Shown: in pieces, positions 1-64,000 of the stretch | Numbering within the stretch: position 1 is the first letter of the stretch | Layout: every line of letters begins with the position of its first letter | Assembly (NCBI GenBank): GCA_963784095.1 | Contig: CAWAQC010000012.1 | Span: forward strand, 281,832 to 345,831 | Source: an uncultured Acidobacteriaceae bacterium | GTDB lineage: Bacteria; Acidobacteriota; Terriglobia; Terriglobales; Acidobacteriaceae | DNA: 64,000 nt | Direction: 5' to 3' | Program-made: the position numbers and the translations under genes | The notes under the pieces: generated by a model | Seen by the model: only the letters and a program-made list of their open reading frames with translations | Told to the model about the DNA's origin: nothing | The model's database searches: none

Positions 1-1
1 G

Positions 2-181
2 GGTGTGGCTTCATGGAAGTGGGAGGACCGCTGGACAATGGACACCGTGCTGTTTAAGAAGGAGCAGCAAGGTCTATACGATGCATACAAACGCAACTCA
101 GGCGGTCGGAAATTCCAATTGGAAAGGGTTGACCTTACTAAGGCGAACAGCGCGAAGGCTTCACAGATCCGTATTGCCTGA
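2..181 (+). CDS. 3' end of an unidentified CDS entering from the left window edge (partial)
   Basis: Frame 2 is open from base 2 to TGA at 179-181 (...WKWEDRWTMDTVLFKKEQQGLYDAYKRNSGGRKFQLERVDLTKANSAKASQIRIA*). Convergent with the arginase gene. No family recognised. Confidence 0.3.
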   Translation, partial: GVASWKWEDRWTMDTVLFKKEQQGLYDAYKRNSGGRKFQLERVDLTKANSAKASQIRIA

Positions 182-196
182 AGCACCTTGCCAAAC

Positions 197-1141
197 TTAC
201 AGAATCTTTTTCCCGAAGGCCGACAGGGCCAGCTCCACAGCTAAGTCTGCGGTGCGGTTATGTTCGTCGATAACCGGATTCACTTCGACGATCTCGAAAC
301 TCACCATGCGTCCGTGATCGGCAATAATTTCCATGGCTAAATGCGCTTCGCGATAGGTCGCCCCACCGCGCACCGGCGTGCCGACGCCGGGGGCGTCCTC
401 GGGATCGATCCAATCCATATCGAGCGAGATGTGATAGCCCGCAGTGCCGCGTCCGGCGATGCGTAAAGCTTCTTCCATTACGGTTCTCATGCCGCGCTCA
501 TCGATGTCCCGCATGGTGAAGACGCCGATGCCGGCGCGGCGGACATTCTCTTTTTCCACCGCATCAATGTCACGCACGCCCACGAGCACGCAGTTCTCCG
601 GCCTCACTTTCGGAGAGAAATCGAAAATATTCTGCAGTTCCGCCGGACCCAAGCCGAGCAGCGCGGCCAGCGGCATGCCATGAACATTGCCACTGGGGGA
701 GGTTTCGGGTGTATTGATATCGGTGTGTGCATCAATCCAAATCAGGCCAATGTGCTGATTTTGTCGCCGATAGAATTCAGCCACGCCAGCGACCGTCCCT
801 GCAGCCACGGAGTGATCGCCGCCTAGAGTCAACGGAATTTTGCCGGCCTCCAGCGTCTTGAGCACCAGCTCAGCATGCTTGGTGCAGGTTGCCATGATTT
901 CTTTCAGATATTTTGCGTGGGTATCGCCTTCTTTTTTCTGCTCAGGGATCGCAACCGCAACGTTGCCGCCGTCTTCCACTTGATGCCCTAGCGCTTCCAG
1001 CCGCGCCTCAAGCCCGGCCACACGAACCGCTGAAGGCCCCATGTCGACGCCGCGGCGCGATTGCCCAAGGTCGAGCGGAACGCCGATGACACGAATCTTC
1101 TTGGGAACAATATTGGTTGTGGTGCCAGTGATTGTGGTCAT
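197..1141 (-). CDS. rocF: arginase (ureohydrolase family)
   Basis: Ureohydrolase Mn-binding motifs GGDHSVA, IWIDAHTDINTP, SGNVHGMPLA and SLDMDWIDPEDAPGVGTP. The likely start is the MTTITG ATG at 1141. The longer ORF to 1207 runs into a GATTG-type repeat. Confidence 0.85.
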   Translation of the reverse strand: MTTITGTTTNIVPKKIRVIGVPLDLGQSRRGVDMGPSAVRVAGLEARLEALGHQVEDGGNVAVAIPEQKKEGDTHAKYLKEIMATCTKHAELVLKTLEAGKIPLTLGGDHSVAAGTVAGVAEFYRRQNQHIGLIWIDAHTDINTPETSPSGNVHGMPLAALLGLGPAELQNIFDFSPKVRPENCVLVGVRDIDAVEKENVRRAGIGVFTMRDIDERGMRTVMEEALRIAGRGTAGYHISLDMDWIDPEDAPGVGTPVRGGATYREAHLAMEIIADHGRMVSFEIVEVNPVIDEHNRTADLAVELALSAFGKKIL

Positions 1142-1246
1142 AACATTTGGCGATTTAGCGATCGGGCGATTGGGCGATTGAAAACCTACTTTTCTACTCG
1201 TTCTCAATCACACGACGACTCAATCGCTCCGTGACTCAATCTACCT
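1142..1246. repeat. GATTG/CAATC-type intergenic inverted-repeat element
   Basis: ggcgatttagcgatcgggcgattgggcgattgaaaa followed by ctcaatcacacgacgactcaatcgc...gactcaatc. The GCGATTG units on the left are mirrored by CAATC units on the right. Confidence 0.55.
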
Positions 1247-2584
1247 TCAGGGGTACAGCCGGTGGAGCATCCGCGGAAACGGTATTGTCTCCCGCACGTG
1301 TTCTAGTCCGCAAATCCACGCGACCGCGCGCTCAATGCCCATGCCGAAGCCACCGTGCGGCACGCTGCCGTATTTGCGTAGATCCAGATACCACTTGAAA
1401 GCTTCTTCGGGAAGATTGTGCTCGTGAATTCGCTGCAGCAGCAATTCATGGGAAGCCATACGCTGCGATCCGCCGATGATTTCTCCGTAACCTTCGGGTG
1501 CGAGCACATCCACGCACAGCGCCAACTCGGGACGCTGCGGATCAGGTTCCATGTAAAAAGCCTTTACCTTCGCGGGATAGCGATGCACCATGACAGGCTT
1601 GTCAAATTGTGCCGAAAGATAAGTCTCGTCTGGCGAACCAAAGTCTCCGCCCCACTCGAATTTGGTTTCGAGCGCGCCTTTGGCAAATCCCTCCTGCAAA
1701 TTCTTGACCGCATCGTCGTAACTCATACGTGGAAACGGTGGCTCAATTTTTTCAAGTTTCGAAATATCGCGCCCGATGGCCTGCAAGTCGGTGCGCCGCC
1801 GATCCACGCAACGCTTCACCATAAAGCTGATCAGTCCTTCGGCCAGATCCATCAGATCGTCAAGTTCGGCGTAGGCGATTTCCGGTTCGACCATCCAAAA
1901 CTCGGTCAGATGGCGGCGCGTTTTTGATTTCTCGGCGCGAAACGTTGGACCGAATGAATACACTTTGCCCAGGGCCATTGCAGTCGCTTCAATGTAGAGC
2001 TGGCCAGATTGGGTGAGATATGCTTGCTCGTCAAAATAATCCACCGGAAAAAGCGTGCTGGTGCCTTCGCAAGCCGCGGGAGTCAGAATCGGAGAATCGG
2101 TCAGCGTGAATCCGCGTTCGTCGAAGAAATCGCGGACCGCTTTCACGATCTCCGCACGAACCCGCAAAATTGACGCCTGCCGCTGTGAGCGCACCCACAA
2201 GTGGCGATGCTCCATTAAAAATTCAGTGCCATGTTCTTTCGGCGTGATCGGATACGGATCGGATTCGGCAACACGCTGCACCACATGAACATTGGTTACG
2301 TCAAGTTCGTAACCGCCGGGCGCGCGCTTATCGGCGCGTACCTTGCCTTCAACGATCACGCTAGACTCCTGCGTCAATGTCTTTATGGCTTCGAATATCT
2401 CCGGGGTGACGGCGTTTTTCGGTACTACGCCTTGAATCACGCCGGAACCGTCGCGAAATTGCGGGAACAATAACTTGCCGCTCTCGCGAAGGTTGTATAG
2501 CCAGCCGCGAACGGTGACTGAGTTCCCTTCGTGCTTGCCGATTTCTGCAATTGTGGTTACAGGAGACATAGTTGATTGAGTCAT
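1247..2584 (-). CDS. asnS: asparagine--tRNA ligase
   Basis: 445 aa class IIb aaRS. It has an N-terminal OB anticodon-binding region. Class II motifs are [19 protein letters not shown] and GGSQR...[33 protein letters not shown], typical of AsnRS in size and C-terminus. Confidence 0.85.
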
Positions 2585-2676
2585 CGAGCCTTTGAGTTAA
2601 TGCCTCGATTGAAACCGCCATATCAACTGCTCACGGGCCAATCACTCCATGACTCAATGGCCCGATCATTCAATTC
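2585..2676. repeat. GATTG/CAATC-type intergenic inverted-repeat element
   Basis: attgagtcat (2573-2582) and atgactcaat (2649-2658) form a 10-bp inverted repeat, with further gattga/tcaat units between them. Confidence 0.5.
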
Positions 2677-3498
2677 TTAAGCCGCTTCCAACTTCTCAAA
2701 TGTGGCCGAAAGCTTTTCCAGCGGATTCACTTTCTCATCGCCTTCCAGTTCCAGCATCAATGGCGGCCTTTGCGGAGCGGACCGCAGCAGTTCCATGGCT
2801 TGCTTCCAGTCGATGGTGCCTTCACCCGGCCATAAGTGCGAATCGCGGTCTTTCTTGTTGTCGTGAACGTGTGTCGAGCAAATCAGCTTACTGAGAATCT
2901 CAAACGCTTCGTCGACCGAACCCATCATGTGAGCATGGCCGAAATCGAAACAGATTCCTATGTCATCGAAATGAGCCGTGTGAATCATTTCGATCAGCTT
3001 TTCCGGGGTGGAGAGTTCGTTCGGGATATTTTCCAGCAGAATACGGACTCCCAGCGGTTTGGCGAATGCGCGCAGGTGCTCGATGGAAGTCATTGCCGAC
3101 TCGAATTTTTTCTCGCTGAAACTCTCGTTCGGCAATCCCAAATGCTGAATGAGAAAACGGAAGGGGATCTGCTCGGCGATTTCGAGCGAGCGCTTGACCT
3201 CATCCATGGCTTCGACAAGTGCGGCACGATCGGTGGAGGCTAAATTAATCGGAGGAGTTCCCGTGCGGCCCCAGTCGTAATCGGCGTAGAGCGGCGAGTG
3301 TACTGAATTCAGAGGAACACCGCTGCCGCGAAACCAGTCGGCAATCTCCCGCAAGTGCGCCTTGCGGTTTGCGTAATCGAGGTGTTGCCGTGCCGCGAAA
3401 ATCTCGATCGCCTGGACGCCATTGCGGGCGAGGCCATCCAGAATGCCCGGATGCAGCCGCTCCTTCACATACAAATAAGTTGATACCGCTTTCACCAT
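2677..3498 (-). CDS. sugar phosphate isomerase/epimerase (xylose-isomerase-like TIM barrel)
   Basis: Pattern typical of the AP-endonuclease-2/xylose-isomerase-like TIM barrel fold (IEIFAAR..., LENIPNEL..., FDFGHAHM, HVHDN). The likely start is the MVKAVS ATG at 3498, because the N-terminal extension of the long ORF is repeat-derived. Confidence 0.65.
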   Translation of the reverse strand: MVKAVSTYLYVKERLHPGILDGLARNGVQAIEIFAARQHLDYANRKAHLREIADWFRGSGVPLNSVHSPLYADYDWGRTGTPPINLASTDRAALVEAMDEVKRSLEIAEQIPFRFLIQHLGLPNESFSEKKFESAMTSIEHLRAFAKPLGVRILLENIPNELSTPEKLIEMIHTAHFDDIGICFDFGHAHMMGSVDEAFEILSKLICSTHVHDNKKDRDSHLWPGEGTIDWKQAMELLRSAPQRPPLMLELEGDEKVNPLEKLSATFEKLEAA

Positions 3499-3623
3499 GC
3501 GTAGTCCTTGCGCGTTGCCTGTTGTTGATTTCGTGATTGTTGATTGTGTGATTGAAAAGCGCGATTGTGGCGATGCGCTGTGATTTTCAATCAACAATCG
3601 ATAATCACGAAATCGATAATTCC
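3499..3623. repeat. GATTG/CAATC-type long imperfect hairpin element
   Basis: Perfect 10-bp inverted repeat tgattgaaaa (3549-3558) / ttttcaatca (3584-3593). It is nested in outer arms cgtgattgttgattg / caatcaacaatcgataatcacg. Confidence 0.6.
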
Positions 3624-5408
3624 CTAGTATCCCACTGCACTCCCATTGCTTCTATAATCAGTGGCGCCAAGCCGCTCGCCAGTTTTCTGATCGATAGCGA
3701 TGCACTCAGCGTCGCTCCAATAACCGCCTGCGTCCGAATTTTCCCGCAAACCGAACTGCACGTGATAGCCCATTTTTTCCAGATCCTGCACCGTGTCTGG
3801 AGAAAAATAACGTTCAACATACAGCGTGTCGGGCAGCCACTGGTTGTGAAAGCGCGGCGCGTCCACCGCCTCCTGAATCTTCATTCCGTAGTCGACTACG
3901 CCCATCAGAACGTTCGCGACCGTGGTAATAATTTTCGAGCTGCCCGGGGAACCCAACACCAGAAACAGCTTTCCGCCGCGCGCCACGATAGTCGGGGTCA
4001 TCGACGATAGCGGACGTTTCCCCGGCCCAATCGCGTTCGCCGCTCCCTGAATCAATTTATCGGAATTGGGTACTCCCGGTTTTGAAGAGAAATCATCCAT
4101 TTCGTCGTTCAGAAGAAATCCCAAGCCATCGGCAGTGACGTGCGAGCCGAACCAGTCGTTAATTGTGGTGGTGACTGCGACCGCATTTCCTTCTGCATCG
4201 ACTACAGAAAAATGAGTTGTGTGCTGGCCCTCATGGTACTCCCGGGGTTGCGGATGAGCCGCGGCATACTGTTCGAGCTCGTTGAAAACCGCCGGACGCT
4301 TCAGAGCCAAACTGGGACTGGCGCGGGCCGGATCAATCGAATCGCGCCAAGCCGCGGCGTATTTCTTATCCACAAGCTGCGCCACCGGGACCTTCGCAAA
4401 GTCGGGGTCGCCCATGAATTCTGCGCGGTCAAAAAAAGCGCGCCGAAACGCTTCGGTGGTGAAATGGATGGACTGCGATGAACGGTCGCCCATCTTCGCC
4501 AGATCATAGCCTTCCAGAATATTCAGCGATTCAATCAGAACCGTGCCTCCGGAAGAGGGCGGCGGCGCGCTGATAATTTCGTACCCACGGTAGTTGCCGG
4601 TAACCGGTTCGCGTTCTTTGACTTCATAGTGCGCGAGATCGGCGGCGGTGATCAGGCCTCCGCCTTTTTGCAGAGCTGCCGCCAGCTCTCGTGCTAGCGC
4701 GCCGTGATAAAAATCGTCGGGCTTGGCTGCAATCCGCTCCAGAGTTCGGGCTAAATCAGGCTGCCGAAAAATCTCACCCGCCTGGTAGTAGTTGCCGTCG
4801 CGCTGAAAAATTCGCCGTGATTCGGGAAACTGGCTCAGGTATTTATCGTGAAGGTCGCGAGCCTCTTGCCAACTGAGAGCATATCCGTCCTTTGCGAAGC
4901 GGATCGCTGGCGCCATCGCTTGCTTCAAACCGAGCTTGCCGTATTTCTGCTCGGCATAAACCATTCCCGCAACTGATCCTGGTACCGCGATTGACTTGTA
5001 ACCGATAATACTTGCCTGCTCGATCACATTTCCCTGGGCATCGAGATACATGTCGGGCTTGGCCGCAGATGGCGCCATTTCGCGATAATCGATGAAATGG
5101 GACGTGCCATCGGCCATGCGAAGCAGCATAAACCCGCCGCCACCAAGGTTTCCCGCCGCCGGATGCACCACCGCCAAGGCAAACCCGGTAGCTACTGCGG
5201 CATCGACCGCATTGCCGCCACGCTGCATCATCTCGATTCCCGCGCGCGACGCCAGTTCGCGAACGCTGACCACCATTCCATGTTGAGCGTGCACCGGCTG
5301 CGGAGACGCCCCTGCTGATGCCGTCGCAAACACGACCGCGCACGCCACCAGCCACGGAAAGCATGTTCTGTTTCGGGATCCCATGAAGATATCGAAGGCG
5401 TCCGGCAA
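3624..5408 (-). CDS. ggt: gamma-glutamyltransferase
   Basis: 594 aa with an N-terminal signal-like segment. GGT hallmarks are present: the autoprocessing site region HEGQHTTHFSVVDAEGNAVAVTTTIN, PGKRPLSSMTPT and LVLGSPGSSKI. Confidence 0.9.
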   Translation of the reverse strand: MPDAFDIFMGSRNRTCFPWLVACAVVFATASAGASPQPVHAQHGMVVSVRELASRAGIEMMQRGGNAVDAAVATGFALAVVHPAAGNLGGGGFMLLRMADGTSHFIDYREMAPSAAKPDMYLDAQGNVIEQASIIGYKSIAVPGSVAGMVYAEQKYGKLGLKQAMAPAIRFAKDGYALSWQEARDLHDKYLSQFPESRRIFQRDGNYYQAGEIFRQPDLARTLERIAAKPDDFYHGALARELAAALQKGGGLITAADLAHYEVKEREPVTGNYRGYEIISAPPPSSGGTVLIESLNILEGYDLAKMGDRSSQSIHFTTEAFRRAFFDRAEFMGDPDFAKVPVAQLVDKKYAAAWRDSIDPARASPSLALKRPAVFNELEQYAAAHPQPREYHEGQHTTHFSVVDAEGNAVAVTTTINDWFGSHVTADGLGFLLNDEMDDFSSKPGVPNSDKLIQGAANAIGPGKRPLSSMTPTIVARGGKLFLVLGSPGSSKIITTVANVLMGVVDYGMKIQEAVDAPRFHNQWLPDTLYVERYFSPDTVQDLEKMGYHVQFGLRENSDAGGYWSDAECIAIDQKTGERLGATDYRSNGSAVGY

Positions 5409-5520
5409 TGGGCGGACTCTTGAGGCTAGCCGACCGCGGTAAGTTGAGTCAAATCAGGATCTGAGGGCTCTTTGACAACCTCAGGGACCCAACTGCGGCT
5501 CTTGCGGTAGGTTGGACGAG

Positions 5521-5925
5521 CTATTTGAAGTGAACTTTTGGCCTGCGGGTATTCTGCATCCGAACCTTGGCGCTTCGCGAATTCTTCTTAATGCCTTTAC
5601 GCTTACTATGTTTGCCCGCCTTCGCGGCTACCATGTCATACGACTGCTGAATCAGTTCGCGCAGCTCGTTCCAAGGAATCGCATCCAGTCGATCGAGCAT
5701 TACCCATTTATATCGTCCTAGATATGGTGCAGGGCGGATGTCCTCGCGCTCGATCAACTTCGCAAAGTTGTCGGGAGAACACTTGAAGCACAATCTTGGA
5801 TTGTCCAGACCGAGCATGGCGAAGATCTTTCCGCCGATTTTGAAGCACAACTCGTCGCCCCATTGCAGTTTCTCGGTAGCTTGCGGAAATGGCAGACAGA
5901 ATTCGCGAATAGCATCAACGTTCAC
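5521..5925 (-). CDS. MmcQ/YjbR family DNA-binding protein with a Lys/Arg-rich C-terminal tail
   Basis: The N-terminus IREFCLPFPQATEKLQWGDELCFKIGGKIFAML... is typical of the YjbR family. The last ~35 aa (KAGKHSKRKGIKKNSRSAKVRMQ...) are encoded by a CTTCGCG-type repeat copy. Confidence 0.65.
   Translation of the reverse strand: MNVDAIREFCLPFPQATEKLQWGDELCFKIGGKIFAMLGLDNPRLCFKCSPDNFAKLIEREDIRPAPYLGRYKWVMLDRLDAIPWNELRELIQQSYDMVAAKAGKHSKRKGIKKNSRSAKVRMQNTRRPKVHFK
5559..5620. repeat. CGCGAAG-family repeat copy embedded in the 3' end of the YjbR-like ORF
   Basis: ggcgcttcgcgaattcttcttaatgcc...gcccgccttcgcggc shares the CTTCGCG core with copies at 8004, 23411, 34841, 40242 and 54547. Confidence 0.45.
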
Positions 5926-5958
5926 TGGTTACATCCATTCAAAGCAATCGACCGCAAA

Positions 5959-7332
5959 TTATACTTCGTGCACCTTTTCGCCTTCGTGCAGACGCTGATC
6001 CGCAGAGGCCGACGCATCGCCTGAAACAGCGTATGCGACCGCCGCTCCAATCAAAGCAGGAACAACAAACGCGTGACCGCCGGTCGCTTCGGCGACGAAT
6101 ACAACAGCTGCGAGCGGAGTCTTGTAGCCGGCAGAGATAAATGAGGCCATGCCGACGGCGGCGTAAAGATTCAGGCAAGACGTGTGCGCGACGGCCTGGC
6201 CGAAAGCCGTTCCAACACTTCCACCGGTCAGAAACAGCGGCACGAACATCGCACTGACTCCGCCCGCGCCCAGCGTGAACAGCGTCGCCGCCAGCTTGAG
6301 CACGCTAAAAACGAGGAGTTCGGTGGTGGTGTGACTCTTGCCGAGAATTTCCCCAACCGCATCGTAATTAGGCCCGAGCGGCACAAGATGGCCCGGATAT
6401 AGATGCAAGAAAAGAACTCCGCAGAGACCCGTTCCCAACCCCCCGATACCAAGCTTCAACCAGTGCGGTGCGGGCCAATGTACGAAAAACCTGCGCGAAC
6501 GGCGAAAGATCAGCACAAATACCATTCCGACGAGGCCGATGATCAAACCCAACAACGCACTCCAATAGACATCCACCCGCGTGAAGGAGTTACAACCGGT
6601 GAAGTCAAAAATCGGCGCCGCACCAAGAAATGAACTGAGAGTGACAAATGAGACTACCGAAGCGATCAACGATGGCACCAACGCCTCATGCGCCAGGTCG
6701 TCGCGGTAAGGCATTTCGAGAGCAAAAACGATTCCCGTGAGGGGTGCGCGAAATACCGCCGACATGCCAGCCGCCGCGCCACAAATCAACACAATGCGCC
6801 GGTCACGCTCGGTAAGCCGCAGCCGCCGCAGCTTGGTCCAAAGCCACGATCCAATGGCGGCGCCTCCATAAATGCTGGGTCCTTCCAACGCAGCGCTGCC
6901 GCCCGATCCAACTGTGGTAATCGCTGCCAAAATCTTGGGCACAAACCAGCGAATATCCACACGCCCTTCGTGTTCATGGTAGGAGCGAATAATTTCTTCC
7001 GTGGAGTGTTGGTTCGGATCCGGGGTAAGAAATTGCATGATGAGCCCGGTAACAACGAACGCCAGAACCAAGCCAGGGACGATGCTCCAATGATGATTCA
7101 AGTAGTACCGCAAAATCGGTGGCCACATCTTCCCCAGAATGATGACCACGAGTCCGGTGATGAACAAGCCGGTAGTCAGCCCAATGATAGGTGCGATGAT
7201 GAGCCACTTACCGAGATCGCGCGCGTACACCTCAGTCAAATCCCCTCGAACGATCGATGAATATTTGTCGATCAAAGGGTGTTTGAGGAGTCGTGCTGCT
7301 CGGGATTTGAGCTTTGTACGTTCGGCGCTCAT
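5959..7332 (-). CDS. ClC-family voltage-gated chloride channel / H+-Cl- antiporter
   Basis: 457 aa polytopic membrane protein. It carries ClC selectivity-filter-like motifs GSGGSAALEGPSIYGG, GAAAGMSAVFRAPLTG and GGVSAMFVPLFLTG. Confidence 0.8.
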   Translation of the reverse strand: MSAERTKLKSRAARLLKHPLIDKYSSIVRGDLTEVYARDLGKWLIIAPIIGLTTGLFITGLVVIILGKMWPPILRYYLNHHWSIVPGLVLAFVVTGLIMQFLTPDPNQHSTEEIIRSYHEHEGRVDIRWFVPKILAAITTVGSGGSAALEGPSIYGGAAIGSWLWTKLRRLRLTERDRRIVLICGAAAGMSAVFRAPLTGIVFALEMPYRDDLAHEALVPSLIASVVSFVTLSSFLGAAPIFDFTGCNSFTRVDVYWSALLGLIIGLVGMVFVLIFRRSRRFFVHWPAPHWLKLGIGGLGTGLCGVLFLHLYPGHLVPLGPNYDAVGEILGKSHTTTELLVFSVLKLAATLFTLGAGGVSAMFVPLFLTGGSVGTAFGQAVAHTSCLNLYAAVGMASFISAGYKTPLAAVVFVAEATGGHAFVVPALIGAAVAYAVSGDASASADQRLHEGEKVHEV

Positions 7333-7414
7333 GTGTCGTGCTTAGAATATGACTGGTGCTTAGATACTTTTGTCCGGGTTTGGCGGCTGATTTGAACCTG
7401 CTGGCTCGGACCCA

Positions 7415-7834
7415 CTAATTCGAACCTGCGCGCATAATGCGGCGGAGAGCAGTCACCAGATCGGGACCGGCTGTGCGCAGCTCATCCCGGTGATGGAGAG
7501 CCAGTTCACCCAGAACCTTTTCTCCTTTGGCCGTGAGCGCAAGCAACACTTCACGGCGATCGTCTTTCGCGCGAGTGCGGTGGACGAAGCCTCCAGCCTC
7601 CAAACGATTCACCAGTTCTACGGCGCTGTGATGGCGGATCTGCATCCGGTTAGCTAATTCGCGGATTCGCGGGCGAACGCCTGCGGGTATGCCCTTGATG
7701 GCGAGCATGAGTTGATACTGGCCCCGCTCGAGACCAGCCTTTTTTACCACCTGTTCGCTGAAATGAAGGAAGCGGCGAATTTGATGACGAAATTCCGCCA
7801 ATGCCTGGTAGTCCGACAAGCTTAGCTTTTTCAT
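7415..7834 (-). CDS. MarR family transcriptional regulator
   Basis: Winged-helix MarR pattern (LERGQYQLMLAIKG...IRELANRMQIRHHSAVELVNRLEAGGFVHRTRAKDDRREVLLALTAKGEKVL). The likely start is MKKLSL at 7834. Confidence 0.75.
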   Translation of the reverse strand: MKKLSLSDYQALAEFRHQIRRFLHFSEQVVKKAGLERGQYQLMLAIKGIPAGVRPRIRELANRMQIRHHSAVELVNRLEAGGFVHRTRAKDDRREVLLALTAKGEKVLGELALHHRDELRTAGPDLVTALRRIMRAGSN

Positions 7835-7867
7835 GTCGCCGATAAGGTGCCGCGATCCGCCGCGACC

Positions 7868-7897
7868 CCATACTATATCGTAAGGCGATATAGATGG
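7868..7897. promoter_or_regulatory. palindromic candidate operator upstream of the MarR gene
   Basis: ccataCTATATCGtaaggCGATATAGatgg. This is a perfect 8-bp inverted repeat (7873-7880 / 7886-7893) with a 5-bp spacer, 34-64 bp upstream of the proposed MarR start. Confidence 0.4.
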
Positions 7898-8003
7898 GAA
7901 TTGCTTTCGGGGTAACCCGGTTGATCCGAAAGTCGGTGCGGCATTTACGTGAGCTTTAGATAAGAGCAGCCGGTCTTTGTTGAAATCAGTCAAATCAAAA
8001 AAT

Positions 8004-8056
8004 CTTAAACCACGAAAATCGCGAAGAAATGCCGCGAAGAGCGCGAAGATTACGGA
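8004..8056. repeat. CGCGAAG-family intergenic repeat
   Basis: cttaaaccacgaaaatcgcgaagaaatgccgcgaagagcgcgaagattacgg is nearly collinear with the copy at 23411-23478 (tcgcgaaga.a.gccgcgaaga.cgc..gattacgg). Confidence 0.6.
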
Positions 8057-8150
8057 TTAGGGCACTGCCCAGCCGGCTCGCCGCTTCGTTGTGTTACACT
8101 TACGCTTCATATACAAAGTTTATCGCTGAAAATCGGCGATTTATCCGCAC

Positions 8151-8429
8151 ATGCTTCTTTCCAAGGAATATGTGGGCTTTCTGGCCCGCGAAGTTACCAA
8201 AAAACTGATTGCTGCCAAGGCCATCGAAACCTCGGCTGTGCCCAAGGTTACCGAGCGCGTGCACGCCGCCCTGCTCGAAGAACTCACCCTCGAGGACCGC
8301 ATCAATGACGAAGTGCGGGTCATCCTCGAGGCCTACTCCGAAGAGATGAACAAAACCGGCGCCAACTATCAGGAAATGTTTCGCAAAGTGAAAAGCGAGT
8401 TGGTCCGCAAATACAAGGCGGTTCTGTGA
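8151..8429 (+). CDS. DUF507-like small protein (paralogue 1)
   Basis: 92 aa helical charged protein. It resembles its downstream neighbour (LSKEYVGFLAREVTKKL vs LSRDKVNVLARAVADAL). The DUF507 assignment is from memory of the family and was not searched. Confidence 0.5.
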   Translation: MLLSKEYVGFLAREVTKKLIAAKAIETSAVPKVTERVHAALLEELTLEDRINDEVRVILEAYSEEMNKTGANYQEMFRKVKSELVRKYKAVL

Positions 8430-8701
8430 GACTGAGCCGCGACAAAGTGAATGTGCTGGCGCGCGCGGTTGCCGACGCTCTAAAACAAATGGATGAAGTC
8501 GACTTTATCGAAGATCCCAACACCATCCGCCAGGAAACTCGCAAAATTCTCGAAGATCTCCTCAATAACGAAGAGAGAATCGACCAGGCGGCGCGCCAAA
8601 AAATCGAAAGCCAGAAGCGGACAATTCTTGAAGGCTCGCAGGAGTGGGACATTCTCTACCGCAAGTATTACAACGAGGAAGTGAAGAAGCTGGGAATCTG
8701 A
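8426..8701 (+). CDS. DUF507-like small protein (paralogue 2)
   Basis: 91 aa. The GTG start overlaps the upstream stop (GTGA). It is a tandem paralogue of 8151-8429. Confidence 0.5.
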   Translation: MRLSRDKVNVLARAVADALKQMDEVDFIEDPNTIRQETRKILEDLLNNEERIDQAARQKIESQKRTILEGSQEWDILYRKYYNEEVKKLGI

Positions 8702-8765
8702 TGTGATCCCTGCCTGATGTTTGGGCACGTTTCTCTGAGACACCCCCTCCCCGGCAGCGATTGAT

Positions 8766-8800
8766 CAAAACAAAAAGGCCCCACGCCGGGTGCGCGGGGC
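8766..8800 (-). terminator. rho-independent terminator candidate for the 8828-9649 gene
   Basis: Hairpin gcccc-a-cgc / gcg-c-ggggc (8778-8800), followed on the minus strand by ctttttgttttg. Confidence 0.5.
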
Positions 8801-8827
8801 TGTGAGTGGATTGCCCAGGGGAGAAAT

Positions 8828-9649
8828 CTAAGCTGCTTGGCGTCGCTGCTGGATGGTCTCCAACTGCTGGCTGTATCTTTGCGCATTGCTGACGATCTTT
8901 TTCTGCGGCAGGCTGTTAATCCACTGATCGTGGGGGACAGCGCGGCGTTCGCGGCGCGTGCCCACGGCCCCGCGATGAACTAGATTCGTCGGACGCTGGT
9001 CGGTTTTCTGCGTCCAGCCGCTTCCGGTCGACACGTTGAAGATGCCGATGTATCCGCCGGCCAGCAACTCAAACGGATTGTGCATTTTGTTCATGCGGTC
9101 AAACTGGGTTGATCCCTCGCCGCGGAAGCTTTCGAACCATGCCGGGTAGACGAAGTCAGACAGCAGAACGCTGTCGATTTTATAGCCGAGGCTATCGTCT
9201 TCGCAGGCATCGCAGACTTCGTAGGCATAGAGAATCCCGGCGGTATTGGTGTTCTGCGCGAACACTGTCAGATTGATGTTGGGATCGCCCAGCATTTCAA
9301 GCAGTTCGTGACTGGCAGTGACGGTCCAAGATGAGCCGGTTTTCAGGTCGCTTCCCGCGAACGCCTTGCCCATGGGAAGTCCTTCGGTGGTTAGGTCATG
9401 GTAGCCCAATGCATTCGCCTGATCGGAGTCGTCAAGCAGTACCAGCCACCAGCTTCCGTTCGGCGGCGGTGTGCCTTTGGCGATTAGCTTAAGTTCGGCG
9501 TTGGTTCCCCACACGGGGCAGAAATCGTCGGTCACTTGTTTCTGAAGTGCGGCTACAACCGGAGTAACGTCGTTCTCACGCAAAATGGTGCTTTCGTTGA
9601 TCACGGAAATTTGGATGCTAGGCATGGTGCAGCGGCTGAGTGGTGGCAT
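8828..9649 (-). CDS. hypothetical protein (possible HExxE metallo-motif)
   Basis: 273 aa ORF with a strong SD (AGGAGAGG) 7-8 nt upstream of the ATG at 9649. It contains TASHELLEMLGDP. No family recognised. Confidence 0.6.
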   Translation of the reverse strand: MPPLSRCTMPSIQISVINESTILRENDVTPVVAALQKQVTDDFCPVWGTNAELKLIAKGTPPPNGSWWLVLLDDSDQANALGYHDLTTEGLPMGKAFAGSDLKTGSSWTVTASHELLEMLGDPNINLTVFAQNTNTAGILYAYEVCDACEDDSLGYKIDSVLLSDFVYPAWFESFRGEGSTQFDRMNKMHNPFELLAGGYIGIFNVSTGSGWTQKTDQRPTNLVHRGAVGTRRERRAVPHDQWINSLPQKKIVSNAQRYSQQLETIQQRRQAA

Positions 9650-9837
9650 TCGAACCCCTCTCCTGAGGCAAAATTTTAGAGATGCACGGCGTAGGGCTGC
9701 GTGACTCTCCCGCCAAAAGCCTATACGCTGGTCACGAGAAGGAAATGTTCATGCCGCCGAGAAAGTGCTGTGACTTTTCCAATTCGGGACGTGAATTTCG
9801 CAGCTAGTGGCGCTGTCTATTTGAAAATCTGTTCTTA

Positions 9838-10914
9838 ATGTCTACCTCCTCTGAAATAACGAACATTGTCAGGAAAGCCGCAGTCGACGCAGGTTTCGAA
9901 CTCGTCGGTTTCGCTCCGGTAACTGACGCGAAAGAGCTGGAATATTTTCCTCGCTGGATTGCCGAGGGCCGCGGCGGCGAAATGAAATATCTCGAAGCGC
10001 GCGATAAGCAGGGACGATTGAAGCGGGCGTCTTTGGCTTATGCGGCGCCTTGGGCGAGAACCGTTGTAGTTTGCGCAATCAACTACAACACCTCGCAGCC
10101 GTACTCCACGCAAATGCCGGATGAAAGCTGCGGATGGATCTCGCGGTACGCCTGGAGCGGGGATGACTATCACGAATCCGTCATGAGACGATTGCGGCAG
10201 GTGGAAACCGTCCTAAGAGGCATGACGTCGCAACAGGATGCGATAACGCGCTGTTACGTGGATACCGGGCCGATTGTCGAGCGGGTTGTGGCCAAATATG
10301 CCGGTATCGGATGGATCGGGAAGAATACATGCATGATCAATCAGACGCTCGGATCATGGCTGTTCTTGGGAGTGATCCTGACTTCTCTCGATCTTGCTTC
10401 TGAAGCGCTCAGCCTCCCCGCGCCGGATCGCTGCGGCACTTGTACGCGGTGCATCGAGGCTTGTCCAACGGACGCCTTTATCGGCCCCTATCGGCTGGAT
10501 GCGAACAAATGTATCTCCTACCTGACCATTGAGAAGCGCGGCGCGATCGATAGCGAGGACCTTCGCTCGGGCATGGGCCGTAATGTTTTCGGGTGCGACA
10601 TTTGCCAGGATGTGTGCCCGTGGAACCGAAAAGCTCCGGCAACGAGTGCGGCTGAATTTCGACCGCGTCCCGAGTTGGTGAATCCGGAACTCGAGTGGCT
10701 GGCCGAGATGAACGACGAGGAATTTCGCGCGGCTTTTCGTGGCTCTCCGGTGCGGCGCGCCAAACGTGCCGGCCTGCGCCGCAATGCGGTGATTGCCATG
10801 GGAAACAGCGGTGACAAGAAATTTCTTCCCGTGCTTAAGAAGTTGGTTGCCGATGACGAGGAGGATGAGGTGGTCCGCGAGACTGGGGCTTGGGCTCTGC
10901 GAAAGCTCGCTTAG
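9838..10914 (+). CDS. queG: tRNA epoxyqueuosine(34) reductase
   Basis: Two ferredoxin-type clusters (CGTCTRCIEACPTDAF, CDICQDVCPWN), the conserved ISRYAWGDDYH-like segment (ISRYAWSGDDYH) and a HEAT-like C-terminus. Confidence 0.85.
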   Translation: MSTSSEITNIVRKAAVDAGFELVGFAPVTDAKELEYFPRWIAEGRGGEMKYLEARDKQGRLKRASLAYAAPWARTVVVCAINYNTSQPYSTQMPDESCGWISRYAWSGDDYHESVMRRLRQVETVLRGMTSQQDAITRCYVDTGPIVERVVAKYAGIGWIGKNTCMINQTLGSWLFLGVILTSLDLASEALSLPAPDRCGTCTRCIEACPTDAFIGPYRLDANKCISYLTIEKRGAIDSEDLRSGMGRNVFGCDICQDVCPWNRKAPATSAAEFRPRPELVNPELEWLAEMNDEEFRAAFRGSPVRRAKRAGLRRNAVIAMGNSGDKKFLPVLKKLVADDEEDEVVRETGAWALRKLA

Positions 10915-10947
10915 AAATTCCGCCTCATTTTAATACCTATCAAAATT

Positions 10948-10998
10948 CCCCACCCTTGCAGCAAAGCACAAGATCTAAAGACCGCTGCAAGAGTGGGG
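10948..10998. repeat. long hairpin (REP-like) between convergent genes
   Basis: ccccacccttgcagc (10948-10962) pairs with gctgcaagagtgggg (10984-10998). That is 15 bp with one mismatch and a 21-nt loop. There is no T-tract on either side. Confidence 0.5.
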
Positions 10999-11054
10999 CA
11001 TTCTAAGCCCGCTTCCAAGCCTTCTGGCCGCTTTTCAAGTTTCTCAACCCCGAA

Positions 11055-12227
11055 CTATTTCGCTAACACGGCCATGTTCTGAGGACTGCTGATCGCGTAA
11101 GGCGAGCCGGGCGCTTGCTGTGCGGCAGTCGAGGTCACGCCGAACACCATCAATTTTCCTGCCGAGGCGCCGATCGCATAAAGATGATTCGCGTCGTCCC
11201 ACTTCACGTGATCTACCTCGCCGGTCGCGAGCAGCCCGGTAAAGTGGGTAATTGGATTCGCACCATTGAAATGGAAAACTTCCAGGCCTGAGGTTCCGGC
11301 GATAGCAATGAACTTGCCATTGGGCGAGATGCGAATGTCTGTAACGCTGGTGACTGACGTCTTTGGCATATTCGCGGCCGTACTGGAGGTCGTGAGATTG
11401 CCTGAGCTATCGGCAGTGTAAATGGCGATCTGCGACGGACCTGCCTGCTGCATGGTTGACATGCTCATGGGCATGAGGGGAATGGCAACGTGGCCGGTCG
11501 AATCCGCGGCAGAGAGATATGCGCAGTAGAAATCGCCCGCCGGAGCAGCGGGAACCTGCGCCGTAACAGTCGTCTCGGTCAAGTTGCCTTCGCTGTCGCG
11601 CGCATATCCAAAAAGGCCGGGACTGTCGCGATAGCAGTCGGAGCTGTATCCGTAAACGTTGTCGCCGATGAAACTTAGCGGCGTGTTGAAGGCAGGGCTG
11701 GCGACGGCGGAGCCGAGATAGTTGAGCGCTCCAGTGGAATTGTCAATGCTGAAAGCCTGATATGCATTATTCGCGCAGATGTTTCCAAGAAAATCAGGAT
11801 CGTACAAGGTCGTGCCGGTGCGGTCGACAAAGAGATTCTCCGGGCCTCCGCACTCGTTCTGGTTGTAGTTTCGCGCGTTGATGCTGGCGACTTGCGTAAG
11901 CGCTCCATCGGATGCGATCGAGAACGAGTAAATGTCGACTCCGTTGGAACCGAAGAGATACTTGCTGTTCAGCGCGAGATAGTTTGCATTCGCGGGAAAC
12001 GGTGATCCTGAAATCGCCGTAAGTTGACCGTTTGAAGCGGCGCTGTAGCCGCTGACTTCATAGTTGCTTCCTTTTTGGCTCGAGACATAGACGAATGCGG
12101 CGGGGGAACTGGCCGGCGCTTGTATGCTTGCGTCAGTTTGTGAAGGCGTGACCTGGGAGGAAGCCAGAACTGAACTGGCAAAGGTCGCAACGGCGAAGAG
12201 CACGATGGCACTGATACTGCGGAGCAT
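11055..12227 (-). CDS. secreted beta-propeller protein (lactonase-like 7-bladed propeller repeats)
   Basis: Signal peptide MLRSISAIVLFAVATFASSVLASS. It has repeated blades of the form ...xGxLT... (SNGQLTAISG, SDGALTQVAS, STGALNYLGS, SEGNLTETTV, SSGNLTTSST). The start at 12227 is preferred over 12329. Confidence 0.5.
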   Translation of the reverse strand: MLRSISAIVLFAVATFASSVLASSQVTPSQTDASIQAPASSPAAFVYVSSQKGSNYEVSGYSAASNGQLTAISGSPFPANANYLALNSKYLFGSNGVDIYSFSIASDGALTQVASINARNYNQNECGGPENLFVDRTGTTLYDPDFLGNICANNAYQAFSIDNSTGALNYLGSAVASPAFNTPLSFIGDNVYGYSSDCYRDSPGLFGYARDSEGNLTETTVTAQVPAAPAGDFYCAYLSAADSTGHVAIPLMPMSMSTMQQAGPSQIAIYTADSSGNLTTSSTAANMPKTSVTSVTDIRISPNGKFIAIAGTSGLEVFHFNGANPITHFTGLLATGEVDHVKWDDANHLYAIGASAGKLMVFGVTSTAAQQAPGSPYAISSPQNMAVLAK

Positions 12228-12585
12228 AGACGAAGCCTCTGTTCGGAACCGGGTGATCGAGCGAAACGATATTAGCGGGCCTCCGGGAACCGGAACATAC
12301 AGCGGATACCTGCTTGGGCCCGCGAACATTCCTGATATTTATGTTGGTTCAGCGAAGCGGTGGCACCCCGCGAAATAAAATCGATACGGTTTTAATACCT
12401 CTTGCGAGGTATTCACGAACGTTTGGCATCGGCGTCGCCATGCTGTCGTATTCGTTTGATAGAAGAGGCTTTGAAGACTTCCGAATGCAGATGGCTGATT
12501 GACTTCGGTAACTCGCAATTACGATAAGTGGCAACTATTCTTTGAATTGCGGGTTCTTATTAGGCGGTTCATTTTAGGGATAAGT

Positions 12586-13953
12586 ATGTCTTACGGCCGG
12601 ACAATTCGATGCAAGCTGGGCATTTTGCTGGCTTTGGTTGTGGCATCGGCCGGACTGGCGCACGCGTCCGCCACGCTTCTGTTGGAAGAGCCTTACGGCA
12701 AGCTGGGATTTTTTACGGCTACGGGACATGCGGCAGTTTATCTCTCCGACGTTTGCGCCCAAACTCCCCTCAAGCTACGCTCCTGTGAGCCGGGTGAATT
12801 GGGCGCCGTGATCAGCCGCTATAACGGAGTGGACGGCTATGACTGGATCGCGATTCCGCTGATTCCTTATCTTTATGCAGTTGACGATGCCGACAATATT
12901 CCGCTTTATGCCGATCCGAAGCTGGTGAACTTCTTGCGCGATCAATACCGGCGCAAGCATCTGGAAAATGTAGCGCCGGACGGGGCAAATGGAACGACTC
13001 CGGGTGGGAACTGGTACGAGTTAGTAGGAACATCGTATGACCGCACGGTGTACGCATTCAAAATTGAAACCACGGCGAAACGTGACGCCGCTTTTATCAC
13101 GAAATACAATTCGTTGCGGAACCACTCGCACTTCCACACGGTATCGCGCAACTGCGCGGACTTCGTCAAAAGTGTCATCAACTTTTATTATCCGAAGGCG
13201 CTGCATCGCAGCTTCGTCGCCGATGTTGGGATTGCGACACCGAAGCAGATGGCCAAGGCTTTGATCAAGTACGGCTCGCGGCATCCGCAGGTGGGATTGT
13301 CGCGATATGTGATTCCGCAGGTCCCGGGGATTGAGGCGCGGAGCGAGCCGGTGCATGGGATCGTGGAATCGTTCTTTCGATCGAAAAAATATATCGTGCC
13401 CAGCGCGGTGGTGAGCCCGATTTTTGCCGGCTGTGTGGCAGCGGTTTATGTGGGAACCGGGGCGGGACACTTCGATCCGGCGCGGCACGCTCTGGTTTAC
13501 GGCGCAGGCCGGGATCTGGAAAAACCGCTTGGGTCTGAAGACCGGCGATCCTACCAGTTGGAGCTGAATCATCTGTCGGGAGACAGTGACAGCGGCTTAT
13601 GGAGTCTCATGCGTTCTGACAAAGTGCGTCGGCTTTTGCGTAATGCCACTCCGGATTTCGACGCCGATGGGCGTCCGGTTCTGCGGATTCGTAAGGGCGC
13701 GGAAATATTGGACGTAGGGATTTCCGACAGCAACTTGTTCTCGAATGCAGCGGCCAAGGCCTTCGCTCAGGAATTACTTGAGGCGCGATTGCGGTCGGAG
13801 TTGAAACGAGGCGTTCCTAGGGCTTCTGAGAGTGATGTTACGCACGACTGGAACCTGCTGCAGAAAATGCTGGACCAGCCTGAAAATGAAGTGGCTGCAG
13901 CCCACAGACCGATTCCGCAGACACGTGTCGACCGGGTCGGCAACCGACCATAA
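12586..13953 (+). CDS. secreted hypothetical protein with an LRAT/NlpC-P60-like His...NCxxF motif pair
   Basis: Signal peptide MSYGRTIRCKLGILLALVVASAGLAHA. It has TATGHAAVYLS followed later by HTVSRNCADFVKSV (compare the NCEHF catalytic Cys motif of LRAT-like enzymes). Confidence 0.55.
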   Translation: MSYGRTIRCKLGILLALVVASAGLAHASATLLLEEPYGKLGFFTATGHAAVYLSDVCAQTPLKLRSCEPGELGAVISRYNGVDGYDWIAIPLIPYLYAVDDADNIPLYADPKLVNFLRDQYRRKHLENVAPDGANGTTPGGNWYELVGTSYDRTVYAFKIETTAKRDAAFITKYNSLRNHSHFHTVSRNCADFVKSVINFYYPKALHRSFVADVGIATPKQMAKALIKYGSRHPQVGLSRYVIPQVPGIEARSEPVHGIVESFFRSKKYIVPSAVVSPIFAGCVAAVYVGTGAGHFDPARHALVYGAGRDLEKPLGSEDRRSYQLELNHLSGDSDSGLWSLMRSDKVRRLLRNATPDFDADGRPVLRIRKGAEILDVGISDSNLFSNAAAKAFAQELLEARLRSELKRGVPRASESDVTHDWNLLQKMLDQPENEVAAAHRPIPQTRVDRVGNRP

Positions 13954-14038
13954 AACAACCAGCCGGACAAAACCTACAACAGCACAGCACCGAGCGTTAA
14001 GGACGGCGTGCAGGGTCGTCGCGTTCCACGCTAGATTT

Positions 14039-14887
14039 CTACTGATCCTGAGGCTGCTGGGGCTGGAACGGAGGTCGCTGGGGCACCACGCCGCCCGGCG
14101 GAGGATATGCTGGCACTTGTCCATTGTTCTGCTGCTGTTGTTGCTGCTGCATTTGCAATTGACGTTGCTGCATTTCCTGCAACATCTGCTGCGGCGTCTT
14201 TACACCGGGCTCGTCTGGAGGCGTTTCGTCGGCCTCGGTTGCAGCCTGGTCAACCGATTCATCCACCGTGTTGTCGGCCGCCGCGTCAGCATCATCAGCT
14301 GGCTTCGCCGTCACAGGTGCGGGTGTGGCATTGGCCTGAGCATTCGGTTCGGGATTATCCGGGCCGGTCTTGGCTACAAGCACTACCCGCACTAAGGCGT
14401 CAGTATTCTCGGGAGATCCGAGCAAGATGTAGTTGAAATGCGACCCGTTCAGCAAGTCCGCCATTACTTCGCGCGGCGGAGCCGGTCCGAGATGGACGGC
14501 AACGCGCTCATTGGCGTTCGCCGGCACGTCAATATCGGCTGAGGTTTGCTTGCGAACTGCACGAAGAATGTCACCGAGTGTGGAGTTCGCAGCCGTAATA
14601 GTCAGCAATCCATTCTGAAAAGCGATTTCCGGGGCGACTGCCGGCAAAGCATCCAAAGGAACCTGGGGCACCGGCCCGCGCGGGCCTGAGGGCAACGGCG
14701 GCAGCGGCTTCTTGGCTACCCTATGAGCATGATGCGGCCGGACCTGGGCTTGCTTGGTATGGGTCTCAGTGCGGACGGAAATCTGGATGGCGGCGCGTGC
14801 CTGCAGCACTGGACAGAGTACACATGCTATCAGCGCCGCTTTCAGCCAGCCTCCCGATCGCTCCGGCATTCTCTTTTCTGACTGCAA
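14039..14887 (-). CDS. secreted hypothetical protein with a Gln/Pro-rich C-terminus
   Basis: Signal-anchor WLKAALIACVLCPVLQARA and a central small domain (LLTITAANSTLGDILRAVRKQTSADIDVP...). The tail is QQMLQEMQQRQLQMQQQQQQQNNGQVPAYPPPGGVVPQRPPFQPQQPQDQ. Confidence 0.55.
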   Translation of the reverse strand: MQSEKRMPERSGGWLKAALIACVLCPVLQARAAIQISVRTETHTKQAQVRPHHAHRVAKKPLPPLPSGPRGPVPQVPLDALPAVAPEIAFQNGLLTITAANSTLGDILRAVRKQTSADIDVPANANERVAVHLGPAPPREVMADLLNGSHFNYILLGSPENTDALVRVVLVAKTGPDNPEPNAQANATPAPVTAKPADDADAAADNTVDESVDQAATEADETPPDEPGVKTPQQMLQEMQQRQLQMQQQQQQQNNGQVPAYPPPGGVVPQRPPFQPQQPQDQ

Positions 14888-15183
14888 CGGTTTTACCCTT
14901 CAATTTCTGCGATTTCGCAGGGTTAGATGATTTTAGCACTCCGGGCAACTGCCAATCACACACTGTGGTGCCAGTACTTATACTCGATAGAACGTATTAA
15001 GGGAGGACTCTTGCAGGAGGAACTTCGGAACCTCGAAGGAGCCGCGAAAGGCTCCCGGTCTTGAGCGAAGCAGGTCTCGATCGATCCTTATATGCTAGCG
15101 GCTTCCATTTGGCATCTCAAAGGGAAGCGGCAGGTTGGCGGATATATGCGCGATAATGTGCTTTAGGAGCAAGAACGTGACTA

Positions 15184-15213
15184 ATCAAATTAGCTTCGAT
15201 CAAATTAGTTTCA
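15184..15213. repeat. 2 x 15-bp tandem direct repeat in a promoter region
   Basis: atcaaattagcttcg / atcaaattagtttca, 60-90 bp upstream of the ATG at 15273. A third degenerate unit (gattcagtttca) follows. Confidence 0.5.
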
Positions 15214-15272
15214 AGCGATTCAGTTTCAGGCGTTACCCCTTCGGCAACCGTTCCTTCCTGTTCCGAGCACAC

Positions 15273-16271
15273 ATGGCGCGGCTCAGTCTCATTGCCACGG
15301 TGGTTTTGCTGACCCTGTGCTCTTCGATTGCGCATGCACAGACGAACTGTGAGAGCTCCAGCGACATGGATGCGGCGACTCGCACGGCGCTGACCAATGC
15401 CGCCCTTCATTACTACGATTTAATCGTCAAGAACAACGCCACCGCTCTTCGCCAGAGTTCGATCCCTGCCCTGACCGCCGATTTTTCCGGGATCGAGTCT
15501 ACGATTACGGCGAACCAGGCGGCCCTTGCCGGCGCGACGCCGACAGCACGTCCGCCATTTCTTCTGACTGCGCAAGGCACCGCGACGGTGCCGCACGCAG
15601 AGTTCTTCTGTGGGGTCTTCGGGCGAAACGGACAGACTGCCGATAGCGCGGCTTTTTACCTGAACGGCCTCGCTCCCGGAAATTATGGTGTCGCCATCGT
15701 CGAGGCGCCTTCGCCAAAGGGCGCATATACGGTTTCGGAGATTCTTCAGCAGCAGGGTTCGGACTGGAAGCTAGGTGGCCTCTATATCAAAGACGCGCGC
15801 TTCAACGGTCACGACAGCAACTGGTTCATCACTCAGGCTGAAGGCTTCCAGAAAAAGGGCGAAGTGCATAACGCCTGGCTCTACTACGTGGTCGCGCGCA
15901 ACCTAATTTCTCCGCTGCCGTTTATGAGCACGGCCGCCACTGACAAGCTCTACGACGATTCGCAGAAAGTGCAACCCGCCGACTTCCCAGAGGATGGCAA
16001 AACCGTTGATCTTACCGCTGGAGCTGCGACCTACAAGCTGACCGAGCTTTTTCCAGAAGTGGTGGGCAGCGATCTTGATCTGATCGTCAAATATCAGGTG
16101 CCGAGTATTGCCGATTCCAACAAGACTTACCAAAGCAATGTGGCGGTGATGAAGGCGCTGGTGGCGAAATATTCCGAGCTGAGGGATGCATTTGCTTCCG
16201 TAGTCGCTCGGGCCGTCGATCCTAGTGGGCACGATTATGGAACGATGCTGCCCATGAAAGACATCAAGTAG
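15273..16271 (+). CDS. secreted hypothetical protein
   Basis: Signal peptide MARLSLIATVVLLTLCSSIAHA. The 332-aa ORF has coding-like composition. No family recognised. Confidence 0.55.
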   Translation: MARLSLIATVVLLTLCSSIAHAQTNCESSSDMDAATRTALTNAALHYYDLIVKNNATALRQSSIPALTADFSGIESTITANQAALAGATPTARPPFLLTAQGTATVPHAEFFCGVFGRNGQTADSAAFYLNGLAPGNYGVAIVEAPSPKGAYTVSEILQQQGSDWKLGGLYIKDARFNGHDSNWFITQAEGFQKKGEVHNAWLYYVVARNLISPLPFMSTAATDKLYDDSQKVQPADFPEDGKTVDLTAGAATYKLTELFPEVVGSDLDLIVKYQVPSIADSNKTYQSNVAVMKALVAKYSELRDAFASVVARAVDPSGHDYGTMLPMKDIK

Positions 16272-16368
16272 AACCATTGAGGAATGGGGTAATTGCGTAA
16301 TTTTGTAATTGACAACCCAAGGTTCGCTGCCACGCTTTCTTGAATTTCCTAATTACTCAATTTCGCAA
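16272..16368. repeat. AATTAC/GTAATT-type intergenic inverted-repeat element
   Basis: ggtaattgcgtaattttgtaattga ... cctaattactcaatttcgcaattactc, where gtaattgcg and cgcaattac are inverted copies. It lies between convergent genes. Confidence 0.5.
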
Positions 16369-17487
16369 TTACTCACTTTTCTCATCCAACAAACATTCTT
16401 TCGGATCCTTGTCGTCGCGCAGCCCGAGGAAAACGGGCGCACGCAGCTTGGGGCCGCTGCCACCGCTTGCCCCTTCAGTCCATTCGGCGTATTCGATTTC
16501 GGCGACAAGGTCGGGTTTGACCCAAAATACTTTCCGTAGAGCTTCCACCTCGCCGTAAAATGGCTTCTGTTTCGTCTCGCGCTCTTTCAGCAGCTTCCAG
16601 ATCTCGGCGAGCGATTTCCGGGTAAACCCGCTGCCCGCCTGTCCTACATGAATCAGGCGGCCCCGCTTGTCATAAAGCCCCAGTACGATCGAGCCAAAAT
16701 GTGCTCGGCTGCCTTCCGGCTCGGTGTAGCCGCCGATCACGCATTCCAGCCGATGGCGAATTTTTATCTTCAGCCAATCGCTGCTGCGCCGCTCCTGATA
16801 AGGGCACTCGCGTTTCTTGGCGACGATACCTTCCAAATCTTTTTCGCGGGCGAGTTCAAATAAGGCCTTTCCTTGCTGCTCGTAATGATCGGAGTAGCGC
16901 AGCGAGTCTCCGGGAACGATGATCGATTTTAGTTTTTCCTTGCGGGATTCGAGCGGAACTTTTCGCCAGTCATATCCATCGAGATAGAGCAGGTCAAATG
17001 CGAAATAGAGCACGGAAACCTGGGTATTCGTGGGGCCGCGTTTTCCGCCGGGACGAAAGCCGGTGCGCTGCTGCATCAGGGCGAATGAAGGGCGACCTTC
17101 GTCATCGAGCGCCACCACTTCGCCATCGAGAATTGCAGTTTTCGCTTTGACGGCCTTGGGCAGATCTTTTAGTTCAGGATAGCGATGGGTAAGTTCGTTC
17201 TGATTGCGAGAGACGAGACGAACGTTGCCGCCTTCGATGAAGGCGACTGCGCGATAGCCATCCCACTTGATTTCAAAGAGCCAGTCCGGGCCGTCGAACG
17301 GCCTATCAATCGATGTGGCAAGCATGGGATAGATTGCCGCTGGCATGGGGCGCTTGGTGGGACTGGCATCGGGTATAGCCGCCCTGGAAGAACTCTCCAC
17401 CACGGAGGGCAGAAAGGATCGGGCCACCTGGGAAAGGCGCGCCTGAGATGTGATGTCATTATGTGCGAGAGGATCGGACGCGCGCAC
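16369..17487 (-). CDS. ATP-dependent DNA ligase (stand-alone LigD-type ligase domain)
   Basis: Adenylation motif I EIKWDGYRAV, nucleotidyltransferase and OB-fold motifs (EGIVAKK..., DWLKIK), ~320-370 aa. The start is uncertain (alternative MPAAIYPML). Confidence 0.8.
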   Translation of the reverse strand: MRASDPLAHNDITSQARLSQVARSFLPSVVESSSRAAIPDASPTKRPMPAAIYPMLATSIDRPFDGPDWLFEIKWDGYRAVAFIEGGNVRLVSRNQNELTHRYPELKDLPKAVKAKTAILDGEVVALDDEGRPSFALMQQRTGFRPGGKRGPTNTQVSVLYFAFDLLYLDGYDWRKVPLESRKEKLKSIIVPGDSLRYSDHYEQQGKALFELAREKDLEGIVAKKRECPYQERRSSDWLKIKIRHRLECVIGGYTEPEGSRAHFGSIVLGLYDKRGRLIHVGQAGSGFTRKSLAEIWKLLKERETKQKPFYGEVEALRKVFWVKPDLVAEIEYAEWTEGASGGSGPKLRAPVFLGLRDDKDPKECLLDEKSE

Positions 17488-17525
17488 CTTCGGACTTGCC
17501 CTGCGTTCCTCTGAGTCCTCAGTCG

Positions 17526-18296
17526 TTACTTCTTTTGTTTTTTTTTAGCCGCGGGCTTCTTGCCGTCGTTTTTTTCCTGCATTCTCTTCTTGTCGAGTTT
17601 GGCGACGGCATCCGCCAGCCACGCGGCTTTCAACTTTCCACGGCCAGCAGCCGGGCAGCTGCTCTTCCACTCGCGTGCTCCGGCATCGCCAGCGATCTCA
17701 TCGAGATTACGCTTCGTGAGCACCGAGCCATCGTACTCATCGATATCGTAGCCTTCGACGGCATAGTCGTCGTGTTTCTTGATCAGCAGCCATTCAGTTC
17801 CCTTACTACCGGGGCGGCGGCCTTTCATCTTGATCAGGGCGAAGTCGCCATTCAGTTTTTTCCCGTGCAGCCGAAATTTCAGATCGCCCTTCGCCAACAT
17901 GGCAACGGCTTCGGCTTCTGTACCCGGATTGTATTTCCCATCCACCGGAACCGGAGATAACGGTTCCCACGTGCCGACATCCCAAACCATCACCGTGCCC
18001 GCGCCGTAATTTCCTTCTGGAATGTTGCCCTCGAAATCGAAGTACGAAACCGGATGATCTTCCACCTGCATTGCCAATCGTTTGTCCGCGGGATCGAGCG
18101 ACGGGCCTTTGGGTACCGCCCACGATTTCAGCACGCCTTCCATTTCCAGGCGGAAGTCGTAGTGCAGCCGCCTGGCGTCGTGTTTTTGCACGACAAAGCG
18201 GTGGGTGGATTTAGGTTCGATCTTGCCGGCCGGCTCCGGCGTTTCATCAAAGCGACGCTTTCGTTTGTATTCTTCGAGGGGCATAGACAGCACCAT
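17526..18296 (-). CDS. LigD-type 3'-phosphoesterase (PE) domain protein with a Lys-rich tail
   Basis: [33 protein letters not shown]...[25 protein letters not shown] is the LigD PE-domain signature. The C-terminus is [21 protein letters not shown]. Confidence 0.8.
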
Positions 18297-18333
18297 TTAA
18301 CCACAGAGACACTGACCTACGGCGGAAACCAAA

Positions 18334-18416
18334 ATCTTTAACCACGAAGGCACACTAAGGTGCACGAAGTTAGTGAATGAGCTTTTCTTCCTGTAACTTC
18401 GTGCCCTTTGTGGTGG
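18334..18416. repeat. CACGAAG-variant intergenic repeat with nested inverted repeats
   Basis: The perfect 11-bp inverted repeat gcacgaagtta (18362-18372) / taacttcgtgc (18394-18404) lies inside outer arms accacgaaggcac / gtgccctttgtggt. It is related to the copy at 48643-48716 (shared cactaaggt and gtgccctt.g.ggt). Confidence 0.6.
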
Positions 18417-18458
18417 ATGATTTTCGACCCGGCCACATGGGTTAGAATCCTCGCAAAC

Positions 18459-18899
18459 ATGCAACGCGAGTTTCCTGAAGTTCCGCTGATCGGCGTGGGC
18501 GCCATCATCATTGAAGGCGACCGCGTTGTGCTGGTCAAACGCGCGCATCCGCCGCTGCAGTCCGAGTGGTCCATTCCTGGAGGCGTACTCGAAGTCGGCG
18601 AATTGGTTCGCGAAGGCGCGGTTCGCGAGGCCCGCGAAGAAACCGGACTGGCTGTCGAAACCATCGAACTTCTCGGCGTTTATGACCGCGTTCTGCGCAA
18701 TCCGCAACAGCGGGTGCAATATCATTATGTTTTGATTGATTTTCTCTGCCGCCGGGTTGCGGGAGATCTCGCCGCAGCCAGCGACGCGGCTGAGGTTCGC
18801 TGGTTTGCGCGGGAAGAATTGCCTGGGCTGAAGCTGGCGGAGGATACGATAGACGTGATCCGCAAAGGGTTTGCACAATTGGGGGAGTTTACGAAATGA
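18459..18899 (+). CDS. NUDIX hydrolase
   Basis: Nudix box GGVLEVGELVREGAVREAREETGL. The start at 18459 (MQREFP) is preferred. Confidence 0.8.
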   Translation: MQREFPEVPLIGVGAIIIEGDRVVLVKRAHPPLQSEWSIPGGVLEVGELVREGAVREAREETGLAVETIELLGVYDRVLRNPQQRVQYHYVLIDFLCRRVAGDLAAASDAAEVRWFAREELPGLKLAEDTIDVIRKGFAQLGEFTK

Positions 18900-20458
18900 A
18901 AAAGTTGTTTGGCACTTTTTTCTGCATCTTCATGCTCTGCTCGGTTGCGTTCTCTCAAGACACGGCAAATAGCGTTTTCCGTTCGTTGCACGTTGATGCC
19001 GGCAACTTGATGGGTGAGATTCGTTCGTTCCAAGGACTGAATGGTCCCCCTAGCCCAATCATGGCGGGCCTACCCAATCTCGTGAAGCAATATCGAAATT
19101 TGCAAGTCTTGCAGATTCGCACCCACGACGTGATGGGGCCGACAGACATCGACTCGCACTTCAAGCTAACGGACCCGCTGCTCGCATGGCTTATTCCTGA
19201 TGATGCCCAACGCGCTGGCGTAGTAAAAACCGGCAACGCGAGCATCATTTTCCCCGATTGGTCCGCCGACCCGGAAAAACCAGAAAGCTACAACTTCGGC
19301 CCCACGGACAAAGTGATCGCCGCGATCAAGGCCAGCGGAGCTGAAGTTTATTACCGCATCGGACGCAGTTGGGGCGCGCAAATCGAACCGCCTCCGGATT
19401 TCGACAAATTCGCCGACGTCGTGAAGCATATTGCCATGCATTACAACCAGGGCTGGGCAAACGGATTCCATGACAATATCCGCTATTGGGAGTTCTGGAA
19501 TGAGCCTGAGGCTTTGTTCTGGGGCGGGACACCCGAGCAGTTTTACTCGCTCTACGAGAAAACGGCGCGGGCGCTAAAGTCAGTGGATCCCAAACTCAAA
19601 GTGGGCGGCGACGCAATCGCTTTCTCGTATAACCCCGGTCCTTATCGAGAGGGATTCATGGATTACTGCGTCGCGCACAAAGTGCCCCTGGATTTTTACT
19701 CGTGGCACACTTATGCCGACCGTTCCGCCGATCCTTACGATGGAGTGCGGATTTCGCAAAGCATTCGCGAAATTCTGGATGCGCGCGGCCTTAACAAGAC
19801 CGAGAGCATTCTTTCTGAATGGAATTTGACGCCCGATTTTACCGAGGCAGCGAAAGCCAGACTTCGGGGCATGGAGAATGCCGCATTCATCGGCGCAGCC
19901 TTAACTTATTTCCAGGACGCTCCCATGGATCACGCGATGTTCTATCGCGGCGATGCAGCGTGGATGGGATTGTTCGACCTGAATGGCAAGGGCTTCAAGA
20001 CATCCTATACATTTGAGGCGATGGGCAGGATGCTGGGAACGCCGCGACGGCTGGCGGTCCAAGGCGCGGACACTTTCGGCCTTGCTGCGCTTGCGGGACG
20101 CTCCGCGAACGGAAGCACGGTGCAGATATTGATCAGCAATTATGAAATTCCCAAGCAAATGCACGCTATGCAAGTGCCGCCGGAGGTTTCGAAGGCATTG
20201 CCGCCTTCGTTGGACTTTTCGAAGCTGAAATTTCTGCCGCGGCGGACGGATGTTGCCTATCGGGACAACGCCGGGTACAACCTGACCATCGACAATCTGC
20301 CGTGGGGAAAGAAGGCCTACAGCGTAAAGCGTTATCGAATCGATAAGGCACACAATCTAGGCCTGGTCGAGGAAAAATCACGCACCGGAGAGAGTTTGAC
20401 GTTGTCGAATGCGCTAGCGCCCGATTCGCTGGAACTCATCGTTCTCCAAAAACGCTGA
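18896..20458 (+). CDS. secreted glycoside hydrolase, clan GH-A (GH39-like)
   Basis: Signal peptide MKKLFGTFFCIFMLCSVAFS. The acid/base motif IRYWEFWNEPE is typical of (beta/alpha)8 clan A hydrolases. The ATG overlaps the NUDIX stop (ATGA). The exact GH family was not determined. Confidence 0.6.
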   Translation: MKKLFGTFFCIFMLCSVAFSQDTANSVFRSLHVDAGNLMGEIRSFQGLNGPPSPIMAGLPNLVKQYRNLQVLQIRTHDVMGPTDIDSHFKLTDPLLAWLIPDDAQRAGVVKTGNASIIFPDWSADPEKPESYNFGPTDKVIAAIKASGAEVYYRIGRSWGAQIEPPPDFDKFADVVKHIAMHYNQGWANGFHDNIRYWEFWNEPEALFWGGTPEQFYSLYEKTARALKSVDPKLKVGGDAIAFSYNPGPYREGFMDYCVAHKVPLDFYSWHTYADRSADPYDGVRISQSIREILDARGLNKTESILSEWNLTPDFTEAAKARLRGMENAAFIGAALTYFQDAPMDHAMFYRGDAAWMGLFDLNGKGFKTSYTFEAMGRMLGTPRRLAVQGADTFGLAALAGRSANGSTVQILISNYEIPKQMHAMQVPPEVSKALPPSLDFSKLKFLPRRTDVAYRDNAGYNLTIDNLPWGKKAYSVKRYRIDKAHNLGLVEEKSRTGESLTLSNALAPDSLELIVLQKR

Positions 20459-20472
20459 TGTCGAGATGCGCT

Positions 20473-23280
20473 TTATTTGGCCTCTTGCAGCAGCACCACA
20501 TCCGACTCCGAATGATTTCTCAGCACGCCCAGATTTTTTCCATCCGGCGACCAGCTGAAATCGGTGATGCGCTCGGAGGTGAAGTTCGTGATCTGCTTGC
20601 GGGCAGAACCGTCGAGCGGCTGAATCCAGAGATTATCCACGCCATTCTGTCTAACAGGGTACGCCATTGCTTTCCCATCCGGCGTGTATTGCAGTCCACC
20701 TTGAGTGATCCGCGGATCCACATCAATCAGCCGCGGCGCGGACGAACCAAGATCCAGAAGCGCCAACTTCTCCTGGCCGCGTTGTGTTTCGGCGTCGACA
20801 ATCTCCACGAGGTAGGCGAGCGTTTTTCCATCGGCAGAAATTGTCAAGCCACCAACGAGAAAGCTATTCGGCACCGCGCTGGCTTGAATGGGTTCTGGCT
20901 TCCCGCTGCCATCCAAAGGAACTCGCTCAATTCGCCGAGCCTGGCGGCTATTGAAATAAGTCCATTTCCCATCGGGCGTGCACACGGGCGACAAGTCGAG
21001 TTTGCCGTCGGTGAGCTGTGTTATGCCGGAACCATCAGCGTGCGCGCGCCAGATATTAGCTTTATTCATGCTGCTTTTGAAAGCCCAGGAAAAAACGATG
21101 TGATCGCGTCCGCACGGAGAAAAATTGAACACGTTCGCAGTGGCATCCTGAATGATCTGGGTTTGATTCGAACCGTCTGCATTCGCGCGCAGCAGGCGCG
21201 CCCCATCATTCACCAGGAGGCTGCCATCCTGGGCCCAATTGAAGCCGCTTAAATCCTCGCCAAAAGATAGCGGCTTCACATCCGCATTCTGGCTGCCTGT
21301 TCCCGGCAGGATGTAAAGATTCTCCGAGGATTTCTGCTGCACCGAGACTATGCTTTTTCCATCGGCGGAAATCGTAAGCGTGGCGTAGCGATTCGTATCG
21401 CGGGTGATCGGATGGACCGAACTTCCATCCCCTGGAATAAACCCGATTTGCGGGCGGTTGAACTGTGGGCCAGCCTGCTGATAAATAACAAGCAGGCCCC
21501 CTGACAGCCACTTTACTTCAGCGGGCAGCTTGTCGGTTAAGGTTGTGAGCCGCCGTGACTTTCCGCTGCTCACGTCGAACAACTCGATCGCGCCCAGAGC
21601 CTGATCATCCGGCTGGAACAGATCCAAGGCCAGTTCCTGACCGTCTGGAGACCACGCCATAAAACCAGGGCCGTTCGCGCCGCCCACAAGTGGAGCGATT
21701 TGCAAAATTTTTTCGTCGTTGCCGCTGAGATCGGCGCTCAGCAGCCGGTACTTGCCAACTTCCGGATCGTTATCGCGTGCGTAAGCGATGCGCTTGCCGT
21801 CTGGAGAAAATGCAAGGTCGCTGTCAATATCATGCACAATCACTTGCGGCGTGCCGCCCAGCACCGGAGCACGATAAAGGTTGTAGTCGCTGTTGACCGC
21901 GTTCTGCGCCTTTCGGAAATAAATGTAATTTCCATCGGGAGAAAATGCGAGGCTGCGGTAAGCGGCGGCTTCCGGCGGAATTACTTGCGTATCGCTGGCC
22001 GTTGCCACGTTGCGCAGCCACAGGCTGCGCATTCCGTTGTCATTGCTAGTGCTGAGCACATACTTTCCATCGGGAGAGATGGCCGCGAGTTCGGCCTTGC
22101 CTGAGTTTGTGATTTGGGTGACCGTGAAGTTCTGGAACGGTATGGCAACCGGATGCCGCAGCATGGAGTAGACGCCATACCCAGCCGCAGCTATGAGGAC
22201 GACGACAAGCACACCAACGCCTGCCACTCCAAACTTATGCTGCTTTGCCGCCGTCACCACTGCCGAACTGCTGGAGTGTGCCGGCTGTGAGCCGCTGATC
22301 GGAACTGCACTTGAGATCGGCCGGATCCCGGTATTCGAGCCTGAAGTTGCAGGCACTGCAGCCAGCGGTTCGGATATGGCGGAAGGCACGCGCCGTCCCG
22401 ACTCGGTATCTCGCTTGAGCCGCTTTAGATCCGAACGTAAGTCGGCCGCATGCTGGTAGCGCAGGTCGGGATCTTTCTCGATACACTTGCCGATGATTCT
22501 TTCCAGCTCAGCGGGAGCATCGGGGTTCGCGCGCGCCACTGGCGCCGGAGCGCGATTGAGGATTCCGTCGAACAATTCTGCCGATGAGCCGCCGGGAAAC
22601 GCCTGCCGTCCCGTAGCCATTTCATAAAGCACCAGGCCGAAAGAAAAAATATCGCTGCGCGCATCGACTTCGCGGCCGCGGGCTTGCTCGGGTGACATGT
22701 ATGCGACGGTGCCGAGCGTCGTGCCAGGGCTGGTCAGGTTGACTTCGTTTTGTGTGGCGACTCCTCCGGTGACCGTTTCGCCGCTGCCTCGTGAAATCAC
22801 TTTCGCGAGGCCGAAATCGAGCACCTTTGCTTGTCCGCGCTCGGTGATGAAGATATTTGCCGGTTTGATGTCGCGGTGAATAATGCCTTCGGACTGGGCC
22901 GCATCGAGAGCATCAGCAACTTCGATGCCGACGGAGAGAATGGTTTCCATTGGCAAAGGAATGCCTGCGATCTTGTGCTTGAGCGTCACACCCTTCAGCA
23001 GTTCCATCGCGATGAAGGGATGGCCATCCGCCTCATCGATATCGTATATCGTGCAAATATTGGGATGGTTCAGGGCGGAGGCGGCTTGCGCTTCGCGACG
23101 GAAGCGCTCCAAAACAGCCTCGTCATTGGCGATTCCCTCGGGCAGGAACTTGAGGGCGACAAAACGGCGCAGCTTGGTGTCTTCAGCGCGGAAGACGACA
23201 CCCATGCCCCCGCCGCCCAGTTTTTCAAGCACGCGATAGTGGGAGATGCTCCGTCCGATGGGAAACTGATCTTCAGGCAT
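20473..23280 (-). CDS. Ser/Thr protein kinase with a TM segment and C-terminal TolB-like beta-propeller repeats
   Basis: Hanks kinase motifs [27 protein letters not shown] and GTVAYMSPE. It has one TM segment ([20 protein letters not shown]), then repeated SPDGK/SPDGN blades. Confidence 0.85.
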
Positions 23281-23410
23281 ACCCTGCGAATCTTAGATTC
23301 GCGTGCAGGGCTGAGTCAACAGAGGGCGTGTCCTGAATTCGTTGGTTGCGGATTGCTTCACGGAGTTTGCGTTGCGGCAGCTTTTGCGAACATCGCGGTT
23401 GGTTTTGCCT

Positions 23411-23478
23411 TCTTAATCTGCAAATCTCAAGCCGCAAAGTTCGCGAAGACACGCCGCGAAGAACGCACGATTACGGCA
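23411..23478. repeat. CGCGAAG-family intergenic repeat
   Basis: cttaatctgcaaatctcaagccgcaaagttcgcgaagacacgccgcgaagaacgcacgattacggcac. See the copy at 8004-8056. Confidence 0.6.
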
Positions 23479-23504
23479 CACGCCGCTAACCCGCCCCGGC
23501 ACGC

Positions 23505-24755
23505 TCACTGGTAAGAAAACGTCAGCTCATCCAGATAAACCGAGTAGGGCGACTGCTCATAATTCCCATCCATCTGGTAATTGATGGTGACGCCGTACCA
23601 ATTCGACGGCGCTGAACCGGGATCGTAGTACTGGTTCAGGGTGCTGGTTACGCCGTTGAGCGAAATGGATTCGTAGAGCAGTTGATTATTCGCCGTGCGC
23701 TGCACTTGAATGGTGACGTGGTTCCAGGAATTATCCACGGGATAACACGGAATACCGGTTGGAATCCAGTGTGCTGTTACGTTGTCCCATATATCCCACT
23801 CATTGCCGCCGGCAATTCGGCATTCGTGCCCCCAGATGAAGCCCATGCTGTTGAAGAATTGATTCACATCGAACTCTACTGCTTGCGATAGTTCGAGATT
23901 GGTTCCGTAGAAATAAACGTCGTAGGTGAAGCTGGTCAGCGTAGGGACCAGCGTGTGATTGTTATCGGGCATGCCTTGCGACGAAAGCGCTCCGATCAAA
24001 TGGTTGTTAAACAATGCGTCGGTATAAACGGCGGTGCCGCCCAGGTTGAACTGTGTGGAAGATCCGCTCATTGAGGGGGAACTGATTCCCTGCTGCATGG
24101 AAAACGTGATGCCGTCACACGGCGAGGGCGAGCAATCGATAAAATCGGGCGGTCCCTGGCCGTAATCTGCCCAGCCGACGCTTTGCTGCAAATTCGAGAA
24201 AGAACTCATCGATGTTCCGCCACCACTTCCGGTGCCACCAGATCCTCCGGAACCGCTGCCGCCAGAGCCTCCACTGCCGGACCCACCTCCGTTTCCACTG
24301 CCGGTCCCGCTGCCGCCGCTGTTGGTCGAATTCAAGACCGTGAGTTGCAGAGCTTGTTGTTTCGAAACCCCGCTGGCGTCAGCCACCAAAACACGAAAGC
24401 TGAAGTCACCCGCGGCGGCCGGCATGCCGGAGAAGGTTCCCGTCTTTTCGCCGAGGGCAATTCCTGACGGTAATTGACCGGAAGACATCGAGAAGGTGTA
24501 CGGCGCCGTTCCCCCGCTCACTTTCAGGGCAGAATCATAGCTCGCGCCGACCGTTGCTGACGGTAACGTGCTTGATATGGTGAGCGGCGCGGGCGATCCG
24601 GTATTCGAACCTGGGCTGGGTGCCGCGGTTGAAACTCCTGAGCAGGCTGTGAGCCAGCGTAGGCTGGCAAGCAAAACCGCGACACGCAGGCGCCGCGAAA
24701 CTTTGGTGAGTTGCAGGTCCTTTACTTGTCCCGGAGCGGTCGGGCGGCAAGGCAT
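23505..24755 (-). CDS. lipoprotein with Ig-like repeats, a Gly/Ser linker and a C-terminal globular domain
   Basis: Lipobox-like LRWLTAC. It has two ~45-aa segments resembling bacterial Ig-like units (GASYDSALKVSGGTAPYTFSMSSGQLPSGIAL). The linker is GGSGTGSGNGGGSGSGGSGGSGSGGSGGTGSGGG. Confidence 0.55.
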   Translation of the reverse strand: MPCRPTAPGQVKDLQLTKVSRRLRVAVLLASLRWLTACSGVSTAAPSPGSNTGSPAPLTISSTLPSATVGASYDSALKVSGGTAPYTFSMSSGQLPSGIALGEKTGTFSGMPAAAGDFSFRVLVADASGVSKQQALQLTVLNSTNSGGSGTGSGNGGGSGSGGSGGSGSGGSGGTGSGGGTSMSSFSNLQQSVGWADYGQGPPDFIDCSPSPCDGITFSMQQGISSPSMSGSSTQFNLGGTAVYTDALFNNHLIGALSSQGMPDNNHTLVPTLTSFTYDVYFYGTNLELSQAVEFDVNQFFNSMGFIWGHECRIAGGNEWDIWDNVTAHWIPTGIPCYPVDNSWNHVTIQVQRTANNQLLYESISLNGVTSTLNQYYDPGSAPSNWYGVTINYQMDGNYEQSPYSVYLDELTFSYQ

Positions 24756-24921
24756 CGGTTCACCTCTCGAAGGGAGTGTTCAAGAGGACGCTCAACGAGC
24801 GAGGTCCTTAATGCGGACTCTATCGAGCGGGAGTCGATATCACCAGATGACTTAAGGGAACATACCAGTCGGACACAGAAGGGCAAGTGGCTAGGCTAGT
24901 AAAAAGCAGGGTGTCCGCTTC

Positions 24922-25620
24922 TTACTCAGCGGCATCTTCTTCCCATTCCGCATCACAGGTCTGGCAGTGCCAGGCGGGACGCTGTACGGGAATCGGCACG
25001 TGAAGAAAGGCAGTCATGTAGGAGATTGGCCGGTCGAGTTCCTGAAAGTTCACATCGAGCGATTGGCACTTCGGGCACCGCGGCTGCTCGTACAGTCCGA
25101 CGCCCTGCACGTAAAGGCCCTCGAGAATCGGCTCGTCGAGGAGCTCGCGGGCATTGGCTTCATCCGCCGCGTGGACGTTGAGCTTGATGCCGCCAATGAG
25201 ATTGGAAATGAACCAGTCCAGGCGAACCAGGTTTTCGTCGGCAAGAAAGCACTCGATCCCGGCCGATTCCAGGCTGCCTTTTGCCAGCAATGCTTCCGGT
25301 AGATCGCGAAATTGGCGCACCGTGACGAGTTCCCGAAACTCCATTTGCTGCCGGTCGGGCAATTCGGAATCGTCCTCGGGAAAATCGAGCTGCCGCCGCT
25401 CAAGTTCGTCTTCGAGTGCGTCGCAGGCCACTTCCGTCAGCGATTCGGCATTGCGCGCCAGCTTGAGCAGCTCGCCGTCGGTCATGGCGGCATAATTGGC
25501 CGCCAGACGCCGTCTTTCATTTTGTTCTTCGAGAAAAGAGTCTCCCGGATGTCGCACAGGGGTAAGCATACTGCGATTGCGTGTCGCGGCCAAGGGGTGA
25601 ACCTGCTTATGGTGCGTCAA
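24922..25620 (-). CDS. hypothetical protein, DUF2007-like domain plus C-terminal zinc ribbon
   Basis: LVTVRQFRDLPEALLAKGSLESAGIECFLADEN resembles the 'putative signal-transducing' DUF2007 fold. CPKC...CQTC form a 4-Cys ribbon. Confidence 0.45.
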   Translation of the reverse strand: MTHHKQVHPLAATRNRSMLTPVRHPGDSFLEEQNERRRLAANYAAMTDGELLKLARNAESLTEVACDALEDELERRQLDFPEDDSELPDRQQMEFRELVTVRQFRDLPEALLAKGSLESAGIECFLADENLVRLDWFISNLIGGIKLNVHAADEANARELLDEPILEGLYVQGVGLYEQPRCPKCQSLDVNFQELDRPISYMTAFLHVPIPVQRPAWHCQTCDAEWEEDAAE

Positions 25621-25672
25621 CCCTTTGCAATCGCGCCGAAGAACGCAGCCCCCGCTGCATTAAACTTCTGGA

Positions 25673-26053
25673 CTAATGTGTGCGGACGATCAGCAATTCC
25701 ACCAGCACCGCGCTGATCAGCATGGCGACGCGGATGTAGATGGCGGCATGAAATGCCTGATCGCCGACCGCGGTGCACAGCAGGCCGGAGCCCGCGCTGG
25801 CGCCGCAGAAGGCGAAATAGAATTCCTCCATCCCTCCGCGGGAGATGACGAGAAGCCATAAAAGAATTGCGGAGACGATCGCGAAAATGCCATACAGAAT
25901 CCAGGTTCCCGGATCCACGGTCTGCGGAGCCCATACTCCATGTACCGGAATCGCGGCAAGCATCTGTCGAACGGCGATCAGCAGGAAAACAATCGAATGC
26001 ACCAGCGCGACCAGGGCGCGCTTGCGGTTGGTGAGGATGGAAAAGCTGCGCAT
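25673..26053 (-). CDS. small integral membrane protein (4 predicted TM helices)
   Basis: 126 aa with four hydrophobic stretches. It is preferred over the overlapping Arg/Gly-rich ORF 25617-26057 in another frame. Confidence 0.45.
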   Translation of the reverse strand: MRSFSILTNRKRALVALVHSIVFLLIAVRQMLAAIPVHGVWAPQTVDPGTWILYGIFAIVSAILLWLLVISRGGMEEFYFAFCGASAGSGLLCTAVGDQAFHAAIYIRVAMLISAVLVELLIVRTH

Positions 26054-26247
26054 GCACCGACTCTATATTTATCGCTGGCGCTTCGGACGTGAGCTAGATC
26101 ACACGATGCTGACGTTATCTGCGCCATGGACATGGCCAAAGGTTACCCCAAACGGACTTGTTTCATGCTGGCGGGACATTTATAGTGCGCGGATGTTGTA
26201 AATGATCCCCGTTGTCGAGACTAAAATCCACAAGTGTCGAGAGGAAG

Positions 26248-26514
26248 ATGATGAAGAAATCGATTGCTATCGCCGTTATTTCCGGATGCCTGTCGTTTGC
26301 TGGCGGCATCGCCGTTGCCCAAGGGGTTCATGACTGGCATGAAATTGAAAGGGTTCGTCAAAACGTGCATGAAGCGATCCACGAAATTGAACAAGTCCAG
26401 GCAGCGAACCATTATCAAATGGGAGGCCACGCCGAGGCTGCAAAAACCCATCTGCGGGCTGCAGAGCAGGAGCTCCATCTGGCCGTCGAGGCGGCTAGAG
26501 GGTCAGGACAGTAA
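26248..26514 (+). CDS. small secreted His-rich helical protein
   Basis: MMKKSIAIAVISGCLSFAGGIAVAQG signal, then a His/Glu-rich helical region (HDWHEIERVRQNVHEAIHEIEQVQAANHYQMGGHAEAAKTHL). Confidence 0.5.
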   Translation: MMKKSIAIAVISGCLSFAGGIAVAQGVHDWHEIERVRQNVHEAIHEIEQVQAANHYQMGGHAEAAKTHLRAAEQELHLAVEAARGSGQ

Positions 26515-26938
26515 TCAGTGAGACTCTGGCGGCATTGTCTCATCCTTCGCAGAATGGCGCCAGGGAGGTTCCAGCCGCGGTGATGAAAATTGACTCTTGA
26601 AACAGCAAACGGCCCGCAAGCTCTTGCGAACCTGCGGACCGTCCGGTGGACTGATTAGGATTGACCAAGAGGTGGTCACTCTACGTGGCCTCTACGGCAA
26701 CTCCCGGGCCAGGACTTGAAGGCGGCGGGCGTTCAAGCGAAACTTCCAAACCCGCCAACCGAAGGGCTGCGTGACCAACGCAGCCACTCCATCCGACTCA
26801 CCGGCTAGTGTGCGGACTGTAGCCTTCGGCGCCGCTGTCAAATTAACGCCAAAAGCCCCGCTTAGAGCAACCAGCTCTAAGTCGCAGCCACCTCACCTGG
26901 TCTTAGACTCCCACAACTACTGCCACATTCAGAACTTG

Positions 26939-27139
26939 TCATTCGACCACCTCCTTTCCGGTGTAATTGCAGATTAGTACGGAATGGGATTGGTCGTCAA
27001 CTGGCGTCCGATGCGGGTTGCATCTGGTTGAGAAACCATCCAACCAACAAAGGCACAAAGCGAACACGAAGGAAATCACAACCTTATAATTTTTCTTCGG
27101 AAGCTTTTGCAGTCGCCGACGGTTGAGTTGGCGTTTCAT
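26939..27139 (-). CDS. hypothetical 66-aa Cys-containing membrane-anchored peptide, translationally coupled to tatA
   Basis: The ATG overlaps the tatA stop (ATGA at 27136-27139). It has a basic N-terminus (KRQLNRRRLQKLPKK) followed by a hydrophobic segment (VVISFVFALCLCWL). No homology recognised. Confidence 0.3.
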   Translation of the reverse strand: MKRQLNRRRLQKLPKKNYKVVISFVFALCLCWLDGFSTRCNPHRTPVDDQSHSVLICNYTGKEVVE

Positions 27140-27285
27140 CTTTGTCCCAGCATGGCGGCCTTGAATCCGCGGATGCCTTCGCCCATTCCTTTTCCGAGTT
27201 CGGGCAGCTTTTTGGGGCCGAGAATCAATAATGCAATTCCGGCAATGATCAGCAAGTGCATGGGTTGGAACAGGCCTTCTATCAT
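27136..27285 (-). CDS. tatA: twin-arginine translocase subunit TatA/E (49 aa, below the ORF-track cutoff)
   Basis: Manual translation gives MIEGLFQPMHLLIIAGIALLILGPKKLPELGKGMGEGIRGFKAAMLGQR*. This is the canonical TatA TM helix, hinge and amphipathic helix (LFGxKKLPELGxxxGxxIRxFK). An SD (GGAGG) lies upstream. Confidence 0.8.
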   Translation of the reverse strand: MIEGLFQPMHLLIIAGIALLILGPKKLPELGKGMGEGIRGFKAAMLGQR

Positions 27286-27393
27286 CGGTGGTCCTCCGGG
27301 TCAGAAATCGGGTTCTTGTTTTTATTGCTCCCGGAGGTTGCCTCGCGGGATGCTTTCGACTGTGTTGTTCATTGCTTCTATTTCAAGCCGTTT

Positions 27394-28428
27394 CTATTTG
27401 AAGCCGTTCGGTCCGGCGTTCATGCCTGCGGGAAAAAAGACTCCGACGGCTGGAGAAACCGCTGTCGTGCCTTTGACCGCGCCGCCGCCGGTGACGATGT
27501 TCAGCACCTGGGTGGGGTTACGGGCGAAGGCGATCACGTTAGTAGGATCGGCGTCAGTGATGCGAGTTGCGGTTGCATTGGCTGCACCCGCCAGCGAAAC
27601 CGAGAAGGTCGCCAAGCCGTAGTCGTCCGGGTTGGAGTCGTATGGGCTGGGAGCCACGCCAAGCAGACCGGCTTGCGAAAGCGTCGCGCGCAGGGTGGAG
27701 ATCATATTGGTGTAGGCGGCAATGCTTGTGCCGGTTGGGTCGATGGCGTTGATGGCGGTGCGAATCAATCCGGCGTGATAGGCCTCGACGGAAAGAATTC
27801 CGGCGGCGGTTGCCAGGTTTGACGATGAGGTGAGCAGCGGCGCAGCCCCATGGTAAGCGGTGACTCCCACGTCTTCGAATACGTAGGCACCGACCAGGAA
27901 ATCGTCGTCGCTGGCATAGGGGGTGAACGCAGCTCCATTGGGAATGCCCGCTGCGGTCGCCAGTGTTGGGAAAGACGTTCCCAGATTGATGGCTGGCTGG
28001 GCGACAGCGGCCCTGCCGAGAGCAGACAACAACGTTTGTACGTGCTTGCCTTCTTCGATGGCGGTCTCAATCGCATAAGAAGCGACGGGGATGGTGGTGA
28101 ACGGAACTTTGCTGCCTCCGGTCACCGTACCAGGCGTCCCTACGGTTGCGTTCAGAGTGATTTGCGGCGCGCCCGCTCCGGTGGATGCGGCATTGGCCAC
28201 GTCTATGGTGGTTCCGAAGGCTGCGAGGTAGTAGAAGTTCGATTCAAGGTATTCCAAATTCAGCGCGAAGTTGAGGATGTCTGAGTCGGAGTAAGTGGTG
28301 GCTGCGTTTGCCCGGATTGCGCTTGCTCCTACGGCCAATCCAGCCAGGGAAGCTACGCCGAGGGTCAGTATCCTGCGCCGATTGTTTTCGACGATGTCGT
28401 CCAGAACTTGCGTCTCTTTATTTGCCAT
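27394..28428 (-). CDS. Tat-exported ferritin-like domain protein (paralogue A)
   Basis: Twin-arginine signal NRRRILTLGVASLAGLAVGASAIRANA. The motifs DILNFALNLEYLESNFYY and VEAYHAGLIR are typical of the ferritin-like (Ferritin_2/DUF4439-type) family. Confidence 0.7.
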   Translation of the reverse strand: MANKETQVLDDIVENNRRRILTLGVASLAGLAVGASAIRANAATTYSDSDILNFALNLEYLESNFYYLAAFGTTIDVANAASTGAGAPQITLNATVGTPGTVTGGSKVPFTTIPVASYAIETAIEEGKHVQTLLSALGRAAVAQPAINLGTSFPTLATAAGIPNGAAFTPYASDDDFLVGAYVFEDVGVTAYHGAAPLLTSSSNLATAAGILSVEAYHAGLIRTAINAIDPTGTSIAAYTNMISTLRATLSQAGLLGVAPSPYDSNPDDYGLATFSVSLAGAANATATRITDADPTNVIAFARNPTQVLNIVTGGGAVKGTTAVSPAVGVFFPAGMNAGPNGFK

Positions 28429-28458
28429 GAATTTTTATCCTTTTGAAATAAGTTCCAC

Positions 28459-29487
28459 CTAGGCGGTGGTGGTGGCAAAGATGCTGTTGATGCCGTTGGG
28501 GAAAAAACCGCCGCTTTTCGCTCCGACCGTTGCCGAACCGTAGACGATGTGAAGAACTTGGTTGACGGTGCGTGCGAATCCCACCGCAGTCGTAGGGCTG
28601 GCCGGAACGATTGAACTCGGAGTGGTCAGGTTGGTGGGGAGGGTCAATAAAGTTTCGACTGATCCTGTGGTCGACGGAGCTGCGCTGTCTCCGACGGTCA
28701 ACGCCGCGCGAAGGTCTTCGACTAGATTCGCAGAGCTGAGATAGGGATATGCTGTTTCCGATCCTGCGGCGATGGCTCCCGCGGTTAGCGAGGTGCGGAT
28801 GTAGCCGGCGTGGTAGGCCTCGACAGCGAGAATTCCCGCTGCGGCGGTCAGATATCCGGCGACTACGCCCGCTGGGCTGATGAGCGGAGCTGCGCCCGAG
28901 TATGCGGTCACACCGACATCTTCGAAGATGAAGCCTCCGACGAGAAAGTAATCAAACGTAGAAAAGGGATTGAAAGCTCCCGATCCGGTCGCAGATGTGG
29001 TGATCTTGGCGGTTTCGGCGAGTGGACCGAAGAATGAAAGATCGATGTCCGGCATGGGAACCGCGGCCGAACCCAGTGCTGTACGCAGGAAGCGAACGTG
29101 CTCCTGCTCCTCGTAGGCGATCTCGTTGATGATCTGCTGTTGTGCTGGTGTTAGGCCGGGGACGGCCGCGGCGCTGCCGACTGTGACGGTTCCCACGGTT
29201 TGGTAGGGAGAGGCTGAACCGGCGGTTGTGTCGGGGGCCTGCAGCCCCGCTCCTGTTGCCGCGTAGAGATAAAACTGGGCTTCGAGATATTCGAGATTAA
29301 GGGCGAAGTTCAAAATGTCATCGTCTGTATAAGAATACGAACCTGGGGTGATTACAGGGGATAGAACGGGATTGTTGCTGCAGCCGGCGAGATTGAGCCC
29401 AGCGATTGCTCCAGCGCCGGCTCTTACTCCTGCCAGAAATTTGCGCCGTGAGAAGCCGCGTTTGATGAGTTCGTTCAACTTTTCCAC
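28459..29487 (-). CDS. Tat-exported ferritin-like domain lipoprotein (paralogue B)
   Basis: A GTG start at 29487 is preceded by AAAGGAGAG. It has a Tat signal SRRKFLAG and lipobox LNLAGC. DILNFALNLEYLEAQFYLY and VEAYHAGYIR match paralogue A. The long ORF to 29796 is rejected because it would read through a terminator. Confidence 0.7.
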   Translation of the reverse strand: MEKLNELIKRGFSRRKFLAGVRAGAGAIAGLNLAGCSNNPVLSPVITPGSYSYTDDDILNFALNLEYLEAQFYLYAATGAGLQAPDTTAGSASPYQTVGTVTVGSAAAVPGLTPAQQQIINEIAYEEQEHVRFLRTALGSAAVPMPDIDLSFFGPLAETAKITTSATGSGAFNPFSTFDYFLVGGFIFEDVGVTAYSGAAPLISPAGVVAGYLTAAAGILAVEAYHAGYIRTSLTAGAIAAGSETAYPYLSSANLVEDLRAALTVGDSAAPSTTGSVETLLTLPTNLTTPSSIVPASPTTAVGFARTVNQVLHIVYGSATVGAKSGGFFPNGINSIFATTTA

Positions 29488-29745
29488 TTTTCTCTCCTTT
29501 AAGTCCTGAGTGTTTGGAAATTTTCTTCCGCACTCACGCTTGCCCACTCTTTCTATACGGTCGGCGTGAGCGTTCGGATTTTCCGGCAGAGAGAAATGTG
29601 AAATTGCAGGAGTTCTTTTAGTGCGCAGGCACACTGATCTACGGATTCGACACGACGCCGGCGGAGGAGAAGACCTTAGTTGGAAGAAGTAGAAGCTGCG
29701 TTGACGTGGCTTTCGACTTCGGGGCTGACTGGGATTCTTATGCCA

Positions 29746-29792
29746 GACGTCAAAAACCCCGTCCTTCCCGCTAAAAACGCGGGAAGGACGGG
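29746..29792 (-). terminator. rho-independent terminator of the S53 peptidase gene
   Basis: Perfect 15-bp stem ccccgtccttcccgc (29756-29770) / gcgggaaggacgggg (29778-29792) with a 7-nt loop. It is followed on the minus strand by TTTTTG, 29 nt after the stop codon. Confidence 0.8.
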
Positions 29793-29820
29793 GCAACCTC
29801 AGTTTAGTTTTCTTTCTTTG

Positions 29821-31959
29821 TTATTTGTCTCCGGCAGCTCTAGGAGCCGCGGTTGACCACTGATTAACCAGGTTATAGGCGTTCACGCTGCCCAAGCCGG
29901 TGGCCATGTCCCAACCTGGGGCCGAACTGTAAGCCGGTTGGTAGGAGCTGTCGCTGGTTGAGAGAACACCGACCGATCCCCCGGAAGGCACGTAGCAATC
30001 GACGTTGCCAATGCAGTCGACATCCATGTTGCCGAGCGTGACGTCATAAAAGACGCAATTGCTCGCAGCGGCGTTTCCGAGCGTCGAGTTGCAAGCCGAG
30101 TTTCCGCTGGAACCATACTCATTCGCAGCCAGTTGGTAGAAAACGACGTTGGGATTACCCTGGCGGGATCCGTTGACTTGATTGATCAGCGCTTGCATGC
30201 CGGCCAGAATTGGCGACGAGAAAGAAGTTCCACCCGCGCCGGGCCAATCCACCGGAGGCGCAGTGCAAGGCGCGTACTCGGAATCGCAGAAGGGATAATA
30301 GTGGCTCCAAACACCATTGGCGGCGAACAGTGAGACGTCGGGAATGTCACGGACGCCGTCGTTGACGACGCCGAATCCCTTCTGCCAGGACGGTTTCGCG
30401 TAACCCTTGCAGGTGCCGCTAACCACTCCGCGCATCGAAGGAGCACCGGTGGCGCATCCGCTGGGACCGCCGCTGCCGCCAACGTTGTTATAAAATTCCG
30501 TGCCGAAGCTGGAGCGGCAGAAGTTCCATGGGGTTGGGTAGCCAACGTAAGTAGAAATCAGATCGCTGGCGCAGGAATCGTCCCAGGGAACTTCAGGAAT
30601 GTACGACAACGCCGAACCGTAGGTTGCACCGTTGGTGGAACTCCAGTAGGTGCTGTTCTCGTTGAGGTAGCTGTCGCCGAAATCGGTGCCGCCGACGGCT
30701 ACGTTGTAGGGAGTTTCGCCCCAGCCGGTGACGCCGATACCAGTCGTGGTTGTGGGCTCGCCACGGCCGCAGCCGGCAGCAGCGGCGTCGCCCGCGGAAA
30801 CGAATACTGAGACGCCTTCCGAAACCGCCTGCTGGAATGCCGAGTTAAACTGAGCGTTCAAAGCGGCACCACCGGTCACCTCGCAAATTCCATAGCTCAT
30901 GCTGACAATGGCCGGGGGTTGCGAGCCGGCGTTGAGAATGTTCTCAATCGCAATCAAGCCGCCGAAGGTGAAAGTGTCCTGGCAGGTTGCCATTTCAATG
31001 GTCGCATCCGGAGCAGATGCGCTGGCGTATTCCGCATCGATGGAGGATTCGGAGCTGTCGCCGTTAATACTCGGGTTGAAGCAGTTGTTGGTCCCCGAGG
31101 AGGCTGGATGTACCAATTCGAGATTGCCGGAGGTGTAAGAACTGAGACCGAAAATGGAGCGGAAGCTGACCCAATCCTGTCTCAGCATGTTTGCGTCTTC
31201 CACCACCACAATCGTCTGGCCCTTGCCGGTGGTGCCGGCTGCGAAAAGGGGATTCAAGTTGTAAATCGTCGCCAGGTCCGCTGGTACGACGAGGTAGTAG
31301 GTGGATCCATCTTCCACGACGGTGTAGTTGCTCTTGTTGACATACATCGTATTCGGCTTGAAGTTATTCAACTGGCCGATGCCAACCACTGCGGGCGCCA
31401 ATGCGGCCGGGATTTGGGGATCGCTCATATTTGCGACGTGCATCTCGCCTCTTACGTTGAGATTGTGAATCTCGGTATGGAACGCCTGCCGAACCATCCC
31501 GGCCGTGCCCGTGAAATCGATGACCATGCCGTTGGCGTAGACGAGGTTCACGGTGAATCCATGGCCCTGGAGCCAGGCGGAGATCTTGGTCAGATCGGAC
31601 TTGTTGAGTCCGTATTGTGCGCCGAATTGGGCCGCCGTCAGCCACTGGTGGTAGTTCGAGGAACCGGGCTTCTGAAGATCATCGATATATGCTTCGAGTG
31701 CTTGTTCCTGCTCGGCGGGGCGCCGCAACTGGAGCTGCATGTTTTGGAGAACGAAATCATCGGAGACGCGTCCGCGATCGTTGGCTGCGATCGCTTCCGG
31801 GCGGGTATTTCCGCTAAGCGTGACCAGACTATTTTCATTAACAGCTGAGGTAATCAGCGCGCGGCTACCGTTGGTTGCGCCCGCCGGGGAAACAACCGTG
31901 AGGGAAACAAGCAACGTGAGCGCGATGGCTGAGAACCGGAGAGACGAGAAATTGCGCAT
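29821..31959 (-). CDS. S53 family serine peptidase (sedolisin/kumamolisin-like) with pro-domain
   Basis: Signal peptide present. The pro-kumamolisin activation region is QWLTAAQFGAQYGLNKSDLTKISAWLQGHGFTV. The catalytic Ser context is GAGGTSFSSPILAG, with SIDAEYASA upstream. Confidence 0.8.
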   Translation of the reverse strand: MRNFSSLRFSAIALTLLVSLTVVSPAGATNGSRALITSAVNENSLVTLSGNTRPEAIAANDRGRVSDDFVLQNMQLQLRRPAEQEQALEAYIDDLQKPGSSNYHQWLTAAQFGAQYGLNKSDLTKISAWLQGHGFTVNLVYANGMVIDFTGTAGMVRQAFHTEIHNLNVRGEMHVANMSDPQIPAALAPAVVGIGQLNNFKPNTMYVNKSNYTVVEDGSTYYLVVPADLATIYNLNPLFAAGTTGKGQTIVVVEDANMLRQDWVSFRSIFGLSSYTSGNLELVHPASSGTNNCFNPSINGDSSESSIDAEYASASAPDATIEMATCQDTFTFGGLIAIENILNAGSQPPAIVSMSYGICEVTGGAALNAQFNSAFQQAVSEGVSVFVSAGDAAAAGCGRGEPTTTTGIGVTGWGETPYNVAVGGTDFGDSYLNENSTYWSSTNGATYGSALSYIPEVPWDDSCASDLISTYVGYPTPWNFCRSSFGTEFYNNVGGSGGPSGCATGAPSMRGVVSGTCKGYAKPSWQKGFGVVNDGVRDIPDVSLFAANGVWSHYYPFCDSEYAPCTAPPVDWPGAGGTSFSSPILAGMQALINQVNGSRQGNPNVVFYQLAANEYGSSGNSACNSTLGNAAASNCVFYDVTLGNMDVDCIGNVDCYVPSGGSVGVLSTSDSSYQPAYSSAPGWDMATGLGSVNAYNLVNQWSTAAPRAAGDK

Positions 31960-32443
31960 CGGATCCTCCTGATTTTTTAACTTTTAATGACCCACATAGA
32001 TGAGCGAAGCACGTACCGTCCACAGATCGCTGGCGGAGTAGCGCTTGGCAGACGTGATTGCGGCTATCTGCCGCCAGTAACGGCACTGGCCAGTAGGCCA
32101 CCAAGCCGTGATTTGGTCAACTGGGCCAAAGACTCCGAGAGGAAAGACCCGATCTGATTCACGGCGCGAGATGCGCTATCGAGACTCAGGGGGAAGATGG
32201 TGATCTTTTCCCAGACATGCCTCATCAGGCTGGAATGGTGTATCGTGAGAACTGCTTTTTGGTGTGCGACCCAGGCCGGAGCCGATAGATTTTTACGAAG
32301 CCATTGCAACCCAGGTATCCGCTTTCATCTTCCTATCTGCTTCACACGTCAATTTGCCGGCAGGATCTCGCGCATGGCGGGACTGGAGATTCTTTGCGGG
32401 TGCATAGCTTCAGGCAAAATATCCCAAACGGAGAAAGCTGCAG

Positions 32444-33220
32444 ATGATTCGTATTGCTGTCGCGATAATTGGTATTGTCGTCCTCATTTGCTCGTGTGCC
32501 ATTGCTCAGGCCCCGGCGGCCCAGACTTCTGCTGATCAAGCACCACCGACTCCCGAGCCCGCAGCTCCCGCGCCGCCCCTTGTCGTCCCGATGGTGCAAG
32601 TGTTTGGAGGATATTCCTTCATCTACGCGGGCCTGGGCAATCTGAATGCGACCTTTCTCGACACCGACCTGAACCTCTACCCGAGGACGCTCATACCGCA
32701 AACCGATTTCAACGGATGGAACGCTGAGGGACAATACAACGTGAACTCATGGGTCGGCGCTGTTATCGATTTCAGCGGAACCCTTACCAATCCGTTCCTG
32801 GCAGGAACTGGAGTTACGGGAATTCCAACCGGCAGTTCGTATTCAATTATGGCGGGGCCGGCCGTTTCCTACCGCAAGTTGAAAAAAATAACGCCCTTCA
32901 TCCATGCATTATTCGGTTGGAACCGCACCAGTTTGAGCGCGGGGACGCTGAAATCGAGTGCTCCCATCGGCACCAGTCCCTTTCCGGTCTCTTCCGTAGG
33001 GGCGACTTTTACGGACTTTGCGATGGCATTCGGGGCGGGAGTCGATTACAAGATTTCCCGGCGGTTTTCGTTGCGCCCGTTGCAATTGGATTGGTATCGC
33101 ACCAGTCTCAATCTCAATTCGTTCTACGGAACAGCGTTCAATGACACTCTGGTCCAGGGCTTCGAAAACAAGGAGAGAAACTTGCGGGTCTCGACCGGGG
33201 TGGTGGTGAATTTCAAATAG
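32444..33220 (+). CDS. outer-membrane beta-barrel protein (OmpW/opacity-porin-like)
   Basis: It has a signal peptide, alternating hydrophobic beta-strand pattern, and Gly/aromatic-rich strands. The C-terminal strand is VSTGVVVNFK. Confidence 0.5.
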   Translation: MIRIAVAIIGIVVLICSCAIAQAPAAQTSADQAPPTPEPAAPAPPLVVPMVQVFGGYSFIYAGLGNLNATFLDTDLNLYPRTLIPQTDFNGWNAEGQYNVNSWVGAVIDFSGTLTNPFLAGTGVTGIPTGSSYSIMAGPAVSYRKLKKITPFIHALFGWNRTSLSAGTLKSSAPIGTSPFPVSSVGATFTDFAMAFGAGVDYKISRRFSLRPLQLDWYRTSLNLNSFYGTAFNDTLVQGFENKERNLRVSTGVVVNFK

Positions 33221-33227
33221 CAGTCTG

Positions 33228-34988
33228 CTACGGTAAGCCAAAGGCATAGAGCGCGCTGCCCGCGGCAATGGCAACATATTCCTTTCCATCCACTGCGAAG
33301 GCGACGGGCGCAGCGTAAACCGCGCCGCCCATCTGGAAATGCCACAAGGGCTTGCCTGCGGCGGCATCCAGGGCGATGAAATTTCCTTCCGCATCGCCCG
33401 TAAACACTAAACCGCCCGCGGTCGAGAGCACTCCTGACCAGGTGGGAGAGGTGTGCTCGAATTTCCACTTATTCTGGCCGGTTACGGGATCGATTGCCTT
33501 CAGAAATCCGCGGTAGGGCTCGGCTTCTTCCGAAGGAAAATATGCGCTGCCGTAATATGCGTGTCCAGCTTCGTAAGGCTGCGGAGCGGTCGAGAAAATA
33601 TCGCACTGGTCGCGCGCGGTGACGTAGAACAGCGCAGTTTGGGGATCGTAAGCAGGAGCCATAAAGTTGGTCGTACCCAGCGCGCCGGGGCAGACCGTGT
33701 GGCCCTGGAGGGTTGGCGAAGCTGCTTGGTTTGCGACGGGACGGCCTTCCGCGTCTTTGCTGCTGCTCCAGGTTTGCTTGCCGTAGGCGTTCGCAGAAAT
33801 CAGTTTGCCGGTGGTCCGGTCGAGGACGTAGAAGAACCCGTTGCGGTTCGCCTGCGCGATCAAACGCTTTCCGCCGTAGTTGCTTTCCAGATCGATCATG
33901 ACGGGAACCTGTGTCGCATCCCAGTCGTGCTCATCGTGTTTGGTGAACTGGAAATACCAATTCAGTTTGCCGGTATCGGCATTGAGCGCCAGCAAGGAAT
34001 TGGAGTAAAGATTGTCTCCGGCGCGCCCCTCGCCGCGATTCGAAGGCGCAGGATTTCCGGTCGGCCAGAAGATCTGGTTGGCTGCCGGATCGTACGTGCC
34101 CGTGTTCCAGGCGGGCGCGCCGCCAACCTTCCATGAATCGCCTTCCCATGTTTCGTGTCGAGGTTCACCGGGCCCCGGTACCGTGTAGAAACGCCACTTT
34201 CGAGCACCAGTGTCGGCGTCATACGCGTCGATGAAACCGCGGACGCCATACTCACCGCCGGAAACGCCAATGATGATGAGATTCTTGACCGCCAGCGGCG
34301 CTAAGGTGAAGCTGTATCCCTTCTGATAATCGGCGGCGACGACATCCCAGATCACGTTGCCGGTTTTGGAATCGAGTGCGATCACATGAGCATCGAGGGT
34401 GCCGAGAAAAACTTTGTCGCCCAGAATCGCCAGGCCACGATTCACCCGGCCGCAGCAAGGACGAATGTCGCTGGGAAGCTGGTGCTGATACATCCAGATC
34501 GGGCGACCGGTCCGCGCATCGAGAGCAAAGGCGCGATCGTCTTGCGCCGTCGCGTAGAGAATGCCATCGACGATCAGCGGAGTCGTTTCAAGCTTCCCCG
34601 TCGCGCCGGTCTGATAGACCCACTTGGCTGCCAACGAGTGTACGTTCTTGGTATTAACTTGATCGAGGGTAGTAAATCTGCGGCCGGAATAATCTCCAGA
34701 ATAGGTCAGCCAGTTCTGAGGTTCTTTCGTGGAATTAACGAGGCGGTCGGAGGTCACCTGCGCCTGTCCTGCTCCTGATATCGCCATTGCGATATACGCA
34801 AGAAAGACAAAACGGTGAAAGCTATTCTTATTGGCGTTCTTCTTAGCGCTCTTCGCGAACTCTTTGCGATCTTTGCGGTCAGAGGTGTTACACCGCGAAG
34901 TTCGCAAAGGACTGCCGCGAAGTTCGCCAAGTGGTGTGTGCGGCCTGCCGGAATCGCCGGATGGGAAGGGCATTTGCGGCACCATCAT
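33228..34988 (-). CDS. PQQ-dependent dehydrogenase, methanol/ethanol family
   Basis: NWLTYSGDYSGRRFTTLDQVN, the vicinal disulfide PCCGRVNRG, the repeated W-motif propeller, and GDNLYSNSLLALNADTGKLNWYFQFTKHDEHDWDAT. The start is ambiguous. The ATG at 34988 overlaps the cytochrome stop, but the first ~60 codons are repeat-derived. Confidence 0.8.
   Translation of the reverse strand: MMVPQMPFPSGDSGRPHTPLGELRGSPLRTSRCNTSDRKDRKEFAKSAKKNANKNSFHRFVFLAYIAMAISGAGQAQVTSDRLVNSTKEPQNWLTYSGDYSGRRFTTLDQVNTKNVHSLAAKWVYQTGATGKLETTPLIVDGILYATAQDDRAFALDARTGRPIWMYQHQLPSDIRPCCGRVNRGLAILGDKVFLGTLDAHVIALDSKTGNVIWDVVAADYQKGYSFTLAPLAVKNLIIIGVSGGEYGVRGFIDAYDADTGARKWRFYTVPGPGEPRHETWEGDSWKVGGAPAWNTGTYDPAANQIFWPTGNPAPSNRGEGRAGDNLYSNSLLALNADTGKLNWYFQFTKHDEHDWDATQVPVMIDLESNYGGKRLIAQANRNGFFYVLDRTTGKLISANAYGKQTWSSSKDAEGRPVANQAASPTLQGHTVCPGALGTTNFMAPAYDPQTALFYVTARDQCDIFSTAPQPYEAGHAYYGSAYFPSEEAEPYRGFLKAIDPVTGQNKWKFEHTSPTWSGVLSTAGGLVFTGDAEGNFIALDAAAGKPLWHFQMGGAVYAAPVAFAVDGKEYVAIAAGSALYAFGLP
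34841..34935. repeat. CGCGAAG-family repeat arranged as a long imperfect palindrome
   Basis: cttcgcgaactctttgcgatctttgcggt ... accgcgaagttcgcaaaggactgccgcgaag. The two arms are inverted copies of the family unit. It lies inside the 5' end of the long PQQ-dehydrogenase ORF. Confidence 0.55.
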
Positions 34989-35887
34989 TTCGCACCTGCA
35001 CTGATCAGAAACGCCACGATGTCGTCGAGATTTTTGTCGCTCAGAGCATCGTCGCTGTAGGTCGGCATCATCGATTCCCTGCTCTTCTTGAATAAGCGCA
35101 GCTTGTCTTTCTCCAGCAAATAGATGTGCTCACTCGTGTCCATCATCTGCACGGTGAAATTGTCTTCGTTTAGCGCTACGCCTTTTATTTCTTTTCCATC
35201 CGCTGTCACGACCGTAATCGTCTCGTACTCCTGGGGAAACTCTTTCGTGGATTCGGTCAATCCCCAAGCCAATCGACGGCTGGGATCGCGCACTGAGTCG
35301 ATGATCGCTTCGCGGGTGCGCGACTCGCCCACGGAAGTCAATTCCGGGCCGACCCGTCCGCCCTTGCCCGCGACCATGTGACAGAGCGAGCAATTGGCAT
35401 CGCCATAAAAAAGTTCCTTGCCGTGAGCGGCATTGCCTATGGGATTGGCTGGCGCCTTCACCTCCTGGCTCCGGATGTAGGTCACGATCTGCCAGATCTC
35501 TTCGTCGGTCATGCCGACGCCCTGTCCGTTGGTTCCGTTAGAGGGCATTGCAGTTCCGGGGATGCCGTTGCTGATCACTTGAAACATCTCCGCATCGGAG
35601 TGAACACGCTTTTTCTGCGCCCGCGTCAAATCCGGGCCGCGGCCGCCGCCACGCGCGCCGAGACCATGACACAGCGCACAGTTGATGCGAAATTCGTACT
35701 CTCCTGCCTTCGCAGCCTTGGGATCACCGGCGTAAGGATTGCGATCATCAGCTGCGTAGGTGGTCGTGGCAACCAGCAGAAGAAATCCCGCGCAGAGTGA
35801 AACCGCGAGAGCGCTGCTCCGCAGGCGAAAATTGCGGAAAGAGTAAGCCTGCCGAACTCGGTTCGGTTGCCCAAACGTCAGAAACAT
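34985..35887 (-). CDS. dihaem c-type cytochrome (probable electron acceptor of the PQQ dehydrogenase)
   Basis: It has two CxxCH sites (CALCHG, CSLCHM) and an N-terminal signal anchor. The second haem domain carries an insertion before the SMMP Met-ligand region. The stop overlaps the downstream ATG (ATGA). Confidence 0.8.
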   Translation of the reverse strand: MFLTFGQPNRVRQAYSFRNFRLRSSALAVSLCAGFLLLVATTTYAADDRNPYAGDPKAAKAGEYEFRINCALCHGLGARGGGRGPDLTRAQKKRVHSDAEMFQVISNGIPGTAMPSNGTNGQGVGMTDEEIWQIVTYIRSQEVKAPANPIGNAAHGKELFYGDANCSLCHMVAGKGGRVGPELTSVGESRTREAIIDSVRDPSRRLAWGLTESTKEFPQEYETITVVTADGKEIKGVALNEDNFTVQMMDTSEHIYLLEKDKLRLFKKSRESMMPTYSDDALSDKNLDDIVAFLISAGAK

Positions 35888-36126
35888 GAATCACCAGTCA
35901 GGGAATTTGCCGAATTCTACGCTATGCCCACCCAAACGTCGCGTTGGAAATCCGGGCAAGTTAGGTCAAGAACGTCAGGCGAGGCGATTCGCGCTCTACC
36001 GGACATGGCCGACAGGTATCTGTAGCCCGCACTTTCGGCTTTCTAGACTGGAGATTCCCCTAGACTCGACCGATCTTTCCTTAAGTTGAAGCATTTTTCA
36101 GTGTAGGTGGCTAAATCTTTGAAAAC

Positions 36127-36876
36127 TCAGCCTTTCCAGCGGAACGCGTCGGCTTGAGGAAGGCCCAGATGGGCGAGCACGCGGTAGGCAAATTCGCGAG
36201 CCATCTCATCTAAGCTGGCGGGCCGGTAATAGAACGCGGGAATGAGCGGAAAGACTGTCGCTCCAGCGTCCGCGGCCCGGTACATGTTGCGGATGTGAAT
36301 TTTATTGAGCGGCGTCTCGCGAACGCAGAGCACGACCGGACGCTTCTCTTTAAGGCAGACATCGGCAGCGCGCTCGATCAGGTGGGAAGCGATGCCGTTG
36401 GCAATGCGGGCCAGGGTGCCAACGCTGCAGGGCATGACGATCATGGCATCGCTGGGGTAAGAGCCGCTGGCGACGTTGGCGCCGATATCGGCGTTCGACT
36501 GCTCTTTGAATTTTGAAAGTACGGATTTTGAAACCGCAGGGAATTTAGACGGAGTGACGGCCGTGTTTCGACTTGAGGATTTAGCCGCACCTCTCGCTGG
36601 ACGCTTCCGGCTGCCAAGGATCTGGCCGAGAAGATTGGAGCGTCCTCGAATGTTCAGTTCTTCCGCCAGGACGCGGAGCGCGGAGTCAGAAGCGATGAAG
36701 TTTACGGTGCGCACGCGAGCCTCACGATCGAGGGCCAGCAGCAACTGCCGCAAGAACACCGAGCCGCTCGCTCCGGTCGTGGCGACGGTCAGATTTTGCG
36801 GTGGATGGTTCTGCGGTGGATGGTTCGGCAACACGGCTCCAAGGCAATCGGTAGAGATGACTCGACTTTGGAGCAT
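36127..36876 (-). CDS. ubiX: UbiX-type flavin prenyltransferase with a low-complexity insertion
   Basis: VATTGASGSVF, MIVMPCSVGTLARIANG and CLKEKRPVVLCVRETPLNKIHIRNM match UbiX. It has an extra Lys/Ser-rich segment of about 35 aa relative to E. coli UbiX. There is a 15-bp perfect tandem duplication at 36797-36826 (NHPPQNHPPQ). Confidence 0.8.
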   Translation of the reverse strand: MLQSRVISTDCLGAVLPNHPPQNHPPQNLTVATTGASGSVFLRQLLLALDREARVRTVNFIASDSALRVLAEELNIRGRSNLLGQILGSRKRPARGAAKSSSRNTAVTPSKFPAVSKSVLSKFKEQSNADIGANVASGSYPSDAMIVMPCSVGTLARIANGIASHLIERAADVCLKEKRPVVLCVRETPLNKIHIRNMYRAADAGATVFPLIPAFYYRPASLDEMAREFAYRVLAHLGLPQADAFRWKG

Positions 36877-36961
36877 AGGGAGTCAGGAGAGTTGAGTCAA
36901 GCACACCGACTCGAGGGAAAGGAATTCGAAGCTGAAGGCTGATAGCTAAAAGCCGCTCTTT

Positions 36962-38548
36962 ATGGCATCGACGGCCAATTTGCGATCCCGGCGCAGCGCG
37001 GGGCAACTCCACGGACTGGCGGGAGTGGAGCGCGAGATCCGCGCTCAGGACTCGCAGAGCCGACGCAAGTATCTGCGCGAGTTCAGCCGCGCATTCCGCA
37101 GTTACGATTCCCTGCTGGATTCGCAACAGTTGCAGAGCGCGCTGCATGCTGCCGACGTGGTTTTGATCGGCGACTACCATGCGTTACCGGGGGCGCAGCG
37201 ATATGCGGCCTCATTATTAGAGCAGCGGGCGCTGGCTGGAGACCGGCCGGTGGTGCTGGGAGTCGAAACCATTTTCGCCCGCGATCAGCACATATTGGAC
37301 GAATGGTGGCGCCGCGAGATCGATGAAAGCGAACTGCGGCAGCGCATTCGGTTTGATATCGATTGGGGTTACGAGTGGGCTCCATTCCACGAATTGCTGC
37401 TCGCGGCCCGCGACCATGGCGAGGGCTTGTACGGTTTGGATTGCATGCCGCGCGAGAACTTGCGCAAGATCGGGGCACGTGATCGTCACGCCGCGGCGAA
37501 GATCGCCGAAATTCGGCAGCGCCATCCCAATGCGGCAATTTTCGTCATCTTCGGCGAGTCGCATCTTGCCCCTGGACATTTGCCCCGCGTGCTGCAGAAA
37601 GAAATGCCTGGGACGAAGATCCTCACCGTATTGCAGAATGTCGACGCATTGTATTGGCGCGCTGCAGGAGAGCCGGTCGATCGGGTTGAGGCCGTGCGTG
37701 TCTGCGACGATGTGCTCTGTGTTTTCAATGCCACGCCGCTCGAAAAATATGAGAGTTATCGGTTATTTCTAGACCAGTGGAGCCGCTGCGACAGCGGACC
37801 TGATTTTGCGCCGACTATTTACAATCTGATCGACAGCCTCGCCGCCTTTCTCGAAATCAATCGCTATTCGCCGCATAACGGCGCGCAGCCGAAATTTCTG
37901 GTCGACATGCTGCCCGAGGTTCACGGCAATTCTTCAGATGCTGTGCTGCGCCGCCTGCTCTCACGCAAAGGAATCACTGAGCAGCAAGTGGAGACCATGC
38001 TGGCAAAAGTCGAGGAACGCGGCTGCGCTTATCTCTCGCAGGTGAACGCGTTTTACGTTCGCGAATTTCAAATGATGCACGCCGCCGAAGATGCGGCCCG
38101 CTTCCTGCACCATGCTTGCCGAGGCTTGCCGTTGCGCTTGAACGGGCACTCTGTCGGAACAGAACGCTCAGAGAAGTCGACGCTTACGGTGGATGATTTT
38201 TACAGGCGAGTCGTGGAGGATGCCGTGGCCTACTTCGGGTCGCGAGTCCTTTATCCCGCGCGGCCGGCTTACGAGAACGAGGATTCTTTCGGGTTGTCGC
38301 GTGCCGCGTATGAAAGAGCAGCCAGTCTGGCGATTGACGGCGATGCTGAACATTTTGAATCCATAGCGCAGGATTTCGGCTACCGGCTCGGCAGCCAAAT
38401 CTATGATATTTACCTTGCGGGCAAAGTGAAGCCTGCCGGAGTGCGTCGCCTGTTCCTGGCACACCTCGAGGGACCGGGGCGTGCGCGCAAAGTCTGCACC
38501 GCTGTCATCTCCCGCGTACCCGCGGCCTTGCGTACGGCACGCGACTAA
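36962..38548 (+). CDS. ChaN/Tiki-like (haem-binding uptake family) domain protein with a long C-terminal extension
   Basis: ADVVLIGDYHALPGAQRYAASLL and IFVIFGESHLAPGHLP resemble the ChaN (Cofac_haem_bdg) motifs. The assignment is tentative. Confidence 0.45.
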   Translation: MASTANLRSRRSAGQLHGLAGVEREIRAQDSQSRRKYLREFSRAFRSYDSLLDSQQLQSALHAADVVLIGDYHALPGAQRYAASLLEQRALAGDRPVVLGVETIFARDQHILDEWWRREIDESELRQRIRFDIDWGYEWAPFHELLLAARDHGEGLYGLDCMPRENLRKIGARDRHAAAKIAEIRQRHPNAAIFVIFGESHLAPGHLPRVLQKEMPGTKILTVLQNVDALYWRAAGEPVDRVEAVRVCDDVLCVFNATPLEKYESYRLFLDQWSRCDSGPDFAPTIYNLIDSLAAFLEINRYSPHNGAQPKFLVDMLPEVHGNSSDAVLRRLLSRKGITEQQVETMLAKVEERGCAYLSQVNAFYVREFQMMHAAEDAARFLHHACRGLPLRLNGHSVGTERSEKSTLTVDDFYRRVVEDAVAYFGSRVLYPARPAYENEDSFGLSRAAYERAASLAIDGDAEHFESIAQDFGYRLGSQIYDIYLAGKVKPAGVRRLFLAHLEGPGRARKVCTAVISRVPAALRTARD

Positions 38549-38590
38549 GAAACTCTCGCCGCGAGTGCTAATCTAAACTCGTTCAGCTTC

Positions 38591-39352
38591 TTGCTGGGCG
38601 CGACCGTGAACGCCGAATCCATCCGCAGACTCTTCGAGCAAGTACGCCGGGGAAAGATTGCGCCGGATGAGGCTGTCGACCGTTTGCGCCACATGCCATT
38701 TGAAGATTTGGGATTTGCCAAGGTCGATCATCATCGTTCGCTGCGCGCGGGCATGCCCGAAGTCATCTTCGGAGAGGGCAAAACTCCTTCGCAAACGGCC
38801 GAGATTTTCGCACGCTTGGCCAAGCATGGTGGAAATGTGCTGGCGACGCATACCGATAAGAAGCAATTCGTCGCGGTGAAGAAAAAAGTGCGTGCGGCCG
38901 AGTATCGCGAACTTGGGCGAGCGGTCGTTCTGCAGCGCGATCCGCATGTATTTGGCAAAGGAACGATCGCCGTGGTTTCAGCGGGTACCAGCGACATCCC
39001 GGTTGCCGAAGAAGCAGTGGTCACGGCTGAGGTTATGGGCAATCATGTGGAGCACTTTTACGACATTGGCGTCGCGGGAATTCATCGTCTGCTGGCTAAT
39101 CGCGAAGCGTTGACGAAAGCTCGCGTGGTAATCGTATGCGCAGGCATGGAAGGCGCGCTGCCCAGCGTTGTGGGAGGGTTGGTTGGTGTCCCGGTAATAG
39201 CTGTGCCGACCAGCGTTGGCTACGGAGCCTCATTCAAGGGTCTGACAGCGCTGCTGGGCATGTTGAATTCCTGCGCGTCGAACGTCAGCGTGGTGAATAT
39301 CGATAACGGATTCGGCGCGGGGTACGTTGCGTCGCTGATTAATCGGCTGTAG
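38591..39352 (+). CDS. larB: nickel-pincer cofactor biosynthesis protein LarB (PurE-like NaAD carboxylase/hydrolase)
   Basis: The N-terminal helical region plus the PurE-like core [27 protein letters not shown]...[20 protein letters not shown]...[11 protein letters not shown]. Confidence 0.8.
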
Positions 39353-39404
39353 GATTTGCCTGTTCGCCGCTGCTGCCGCGCCTTGGCGTTTCTGAAGGAG
39401 GCGT

Positions 39405-40025
39405 ATGGCTCGAATCGCTATCCTGGGGTGGGGTTCACTGCTGTACGATCCAGGATGCCTCGAAATACGGACCCCTTGGAGACGCGACGGCCCCTCCCTC
39501 CCTATTGAGTTCGCAAGAAAATCCGGATTGGGTCCGGACGGCTACGAGCGAACCGATAGGCTGCCCTACCTGTCGCTGGTGCTGTATCCGGGAGAAGGCC
39601 ATATCACTACGTACTGGACACTTTCTCTCATCCCGGATCTGGAGCGGCCACCAGGCGAGGCCGAGGGCGCCCGCGAAAACCTTAGGAGAAGGGAGGGGTG
39701 CCGGATCGATAGAGTTGAATATCTTGCTGCGCCGACTGGACCTGTGCGGCCAGATGTCCCCGGCGTCGATCGCGCAATTCAGAATTGGCTCGACTCCAGG
39801 CGTACGGAGATAGATATAGCCATCTGGACCAACCTGGAACCGAACCTGAACTCGCAGGAAGGCTTGACCCACGACGCGATTTCGTTTCTGGAAGATCTAC
39901 GCAAACGAGGCAGAGACAAGAAGGCGGAAGATTATGTGCGAAAAGCTCCCTCTCAGACTCAGACGCCACTTCGCAACGAGTTCCGAAAGCGATTCGGTTG
40001 GACGGACGTCGATGTCGGATATTAG
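39405..40025 (+). CDS. hypothetical protein, possibly gamma-glutamylcyclotransferase/ChaC-like fold
   Basis: The N-terminal IAILGWGSLLYDPG resembles the YGSLxW motif of the GGCT/ChaC fold, and there is a later RRREG. The assignment is weak. Confidence 0.35.
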   Translation: MARIAILGWGSLLYDPGCLEIRTPWRRDGPSLPIEFARKSGLGPDGYERTDRLPYLSLVLYPGEGHITTYWTLSLIPDLERPPGEAEGARENLRRREGCRIDRVEYLAAPTGPVRPDVPGVDRAIQNWLDSRRTEIDIAIWTNLEPNLNSQEGLTHDAISFLEDLRKRGRDKKAEDYVRKAPSQTQTPLRNEFRKRFGWTDVDVGY

Positions 40026-40219
40026 TCCTTAATGGCCACGCGATGCGCCACAAAGGGCGCGGCTCACGCCCCGCCTTGTCCCGCATTGGCCACCGAGCCA
40101 ACCTGCGTCCCCGGTTGATCTGCGGAAGTTCCTCTCAGTTCCAGTTTGTTCTCCACGCCGAATGCGCCGAGGGTTTGGTTGCAGCTGCATTTTTCCTATT
40201 GTGAAATCGCTGGTGCGGG

Positions 40220-41593
40220 TTAGTGGGTCCTGGTTGGACGAGAGCGCTTCGCGTTTCTGGCCGATTTCGCAGCGTTCTTACTTCCCTTTTCTCTGCCTCG
40301 TTTTCCGAACACGCGGGCAAAAATCTTGTCCACATTCTTTAGCTGGCGTGAAAGATCGAAAGCGTATTCGATCTGCCTGCGCGGAACTTTCGATGTTATT
40401 TCTTTATCGGCAAGCACCAACTCACGGAAGTCCAAGCCTTCTTTCCAGGCTCGCATGGCGTGTGCCTGCACAATGCGATAGGCGTCCTCTCGGGAGACGC
40501 CGTGCTCCACCAAGTCGAGCAGCAATTGTCCGCTGAAGATCAACCCGCGCGTGCTTTCCAGATTTATCAACATCCGTTCTGGATAAACAAACATCGTCTC
40601 GATCAGGTTGCTGGTCTTGTTGAGCAAGTAATCGATCAGTGTGGTCGAATCGGGCAGGATGATGCGCTCGGCGGATGAATGGGAGATGTCGCGCTCATGC
40701 CAGAGAGCAACGTTTTCGAATCCGGCCTGCGCATTCGAACGCACGACCCGCGCCAACCCGCTGATTTGCTCGCAGGTCACGGGATTGCGTTTGTGCGGCA
40801 TGGCGGAAGAACCTTTCTGCTTTTCGCTGAAAAATTCTTCGGCCTCGCGAACCTCAGTGCGCTGCAGATGGCGAATTTCAGTAGCAATTTTATCCAGGGT
40901 GGAAGCGATCACTGCCAGCGTTGCCAGATAATGCGCATGACGGTCGCGCTGGATTACCTGCGAAGAAACCGCCGCTGCTTTTAGTCCGAGGCGCGTGCAG
41001 ATTTTTTCTTCGATCTCGGGTGTGAGGTGGGCGAAGATTCCCACCGCACCGGAAAACTTTCCCACGCGCATGTCTTCGGCTGCAGATTTGAAGCGCGCGA
41101 TGTTGCGCTGTGTCTCGGAATACCAGTTGGCCAGCTTGAATCCAAATGTGATGGGCTCGGCATGGATGCCATGCGTACGGCCAACCATTGGCGTGTCTTT
41201 GAACTCCCATGCGCGGAGCTCGAGCACTTCGGCAAGACGCTGAAGATCGTCCGCAATCAGCGCCGACGCCTGTTTAATAAGCAACGCCTGGGCGGTGTCG
41301 ACCACATCATTCGACGTCAGGCCGTAGTGAAACCAGCGCGCTTCTGGACCGACGATTTCGGCGACGGCCGTGGTGAAGGCGATCACATCGTGGCGCACCT
41401 CGGCTTCGATCTCGTGGATGCGGGGCACGCTGAAATCGGCACGCTCGCGGATGGCGAGCGCCGCCTCTTTCGGCACCATGCCGGCCTCGGCTAAGGTTTC
41501 AGTGGCCGCAACCTCGACGGCCAGCCAGGTGCGAAAGCGGTTTTCATCGCTCCAAATCCGGCCCATCTCCGGGCGCGTATAACGCGGAATCAC
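40220..41593 (-). CDS. purB: adenylosuccinate lyase
   Basis: Fumarate-lyase superfamily signature GSSAMPHKRNPV, and PurB-type N-terminus MIPRYTRPEMGRIWSDENRF. The last ~30 aa (KRGREKGSKNAAKSARNAKRSRPTRTH) are encoded by a CGCGAAG-family repeat copy. Confidence 0.9.
   Translation of the reverse strand: MIPRYTRPEMGRIWSDENRFRTWLAVEVAATETLAEAGMVPKEAALAIRERADFSVPRIHEIEAEVRHDVIAFTTAVAEIVGPEARWFHYGLTSNDVVDTAQALLIKQASALIADDLQRLAEVLELRAWEFKDTPMVGRTHGIHAEPITFGFKLANWYSETQRNIARFKSAAEDMRVGKFSGAVGIFAHLTPEIEEKICTRLGLKAAAVSSQVIQRDRHAHYLATLAVIASTLDKIATEIRHLQRTEVREAEEFFSEKQKGSSAMPHKRNPVTCEQISGLARVVRSNAQAGFENVALWHERDISHSSAERIILPDSTTLIDYLLNKTSNLIETMFVYPERMLINLESTRGLIFSGQLLLDLVEHGVSREDAYRIVQAHAMRAWKEGLDFRELVLADKEITSKVPRRQIEYAFDLSRQLKNVDKIFARVFGKRGREKGSKNAAKSARNAKRSRPTRTH
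40242..40281. repeat. CGCGAAG-family repeat copy inside the 3' end of purB
   Basis: gagcgcttcgcgtttctggccgatttcgcagcgttcttac. It translates (minus strand) to KNAAKSARNAKRS, closely resembling KEFAKSAKKNANKNS from the copy at 34841-34935. Confidence 0.45.
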
Positions 41594-41672
41594 GCGGCTG
41601 CCCTCCTGCGCGCTGATGAAAGCGCGACCAAGGATTCTAAATGGGTATGAAGAAACAGGAAAGCGGCTGCGG

Positions 41673-42569
41673 TCATGCGCGCAGGAACGGGCGGGTCAGG
41701 CAGGTGGGTCCGCCGCTGCCGTTGATGCAGAGCTCGGAGCCGGTAAATGTGCGGATATCGAATCCGGCGTGGCGAAGTTTTGTATTGGTTTTCTCGTTTT
41801 CTGCGATTGCGAGCAGCCGATTATTGCCCAGGGCGAGCACGTTGCAAGCCAGCGTGTCGCGCTCCGAGGAATCGATTTCAATGAAGTTGAAACCGCGGGA
41901 TTTGAGAAGTTCGACCGTTTCTACCGCGAGAAACGGAAGATCAACTAACGCAGTGTGTTCGTCAAGAAGACTGATTAACGACATGAGATGCAGGCACGCG
42001 GATGGCCCGGGACCGTAAGGCAATGGCGCCGAAAGAACTTCAATGCCCTTTGGCGCGAGCAGGGCGCGAATACACAAGATACCGAATCGGTTGGTTCGGT
42101 AGCCCTGGCCGATCAGCAACGTTTTCGAATCGAGCCAAACAATGTCTCCCGCCTCGCCTGTGGCTGGGTGGGGCATCTTGTATAGCGTCGGGACGTTCAG
42201 GCGCAAAAGAAATTCGGCTTGGTGCGAGGCTTCGGTGATTCGATTGGGCTTGCCGGGGTGCATGACGATCACCCCGTAATCGGTGGGCAAAGATGCGTCG
42301 TGCGTGTAGACGGCATCGAGCGTGAGTCCGGGATCGGGAGGGAGTTCGACGATCTCGGCGTCGGCGCGTTGCAATTCTCGGCAGAGAATTTCGTGCTGCG
42401 CTTTAGCGATCACGAAGTCTGGGGAATGCTGGAAGCCTAGCTTCTGCCAGCGCGCGGCGCGCTCAGGCTGGTCCCATCCGGCAATACGAGGTGAGCAGAC
42501 CAGGACGCGTTGGAGCGGGGCGACCATGGAGTGTCCGTTGAAGGCTGCTTGGGTTGCCGAGTCGGGCAT
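41673..42569 (-). CDS. amidinotransferase-superfamily enzyme (DDAH / arginine-deiminase-related)
   Basis: 298 aa. The C-terminal nucleophile context CINGSGGPTCLTRPFLR is typical of guanidino-group-modifying enzymes. Confidence 0.6.
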   Translation of the reverse strand: MPDSATQAAFNGHSMVAPLQRVLVCSPRIAGWDQPERAARWQKLGFQHSPDFVIAKAQHEILCRELQRADAEIVELPPDPGLTLDAVYTHDASLPTDYGVIVMHPGKPNRITEASHQAEFLLRLNVPTLYKMPHPATGEAGDIVWLDSKTLLIGQGYRTNRFGILCIRALLAPKGIEVLSAPLPYGPGPSACLHLMSLISLLDEHTALVDLPFLAVETVELLKSRGFNFIEIDSSERDTLACNVLALGNNRLLAIAENEKTNTKLRHAGFDIRTFTGSELCINGSGGPTCLTRPFLRA

Positions 42570-42711
42570 TGGGCCTCACAAAGAATAAACCGGCTAAACC
42601 TGATTAGGAATCTAAATGGGCTTAACGGCAAAAGCAATCTGTCATGGTGCGATGCTGGCAGAACCGAGTCCTTTGCTGTGCTCATCGATTCGTTGCTAAG
42701 ATGTTTTTCTT

Positions 42712-43599
42712 ATGCCCCGCGGCATTACACCACGTCGACCCGCCCTAACCGGACGCCAAGATCGCGTAGCCGTCAGGTCATTTACGAAAGCCCATCCTGA
42801 TAATTCGGCGGTTAAGAGTGCCAGTGCATCGAGCGCCGCGAAGAATTCCGCTGCGACAGGCAAAGAACCACGTAGCAGGGCGAAGGGTTCAGGTGCAAAG
42901 GCACGTAAAACAACTCCCGCTTACGATCCAGTTGAGCCGAGCCGGGTGCATGAAATTCTGAAGCGCCTGGATGAGATGTATCCGGATGTCACCTGCGCGC
43001 TTACGCACAGCTCGGCGTGGGAACTGCTGGTCGCGACTATTCTTTCGGCGCAGTCGACGGACGTAAACGTCAATCGGGTCACGCCCGAGCTGTTCCGCAA
43101 ATATCCGACGGTCGAGGCGTTTGCGAAACTGGAGCCGGAACAATTGCAGCCCGATGTTCGATCGACCGGATTCTTCAGGAATAAGTCGAAATCGGTGGTG
43201 GGCGCGGCGAAGAAGATTGTCGCCGATTTCGGCGGCCAGGTGCCGATGAACATGCACGACCTGCTCACGCTGCCGGGAGTTGCGCGCAAAACCGCGAATG
43301 TGGTGCTGGGAACCTGGGGAAAAATTGCCGATGGCGTCGTCGTGGATACGCACGTTCGTCGCATCTCGCGGCGGCTTGAACTCACTACAAATAACGATCC
43401 GCAGAAAATTGAGCAGGACCTCATGCGCATTATTCCCCGCGAGAAGTGGATCCTGTTTGCCCATCAGATCATCTGGCATGGGCGCAAGCTTTGTTACGCC
43501 CGTAAACCGAAGTGCGTGGATTGCAAGCTGGAAGATACATGCCACGCCGCCGATAAAACCTGGAGCACCGTCGAGATGCACAAAAACGCAAAAGCGTAA
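42712..43599 (+). CDS. nth: endonuclease III with a basic low-complexity N-terminal extension
   Basis: HhH-GPD core (LLTLPGVARKTANVVLG) and the 4Fe-4S loop CYARKPKCVDCKLEDTC. It has a ~75-aa Lys/Arg/Ser/Ala-rich N-terminal extension. Confidence 0.85.
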   Translation: MPRGITPRRPALTGRQDRVAVRSFTKAHPDNSAVKSASASSAAKNSAATGKEPRSRAKGSGAKARKTTPAYDPVEPSRVHEILKRLDEMYPDVTCALTHSSAWELLVATILSAQSTDVNVNRVTPELFRKYPTVEAFAKLEPEQLQPDVRSTGFFRNKSKSVVGAAKKIVADFGGQVPMNMHDLLTLPGVARKTANVVLGTWGKIADGVVVDTHVRRISRRLELTTNNDPQKIEQDLMRIIPREKWILFAHQIIWHGRKLCYARKPKCVDCKLEDTCHAADKTWSTVEMHKNAKA

Positions 43600-43759
43600 C
43601 GAGCACGCGTGGTATTGGCCCACTCGGAAACCGGCCGCTCCGCACGGTTGCGGATTATTCCGGAAGCTCAACACACGAACCATTTTCGCCATAGTTGAGT
43701 TCTGAGTACCCTGCTAGGATTCTGTTCAAATCTCAATCGACTGACTTAGTGGAGCAAAA

Positions 43760-44950
43760 ATGGCCACTTGTCTAGCGTCGCCTCCGGCGCTTGAAATCGC
43801 ACAGCGACCCGTAACGCCGATTGCTCCTGACTGGTCGGTTCGCATTCCGGCTCTCGACGGCCTTCGCGGAATTGCAATCTTGCTGGTGCTTTTGCGGCAC
43901 GGAATTTTCGGACTTGAGTCGAACTCGGCATTCGTGCGTCACATCCTTGCAATCGGAAGACTTTCAGGCAGTGGCGTCGATTTGTTTTTTGTTCTTTCGG
44001 GATTTCTCATTGGCGGCATCCTGCTCGATGCGAGGGAGTCTCGTCACTATTACTCGACGTTCTATGCCCGCCGTGCGTATCGAATATTGCCCGTCTATTT
44101 CGCAGTATTGACTGTCTTCCTCTTTCGACACCTTCCCTTAGGTTCTTGGCGTCCGCTTGTAGGGCGGGTGTCGCCACTCGCAATCCCGTGGTTCGCGTAT
44201 CTCACCTTCACGCAGAATTTTTATATGGTTCACATTGGCTGGTTTGGACCTCCGGCCATGGTCGTGACCTGGTCGCTGGCAGTCGAGGAACAGTTTTATC
44301 TGGCCATTCCGTTGATCATCCGGAAGATTCGCCCTAATCGGCTGGCCGCGATGCTGTTTTCAGTAATCCTGATTACGCCTGTTCTGCGCGTTTTGTTGCG
44401 GCACACCATCGCAAATGGTGATTTTGCTTGTTTTGCGATGATGCCGGCGCGAGCAGACGCTCTCTGTTGGGGAGTGTTAAGCGCCTATCTGGTGCGCCGC
44501 CCGGGATTTTGGCAACAGCTCAAATCGCGGCGAGTTCTTCTGGGCACCCTAGTCTGGATTCTATTTGCCGGTGTTGCCGTGATGACTTATCGGGACTATT
44601 CAATTTTGTCTTTTCCCATGACCACCTGGGGTTACTCCTGGCTGGCTGTGTTTTACGCGTGTTGCCTGTTGTGCGTAGTCAGTTCGTCGTCAGGAATTTG
44701 GCATAGGGTCTTGTGCAATCCGATATTAATGCGACTGGGAACGCTCGCTTATTGCACTTATCTGATTCACTTTCCGTTGATGAAAGCCAGCCGCATCATG
44801 CTTTGCAGGTTCTTCCCATCGCATCCGGAATGTTCATACGTGTTTGGAGGAATTTTAGCGATCGCAATCTCCATCCCCATTGCAGCGCTTTCCTGGAAGT
44901 TCTTCGAAAAGCCGTTAATTCGCCGCGGACACAGATATCAATATGCATAG
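43760..44950 (+). CDS. acyltransferase family 3 (membrane O-acyltransferase)
   Basis: IPALDGLRGIAILLVLLRHG, WSLAVEEQFY, and ~10 TM segments. Confidence 0.8.
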   Translation: MATCLASPPALEIAQRPVTPIAPDWSVRIPALDGLRGIAILLVLLRHGIFGLESNSAFVRHILAIGRLSGSGVDLFFVLSGFLIGGILLDARESRHYYSTFYARRAYRILPVYFAVLTVFLFRHLPLGSWRPLVGRVSPLAIPWFAYLTFTQNFYMVHIGWFGPPAMVVTWSLAVEEQFYLAIPLIIRKIRPNRLAAMLFSVILITPVLRVLLRHTIANGDFACFAMMPARADALCWGVLSAYLVRRPGFWQQLKSRRVLLGTLVWILFAGVAVMTYRDYSILSFPMTTWGYSWLAVFYACCLLCVVSSSSGIWHRVLCNPILMRLGTLAYCTYLIHFPLMKASRIMLCRFFPSHPECSYVFGGILAIAISIPIAALSWKFFEKPLIRRGHRYQYA

Positions 44951-45024
44951 TCTTCTGATCGCGGAAACGCTCTCGATGGTTTCGCGGCTGATTTTGCACA
45001 GCATAACCGGCGTTCGTTCTCAAA

Positions 45025-46764
45025 ATGGCTGAGCCAATTAAACGCTTCCGCTGGTTCTACGTTGCAATCGCCGCATTGTTTGTCGTCCTGGCTTTGGTGC
45101 GAGTCGTCTTGAGCTACCCGCATACTGCTCAAACCTTCGACGAGCCTTACCATGTGGGCGCGGCCGTCGAGTTATGGAGTAAAGGAACGTACACGCAGGA
45201 TCCGCTGCACCCTCCGCTACAACGAATCGCAATCGGGCTTCCTCTTTTTCTTGCCGGCGTACGCTATCCGGCAGCCGAGGAGATTTCTCCCAAAGATCCG
45301 TTGGCTTGCGCGGTGGGAAATGCGGCTTTGAATTCAGGGGGGCACTATGCGCGAAATCTGATGCTCGCGCGCCTCGGAGTTCTGCCATTCCTGCTTCTGA
45401 GCTGCGCCGTCGTGTTTCTCTGGGCACGACGCGAGTACGGAAACGTTGCAGCTGTGGCAGCGGTGGCTCTGTACACCACTCTGCCGATTGTTCTGGCGTT
45501 CTCCAGCATCGCATATACCGACATGGTGGCTGCGGCAACGCAATTAACGGCGTTTTGGGCTTTTACCAACTGGCTGCAAAAGCAGAGTATGCGATCAGCC
45601 GTGTTGATGGGTATGGCCGTTGGATTGGCGCTGTTGGGGAAAACTACGACCTACCTCTTTTTCCCTGCAGCTGTGTTCGGCATAGTTGCGTTGAGGTGGG
45701 CCGTGATTCGCACCAACAAGGGCGAACCCCAGCAGATCTCGAATTTCTGGTTAAGGCAGGCTTCCGCGGCCGCAATCGTCGCAATCGTGGTGCTTTGGGG
45801 AGGTTACGGATTCAAGCTGCAGCATTTTCGAGAAGGCATGAATCTTTCGGGCAGCCCCATGCCCTCGTTCCAGCATTTTCCGGCGCCCTTGCGAGGCGCT
45901 GCACGCGGTCTTGTGGTCGCAGACCCGGTTGTGCCGGCGCCCGCACTGCTCCGAGGACTGGCCGATATCTGGCTCATGGAACAAAGCCGGCCAGACTCCT
46001 ATCTTTTGGGGCATCTGAAGCCGGGTGGCTGGTGGTATTTTTTCCTGGTCGGTATCGCGGTGAAGTCACCGATTCCATTTCTGATTCTTGTCTTCGCGAG
46101 CCTGATTTTCTTTTACCGCTTTCTCAAGGAAGGATGCTGGACCCCCATGGCGCCAGCGGCTTGTGTGGTTGCAATTCTGATGGTGACCATGCCGGTGAAA
46201 ATAAACTACGGCGTGCGGCATGTTCTTCTCCTATTTCCGTTACTTGCTGTTGTGGCGGGATACGGTTGTTCCCGACTGTGGAACTCGAACCTTCTGCATC
46301 GACGTGCAGCGATTTCAATTTTGGTGGTACTGCTGGCGTGGCAGGCTGTTTCAAGTGCGGATGCGAGTAGCGATTACATTGCCTATTTCAACCGGTTTGC
46401 CGGGCATGATCCTAGCCAGGTGATGGTCGCTGGCTGCGATCTGGATTGCGGACAGGATCTGTTGCTGCTGTCCCGAGAACTGCGCGAACGGCATGTGTCG
46501 CAGATGGCGCTTGCGCTTTGGACGAGCGCAGACTTGAGCAAAGCCGGCCTGCCTGAATTTACGATTGCGCAGCCCTACCAGCCGGTTAGGGGCTGGTTTG
46601 CAATCAGCTTGCGAGCGCTGCATGCCGGGGATCTTTTTCACACGACCTATCCTCAGGACTCATTCGCCTGGGTTCAGACATATCGGCCTGTCGTGCGTGT
46701 CGGCAAGACTATTTTGCTTTACAACATTGCTCCCGAAAAAACACTTTCGAGCGAATCGAGATAG
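45025..46764 (+). CDS. GT-C fold membrane glycosyltransferase (GT39/ArnT/PMT_2-like)
   Basis: Polytopic N-terminal half with FDEPYHVGAAVE in the first loop (DE motif of the ArnT/PMT type), and a soluble C-terminal domain. Confidence 0.65.
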   Translation: MAEPIKRFRWFYVAIAALFVVLALVRVVLSYPHTAQTFDEPYHVGAAVELWSKGTYTQDPLHPPLQRIAIGLPLFLAGVRYPAAEEISPKDPLACAVGNAALNSGGHYARNLMLARLGVLPFLLLSCAVVFLWARREYGNVAAVAAVALYTTLPIVLAFSSIAYTDMVAAATQLTAFWAFTNWLQKQSMRSAVLMGMAVGLALLGKTTTYLFFPAAVFGIVALRWAVIRTNKGEPQQISNFWLRQASAAAIVAIVVLWGGYGFKLQHFREGMNLSGSPMPSFQHFPAPLRGAARGLVVADPVVPAPALLRGLADIWLMEQSRPDSYLLGHLKPGGWWYFFLVGIAVKSPIPFLILVFASLIFFYRFLKEGCWTPMAPAACVVAILMVTMPVKINYGVRHVLLLFPLLAVVAGYGCSRLWNSNLLHRRAAISILVVLLAWQAVSSADASSDYIAYFNRFAGHDPSQVMVAGCDLDCGQDLLLLSRELRERHVSQMALALWTSADLSKAGLPEFTIAQPYQPVRGWFAISLRALHAGDLFHTTYPQDSFAWVQTYRPVVRVGKTILLYNIAPEKTLSSESR

Positions 46765-46955
46765 AGAGTTTGGAAGTAAAGCCTTACGATCCGGCAGTGT
46801 CGGCCATGCTGGGTTGCAGGTCCTGTGCAGCGGAGAACTTTTCGCAGCCAAGATCAAGGATAAAAGGATATCGGAGAGCCGATTTTGTGCGATGACGGAT
46901 TGGAAGAGCCCGAATCAGTGTTCGGACCGTTCTTCGCGGATAAGGCCCGCTCTGG

Positions 46956-47156
46956 CTAATCTGATTGGTCGTTATCTATCTGGAACAGAGCTGCTTGAGC
47001 TTCAGCATTCTCGCGGAGTTCATCCAAGTCATGGGTATTGCCAGGCTCTGGCTTATCCTGTTTTCGTTGATTCCTACGCTCGGCCTTGTCTCGCTGTTTC
47101 TGTTGGCGGGTCTGCTCTTTCTGACGCTTGGTAAAGGTCGATCGGCCTCTTGGCAT
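46956..47156 (-). CDS. small highly basic hypothetical protein (66 aa)
   Basis: A GGAGG SD lies 9 nt upstream of the ATG. The sequence begins MPRGRSTFTKRQKEQTRQQKQRDKAERRNQRKQ... and has an acidic C-terminus. The N-terminus resembles that of the ORF at 48177-48335. Confidence 0.5.
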   Translation of the reverse strand: MPRGRSTFTKRQKEQTRQQKQRDKAERRNQRKQDKPEPGNTHDLDELRENAEAQAALFQIDNDQSD

Positions 47157-47224
47157 ATTCTTCCCCTCCAGATTTTTCGTTCACCACTGTCCGGCAATTT
47201 GGCAGTCAAGTCTAGAACCCGCCG

Positions 47225-47566
47225 CTACCAGCGAGGCTCACGTGGCTGACGCGGATGGCCACGCTGGTCGTCACGGCCGCGCCCGCCGCCAAAACGTTGG
47301 CCTCCGCCGTTTGGCCGCTCGGATTTTGGTTTGGCTTCGTTGATCGTCAGTGTGCGCCCGCCCAGATCTGTTCCGTTCAATGCCGCAATCGCCTTGTCCC
47401 CTTCACTAGCGCTGGCCATTTCAACGAACGCGAATCCGCGTGATCGACCTGTGTCCCGATCCGTCACCATGGTGACCTTTTCCACGGGTCCGTGAGCTTC
47501 GAAAGCATTACGCAGTTCGGCTTCGGTAGTGCTGTGCGGCAGATTGCCAACATAAATGTTCTTCAT
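47225..47566 (-). CDS. RRM-domain RNA-binding protein with an RGG-rich tail
   Basis: RNP-2 IYVGNL, RNP-1 RGFAFVEM, and the tail GGGQRFGGGRGRDDQRG. Confidence 0.9.
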   Translation of the reverse strand: MKNIYVGNLPHSTTEAELRNAFEAHGPVEKVTMVTDRDTGRSRGFAFVEMASASEGDKAIAALNGTDLGGRTLTINEAKPKSERPNGGGQRFGGGRGRDDQRGHPRQPREPRW

Positions 47567-48180
47567 TGCATTTCCTCTCTAAGTAAATCGTCCAATGTTT
47601 TGGAAGGCGTGCGCTTCGACGAACGTTCTTTAAGATCGCGGGTCGGCGCCGGCTTGTCCCGCAGCGCCCGGCTGCGGGCTGAACATGCGGATCTAACCGC
47701 GGAGATTCGGCGGGAAGCTTCGAGGATGCTCCACGGGTGACTCGAATTTTTGAGATCCGCAGAAAGCGCAGCTTTCAGCTCACTAACCAGGACCTGGTCG
47801 TCGCTGCTTCCCAGTGAAGTGCTGACGACCGACAGCAGTGGAACATCCTCACTGGGCGAATCCGCAAGATATCCGGGTTCGCCGACAAGGAACGCCAACC
47901 GCTGCGGAGGGGTTGCGCCGCGAATATCTTCGCAAAACCTGTCGCGATATCCCGGCCCTTTCTCCATGTTGATCAAAACGAGGTCATACAAGTCGGCTTT
48001 CCACCAGGAACGGGCTTCATCGATGTCGGCGGCACAATCGACCTCGATACCCAATTTTCGCATGACCTCGGAGCGTATATCGCGCTTGTGGGTCGATGTA
48101 TCGACCAACAGAACTTTTTTCTTTTTGTTCGGGCCGGGAATGAGCATTGATAGCGGCAGGGCCGTCAGCGGGGTGTTCAT
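47563..48180 (-). CDS. receiver-domain (response regulator-like) protein with an uncharacterised C-terminal region
   Basis: KKKVLLVDTSTHKRDIRSEVMRKLGIEVDCAADIDEARSWWKADLYDLVLINM fits a CheY-like beta1-alpha1-beta2-alpha2-beta3 pattern with the phospho-acceptor Asp in DLVLIN. There are ATGA overlaps at both ends. Confidence 0.6.
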   Translation of the reverse strand: MNTPLTALPLSMLIPGPNKKKKVLLVDTSTHKRDIRSEVMRKLGIEVDCAADIDEARSWWKADLYDLVLINMEKGPGYRDRFCEDIRGATPPQRLAFLVGEPGYLADSPSEDVPLLSVVSTSLGSSDDQVLVSELKAALSADLKNSSHPWSILEASRRISAVRSACSARSRALRDKPAPTRDLKERSSKRTPSKTLDDLLREEMQ

Positions 48181-48335
48181 GCCGGCACCGAGCCTGGCTT
48201 GGTGCGGAATGAAGCATCCTTCGCCTTGGGTTGTGCCGCGGCCCGAAGCAGCAGCTCACGGTTTCGCCTCCGTCGAGAGATCTTCTGTTTGCGCTCCCGG
48301 TTGAATCTTGACTTGTCACCATTGATAGCGGACAT
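48177..48335 (-). CDS. small highly basic hypothetical protein (52 aa), first gene of the coupled trio
   Basis: The ATG at 48335 is preceded by GGGAG. The sequence is MSAINGDKSRFNRERKQKISRRRRNRELLLRAAAQPKAKDASFRTKPGSVPA*. The stop overlaps the response-regulator ATG (ATGA). Confidence 0.4.
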   Translation of the reverse strand: MSAINGDKSRFNRERKQKISRRRRNRELLLRAAAQPKAKDASFRTKPGSVPA

Positions 48336-48642
48336 TAATGGACTCCCATGTAGGCTAGTTGTTGAACCGCAAGATCCTTGGCCTTCCCGTGGCGATATAG
48401 CGCTCGCGAGACATGCCAACTCACGTCAAGACGCGCGCTCTTGAGGTAGCAGGGTCTCGAACAGGGTAGCGTAGCGGATCAGGTGAAAATTGCCGCGATA
48501 AAATGTGCCTCTCGATCTCTCAATCGCGAAGGCGCGGGTGATTTTGGCGGCGTATCTTCGAGGTTAAGTATCCCGAGTATATCCTGTTTGAGGGCATCGT
48601 GGTTAACGATTGCGACGACCAGTAGTGCCTCAAATCCATTCA

Positions 48643-48716
48643 GCACGAAGTCACCCGAGGAACACTAAGGTTATGCTTCCCGCTTTCTTCGTTGAGCCTT
48701 GGTGCCCTTGCGGTAA
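48643..48716. repeat. CACGAAG-variant intergenic repeat
   Basis: gcacgaagtcacccgaggaacactaaggttatgcttcccgctttcttcgttgagccttggtgcccttgcggt is related to the copy at 18334-18416. Confidence 0.5.
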
Positions 48717-48821
48717 ATCTAGGACACCGCCCGGCGACCGGACGAATTGAGCTGTTGTAGCAACGTGATTTTGTCACCTAACGGCAACATGAAAATGTCA
48801 ACCTGGGGGAGCCAGGGTGTG

Positions 48822-49139
48822 TTACAGGCGCGTGTCGCCGTAGTAGAGGGAGACAGGGCCGTCGCGAGCTTGATAGAGATGGACTTTGGCCCCGGCGAAG
48901 CTGAAGCGTTGGCCCTGCTGGGGGATTTGAAAGCGCTGGCCCTCCCACTGGACGATGTTGTCGTTGCTCACCACGCGTTGGTGAACGAAGCAGCAGATGC
49001 GGTCCAGATTTTTCGGAGTCGGACGCCAGGCAGTTGGCATTTCGCGGGGGCGGTGAGCGAAGCGGCGGTTGTAGTCGGCAAGGAAGGTGCGGAGCACGGC
49101 GTTGGCGGAATCCAGATCGCGGGCTTGAGCCAGGCGCAA
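48822..49139 (-). pseudogene. transposase C-terminal fragment (DDE core missing)
   Basis: ...ANAVLRTFLADYNRRFAHRP...VVSNDNIVQWEGQRFQIP...AGAKVHLYQARDGPVSLYYGDTRL matches the post-catalytic C-terminal region of integrase-core transposases. Only ~105 bp separate it from the HTH fragment. Confidence 0.6.
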
Positions 49140-49244
49140 AAGTCGGCGCAGGGTTTCGCGGCTGAGGGAGAGGCCCTCGATCTCACAGAGTTTTTCGCAG
49201 AGGTGATGATCGTTGAAGCCGGCATAGGTGGTGCCTGCCAGAAA

Positions 49245-49460
49245 TCACGGCTTGGCGCTCGCGAGTGGGCAGGCGGCGCGGGCTGGGCCGTCCGCGGTTG
49301 GCGTGCGCCAGAGCCCCGCTCCGTGACCGCGCGTACGTTTCTTAAGACGTTCTACGTGTCGTTCGCTGAGCGCGAGCAGTTCGGCGGCTCTGGCGCACGC
49401 CATGTCTCCCTTAACGCAGCTCGATATTACGTTCACTCGTTGTAGTTCCTTCTGACTCAA
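49245..49460 (-). pseudogene. transposase N-terminal HTH fragment
   Basis: MSQKELQRVNVISSCVKGDMACARAAELLALSERHVERLKKR... is the typical N-terminus of IS481/ISNCY-type transposases. The frame degenerates after ~45 aa. Confidence 0.6.
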
Positions 49461-49582
49461 CGCGAATGTCCTTCCTCTCCTGGGGTGACATTTTCACGTT
49501 GCTGTTAGGGGTGACAGAATTACGGAGCTAAAACAACAATCGGAAAGAAGCTTCGCGGAATTCGGCGTCGTTGTTACAATAA

Positions 49583-52006
49583 GTGCTCTGTCCTCAGTGC
49601 GGCGAGCGCGCCGTCGGACGGGCGATAACTTTGGAGCCTTCAAACCACCAACCGAGCGCGTCCCCCAGCGTGTCTGCGGAAGTGTCGGCTGTGGCGCACC
49701 CCACGGTGTTTTGGCGAGTTGAGGGCAGCCTGCTTGATCTGACCGTGGTGCGCCCGGTCGCGTTCTTCACCTGGAACGCGCAGACCTTCACCGAAAGATT
49801 TCGCCGGCGCGGCCTGATCTTTCTGTTGGCGGCGCTGCGTCCCTTTCTTTATTCCACCAATCGCATATTTGCCACACGCGTGGTGCATACCGCCCTGCGC
49901 GGCGTGACCCGCGACCGGCTCGATCTGCTGGGCGAAGAGTATTTCCAATACAAATTGAAGCCCCGGCTGAAGCCGAGCGGAGTAAAACGCGTCCAGGAAT
50001 TGGTACGGTCGGGCCTCGACGTGGTGCTGGTGAGCCAGGCGCTCGACCATGTGATGCGGCCGCTGGCACAACATCTCGGGGTAAGGCACATTGTGGCAAA
50101 CCGCTTGGAGTTTCGCGACGGCGTGGCAACCGGAAGGCTGCTCGATCCGGTGATCCGCCCGCGCGGCGCGTTTGCCAAACTGAGAGATCAGAGTCCCGAT
50201 GGTCGCCGCGCTCCCAAAACACTTGCTCGCCAGCTCGATATCACGGTAGACCAGCTGCGAGCGGCAAGCGCTAGTTCCAGCAGGGAAGTGAAAGCCCTCG
50301 AACGTCCGATTGTGCATTTTGATGGTCCGCGGCATGAGTCAGCATTTTCGGTGCGCCGAGCTCTAGCAGGCAAGCACCTGATGTTGATCGGCGTAACCGG
50401 GTTCATCGGCAAGATCTGGCTGGCGAATACGCTGACCGATTTGCCGGAAGTTGGACGGATATATCTTCTGATCCGGCGGCAGAAATCCAATCCAGCGCAG
50501 AGCCGCTTTGAAAAAATCGTAGAAGAATCGCCCGTCTTCGATAGCTTGTTTGAGAAATACGGAATGGGTCTGGCCGAGTATCTGCGGCAAAAAGTTGAGG
50601 TGGTTGAGGGAGACGTCACGCAGCCCGGTTTGGGCCTAAACATTGAAACAGCGCGGCGCTTGCAGAAAAATCTTGATCTGGTGGTGAATAGTTCCGGATT
50701 GACAGACTTCAATCCGGACTTGCGCGATGCCCTGGCCACCAATACTGATGCCGCGATGAACATTCTGGAGTTCATTCGCGGAAGCGATCATGCGGGCCTG
50801 CTGCACCTCTCGACTTGTTATGTGGCGGGCGAACGCGATGGCCGCGTGACCGAGCGATTAATTCCGAACTACACTCCGCATCGCCTGGCAAACTTCGATG
50901 CAGAACAGGAATGGCGCGCGCTGCACGAATTCGTCGAGCACACTGAACAGCAAGCCGAAAGCGAAGAACTGACCGCCGATTTGCGTTCGCAGTCGCTATC
51001 CAACAAACATGCCGCAAAGAGTCTGCAGGGAGTGGCACTCGACAACCAGATTCGCAAGAACCGGATACGCTGGCTGAAGGCCTACCTGACGGAAGCAGGT
51101 ACGCGCCGCGCCAAAGAGTTGGGCTGGCCAAATACCTACACGCTGACGAAAAGTCTGGCCGAGTCGCTCATCGTGAAGCACGGTGCAGGCCTGCCGATTG
51201 CGGTGGTGCGTCCGGCGATTGTCGAAACCTCGGTGGCGAAACCATTCCCTGGATGGAATGAGGGGATTAACACTTCGGCATCGCTCTCGTATCTGTTGGG
51301 CACATATTTCCGGCAGTTGCCGTCGAACGAGAGAAAGCGATTGGACATTCTTCCGGTCGATGCGGTCTGCGCGGGAATGACCTTGATCGCCGCAGCCGTC
51401 GTGGAGCGTCGGCACGAGCCACTCTATCAACTAGCGACGTCGGTGACGAATCCATGCGATATGGGGCGCTCGATCGAACTCACATCTCTCGCCCACCGCA
51501 AGCATTACCGGGCGCAGGAAGGACTGGAGTCGTGGTTGAGATTGCGTTTCGACGCGATTCCGGTTTCGAAGACGCGCTATCAGCGAATGTCGGCACCGGC
51601 GCAGCGGGCAATTGTGAAGTCGATTCAGCGGATCATGTCTCCGCTGCCGCTGAAAAAAACTCCCCTGGCGAAAGCGGAACGAAATCTGGAACGGGTGGAA
51701 AAGCTCATCGAGTTATTCGAACCTTTTATTCTGCTGAACGAACACGACTTCGCGGCGGACAACGTCGAAAAGCTCTCACACGCTCTGCAAGAAGACGAGC
51801 GCGCCGACTTCGGTTACAATGCGCGCCAGCTCGACTGGTGGGATTACTGGATCAACGTGCACATTCCGGCGCTGCGCCGGTGGACCTATCCGCTGATCGA
51901 GGGCAGGCCGCTCGAAGTGCGACCCGCGCGCAGTTTGCAGCCGCGACCTTTGGAGAATGGTGACAACAGTGAGACGGTAAAGACCGGAACAGGCGGGAAT
52001 TGGTGA
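49583..52006 (+). CDS. fusion protein: degenerate HAD-IB-like domain + fatty acyl-CoA/ACP reductase (NAD_binding_4 + FAR C-terminal domain)
   Basis: The N-terminal ~250 aa have HAD-IB-like topology (VVLVSQALDHVMRPLAQHLGVRHIVANRLEFRDGVATGRL) but lack DxDxT. The reductase part has LMLIGVTGFIGKIWL (Rossmann), STCYVAG and NTYTLTKSLAE (YxxxK), plus a long helical C-terminal domain. Confidence 0.75.
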   Translation: MLCPQCGERAVGRAITLEPSNHQPSASPSVSAEVSAVAHPTVFWRVEGSLLDLTVVRPVAFFTWNAQTFTERFRRRGLIFLLAALRPFLYSTNRIFATRVVHTALRGVTRDRLDLLGEEYFQYKLKPRLKPSGVKRVQELVRSGLDVVLVSQALDHVMRPLAQHLGVRHIVANRLEFRDGVATGRLLDPVIRPRGAFAKLRDQSPDGRRAPKTLARQLDITVDQLRAASASSSREVKALERPIVHFDGPRHESAFSVRRALAGKHLMLIGVTGFIGKIWLANTLTDLPEVGRIYLLIRRQKSNPAQSRFEKIVEESPVFDSLFEKYGMGLAEYLRQKVEVVEGDVTQPGLGLNIETARRLQKNLDLVVNSSGLTDFNPDLRDALATNTDAAMNILEFIRGSDHAGLLHLSTCYVAGERDGRVTERLIPNYTPHRLANFDAEQEWRALHEFVEHTEQQAESEELTADLRSQSLSNKHAAKSLQGVALDNQIRKNRIRWLKAYLTEAGTRRAKELGWPNTYTLTKSLAESLIVKHGAGLPIAVVRPAIVETSVAKPFPGWNEGINTSASLSYLLGTYFRQLPSNERKRLDILPVDAVCAGMTLIAAAVVERRHEPLYQLATSVTNPCDMGRSIELTSLAHRKHYRAQEGLESWLRLRFDAIPVSKTRYQRMSAPAQRAIVKSIQRIMSPLPLKKTPLAKAERNLERVEKLIELFEPFILLNEHDFAADNVEKLSHALQEDERADFGYNARQLDWWDYWINVHIPALRRWTYPLIEGRPLEVRPARSLQPRPLENGDNSETVKTGTGGNW

Positions 52007-53140
52007 ATGGCGATTTTTCTGACGGGATCGACGGGATACATCGGGGCGCACGTAGCCGCAAATCTGTTACGCGATCAAGGCGTCGCATTAAATGTGCTGG
52101 TGCGGGCCCGCGATTCAGGCGAGGCCGAAGCACGCCTGTGGCAGGCCTTGCAGTTGCATATGAACTTCAACGAATTTTCCGAATATCTGCAGACGCGCGT
52201 GCGCGTGTTTCGCGGAGATTTGACCGATCCGGGATTCGGCCTGGGACGGGATGAATACGACCGCCTCATCCACACCACAGATTCGGCAATTCATTGTGCG
52301 GCATCGCTGAACCGAAAGTCTGAGAAGAGTTGCCTCAACGTCAATCTGCGGGGCACACTCGAAGTGCTCACGCTGGGGCGGCACATCGAGCACTATCACG
52401 GATTAAGGCGCTTCAGCCTGGTCAGCACGGTGGCAGTAGCCGGGAAACGGCAAAATGAAGTCGTTAGCGAAGACCGTTCCATCGATTGGGAACGTTCCGA
52501 CTACGATCCGTACGCAAGAACCAAAAAGTTCTCCGAACACATGCTGCGAATGCTATTGCCGGATACTCCAAAGATCATTTTTCGTCCCAGCATTGTGCTC
52601 GGCGACAGCCGCTACGCGGAAACAACGCAGTTCGAGATGGTCAAGGCGTTCGCATTCCTTGCAGGTTTGCCGGTGCTGCCGTTTCGGCCGACCGATAAAA
52701 TCGACATTGTGAATGTGGACTTCGTAGCCGAGGCCATTGCCACGCTGCATCAAAAGCCCCAACCCGAGCACGATACCTATCATCTGTCGTCGGGAATCGA
52801 GTCGCAGAGTTTTCGCGAGATCACACACGCACTGGCTGGCGCGCAAAACAAGCGCGCCCCGGTCTTCGTGCCGGTCGCCGAAAAGCCATTTTCATCCTCC
52901 GTGAATTTTTTTGCGAACCGTAACGGAGCAATCAGTAAGAGCGCCTCGCTGATGAAGGTATTCATGCCGTATCTGGTGTGGAATACGGTGTTCGACAATC
53001 GGCGCGTTACCCAGGAGTTGGGCAAAAAACCGGTGCCATTCTCGCAATATTCTTATCCGCTATTAAAGTTTAGCCGCGAAAACGATTTCCACTATCCCTA
53101 TCAGCCCTGGCCCGCTGTAGTGGGGGGTACGGCAGCATGA
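52007..53140 (+). CDS. thioester-reductase-type SDR (NAD_binding_4 family)
   Basis: [16 protein letters not shown] (Rossmann), HCAASLN and [11 protein letters not shown] (YxxxK). The ATG immediately follows the upstream TGA (TGAATG). Confidence 0.75.
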
Positions 53141-54546
53141 TGGATTTCATTCTGGAAGCCTGGGTCAGCGGTTCCATTGAGCGCGCGAAAGCCGCATGGA
53201 TGCTTGGCGGAGACCAGCGCTGGAAGCCCGGAGAAACGCTGAAGCTCTTGTTTGCTGGCTACAACGGCACGCGCAACATGGGTTCCGATGTGCGCGTGGA
53301 AGAAATGCTGCGCCAGATTCGGCACATTCTTGGCGCGGAGCGAGTTGAGTTCAGCGTGATGAGCCAGAACTTCGATTTCTCGCGCGGATATTTCGAGGGC
53401 ACAAGACAAGTGCATTTGCCCGATATTTTTCCGCCGTTCCTTGCCGATGAAGTTCCCAGGCACGATGGGGTTGTGGCCTGCGAAGGCTCGATGTTCAAGA
53501 GCAAGTTTGCCAATGCGCTGACCACGATGATGATTGGCTCTTTGGGAATTGCGGCGGCGCAGAACAAATTATCCGTGGGATACGGCGCGGAAGCCGGACA
53601 TATGGATTCATTGGTGGCAAAGATGTGCGGCCGCTACTGCAAGAATTCTTTTGTTATTACGCGCAACGAGGAATCGCGTACCGTACTGCGCGAGTTGGGC
53701 GTCCCGACCGAATTAGGAACCGACACTGCGTGGACCTTTGAGCCGCGTGCGCCCGAGTATGGCCAAAGCGTTTTGCGAAAGGTAGGTTGGGACGGCCAAA
53801 CGCCGGTGCTGGTCGTATGCCCGATCAATCCCTTTGAATGGCCGGTGAAGGCTTCTGTTGCCAAGTATGCGCTGCGTACTTTTACAGGCGCGTACAAAGA
53901 CAGCCATTACCGCACGGTGTATTTCCATAATTCAGGTCCGGCAGCGAGTGAGGCATATCGAAAATACTGGACAGCGATTGCCAATGCTGTAGATGCGTTT
54001 CGAAAACGGAAAAGTGTTTTTGTGATTCTGGTTGCGACCGAGCGCCTCGATGCGCGCCCGGCGCGGCGCATCGCAGAAAAGCTGGGCGGTGTTCCTGTCC
54101 TCACCTCAGACGAATACAACATGTACGAGTTGGTGAGCGTGTTGCGCGCCTGCCACATGATGGTGTCGTCGCGCTATCACGGGATTGTGACCTCGATGCC
54201 GGGTTTGGTGCCATCGGCAGGCATTACGATGGACGAGCGTATTCGAAACCTCATGCGCGAACGCGCGCATCAGGACTTGCTGATGACCGTGGATGATCCG
54301 GAGCTTGAAGGAAAATTGCTAGCCGCACTCGAGAAGCTAAGCCGGGAAGGCGAAACCATCGCCGACGGAATCGCGCGTACAGTCGTGAGAAATCTAAGAG
54401 TCATGGCTCGCATGGGCGTGTATTTCGAAGAGGAAGTGGAGCGTAGATATCCCGAATTTGAAACCAGGCGTGGAGAGTGGAGCTGGGAAGATTATTTGCC
54501 GCCAATGAGCTCAGGCCTGAAGCAGTTGATTGCGGCGTATAGCTAG
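53137..54546 (+). CDS. polysaccharide pyruvyl transferase family protein
   Basis: [22 protein letters not shown] (GxxNxGD-type N-terminal motif) and [19 protein letters not shown] (RxH motif) resemble the CsaB/WcaK family. There is a 4-bp overlap with the upstream gene. Confidence 0.6.
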
Positions 54547-54600
54547 CCTTTTGGCGATCTTCGCGGAACTTTCGCGTGCTTCGCGGTTCAAGCCTTTTGG
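54545..54600. repeat. CGCGAAG-family mini-element flanked by a 10-bp direct repeat
   Basis: agccttttgg (54545-54554) - cgatcttcgcggaactttcgcgtgcttcgcggttca - agccttttgg (54591-54600). It sits in the spacer between operon genes 3 and 4. Confidence 0.6.
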
Positions 54601-54708
54601 TTTTGCGTGAGGTAAGGCGAGTAGGATGTCTTGCTTTGATTGGATGCAGTTTTATACACGAGCCCGGATGGCTACATTTTGAGCACATTGATCCCTTTTA
54701 TCGGCGAA

Positions 54709-56337
54709 ATGTTTTCGCAACTGCGCGCCGCGGGCGATACACGAGTCCTCGCCGAAGTCCGCGATGGACAAGTCACTGGCGTCACCGGCAATGAGTTCCT
54801 GGAGCTGGTGCGCAAGGCGAGAACATTTATCGCCTCAAAACGGCTGCTGAAAGGCGCCCGTTGCGGACTGCTCGCCGCCAACAGCATTCGTTGGCTCGCC
54901 GCTGATTTAGCTCTCATGGCCGAGGGATTGATCGTCGTTCCACTTTATTTACGCCAGGCCCCGGCTGAACTAATCGCAATGATGAAGGACTCCACGCCGT
55001 CATTGCTGTGTTGCGGAGGTGCGACTCTGCGCGATGCGATTGCGCAAAGCTGGCCCGAAGCGCCACCGCAATGCCTGTTCGATGAAATATTCGCCGGAGT
55101 GGAGGGCATTCAGCTGGAGCGACCGCAGGTGGGCAGAGATGATCCGGTCACGATTATCTATACCTCGGGAACTTCCGGTGAAGCAAAAGGTGTCTTGCTC
55201 ACGGCGTCCAACATAGGTTTCATGTTGGACCGCACATCGGAGCGATTGGCTCAGTTAATGACAGGTTCGAAAGAACAGGACCGCATTTTCCATTATTTGC
55301 CGTTCACCTTCGCCGCGTCCTGGATCGCAATGCTGACGTTTCTCATGCGCCGCAGCCTGGTCACGATCAATATGGATCTGACAAGGATCGCCAGCGATTT
55401 GCGCACGGTGGCTCCTGATTATTGTCTCAACGTTCCGCAATTGCTCGAGCGCATGCGCCGCGCCGTGGACGAGCAACTCTGGCAGACTGGCGGAGCCGTG
55501 CAGGCCGTCTATTCGCGAGCCAAAGGCGCCTGGGCGCGCAAGCAGGATGCCCAGCCGCAATCGGGCGATGCTTTCTGGTTGTGGTTGGCGAACCGCTTGG
55601 TGTTTCCCGCGATCCGCAAGAAAATGATTGGCAAAAATCTGAAGGCGCTGATTTGCGGATCCGCCCCGCTGAGCGCGGAAACCCAACTGTATTTCATGAT
55701 GCTCGGAATTCGCGTGCTGCAAGTCTACGGACTCACAGAAACCACGGCGATTTGCACCATGGACGATCCTGACCGAGTAGAAGTCGGGCGCGTGGGCCCA
55801 GCAATCTCCGGAATGGAAATGCGCCTCGCGGACAATGACGAAATCGTAGTTCGCGGACCCAACATTTTTGCCGGCTATTGGAACCGGCCTGAGCAAACGG
55901 CGCAAGCGCTGCGCGACGGATGGTTTCATACCGGCGACCAGGGAGAAATGAATGCCGCCGGCAACTGGCGCATCGCGGGGCGGCTTAAGAATCTGATCGT
56001 GCTGGGCTCGGGGCACAAGCTCTCGCCGGAGATAATCGAAACCGCAATCAGCAAAAGTTTGCCCGCTCAGCAAGTCATCATCCTAGGGAACGGCCGCGGA
56101 TACCTGACCGCAATCGTCGCTGGAAACGTGACCACTAAGCAGGTGCAAACTGCCCTGGATGCAGTGAATGCCGAAATGCCGCATTATAAGCAGGTGCGCG
56201 GGTTTGTGATCCGCGAGGAAGCGTTCACCATCGAAAACGGATGTTTGACCGTAAACGGCAAACTCAAACGCGATGTGATTGCGGCGCGTATGAAGAACGA
56301 GATTGAAGAAATGTATGGAGTGAAGCAGGCAGTTTAG
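54709..56337 (+). CDS. long-chain fatty acid--CoA ligase-like adenylating enzyme
   Basis: AMP-binding motifs IIYTSGTSGEAKGVLLT, QVYGLTET, GWFHTGDQG and GRLKNLIVLGSGHKLSPEIIE. The start is uncertain (ATG at 54709 or TTG at 54640). Confidence 0.8.
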   Translation: MFSQLRAAGDTRVLAEVRDGQVTGVTGNEFLELVRKARTFIASKRLLKGARCGLLAANSIRWLAADLALMAEGLIVVPLYLRQAPAELIAMMKDSTPSLLCCGGATLRDAIAQSWPEAPPQCLFDEIFAGVEGIQLERPQVGRDDPVTIIYTSGTSGEAKGVLLTASNIGFMLDRTSERLAQLMTGSKEQDRIFHYLPFTFAASWIAMLTFLMRRSLVTINMDLTRIASDLRTVAPDYCLNVPQLLERMRRAVDEQLWQTGGAVQAVYSRAKGAWARKQDAQPQSGDAFWLWLANRLVFPAIRKKMIGKNLKALICGSAPLSAETQLYFMMLGIRVLQVYGLTETTAICTMDDPDRVEVGRVGPAISGMEMRLADNDEIVVRGPNIFAGYWNRPEQTAQALRDGWFHTGDQGEMNAAGNWRIAGRLKNLIVLGSGHKLSPEIIETAISKSLPAQQVIILGNGRGYLTAIVAGNVTTKQVQTALDAVNAEMPHYKQVRGFVIREEAFTIENGCLTVNGKLKRDVIAARMKNEIEEMYGVKQAV

Positions 56338-56358
56338 TTCTTAGCCCCCTGGAGGAGT

Positions 56359-57216
56359 TTGGAAATTAGCAGGCACAGCGCGTTGCGGGAAGAGCAGGTT
56401 GAACCGGTATCGGCCAGCCAATGCACGGGGAGCGCTCTATCTTGGAGGCTGAAAGACGGGGTCATCGAGCTGGCGTTGCATCGCGCGCCTTGCAACGAAC
56501 TGGGATCGGCGTCGCTCGCGGAATTGGAAAACTTTGCCACCGATCTGCAGCGTATGCAGGAAGAGGCTCATGCGCTGGTAATCTACAGCGAATTGAAATC
56601 GGGATTCTGTGCTGGAGCCGACTTGCGCGAACTTTATCACCGCTCGCAAGCCATGGACGGGGCCTCTGCATCGAAAGGCGTCCGCGATTTTCTGGAGCGC
56701 ATTCACCGCGTGCTGAACCTGATCGATGGTGCTCCTTTGACCACAATTGCGGTAGTGCATGGAGTAACGTTTGGCGGAGGATTCGAGCTCGCGCTGGCTT
56801 GCGACTTGATCGTCGCGGATAAGATGGCGCGCTTCTGTTTTCCAGAACTGAGACTCGGACTTATTCCGGGATTCGGCGGCATTCCGCGCCTGAAACGCGA
56901 CCTGGGCAATGCGGTTGTAAGAGATCTTTTGCTTACCGGACGCAGTTTTAATGCGGCCAAGGCGCAGCAGATCGGGCTGGTGAGCCAGGTGGTTGCTGAA
57001 GGCGAAGCTCTGCGGGCGGCGCGGGCAATGGCAGCGCAGTTAGGAAAATTCGATCGTGCGACGGCAACGGCAGCCAAGAGATTCGTCAAACCGATTCCGC
57101 ATGACGAACTGAGGCAGGAGATCGATCTATTTTGCGAACTATTTTCACGCGCGCCGGTGCAGGCCGGGTTGCGGAAGTTTGTGGAGAGCACCGATGCGCA
57201 ACCGTATTTGCCGTGA
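56359..57216 (+). CDS. enoyl-CoA hydratase/isomerase (crotonase) family protein
   Basis: Oxyanion-hole motifs FCAGADLRELY and VTFGGGFELALACDLIVA. Confidence 0.8.
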   Translation: MEISRHSALREEQVEPVSASQCTGSALSWRLKDGVIELALHRAPCNELGSASLAELENFATDLQRMQEEAHALVIYSELKSGFCAGADLRELYHRSQAMDGASASKGVRDFLERIHRVLNLIDGAPLTTIAVVHGVTFGGGFELALACDLIVADKMARFCFPELRLGLIPGFGGIPRLKRDLGNAVVRDLLLTGRSFNAAKAQQIGLVSQVVAEGEALRAARAMAAQLGKFDRATATAAKRFVKPIPHDELRQEIDLFCELFSRAPVQAGLRKFVESTDAQPYLP

Positions 57217-57272
57217 GGCGCTTTGAGTGCAGGCCAAGAGCGAAAAGCAAAGTCGCTTAGGCGGAAGCCGCT

Positions 57273-57545
57273 ATGGAATCGCGTTTGTTCATGCAACGAC
57301 CTATGCCTACTACTGATAAGACGCTCGAGGAAATCCTGAACCTTGCCGCCGCCCACTTCAAAGTGCCGCGGGAAAAACTAAATCCGGACGAGGACTTTTT
57401 CAAGGCCCTGGGAATCGACAGCCTACAGACCCTCGATCTACTAACGAAATTAGAGAATCATTTTCATATCGAGCTTCCGGATTACGAGTTACAAGGAGTT
57501 TCGGACTTTCGCAGCCTGGCGGAAAAAATTCAGGCGAGACTTTAA
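57273..57545 (+). CDS. acyl carrier protein
   Basis: Phosphopantetheine site FFKALGIDSLQTLDLLTKLE. It is ~80-90 aa and the start may be the internal MPTTDK (57303). Confidence 0.8.
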   Translation: MESRLFMQRPMPTTDKTLEEILNLAAAHFKVPREKLNPDEDFFKALGIDSLQTLDLLTKLENHFHIELPDYELQGVSDFRSLAEKIQARL

Positions 57546-57648
57546 CGCACCGATTGTTGACTGCTGAATTTTGACTGACGATTCTAATCGTGTCCGCAGC
57601 CCTGGGTTGTTAATCAACAATCACCCATCTACAATCAGCAATTCTTTC
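57546..57648. repeat. GATTG/CAATC-type spacer element inside the operon
   Basis: cgattgttgactgctgaattttgactgacgattctaatcg...gttgttaatcaacaatcacccatctacaatcagcaattc has the same GATTG/CAATC vocabulary as 1142-1246 and 3499-3623. Confidence 0.45.
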
Positions 57649-59358
57649 ATGCTCGATCTCCAAAAATACAGTTGCCTGGGCGCGGCATTGCGGGATGCGC
57701 TCGACGGTTTCTCCAGCGAAACCTGCCTGATCGAGGCGGATCGCGACCGCGAGAAAACGCGGCTAACTTATTCTGATTTCAAAGAAATCGCGCTGCCGCT
57801 CGCGCGCGCCCTCGAAGACGCCGAATTCGAAACGGGAGACCGCGCCGCGATCCTGATGACGAATCAGTCGAAGTGGCTGATCTCTGCGTATGCGATTTTC
57901 TACACCGGCGGCGTGCTTGTCCCACTCGATTATAAGCTGACCGCAAGCGAGCACTTGCAATTACTCTCGCACTCGAAAGCCAAGGTGCTCGTGGTCGAAT
58001 ATTATCTATGGCGCGCGATCATGCAGGCGACGGAATTTCATAACATCGGCACGAAGCTCGTTCTTGTCACGGAAGCCCCCATCGGCGCAGATCTTGCCGG
58101 CGGATTTCGCTGGGAAGATTTCAAACGCAAAGGCACGCCGGATTTCGTGATGCGGCAGAGAGAGGATGTAGCCTGCATCGTTTATTCTTCCGGCACGGGT
58201 GGCCGCCCGAAGGGATGCGTGCTCACGCACGAAAACTATCTCGAGCAGTGCCGCACGTTGACAGCGTGGTATCCGTTCTGGCCCGGAGTGCGGTATCTAA
58301 GCATTCTGCCTACGAATCACGCTATCGACTTCATGGTGGGCTTCATCGGTCCTTTTGTATGCGGCGCCTGCGTAGTCCATTTGCGAACGCTGCGTCCCGA
58401 GTTTGTGCGGAATGCATTTGTGCGCTATCGCATCACTTATGTTTCGCTTGTCCCGATGATCGTGAAAAATCTGGAGCGCGGCCTGCAAGCAAAGATAAAT
58501 GAACTTCCTGGCTGGAAGCGCGCTGTCTTGAACCGCCTGATCGCGGTCAACAAGGCGCTGACGAAAAAAAGGCCGAGACCCAAGCTGAGCCGCGCTCTGT
58601 TGCCCGGCGTTCACCGCGCCTTTGGTGGAGAACTTCTGGCATTAATCACCGGGGGCGCGTTTATGGAGCCCTCCACGATGCAGTTCTTTTACGACCTCGG
58701 AATTCCCGTCGTGAATGGTTATGGGCTTACCGAAGCCGGGACTGCCCTCACGCTGAACGATCTAAAACCTTTTCGTGCCGACACAGTCGGCAAGCCGCTC
58801 CCTGGCGTGGAGCTGCGTGTACTCAGTCCGAACGAGGAAGGCATCGGCGAAATCGCCGCCCGCAGCAAAACCATCATGTCGCATTACCTAGATGATCCCG
58901 AATTGACCCTCGAAACCATTGTCGAAGGCTGGTTATTGACGGGCGATCTCGGCCGGTTCGAGAAGAGCGGTCATCTGCAGCTTTTCGGCCGCAAGAAAAA
59001 TATGATCGTTACCGAGGGTGGAAAGAATATTTATCCCGAAGATATTGAAACCGTTTTTGACGGCCTGCCAGTGAAGGAATATTGCTTGTTTGCGTCAAAT
59101 TATTTGTGGCCACAGAAACAACTTGGCCGCGAGATGCTGGTACTGGCCCTGCGCCTGGAGCAGAACCAGCGTTTCGACACCACGTTGCTGGAAGAGCTTC
59201 TGAAACGGAATCGCCGCCTGCCGGATTTTAAGCGGGTTGGCGCCTATGTGATCTGGGAAAAGGATTTCCCCCGTACCGCATCGATGAAAATCAAGCGGCA
59301 AATGCTGGCAGAAGGAATCGGCAAAACACTCGGGCCAGGGGCGGTAGTAACTCTGTGA
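57649..59358 (+). CDS. second AMP-dependent adenylating enzyme (acyl-ACP/CoA synthetase or FAAL-like)
   Basis: [62 protein letters not shown] and the terminal [10 protein letters not shown]. The start MLDLQK at 57649 is preferred. Confidence 0.8.
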
Positions 59359-60263
59359 CCGGACAGAAAGCCTACCTCGCCATTGTAAATCCTGCGGCGG
59401 GCGGCGGGCGGTCACGCAAATTGCTTAGGCCGGCGTTGGAGCGTTTACGGGCGACCGGAGTCGCGATTGAACTCGCCGAAACTAAGAGCGCGGGAGACGC
59501 AACCCGCATTGCCCGTGAGGCGTATAGAAGCGGCCAGCGCCGGTTTATAGCGGTTGGCGGCGACGGAACTTCTTATGAAATTGTGAATGGATTGTTCCCT
59601 GACGCGCTCAAGGGCGAACGCCCCACGCTTGGATTCCTGCCGTTAGGAACCGGCAATTCTTTTCTGCGTGACTTCAGCGACCGTGGCGCCGAGCACGCGA
59701 TTGAATCCCTGATCGCAGGAAAATCCCAGCTTTGTGATGTCTTGCGCCTACGTCATCGCACCGGGATTCTACATTACATCAACTTGCTGAGCCTGGGATT
59801 TCCTGCCGACGTTGCGACCTTGCGGGCGCGGCGTTTCAGCGCCCAGGGGGAATTGGGCTACATCATTTCCATTTTTCTAGGCCTTGCGCGGCTGCAGCGT
59901 CGGCCATTTCCTGTGCGCGCGGATGGTGAAACCGAATTCGATCGCCGCAGCTGCCTTTTTCTCACTTTCAACAACAGCAAATTCACCGGGGGCACGATGG
60001 TGATCGCACCAAAAGCGCAGGTGAACAGCGGGATGATCGAATACGTCCGTTGGGGGCCTATTGGTAGGCTTGGACTGATTCGCAATCTGCCTACGCTTTA
60101 TGATGGAACGCACATCCAGCACCCATCGGCCGAACGAAAAGCGGTGAAGCGAGTCGAGTTCAACCTGGAAGCTCCGGTCGATGTGATGATCGATGGAGAG
60201 GTATTGACGCTCCATTGCGAGGAACTCGACGTTTTGCCGGGCGCGTTGAATGTCGCCGCCTGA
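59355..60263 (+). CDS. diacylglycerol-kinase-family lipid kinase (YegS/BmrU-like)
   Basis: [32 protein letters not shown] and [16 protein letters not shown]. There is a 4-bp overlap with the upstream adenylase gene. Confidence 0.8.
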
Positions 60264-60302
60264 GGCCGTGATATAAAAATGAAATCATAATGGAAACGAA
60301 TC

Positions 60303-60731
60303 ATGTCTGAAGTTCGTCGAAAACGGCAAGAGAAACGTTTAGGCAAGCAGGAACCGAGCTTGAAAAGTAGCCGGGAAAAGCTGATCTGGGCTGGGATTGC
60401 GGCTGTGCTGATTATTGCCTATGCAGGTTTTTGGTACTACAACAACCATCGCTACGACGGATTTGCCAAATGCCTGGCCTCGGCGCACGCGAAAATGTAT
60501 GGCCTGTATTGGTGTCCGCATTGCGCCGAGCAGAAAGGCGAATTCGGCAGGGCCTTCAAATATGTGCCCTATGTCGAGTGCGCCATCAAAGGCTCGCATG
60601 AGCTTGCGCCCGCCTGCAAGGCAGCTGGCGTAAAGTTGTTTCCCAGTTGGCAGTTCGGCAATAATCCTCCGGTCGAAGGCGTTTTCCCTATGCAGGAATT
60701 AAGCGATAAAACCGGATGCCGCTTGCCGTGA
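60303..60731 (+). CDS. membrane-anchored thioredoxin-like protein (VKOR partner domain as a separate gene)
   Basis: One TM segment (LIWAGIAAVLIIAYAGFWYY), then AKMYGLYWCPHCAEQKGEFG...VPYVECA. This closely resembles the Trx-like domain fused to cyanobacterial VKOR. Confidence 0.7.
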   Translation: MSEVRRKRQEKRLGKQEPSLKSSREKLIWAGIAAVLIIAYAGFWYYNNHRYDGFAKCLASAHAKMYGLYWCPHCAEQKGEFGRAFKYVPYVECAIKGSHELAPACKAAGVKLFPSWQFGNNPPVEGVFPMQELSDKTGCRLP

Positions 60732-61195
60732 CGCCCGATTCCAAAGAACCGAGGCAGCTTGATTCGACTCCTGCAAAGGATAATCGTCCGTTCTTTGCCG
60801 TGATTGCAGTGCTGGCCGTTCTAGGGATTGCGGTCTCTGCTGTTTCGTTGCAGCGGCATTATGCAAAATCGCAAACGAAATTTTGCGATATCGCTGTGCA
60901 ATTCAATTGCGACATTGTGAACCGCAGCGAGTTTTCTTCGTTCTTTGGAATTCCGGTCGCCGGCATCGGAGTGGCCGGCTACGCAGTCATTCTGGCGCTT
61001 GCCACCATTTATCGATTACGCCACTGGGTGCCGAATGTTTTACTCGCGGGAGCGCTTGCTGGCCTCGTTTTTTCGCTTTACCTGACCTACGTTGAGGGTT
61101 TCGTTTTGGACACCTGGTGCATTCTGTGTTTGAGTTCGCTGGCGATCATCGCATCGATCTCGACGTTGGCAGGCGTAATTAACAGCAGAACATAG
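60716..61195 (+). CDS. vitamin K epoxide reductase (VKOR) family protein
   Basis: Loop cysteines and the Ser motif CDIAVQFNCDIVNRSEFSSFFGIPVAGIGVAGY, with the active-site CxxC in the last TM (WCILCLSS). It has four TM segments and a 16-bp overlap with the Trx-like gene. Confidence 0.8.
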   Translation: MPLAVTPDSKEPRQLDSTPAKDNRPFFAVIAVLAVLGIAVSAVSLQRHYAKSQTKFCDIAVQFNCDIVNRSEFSSFFGIPVAGIGVAGYAVILALATIYRLRHWVPNVLLAGALAGLVFSLYLTYVEGFVLDTWCILCLSSLAIIASISTLAGVINSRT

Positions 61196-61258
61196 TGAGA
61201 TGCCCAAAGCCTGCTGTCATTGGTTTGAAAATGCATCTCCGAGCGAAGCAATCGCCCG

Positions 61259-62101
61259 ATGCCGAGCATCCGAAGAACTGAAAACCATGCTGCGCCCTTC
61301 ACACAAGCGGCAGGCGCCACGGGTGATCTGCGTCTGCACGAATTTCACAGCCGAATCTTTCGCAACACTCGTTTTCTGCGGATCTGGCTTCCTCCCGGAT
61401 ACGACGATCGCGAAAACGAAAGCAAACATTATCCGGTGCTGTACTTGAACGATGGCCAGAATCTGTTTGAAGCCTCATCTTCGTTCGCCGGAGTTGAATG
61501 GCAGGTCGATGAAACCGCCGATCGCCTGATTCGCGAAGGAACTGTGCCTCCGCTGATTATCGTCGGAATCGATAATACGGGCAAAGACCGCCTCCGCGAA
61601 TACATGCCGCACCGCTCCGTTCATCCCATGATGCTGCGAGTGCAGGGCAGATATTATCCCGATTTCCTGTTCAAAGAGGTGGTGCCGTTCGTCGAGCAGA
61701 ATTATCGTGTGCTTTCCGCACCCGAACAAACCGGATTCGGCGGCTCTTCGCTGGGAGCGCTGATCGCCTTGTATGCGGCCATCGCGCGGCCGGGAAGAAT
61801 CGGCCGCTTGCTGCTCGAGAGTCCATCGCTGTGGGTCTCAAACCGGCAGGTTCTGAAGCAAAGCCGATCCGTCAGAATTTGGCCGGAACGAGTGTTCCTC
61901 GCCGCGGGAACCGTCGAAGCGGCGAATGCAGAGAAGAGCCGCAGCGCAGCCAATAACGTTCAAGAGCTTGGCGCAATTATTCGCCGTGCGGTGTTGAGCG
62001 AAAGGCGCCTGCGCGTTGTGATTCAGGAGAGCGCCGGGCATTCCGAATCAGCCTGGGCACAAAGATTTCCTGAAGCGTTACAGTTTCTGTTCGGTAACTA
62101 A
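61259..62101 (+). CDS. alpha/beta hydrolase, 'putative esterase' (IroE/Fes/CE1-like) family
   Basis: RIWLPPGYDD...YPVLYLNDGQNLF...PPLIIVGIDN...REY, with the nucleophile elbow GFGGSSLGAL. Confidence 0.7.
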   Translation: MPSIRRTENHAAPFTQAAGATGDLRLHEFHSRIFRNTRFLRIWLPPGYDDRENESKHYPVLYLNDGQNLFEASSSFAGVEWQVDETADRLIREGTVPPLIIVGIDNTGKDRLREYMPHRSVHPMMLRVQGRYYPDFLFKEVVPFVEQNYRVLSAPEQTGFGGSSLGALIALYAAIARPGRIGRLLLESPSLWVSNRQVLKQSRSVRIWPERVFLAAGTVEAANAEKSRSAANNVQELGAIIRRAVLSERRLRVVIQESAGHSESAWAQRFPEALQFLFGN

Positions 62102-63369
62102 TTGTTGAGGCGAAGTCGCAAATCCCGTGGTCCGCCTGAGTTCCAAATCACGTAAACAATCGCGACCATCACCGGCACGGTGAGCTGCAGGTGCGTCCAG
62201 CGTGCCAAAGGGCCGAGCAGCGGCAGTATGAAGGCCAAATAGAGAAGAACCGGGAGATACGCTGCCATCTCGCCGCGGCGGGCAATAATCGAATCTGAGA
62301 GCAGCAAGAACGCAGGCGCAAGAATGACCAGGTCATAGACCGTCAGATGCGGCGCGAGCAATGCGCTTGCAAACAACAGTGCTGAGAAGCGCAACGAAAG
62401 CGGCAATCGTCTTCGCCAACAGGAGACGAGCAGAACAGAGATGAATAGTCCGCTGAGAACGTATAACGTAAATGAGAGCGATGGCCACGGAATCAGCATG
62501 CTCCAGAATGTACGCAAGCAGTGCGTCTGATAAGGTCTGGGCTCAAGCAAGCTGAGTTGGTTGCGTACTCGAGACAGCGCCCGTATCCAGCCACGAAGAG
62601 GGCCGAGGCCGTAGTAGAGCACGCCACCGGTCAGCTCAAGCAACGAGGATAAAAGCGCACCGACAATTAATCGCCAGCTAAACGCGAATATAAAAACGAT
62701 GGCCGCGCCCACCGCTAATTGGGGTTTGAAGATAAGGCATCCGAAAGCCAAGCCGGCAAGGAATTCGCGCTTGGCGCGCAATGCGAAAAAGGCCGCTGTG
62801 AAGCAAGCCAGCGCGAGCGCGGAAGTTTGTCCCCATGCAATCAAGTGCCAGAATGCGGGGAAGGCGAAAGCCAGAATAAGACTCGTGATCTTTTGGTTTC
62901 TCACCTTGGGACAGGCTCGCCAAAACGCATAGCAGCAAAAAAAGTAGATTAACGAACTCAGCGCCAGCCATTCGACCAGAGCCCAGGCATAAGAAAGTTT
63001 GGCAAACGGTGCAAACAAAATCGAAAGCTGCGGCGGATAAAGCGGCAGATAGGTAATGCCGGCCGCCGCCGGAACGCGTTTCGCGGCGATTTCGGCTTGC
63101 GCGCTCAAGTTGTACAAATTTGCGCCATCGTGAACCAGCGCGAGCGAACCAAGCGTGTAGAGGTGCAAGAAGTCAGCACCCTTCAAATTACCGACGCGGT
63201 CCCGCAGACCGGGCGAGCTCATATTCCAAACGTAAACCGAGCACAGGCACAGCGCGAGGATCAGGCCGTGGGCGCGTACGCGGCGCGCTGTTATCCACGA
63301 CGCTGAAGCGCCCATCACGAGTCCGCCTGGCAACGACTCATAGAGATGCAGCGCATGATTTCGCCGCAC
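62098..63369 (-). CDS. polytopic membrane protein, DUF2029/GT87-like glycosyltransferase
   Basis: There are ~10 TM segments and an N-terminal loop GADFLHLYTLG, as in the DUF2029 (GT87 mannosyltransferase-like) family. The start may be the MGASASW ATG at 63315. Confidence 0.45.
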   Translation of the reverse strand: MRRNHALHLYESLPGGLVMGASASWITARRVRAHGLILALCLCSVYVWNMSSPGLRDRVGNLKGADFLHLYTLGSLALVHDGANLYNLSAQAEIAAKRVPAAAGITYLPLYPPQLSILFAPFAKLSYAWALVEWLALSSLIYFFCCYAFWRACPKVRNQKITSLILAFAFPAFWHLIAWGQTSALALACFTAAFFALRAKREFLAGLAFGCLIFKPQLAVGAAIVFIFAFSWRLIVGALLSSLLELTGGVLYYGLGPLRGWIRALSRVRNQLSLLEPRPYQTHCLRTFWSMLIPWPSLSFTLYVLSGLFISVLLVSCWRRRLPLSLRFSALLFASALLAPHLTVYDLVILAPAFLLLSDSIIARRGEMAAYLPVLLYLAFILPLLGPLARWTHLQLTVPVMVAIVYVIWNSGGPRDLRLRLNN

Positions 63370-64000
63370 GGAGCCGCGATTCGGAATTTGAGTCTCGTGT
63401 TGTGAGCATGATTAAAAACAGTAACAGGACAAGATAGGGAACGAGCAGGGCCACGGCGGACGGTAATAACGGAATCCGCTTGGGAGAATCGAGATCAGTC
63501 CGATAAAGCAGGAGGAACAACGAACAAACGTAAGGCCAAGCCAGCGCAGAAGCAAAAATTCGGCGCGCGATTTTCGGGAGACTAGTCCAATCTCGAAGAA
63601 TCATCAAAATAGGAAACAGCAACAGAACCTGGTTGTATGGAGTTAAGATCGGGAGCACAAGAGTTGCGCCGATAAAGGACGCCGCGAGCGTTAGCGAGAA
63701 TTCCGGCGAGCTTGCATCTTTGCACCGATTCCGCCACGCGAGGGCAAATATGCTGATGATCGCGATTGCCGAAATCACTCCGCCGCCAATGTTGCCGAAA
63801 ACGAGGCAAAGTAACGAAGTCGTAGGAAAATAATTCCGGTACGCGAAGAGTCCTTCCACGAAGTAACGAGGCCATCGCGGAAGAACAATCTCTCCCAGTC
63901 CAACCAAAACGGCAAAAACTATACCGAAACCCGCCAGTAACGGCCATCGCTTTCTCGCCCCGCTCAAACCCCAAAACAGAAACCATGCCAGCGGCAGAAC
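63338..64000 (-). CDS. polytopic membrane protein (partial; frame stays open to the window edge)
   Basis: The hydrophobic ORF continues upstream of the listed TTG start (VLPLAWFLFWG LSGARKRW...). It is probably the C-terminal part of a larger GT-C-like membrane protein. Confidence 0.35.
   Translation of the reverse strand, partial: VLPLAWFLFWGLSGARKRWPLLAGFGIVFAVLVGLGEIVLPRWPRYFVEGLFAYRNYFPTTSLLCLVFGNIGGGVISAIAIISIFALAWRNRCKDASSPEFSLTLAASFIGATLVLPILTPYNQVLLLFPILMILRDWTSLPKIARRIFASALAWPYVCSLFLLLYRTDLDSPKRIPLLPSAVALLVPYLVLLLFLIMLTTRDSNSESRLRAAKSCAASL

Follow-up and report, generated by a model that had tools for sequence, protein, structure and literature searches.

Among described systems, the elb ether-lipid locus of Myxococcus xanthus is a close point of reference for the operon reported here: its ElbD protein unites FAR-like, ACS, ACP and AGPAT-like domains, a HAD protein is encoded by elbB and members of the NAD-epimerase family by elbA and elbE, and how the pathway forms its ether bond has yet to be explained (PMC9131029). 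A second point of reference is the pyruvyl transferases, whose characterised members form ketals on 1,3-related diols, for example the 4,6-hydroxyls of hexoses (PMC10435577), and one of which, DxpH, places a pyruvyl ketal on a diol-bearing lipid tail in vitro with PEP as donor (PMC12964715). The operon studied here had been put forward, in an initial annotation made from the letters alone, as an undescribed system, and this holds, as the literature searched contained no description of its gene set and no characterised counterpart. We consider it likely that it represents, in an eight-gene form, a conserved biosynthetic operon of nine genes, the product of which is a non-canonical phosphorylated lipid precursor made from a reduced fatty acyl chain and the three-carbon unit of phosphoenolpyruvate.

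The window, i.e. the whole 64-kb stretch of DNA analysed, comes from a peat-soil acidobacterium and carries the envelope genes Acyl_transf_3, PMT_2 and GT87 in its flanks. Eight tightly packed ORFs on the + strand make up the operon at 49583-60263:

49511..49540, + strand: weak sigma-70-like promoter match, GTGACA-18-AACAAT (9/12 positions), about 40 bp upstream of g1
49583..52006, + strand: g1, pseudo-HAD::fatty-acyl reductase (FAR) fusion, 807 aa as the longest ORF
52007..53140, + strand: g2, stand-alone thioester reductase (NAD_binding_4; TGSTGYIG, YARTK)
53137..54546, + strand: g3, pyruvyl-transferase-family protein of GT-B fold, the signature gene of the operon (Pfam, NCBIfam, AF2 model)
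54640..56337, + strand: g4, AMP-forming ligase with an AMP-binding_C_3 C-terminal domain (Pfam)
56359..57216, + strand: g5, crotonase (enoyl-thioester hydratase) with both catalytic glutamates (Pfam, sequence motifs)
57273..57545, + strand: g6, dedicated acyl carrier protein (ACP; Pfam, GIDSLQ)
57571..59358, + strand: g7, second AMP-forming ligase, likely the ACP loader (Pfam, retention with the ACP)
59355..60263, + strand: g8, soluble lipid kinase of the YegS/DgkB/BmrU family (Pfam, TIGR00147, GGDGT)

The initial annotation had described eight same-strand genes with junctions of up to about 160 bp, and its gene count, strand, junctions and quoted motifs were all recovered: TGAATG joins g1 to g2 (52004-52009), ATGA and GTGA overlaps join g2 to g3 (53137-53140) and g7 to g8 (59355-59358), and the remaining gaps span 21-93 bp with the longest ORFs taken, the g3-g4 spacing being about 160 bp when Met24 is the start of g4. 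The promoter match is a lead only, since such sites are no commoner in the region than in shuffled expectation. An HMM scan of the eight proteins returned every domain family that had been predicted, including the degenerate HAD, and, again as predicted, no ketosynthase, PLP enzyme, acyltransferase or glycosyltransferase domain was found in them by Pfam. The reductases, ligases, crotonase, ACP and kinase all retain their catalytic motifs (Pfam, NCBIfam and sequence inspection).

The product of g1, which probably starts at a GTG near 49670, matches three Pfam families (HAD, NAD_binding_4 at 176 bits and Sterile at 42 bits), arranged as follows:

49736..50188, + strand: HAD-IB-like domain with catalytic residues lost (aa 52-202; Pfam HAD, 53 bits)
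50387..51373, + strand: NAD_binding_4 reductase domain (aa 269-597; GVTGFIGK at aa 270, YTLTK at aa 519)
51680..51883, + strand: FAR C-terminal 'Sterile' domain (aa 700-767; Pfam)

Its closest PDB entry is the fatty acyl-CoA reductase 7EOZ (E=1.4e-41), its homologues share 73-96% identity with it and mostly have 775-790 aa, and relatives are encoded in at least 570 species genomes. Motif I of the HAD domain reads FWRVEGSLL where DxDGT is expected, so that both catalytic aspartates are replaced, and no DxxxD-type motif IV was visible on inspection of the domain. This altered form is invariant in all aligned homologues, as far as Blastocatellia, which bears out the earlier description of the domain as degenerate; it is predicted to be non-catalytic or to serve in another role. 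The second reductase, g2, matches NAD_binding_4 at 146 bits; its top PDB match is MxaA (E=8e-20), and PKS/NRPS reductase domains and carboxylic acid reductases come next.

Both adenylating enzymes are well defined by Pfam, g4 with AMP-binding (170 bits) and AMP-binding_C_3, and g7 with AMP-binding (218 bits). The top NCBIfam model for g4 is FadD11 (195 bits, under the cut-off) and its top PDB match is malonyl-CoA synthetase (E=6.5e-28). The ACP (PP-binding, 49 bits), with its phosphopantetheine serine within GIDSLQ, lies directly upstream of a g7-type ligase in every variant seen, and g7, ACP and crotonase are kept together in variants lacking g4 (L082, L109), a pattern from which g7 is likely to load the ACP. 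The crotonase g5 (ECH_1, 149 bits; GGGFELAL and FPELRLGLIPG) has EchA8, methylglutaconyl-CoA hydratase and 3-hydroxybutyryl-CoA dehydratase as its nearest solved structures, and thus appears closest to short-chain hydratases. The kinase g8 matches DAGK_cat (96 bits) and YegS_C (87 bits), exceeds the TIGR00147 cut-off (131.8 against 118.65 bits) and finds YegS and DgkB in the PDB.

The g3 protein matches PF04230 (PS_pyruv_trans) at 36 bits against a cut-off of 25.3, and the CsaB model TIGR03609 over nearly its whole length. The AF2 model (pLDDT 91) resembles GT-B folds; Pvg1p (5AX7), the only pyruvyl transferase with a crystal structure, did not appear among its top 50 fold matches, and a sequence search of the PDB with a profile of g3 relatives found nothing. 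Residues R176, D196, R346-x-H348, D366 and R368 are at least 97% conserved in 73 full-length relatives. The conserved R176, R346-x-H348 and R368 are spaced by 170, 2 and 20 residues, and the PEP residues of CsaB that are experimentally important, R148, R306-x-H308 and K328, by 158, 2 and 20 (PMC10435577). In motif order and spacing, rather than by superposition, the Arg/His set of g3 would therefore resemble a PEP-binding site of the CsaB type.

Of 80 species-representative genomes, 72 carry all eight genes in the same order and on the same strand, and of the eight that do not, six are interrupted by contig ends; the operon proteins are 73-93% identical across the 80 species. The same order occurs in metagenome contigs with g3 identity down to about 47%, and in four independently fetched distant loci, among them those in MAGs of Pseudomonadota (L092) and Blastocatellia (L093); the distant relatives in other phyla, 33-55% identical, retain the module, so the co-conservation that the initial annotation proposed to look for across Acidobacteriota and other phyla is found. 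All carriers so far are uncultured MAGs. Metagenome loci were binned by g3 identity to the window into classes A (at least 70%), B (58-70%) and C (<58%). In class A the FAR is present in 27/27 loci, the thioester reductase in 30/30, g4 in 29/29, crotonase/ACP in 20/21, g7 in 18/19 and the kinase in 15/16; class B has the same gene set, with PlsC added in 5/7. Two fusions tie g3 to its neighbours: in L081 a g3-type domain is fused to a g4-type ligase (P0212), followed by a reductase and then a CAR-like ligase::reductase protein, and in L082 the FAR_C domain (the 'Sterile' domain of g1) is fused to a g3-type domain ahead of crotonase, ACP and ligase. L081 is without the crotonase, and L082 is without the second reductase and the kinase.

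In most other lineages a PlsC/AGPAT-type acyltransferase gene follows the lipid kinase, as in L086, where g3 is 48% identical and the order is kept; the PlsC proteins carry NHVNLFD (HX4D) and FPEG motifs and match the AGPAT model. The statement that the operon lacks an AGPAT is thus correct for the clade of the window and fails elsewhere, and because PlsC/AGPAT closes the orthologous operons of other Acidobacteriota and of other phyla, the conserved unit is one of nine genes, which looks more like phospholipid-precursor synthesis than had been assumed. Where PlsC stands in other lineages, the clade of the window has three syntenic genes:

60303..62101, + strand: three more same-strand genes downstream of g8, possibly co-transcribed, namely
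60303-60731, + strand: thioredoxin-like CxxC protein
60716-61195, + strand: VKOR
61259-62101, + strand: PF00756 esterase

In class A loci Trx/VKOR are found in 15/16 and PlsC in 0/16; the thioredoxin-like, VKOR and esterase genes are at most candidate members of the pathway. A specialised non-membrane product, such as a signalling lipid, a wax or fatty-alcohol derivative or a surface-polymer anchor, with kinase and acyltransferase working on an unrelated acceptor, seems to us improbable. Crotonases and fatty-acid ligases are indeed paired in DSF signalling (RpfF and RpfB), carrier-protein/ligase/reductase sets are typical of natural-product clusters, and the envelope genes in the flanks would suit such a product. 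However, the flanks are not conserved with the operon, the upstream genes elsewhere being a gluconokinase-like kinase and an MFS transporter and distant loci differing again; the ending in lipid kinase and AGPAT indicates a phospholipid precursor; and the identity over 80 species, together with the number of genomes with a g1 relative, gives the operon the look of core physiology.

How a fatty alcohol and PEP might give a 2-O-alkyl-glycerolipid can be set out as a tentative scheme, every step of which we infer and which we regard as possible rather than probable. A fatty acid would first be converted to a fatty alcohol by one ligase/reductase pair, either g4 and g1 via acyl-CoA or g7, ACP and g2 via acyl-ACP. 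The PEP-dependent g3 would then move an enolpyruvyl group onto this alcohol, forming the ether bond; as a mono-alcohol has no second hydroxyl for ketal closure, the product would be an enol ether (2-alkoxyacrylate). The other ligase would convert the new carboxylate to a thioester, g5 would hydrate the alpha,beta-double bond to a 2-O-alkyl-glyceroyl thioester, much as crotonase hydrates methacrylyl-CoA, and the second reductase would take the thioester to 2-O-alkyl-glycerol. Phosphorylation of a primary hydroxyl by g8 and, where PlsC/AGPAT is present, acylation of the remaining hydroxyl would give an ether analogue of phosphatidic acid, an ending with the logic of alkylglycerol to alkyl-acyl-glycerophosphate. 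Assignment of the ligases is ambiguous, as ACP, g7 and crotonase stay together when g4 is lost, yet in L081 the ligase joined to the g3-type domain is of the g4 type.

No acyl-thioester dehydrogenase was present in any operon variant examined, so the substrate of the conserved crotonase would have to arrive already alpha,beta-unsaturated, a need that an enolpyruvyl ether would fit exactly. The same absence weighs against a pyruvate-ketal diol lipid, as the initial annotation had also proposed, which we think unlikely. Here the crotonase would turn an ACP-loaded acid into a 3-hydroxyacyl thioester, reduction would give a long-chain 1,3-diol, g3 and PEP would close a 1,3-dioxane ketal, and g4, the FAR and the kinase would in turn activate its carboxylate, reduce it and phosphorylate the alcohol. 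Such a route uses both ligases and both reductases, suits the fusion of g3-type domain and ligase, and follows all characterised family members (PMC10435577) and the lipid-tail precedent of DxpH (PMC12964715). Yet no variant has an acyl-CoA/acyl-ACP dehydrogenase to make the 2-enoyl thioester, direct loading of 3-hydroxy acids would render the conserved crotonase superfluous, and ketal closure leaves no free hydroxyl for the ancestral PlsC/AGPAT. The other earlier proposal, ether lipids, is the better fit, with a mechanism narrower than a mere supply of fatty alcohol.

Ether formation from PEP is established chemistry in MurA and EPSP synthase, but we know of no PF04230-fold enzyme that stops at the enolpyruvyl ether or takes a plain fatty alcohol. 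The PEP-ether scheme predicts sn-2 alkyl ethers, and this counts against it, as the ether lipids of cultured Acidobacteria are described as sn-1 ethers. We also count against it the gene losses in L081 and L082 and the lone g3 relatives: at 31-51% identity several stand alone or in unrelated contexts (L084, L085, L087, L088, L090, L091). If true, the scheme may represent a new route to ether-type membrane lipids.

Compared with elbA-E, the operon shares HAD-IB-type, NAD_binding_4, AMP-forming ligase and ACP families and extra NAD-epimerase-family reductases, and the ElbD parallel drawn in the initial annotation agrees with the published Elb domain make-up (PMC9131029). The AGPAT-type acyltransferase is shared by the orthologous operons and absent from the window, where the domains are separate genes, ligase and reductase are duplicated, and the HAD, without its catalytic aspartates, forms one protein with the FAR; the PEP-transferase-like protein, crotonase and lipid kinase are constant in the module, whereas none is reported for elb. 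A split and expanded elb-type pathway, making its ether bond by the same still-unknown chemistry as Myxococcus, is in our judgement doubtful. It would map the HAD to ElbB, the FAR, ligase, ACP and (elsewhere) AGPAT to ElbD domains and the stand-alone reductase to ElbA/ElbE, leaving g3, crotonase and kinase as accessory or head-group tailoring functions. The domain inventories overlap strongly (PMC9131029), the HAD::FAR fusion parallels the conserved pairing of elbB and elbD, and both split elbD variants and elb-like clusters that have G3P acyltransferase and DAG kinase genes beside them, Acidobacteriota included, have been described (bioRxiv 10.64898/2026.06.23.733905). But no members of the module are as constant as g3 and the crotonase, and g3, as its most conserved protein (79-93% identity in the species-genome comparison), does not have the look of an accessory factor; the FAR also occurs without the HAD (L086, L092), the literature gives no function for ElbC, and the likeness is one of domain families.

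Like the ketal-forming CsaB, Pvg1p and WcaK, g3 has PF04230, a GT-B fold and a CsaB-like Arg/His pattern, but it scores far under the equivalog cut-offs of CsaB and WcaK (63 against 213 bits for CsaB) and has GYNGTRNMG, a different motif, at the acceptor-binding positions Y14 and F16 of CsaB. DxpH, also PF04230, shows that the family reaches lipid chains; the setting of g3 is fatty-acyl reduction, in contrast to glycan or PUFA-NRPS assembly. With MurA/MurB and EPSP synthase the PEP-ether scheme shares its proposed chemistry, in which attack of an alcohol on C2 of PEP expels phosphate and leaves an enol ether for the next enzyme, the follow-up being thioester activation and crotonase hydration instead of the flavin reduction of MurB. 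This likeness is mechanistic only, as MurA and EPSPS are not GT-B proteins and their fold is unrelated to g3. In the scheme for the operon, as in the eukaryotic/myxobacterial FAR1-GNPAT-AGPS route, an alcohol-forming FAR (NAD_binding_4 and FAR_C) gives the fatty alcohol for the ether bond; AGPS (FAD-dependent alkyl-DHAP synthase) and GNPAT were not found in the operon or the window ORFs scanned, and the backbone would derive from PEP, not DHAP. Salvage by alkylglycerol kinase and AGPAT has the kinase-then-AGPAT logic in common. Finally, g7, g6 and g2 form a split version of the adenylation-ACP-reductase set of carboxylic acid reductases (CAR), and g2 and g4 both match CAR models and CAR structures; here the set is three separate polypeptides inside a larger pathway, and L081 has a fused ligase::reductase protein.

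The eight forward-strand open reading frames g1 to g8 lie at 49583–60263 with the junctions described in the initial annotation, TGAATG at 52004–52009, ATGA at 53137–53140 and GTGA at 59355–59358, and the remaining intergenic gaps measure 21–93 bp, or about 160 bp in front of g4 if its start is Met24. Every family predicted for the eight proteins was recovered with Pfam and NCBIfam models, and all of the motifs quoted for them were located in the sequence.

Domain matches of the eight operon proteins (Pfam/NCBIfam)
g1, fatty-acyl reductase (FAR) with HAD domain: HAD + NAD_binding_4 + Sterile
g2, stand-alone thioester reductase (TR): NAD_binding_4, thioester-reductase type
g3, pyruvyl-transferase-family protein (Pyr): PS_pyruv_trans, weak match
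g4, AMP-forming ligase: AMP-binding + AMP-binding_C_3
g5, crotonase (ECH): ECH_1
g6, ACP: PP-binding
g7, AMP-forming ligase: AMP-binding
g8, lipid kinase: DAGK_cat + YegS_C, passing the YegS/BmrU subfamily cut-off

The Pfam scan found no ketosynthase, PLP, acyltransferase or glycosyltransferase domain in the eight proteins. The further claim that an AGPAT (PlsC) acyltransferase is lacking applies to these proteins and to the 64-kb window, in which a search for a PlsC homologue found none encoded, but not to orthologous operons, which carry an AGPAT as a separate ninth gene. We consider it likely that the operon makes a phosphorylated lipid precursor by linking an acyl chain, once reduced, with a unit derived from PEP.

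The g1 protein combines an NAD_binding_4 domain bearing GxxGxxG and YxxxK motifs with a FAR_C (Sterile) domain, as predicted for an alcohol-forming FAR, and its best match in the PDB is the fatty acyl-CoA reductase 7EOZ (E=1.4e-41). A HAD-IB-like domain is fused at the N terminus of the FAR; among metagenome loci (classes defined below) it is present in all those of class A (27/27) and class B (15/15), and it is absent from two distant loci, L086 and L092. Motif I of this domain reads FWRVEGSLL (W-R-V-E-G-S) in place of DxDGT, is invariant in all aligned homologues including those of Blastocatellia, and leaves g1 without the combination of DxD nucleophile and general acid that marks a HAD phosphatase; judged by its motifs, the domain is a conserved pseudo-phosphatase. 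The second reductase, g2, is closest in a PDB search to MxaA, which reduces a thioester to the alcohol; reductase domains of PKS/NRPS proteins and of CARs come next.

Among the remaining enzymes, g4 has its nearest matches in structures of malonyl-CoA synthetase and in the FadD11 model, and g7 always lies downstream of the ACP gene; the roles of these two ligases are ambiguous. The g5 protein is predicted to be a crotonase, with both catalytic glutamates in its sequence (GGGFELAL, FPELRLGLIPG) and an ECH_1 score of 149 bits, and is closest in the PDB to short-chain enoyl-CoA hydratases. Its gene is kept with those for the ACP and g7 even where g4, g2 or g8 has been lost. The last protein, g8, has a DAGK_cat domain with GGDGT and a YegS_C domain, exceeds the cut-off of TIGR00147 (131.8 against 118.65 bits) and is closest to YegS and DgkB, suggesting a lipid kinase.

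The assignment of g3 to the pyruvyl-transferase family rests on PF04230, for which it passes the threshold (36.1 bits; cut-off 25.3) and distant relatives reach up to 60 bits, and not on the subfamilies, its scores being 62.8 bits for the CsaB equivalog TIGR03609 (cut-off 213.1) and 15–18 bits for the WcaK models (cut-offs 399 and 727). In its AF2 model (pLDDT 91.4, pTM 0.90) the fold is two-domain and GT-B-like, and Foldseek ranks GT-B glycosyltransferases together with UDP-GlcNAc 2-epimerases highest, at TM ~0.45–0.6. Searches of PDB sequences with g3 alone and with a 32-sequence profile gave no meaningful match. Residues R176, D196, R346-x-H348, D366 and R368 are conserved, and R176, R346-x-H348 and R368 are present in at least 97% of 73 relatives. 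The PEP residues of the pyruvyl transferase CsaB have been defined by mutation as R148, R306, H308 and K328 (PMC10435577), and the order and spacing of the Arg and His residues of g3 fit these, a correspondence by motif rather than by alignment or superposition. The operon has no glycosyltransferase or sugar-nucleotide gene, which argues against a glycan acceptor. The g3 homologue is fused to a ligase at locus L081 and to a FAR C-domain at L082, so that it probably acts beside these enzymes. Full-text literature searches found no paper tying a pyruvyl transferase to a fatty-acyl reductase or to ether-lipid synthesis.

Synteny rules out chance or a gene-calling artefact as the source of the eight-gene set, and the neighborhood comparison proposed in the initial annotation found the module kept across Acidobacteriota and in MAGs labelled Pseudomonadota and Blastocatellia. 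The closest g1 relatives among the matches listed are 79–96% identical, the named ones being mostly MAGs labelled Candidatus Sulfotelmatobacter, and genome loci with g1 relatives are mostly labelled Acidobacteriaceae or Terriglobales. In the 80 species-representative genomes examined, g1 is 73–88% identical to the window copy, and 72 of them keep all eight genes in order; six of the eight exceptions are contig ends, and two have other ORFs at the g7 position, after the ACP gene. In these two, L017 and L072 (~17.7–22 kb), the operon is broken after the ACP gene, with g7, g8 and the downstream genes not found in the remaining 4.6–5 kb; past the ACP gene L017 has a 487-aa minus-strand ORF, possibly an inserted element. 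Conservation is strong in uncultured Acidobacteriota, and peat, palsa and bog samples are the source of many of the MAGs and contigs that matched. A cultured carrier of the operon was sought by protein searches and cluster look-ups, which returned only uncultured MAGs among the matches listed.

As the most conserved and least ordinary gene, g3 was chosen as the marker for deeper sampling. Its family is small, with 876 clusters (50% identity, E ≤0.001) among 1.84 billion representatives. A metagenome scan with a 14-sequence alignment of g3 relatives gave 80 further loci, which were classed by g3 identity to the window.

Gene content of the metagenome loci by g3 identity to the window (A, at least 70%; B, 58–70%; C, below 58%)
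Class A: FAR+HAD 27/27, TR 30/30, g4 29/29, ECH/ACP 20/21, g7 18/19, kinase 15/16; past the kinase, Trx/VKOR 15/16, PlsC 0/16
Class B: FAR+HAD 15/15, TR 23/23, g4 16/17, ECH/ACP 11/12, g7 7/9, kinase 6/8; past the kinase, PlsC 5/7
Class C (GC 0.58–0.74, mostly 0.64–0.74): FAR 4/5 (HAD 3/5), TR 8/10, g4 7/12, ECH/ACP 7/8, g7 6/8

The class C loci L099 and L100 end in kinase and PlsC, and L109 is without g4. At L086, where g3 is 48% identical and GC is 0.38, the order FAR-TR-Pyr-ligase-ECH-ACP-ligase-kinase is unchanged and PlsC is added; a Pseudomonadota MAG (L092) shows FAR-TR-Pyr-ligase up to the contig end and two Blastocatellia MAGs (L093 and L094) show HAD::FAR-TR-Pyr. Locus L081 encodes a fusion of Pyr with a g4-type ligase, a reductase, a 240-aa protein, an SDR and a CAR-like ligase::reductase. 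L082 has a FAR N-domain, one in-frame TAA, FAR_C::Pyr and then ECH-ACP-ligase. The FAR N-domain and FAR_C::Pyr genes (L082, 5754–8813) share a frame with this single TAA between them, which reflects either the recent splitting of a complete FAR::Pyr fusion or one fused gene that was misread in sequencing. The PlsC proteins of the orthologous operons have HX4D and FPEG motifs and match the AGPAT model. Because PlsC follows the kinase in other lineages, the conserved unit is a nine-gene operon whose last gene is missing in the clade of the window.

The operon is bordered in the window by the following features, and the remainder of the window holds unrelated housekeeping genes.

47225–47566, − strand: glycine-rich RRM-type RNA-binding protein (MKNIYVGNLP...RGFAFVEM), upstream
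47563–48180, − strand: adjoining weak response-regulator-like gene (Response_reg 21 bits, under the cut-off), upstream
48822–49139, − strand: short ORF directly upstream of the operon with integrase-core-like end ...FLADYNRRFAHRP..., a possible transposase remnant by eye
49245–49460, − strand: short ORF directly upstream of the operon with HTH-like start MSQKELQRVNVISS...ERHVERLKKR, a possible transposase remnant by eye
60303–62101, + strand: thioredoxin-like CxxC protein (YWCPHC), VKOR and PF00756 esterase after the kinase, with gaps of at most 39 bp or overlap; then a GT87 gene on the opposite strand

A 232-aa ORF at 48747–49445 was rejected as a gene, having no family match and being absent from the 80 related loci. 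Two genes recur upstream of g1 in related genomes, one for a gluconokinase-like kinase and one for an MFS transporter; they are absent from the window and were discarded as operon parts. The apparent transposase remnants (48.8–49.5 kb) may be the reason that these neighbors are missing. On the 3′ side, the thioredoxin-like/VKOR/esterase trio is syntenic throughout the clade of the window, at the place where other lineages hold PlsC. PF00756 includes acyl-transferring enzymes such as mycolyltransferases, and functional replacement of PlsC by the esterase is therefore conceivable. Scans of the operon region for promoters and terminators gave nothing beyond shuffled expectation, and no Rfam family was found at E ≤0.1 in 46–64 kb, riboswitches included. 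About 14 kb upstream, a PQQ dehydrogenase with an adjoining cytochrome c lies at 33228–35887 (− strand). AT skew is strong at 44001–48000 (−0.23, −0.18) and 62001–64000 (+0.30); these stretches overlap genes for polytopic membrane proteins (Acyl_transf_3 and PMT_2 on the + strand, GT87 on the − strand), whose T-rich hydrophobic codons are probably its source. The flanks of distant loci are unrelated. Such non-conserved flanks, and an operon that is itself conserved both widely and strongly, speak against a specialized signaling or surface product, which fits the data poorly.

Some g3 relatives at 31–51% identity are solitary or in other contexts; two cultured species have a solitary homologue outside the operon, and MAGs labelled Bdellovibrionales and Polyangiales have the g3 protein alone.

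Relatives of g3 outside the operon
Schlesneria paludicola (L090): solitary, adjoins alkyl sulfatase and PEP carboxylase
Endozoicomonas atrinae: solitary or other context
L085: other context, adjoins PQQ dehydrogenase
L087: other context, adjoins luciferase-like monooxygenase

The S. paludicola protein (WP_010586167.1; JH636435.1, 7313–14652), at 51% identity the closest homologue from a cultured organism among those found, is encoded between a divergent alkyl sulfatase gene and the PEP carboxylase gene. As alkyl sulfatases free fatty alcohols and the carboxylase acts on PEP, this context is suggestive for the idea that an alcohol is combined with PEP, or may be a coincidence. At L085 (7849–11249) the g3 relative, 40% identical, overlaps the PQQ-dependent dehydrogenase gene by 10 bp.

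The enzyme inventory, its conservation and the fusions are shown; the mechanism is inferred under four constraints, namely that the crotonase is kept although no operon variant has a dehydrogenase to make an enoyl thioester, that g3 occurs fused to a ligase or to the FAR C-domain, that the g3 family uses attack of a hydroxyl on C2 of PEP, and that an ending in lipid kinase and AGPAT follows the logic by which an alkylglycerol-like alcohol becomes a phosphatidate analogue. A scheme that uses each enzyme once and gives an acylated phospho-2-O-alkylglycerol is put forward tentatively. A fatty acid would be reduced to the fatty alcohol, to which the pyruvyl-transferase-fold enzyme would transfer the enolpyruvyl group of PEP; as a mono-alcohol is unable to close a ketal, the product would be an enol ether. 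The new carboxylate would be activated as a thioester, the acrylate double bond hydrated by the crotonase in analogy to methacrylyl-CoA hydration, and the thioester reduced to 2-O-alkylglycerol, which would be phosphorylated and then acylated. No enzyme of the pyruvyl-transferase fold is known to release an enol ether or to accept a plain alcohol. The ether lipids reported from cultured Acidobacteria are sn-1 ethers, and their mismatch with the predicted sn-2 ether is a weak point of the scheme. It is conceivable, but less likely than not, that the operon encodes an undescribed oxygen- and AGPS-independent route to ether glycerolipids, in which the glycerol backbone is built from PEP onto a fatty alcohol to give an sn-2 alkyl ether. 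A pyruvate ketal formed on a lipid diol has a real precedent in the pyruvyl transferase DxpH (PMC12964715), but it leaves the enoyl substrate without a source and the AGPAT idle.

Bacterial ether-lipid synthesis is only partly known. In the elb pathway of M. xanthus the ether-forming step is still unknown (PMC9131029), and sn-2 ether formation and the peat producers of branched tetraethers are treated as unresolved in the 2026 literature (PMC13274423). The operon occurs in nearly all of the uncultured Acidobacteriota that abound in peat and soil (Ca. Sulfotelmatobacter and relatives). It sets a PEP-dependent transferase fold, familiar from the pyruvylation of glycans, among enzymes of fatty-acyl reduction. 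Whether the product is an alkylglycerol made by way of an enolpyruvyl ether or a lipid diol bearing a pyruvate ketal, both the lipid class and the enzyme chemistry would be new. If the PEP-derived route is true, the operon would offer a candidate for the ether-forming chemistry that is missing for environmental branched ether lipids. We place the operon among the reductive ether-type lipid operons, with a real chance that its chemistry is categorically new.

The closest described system, compared by domain inventory from its descriptions, is elb, and at that level a split elb-type pathway is plausible; it would, however, reduce the most conserved genes to accessories. ElbD is a single polypeptide with a FAR-like, an ACS, an ACP and an AGPAT-like domain, whereas the FAR, two ligases and ACP of the operon are separate genes. 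Both systems pair the FAR protein with a HAD partner, which in elb is ElbB and in the operon is the fused HAD-IB-like domain that has lost its catalytic aspartates. Descriptions of elb include no counterpart to the PEP-transferase, crotonase or kinase of the operon. For the fold and donor of g3 the closest enzyme precedent is found in the ketal pyruvyl transferases, and MurA and EPSP synthase are precedents for the enolpyruvyl ether chemistry only.
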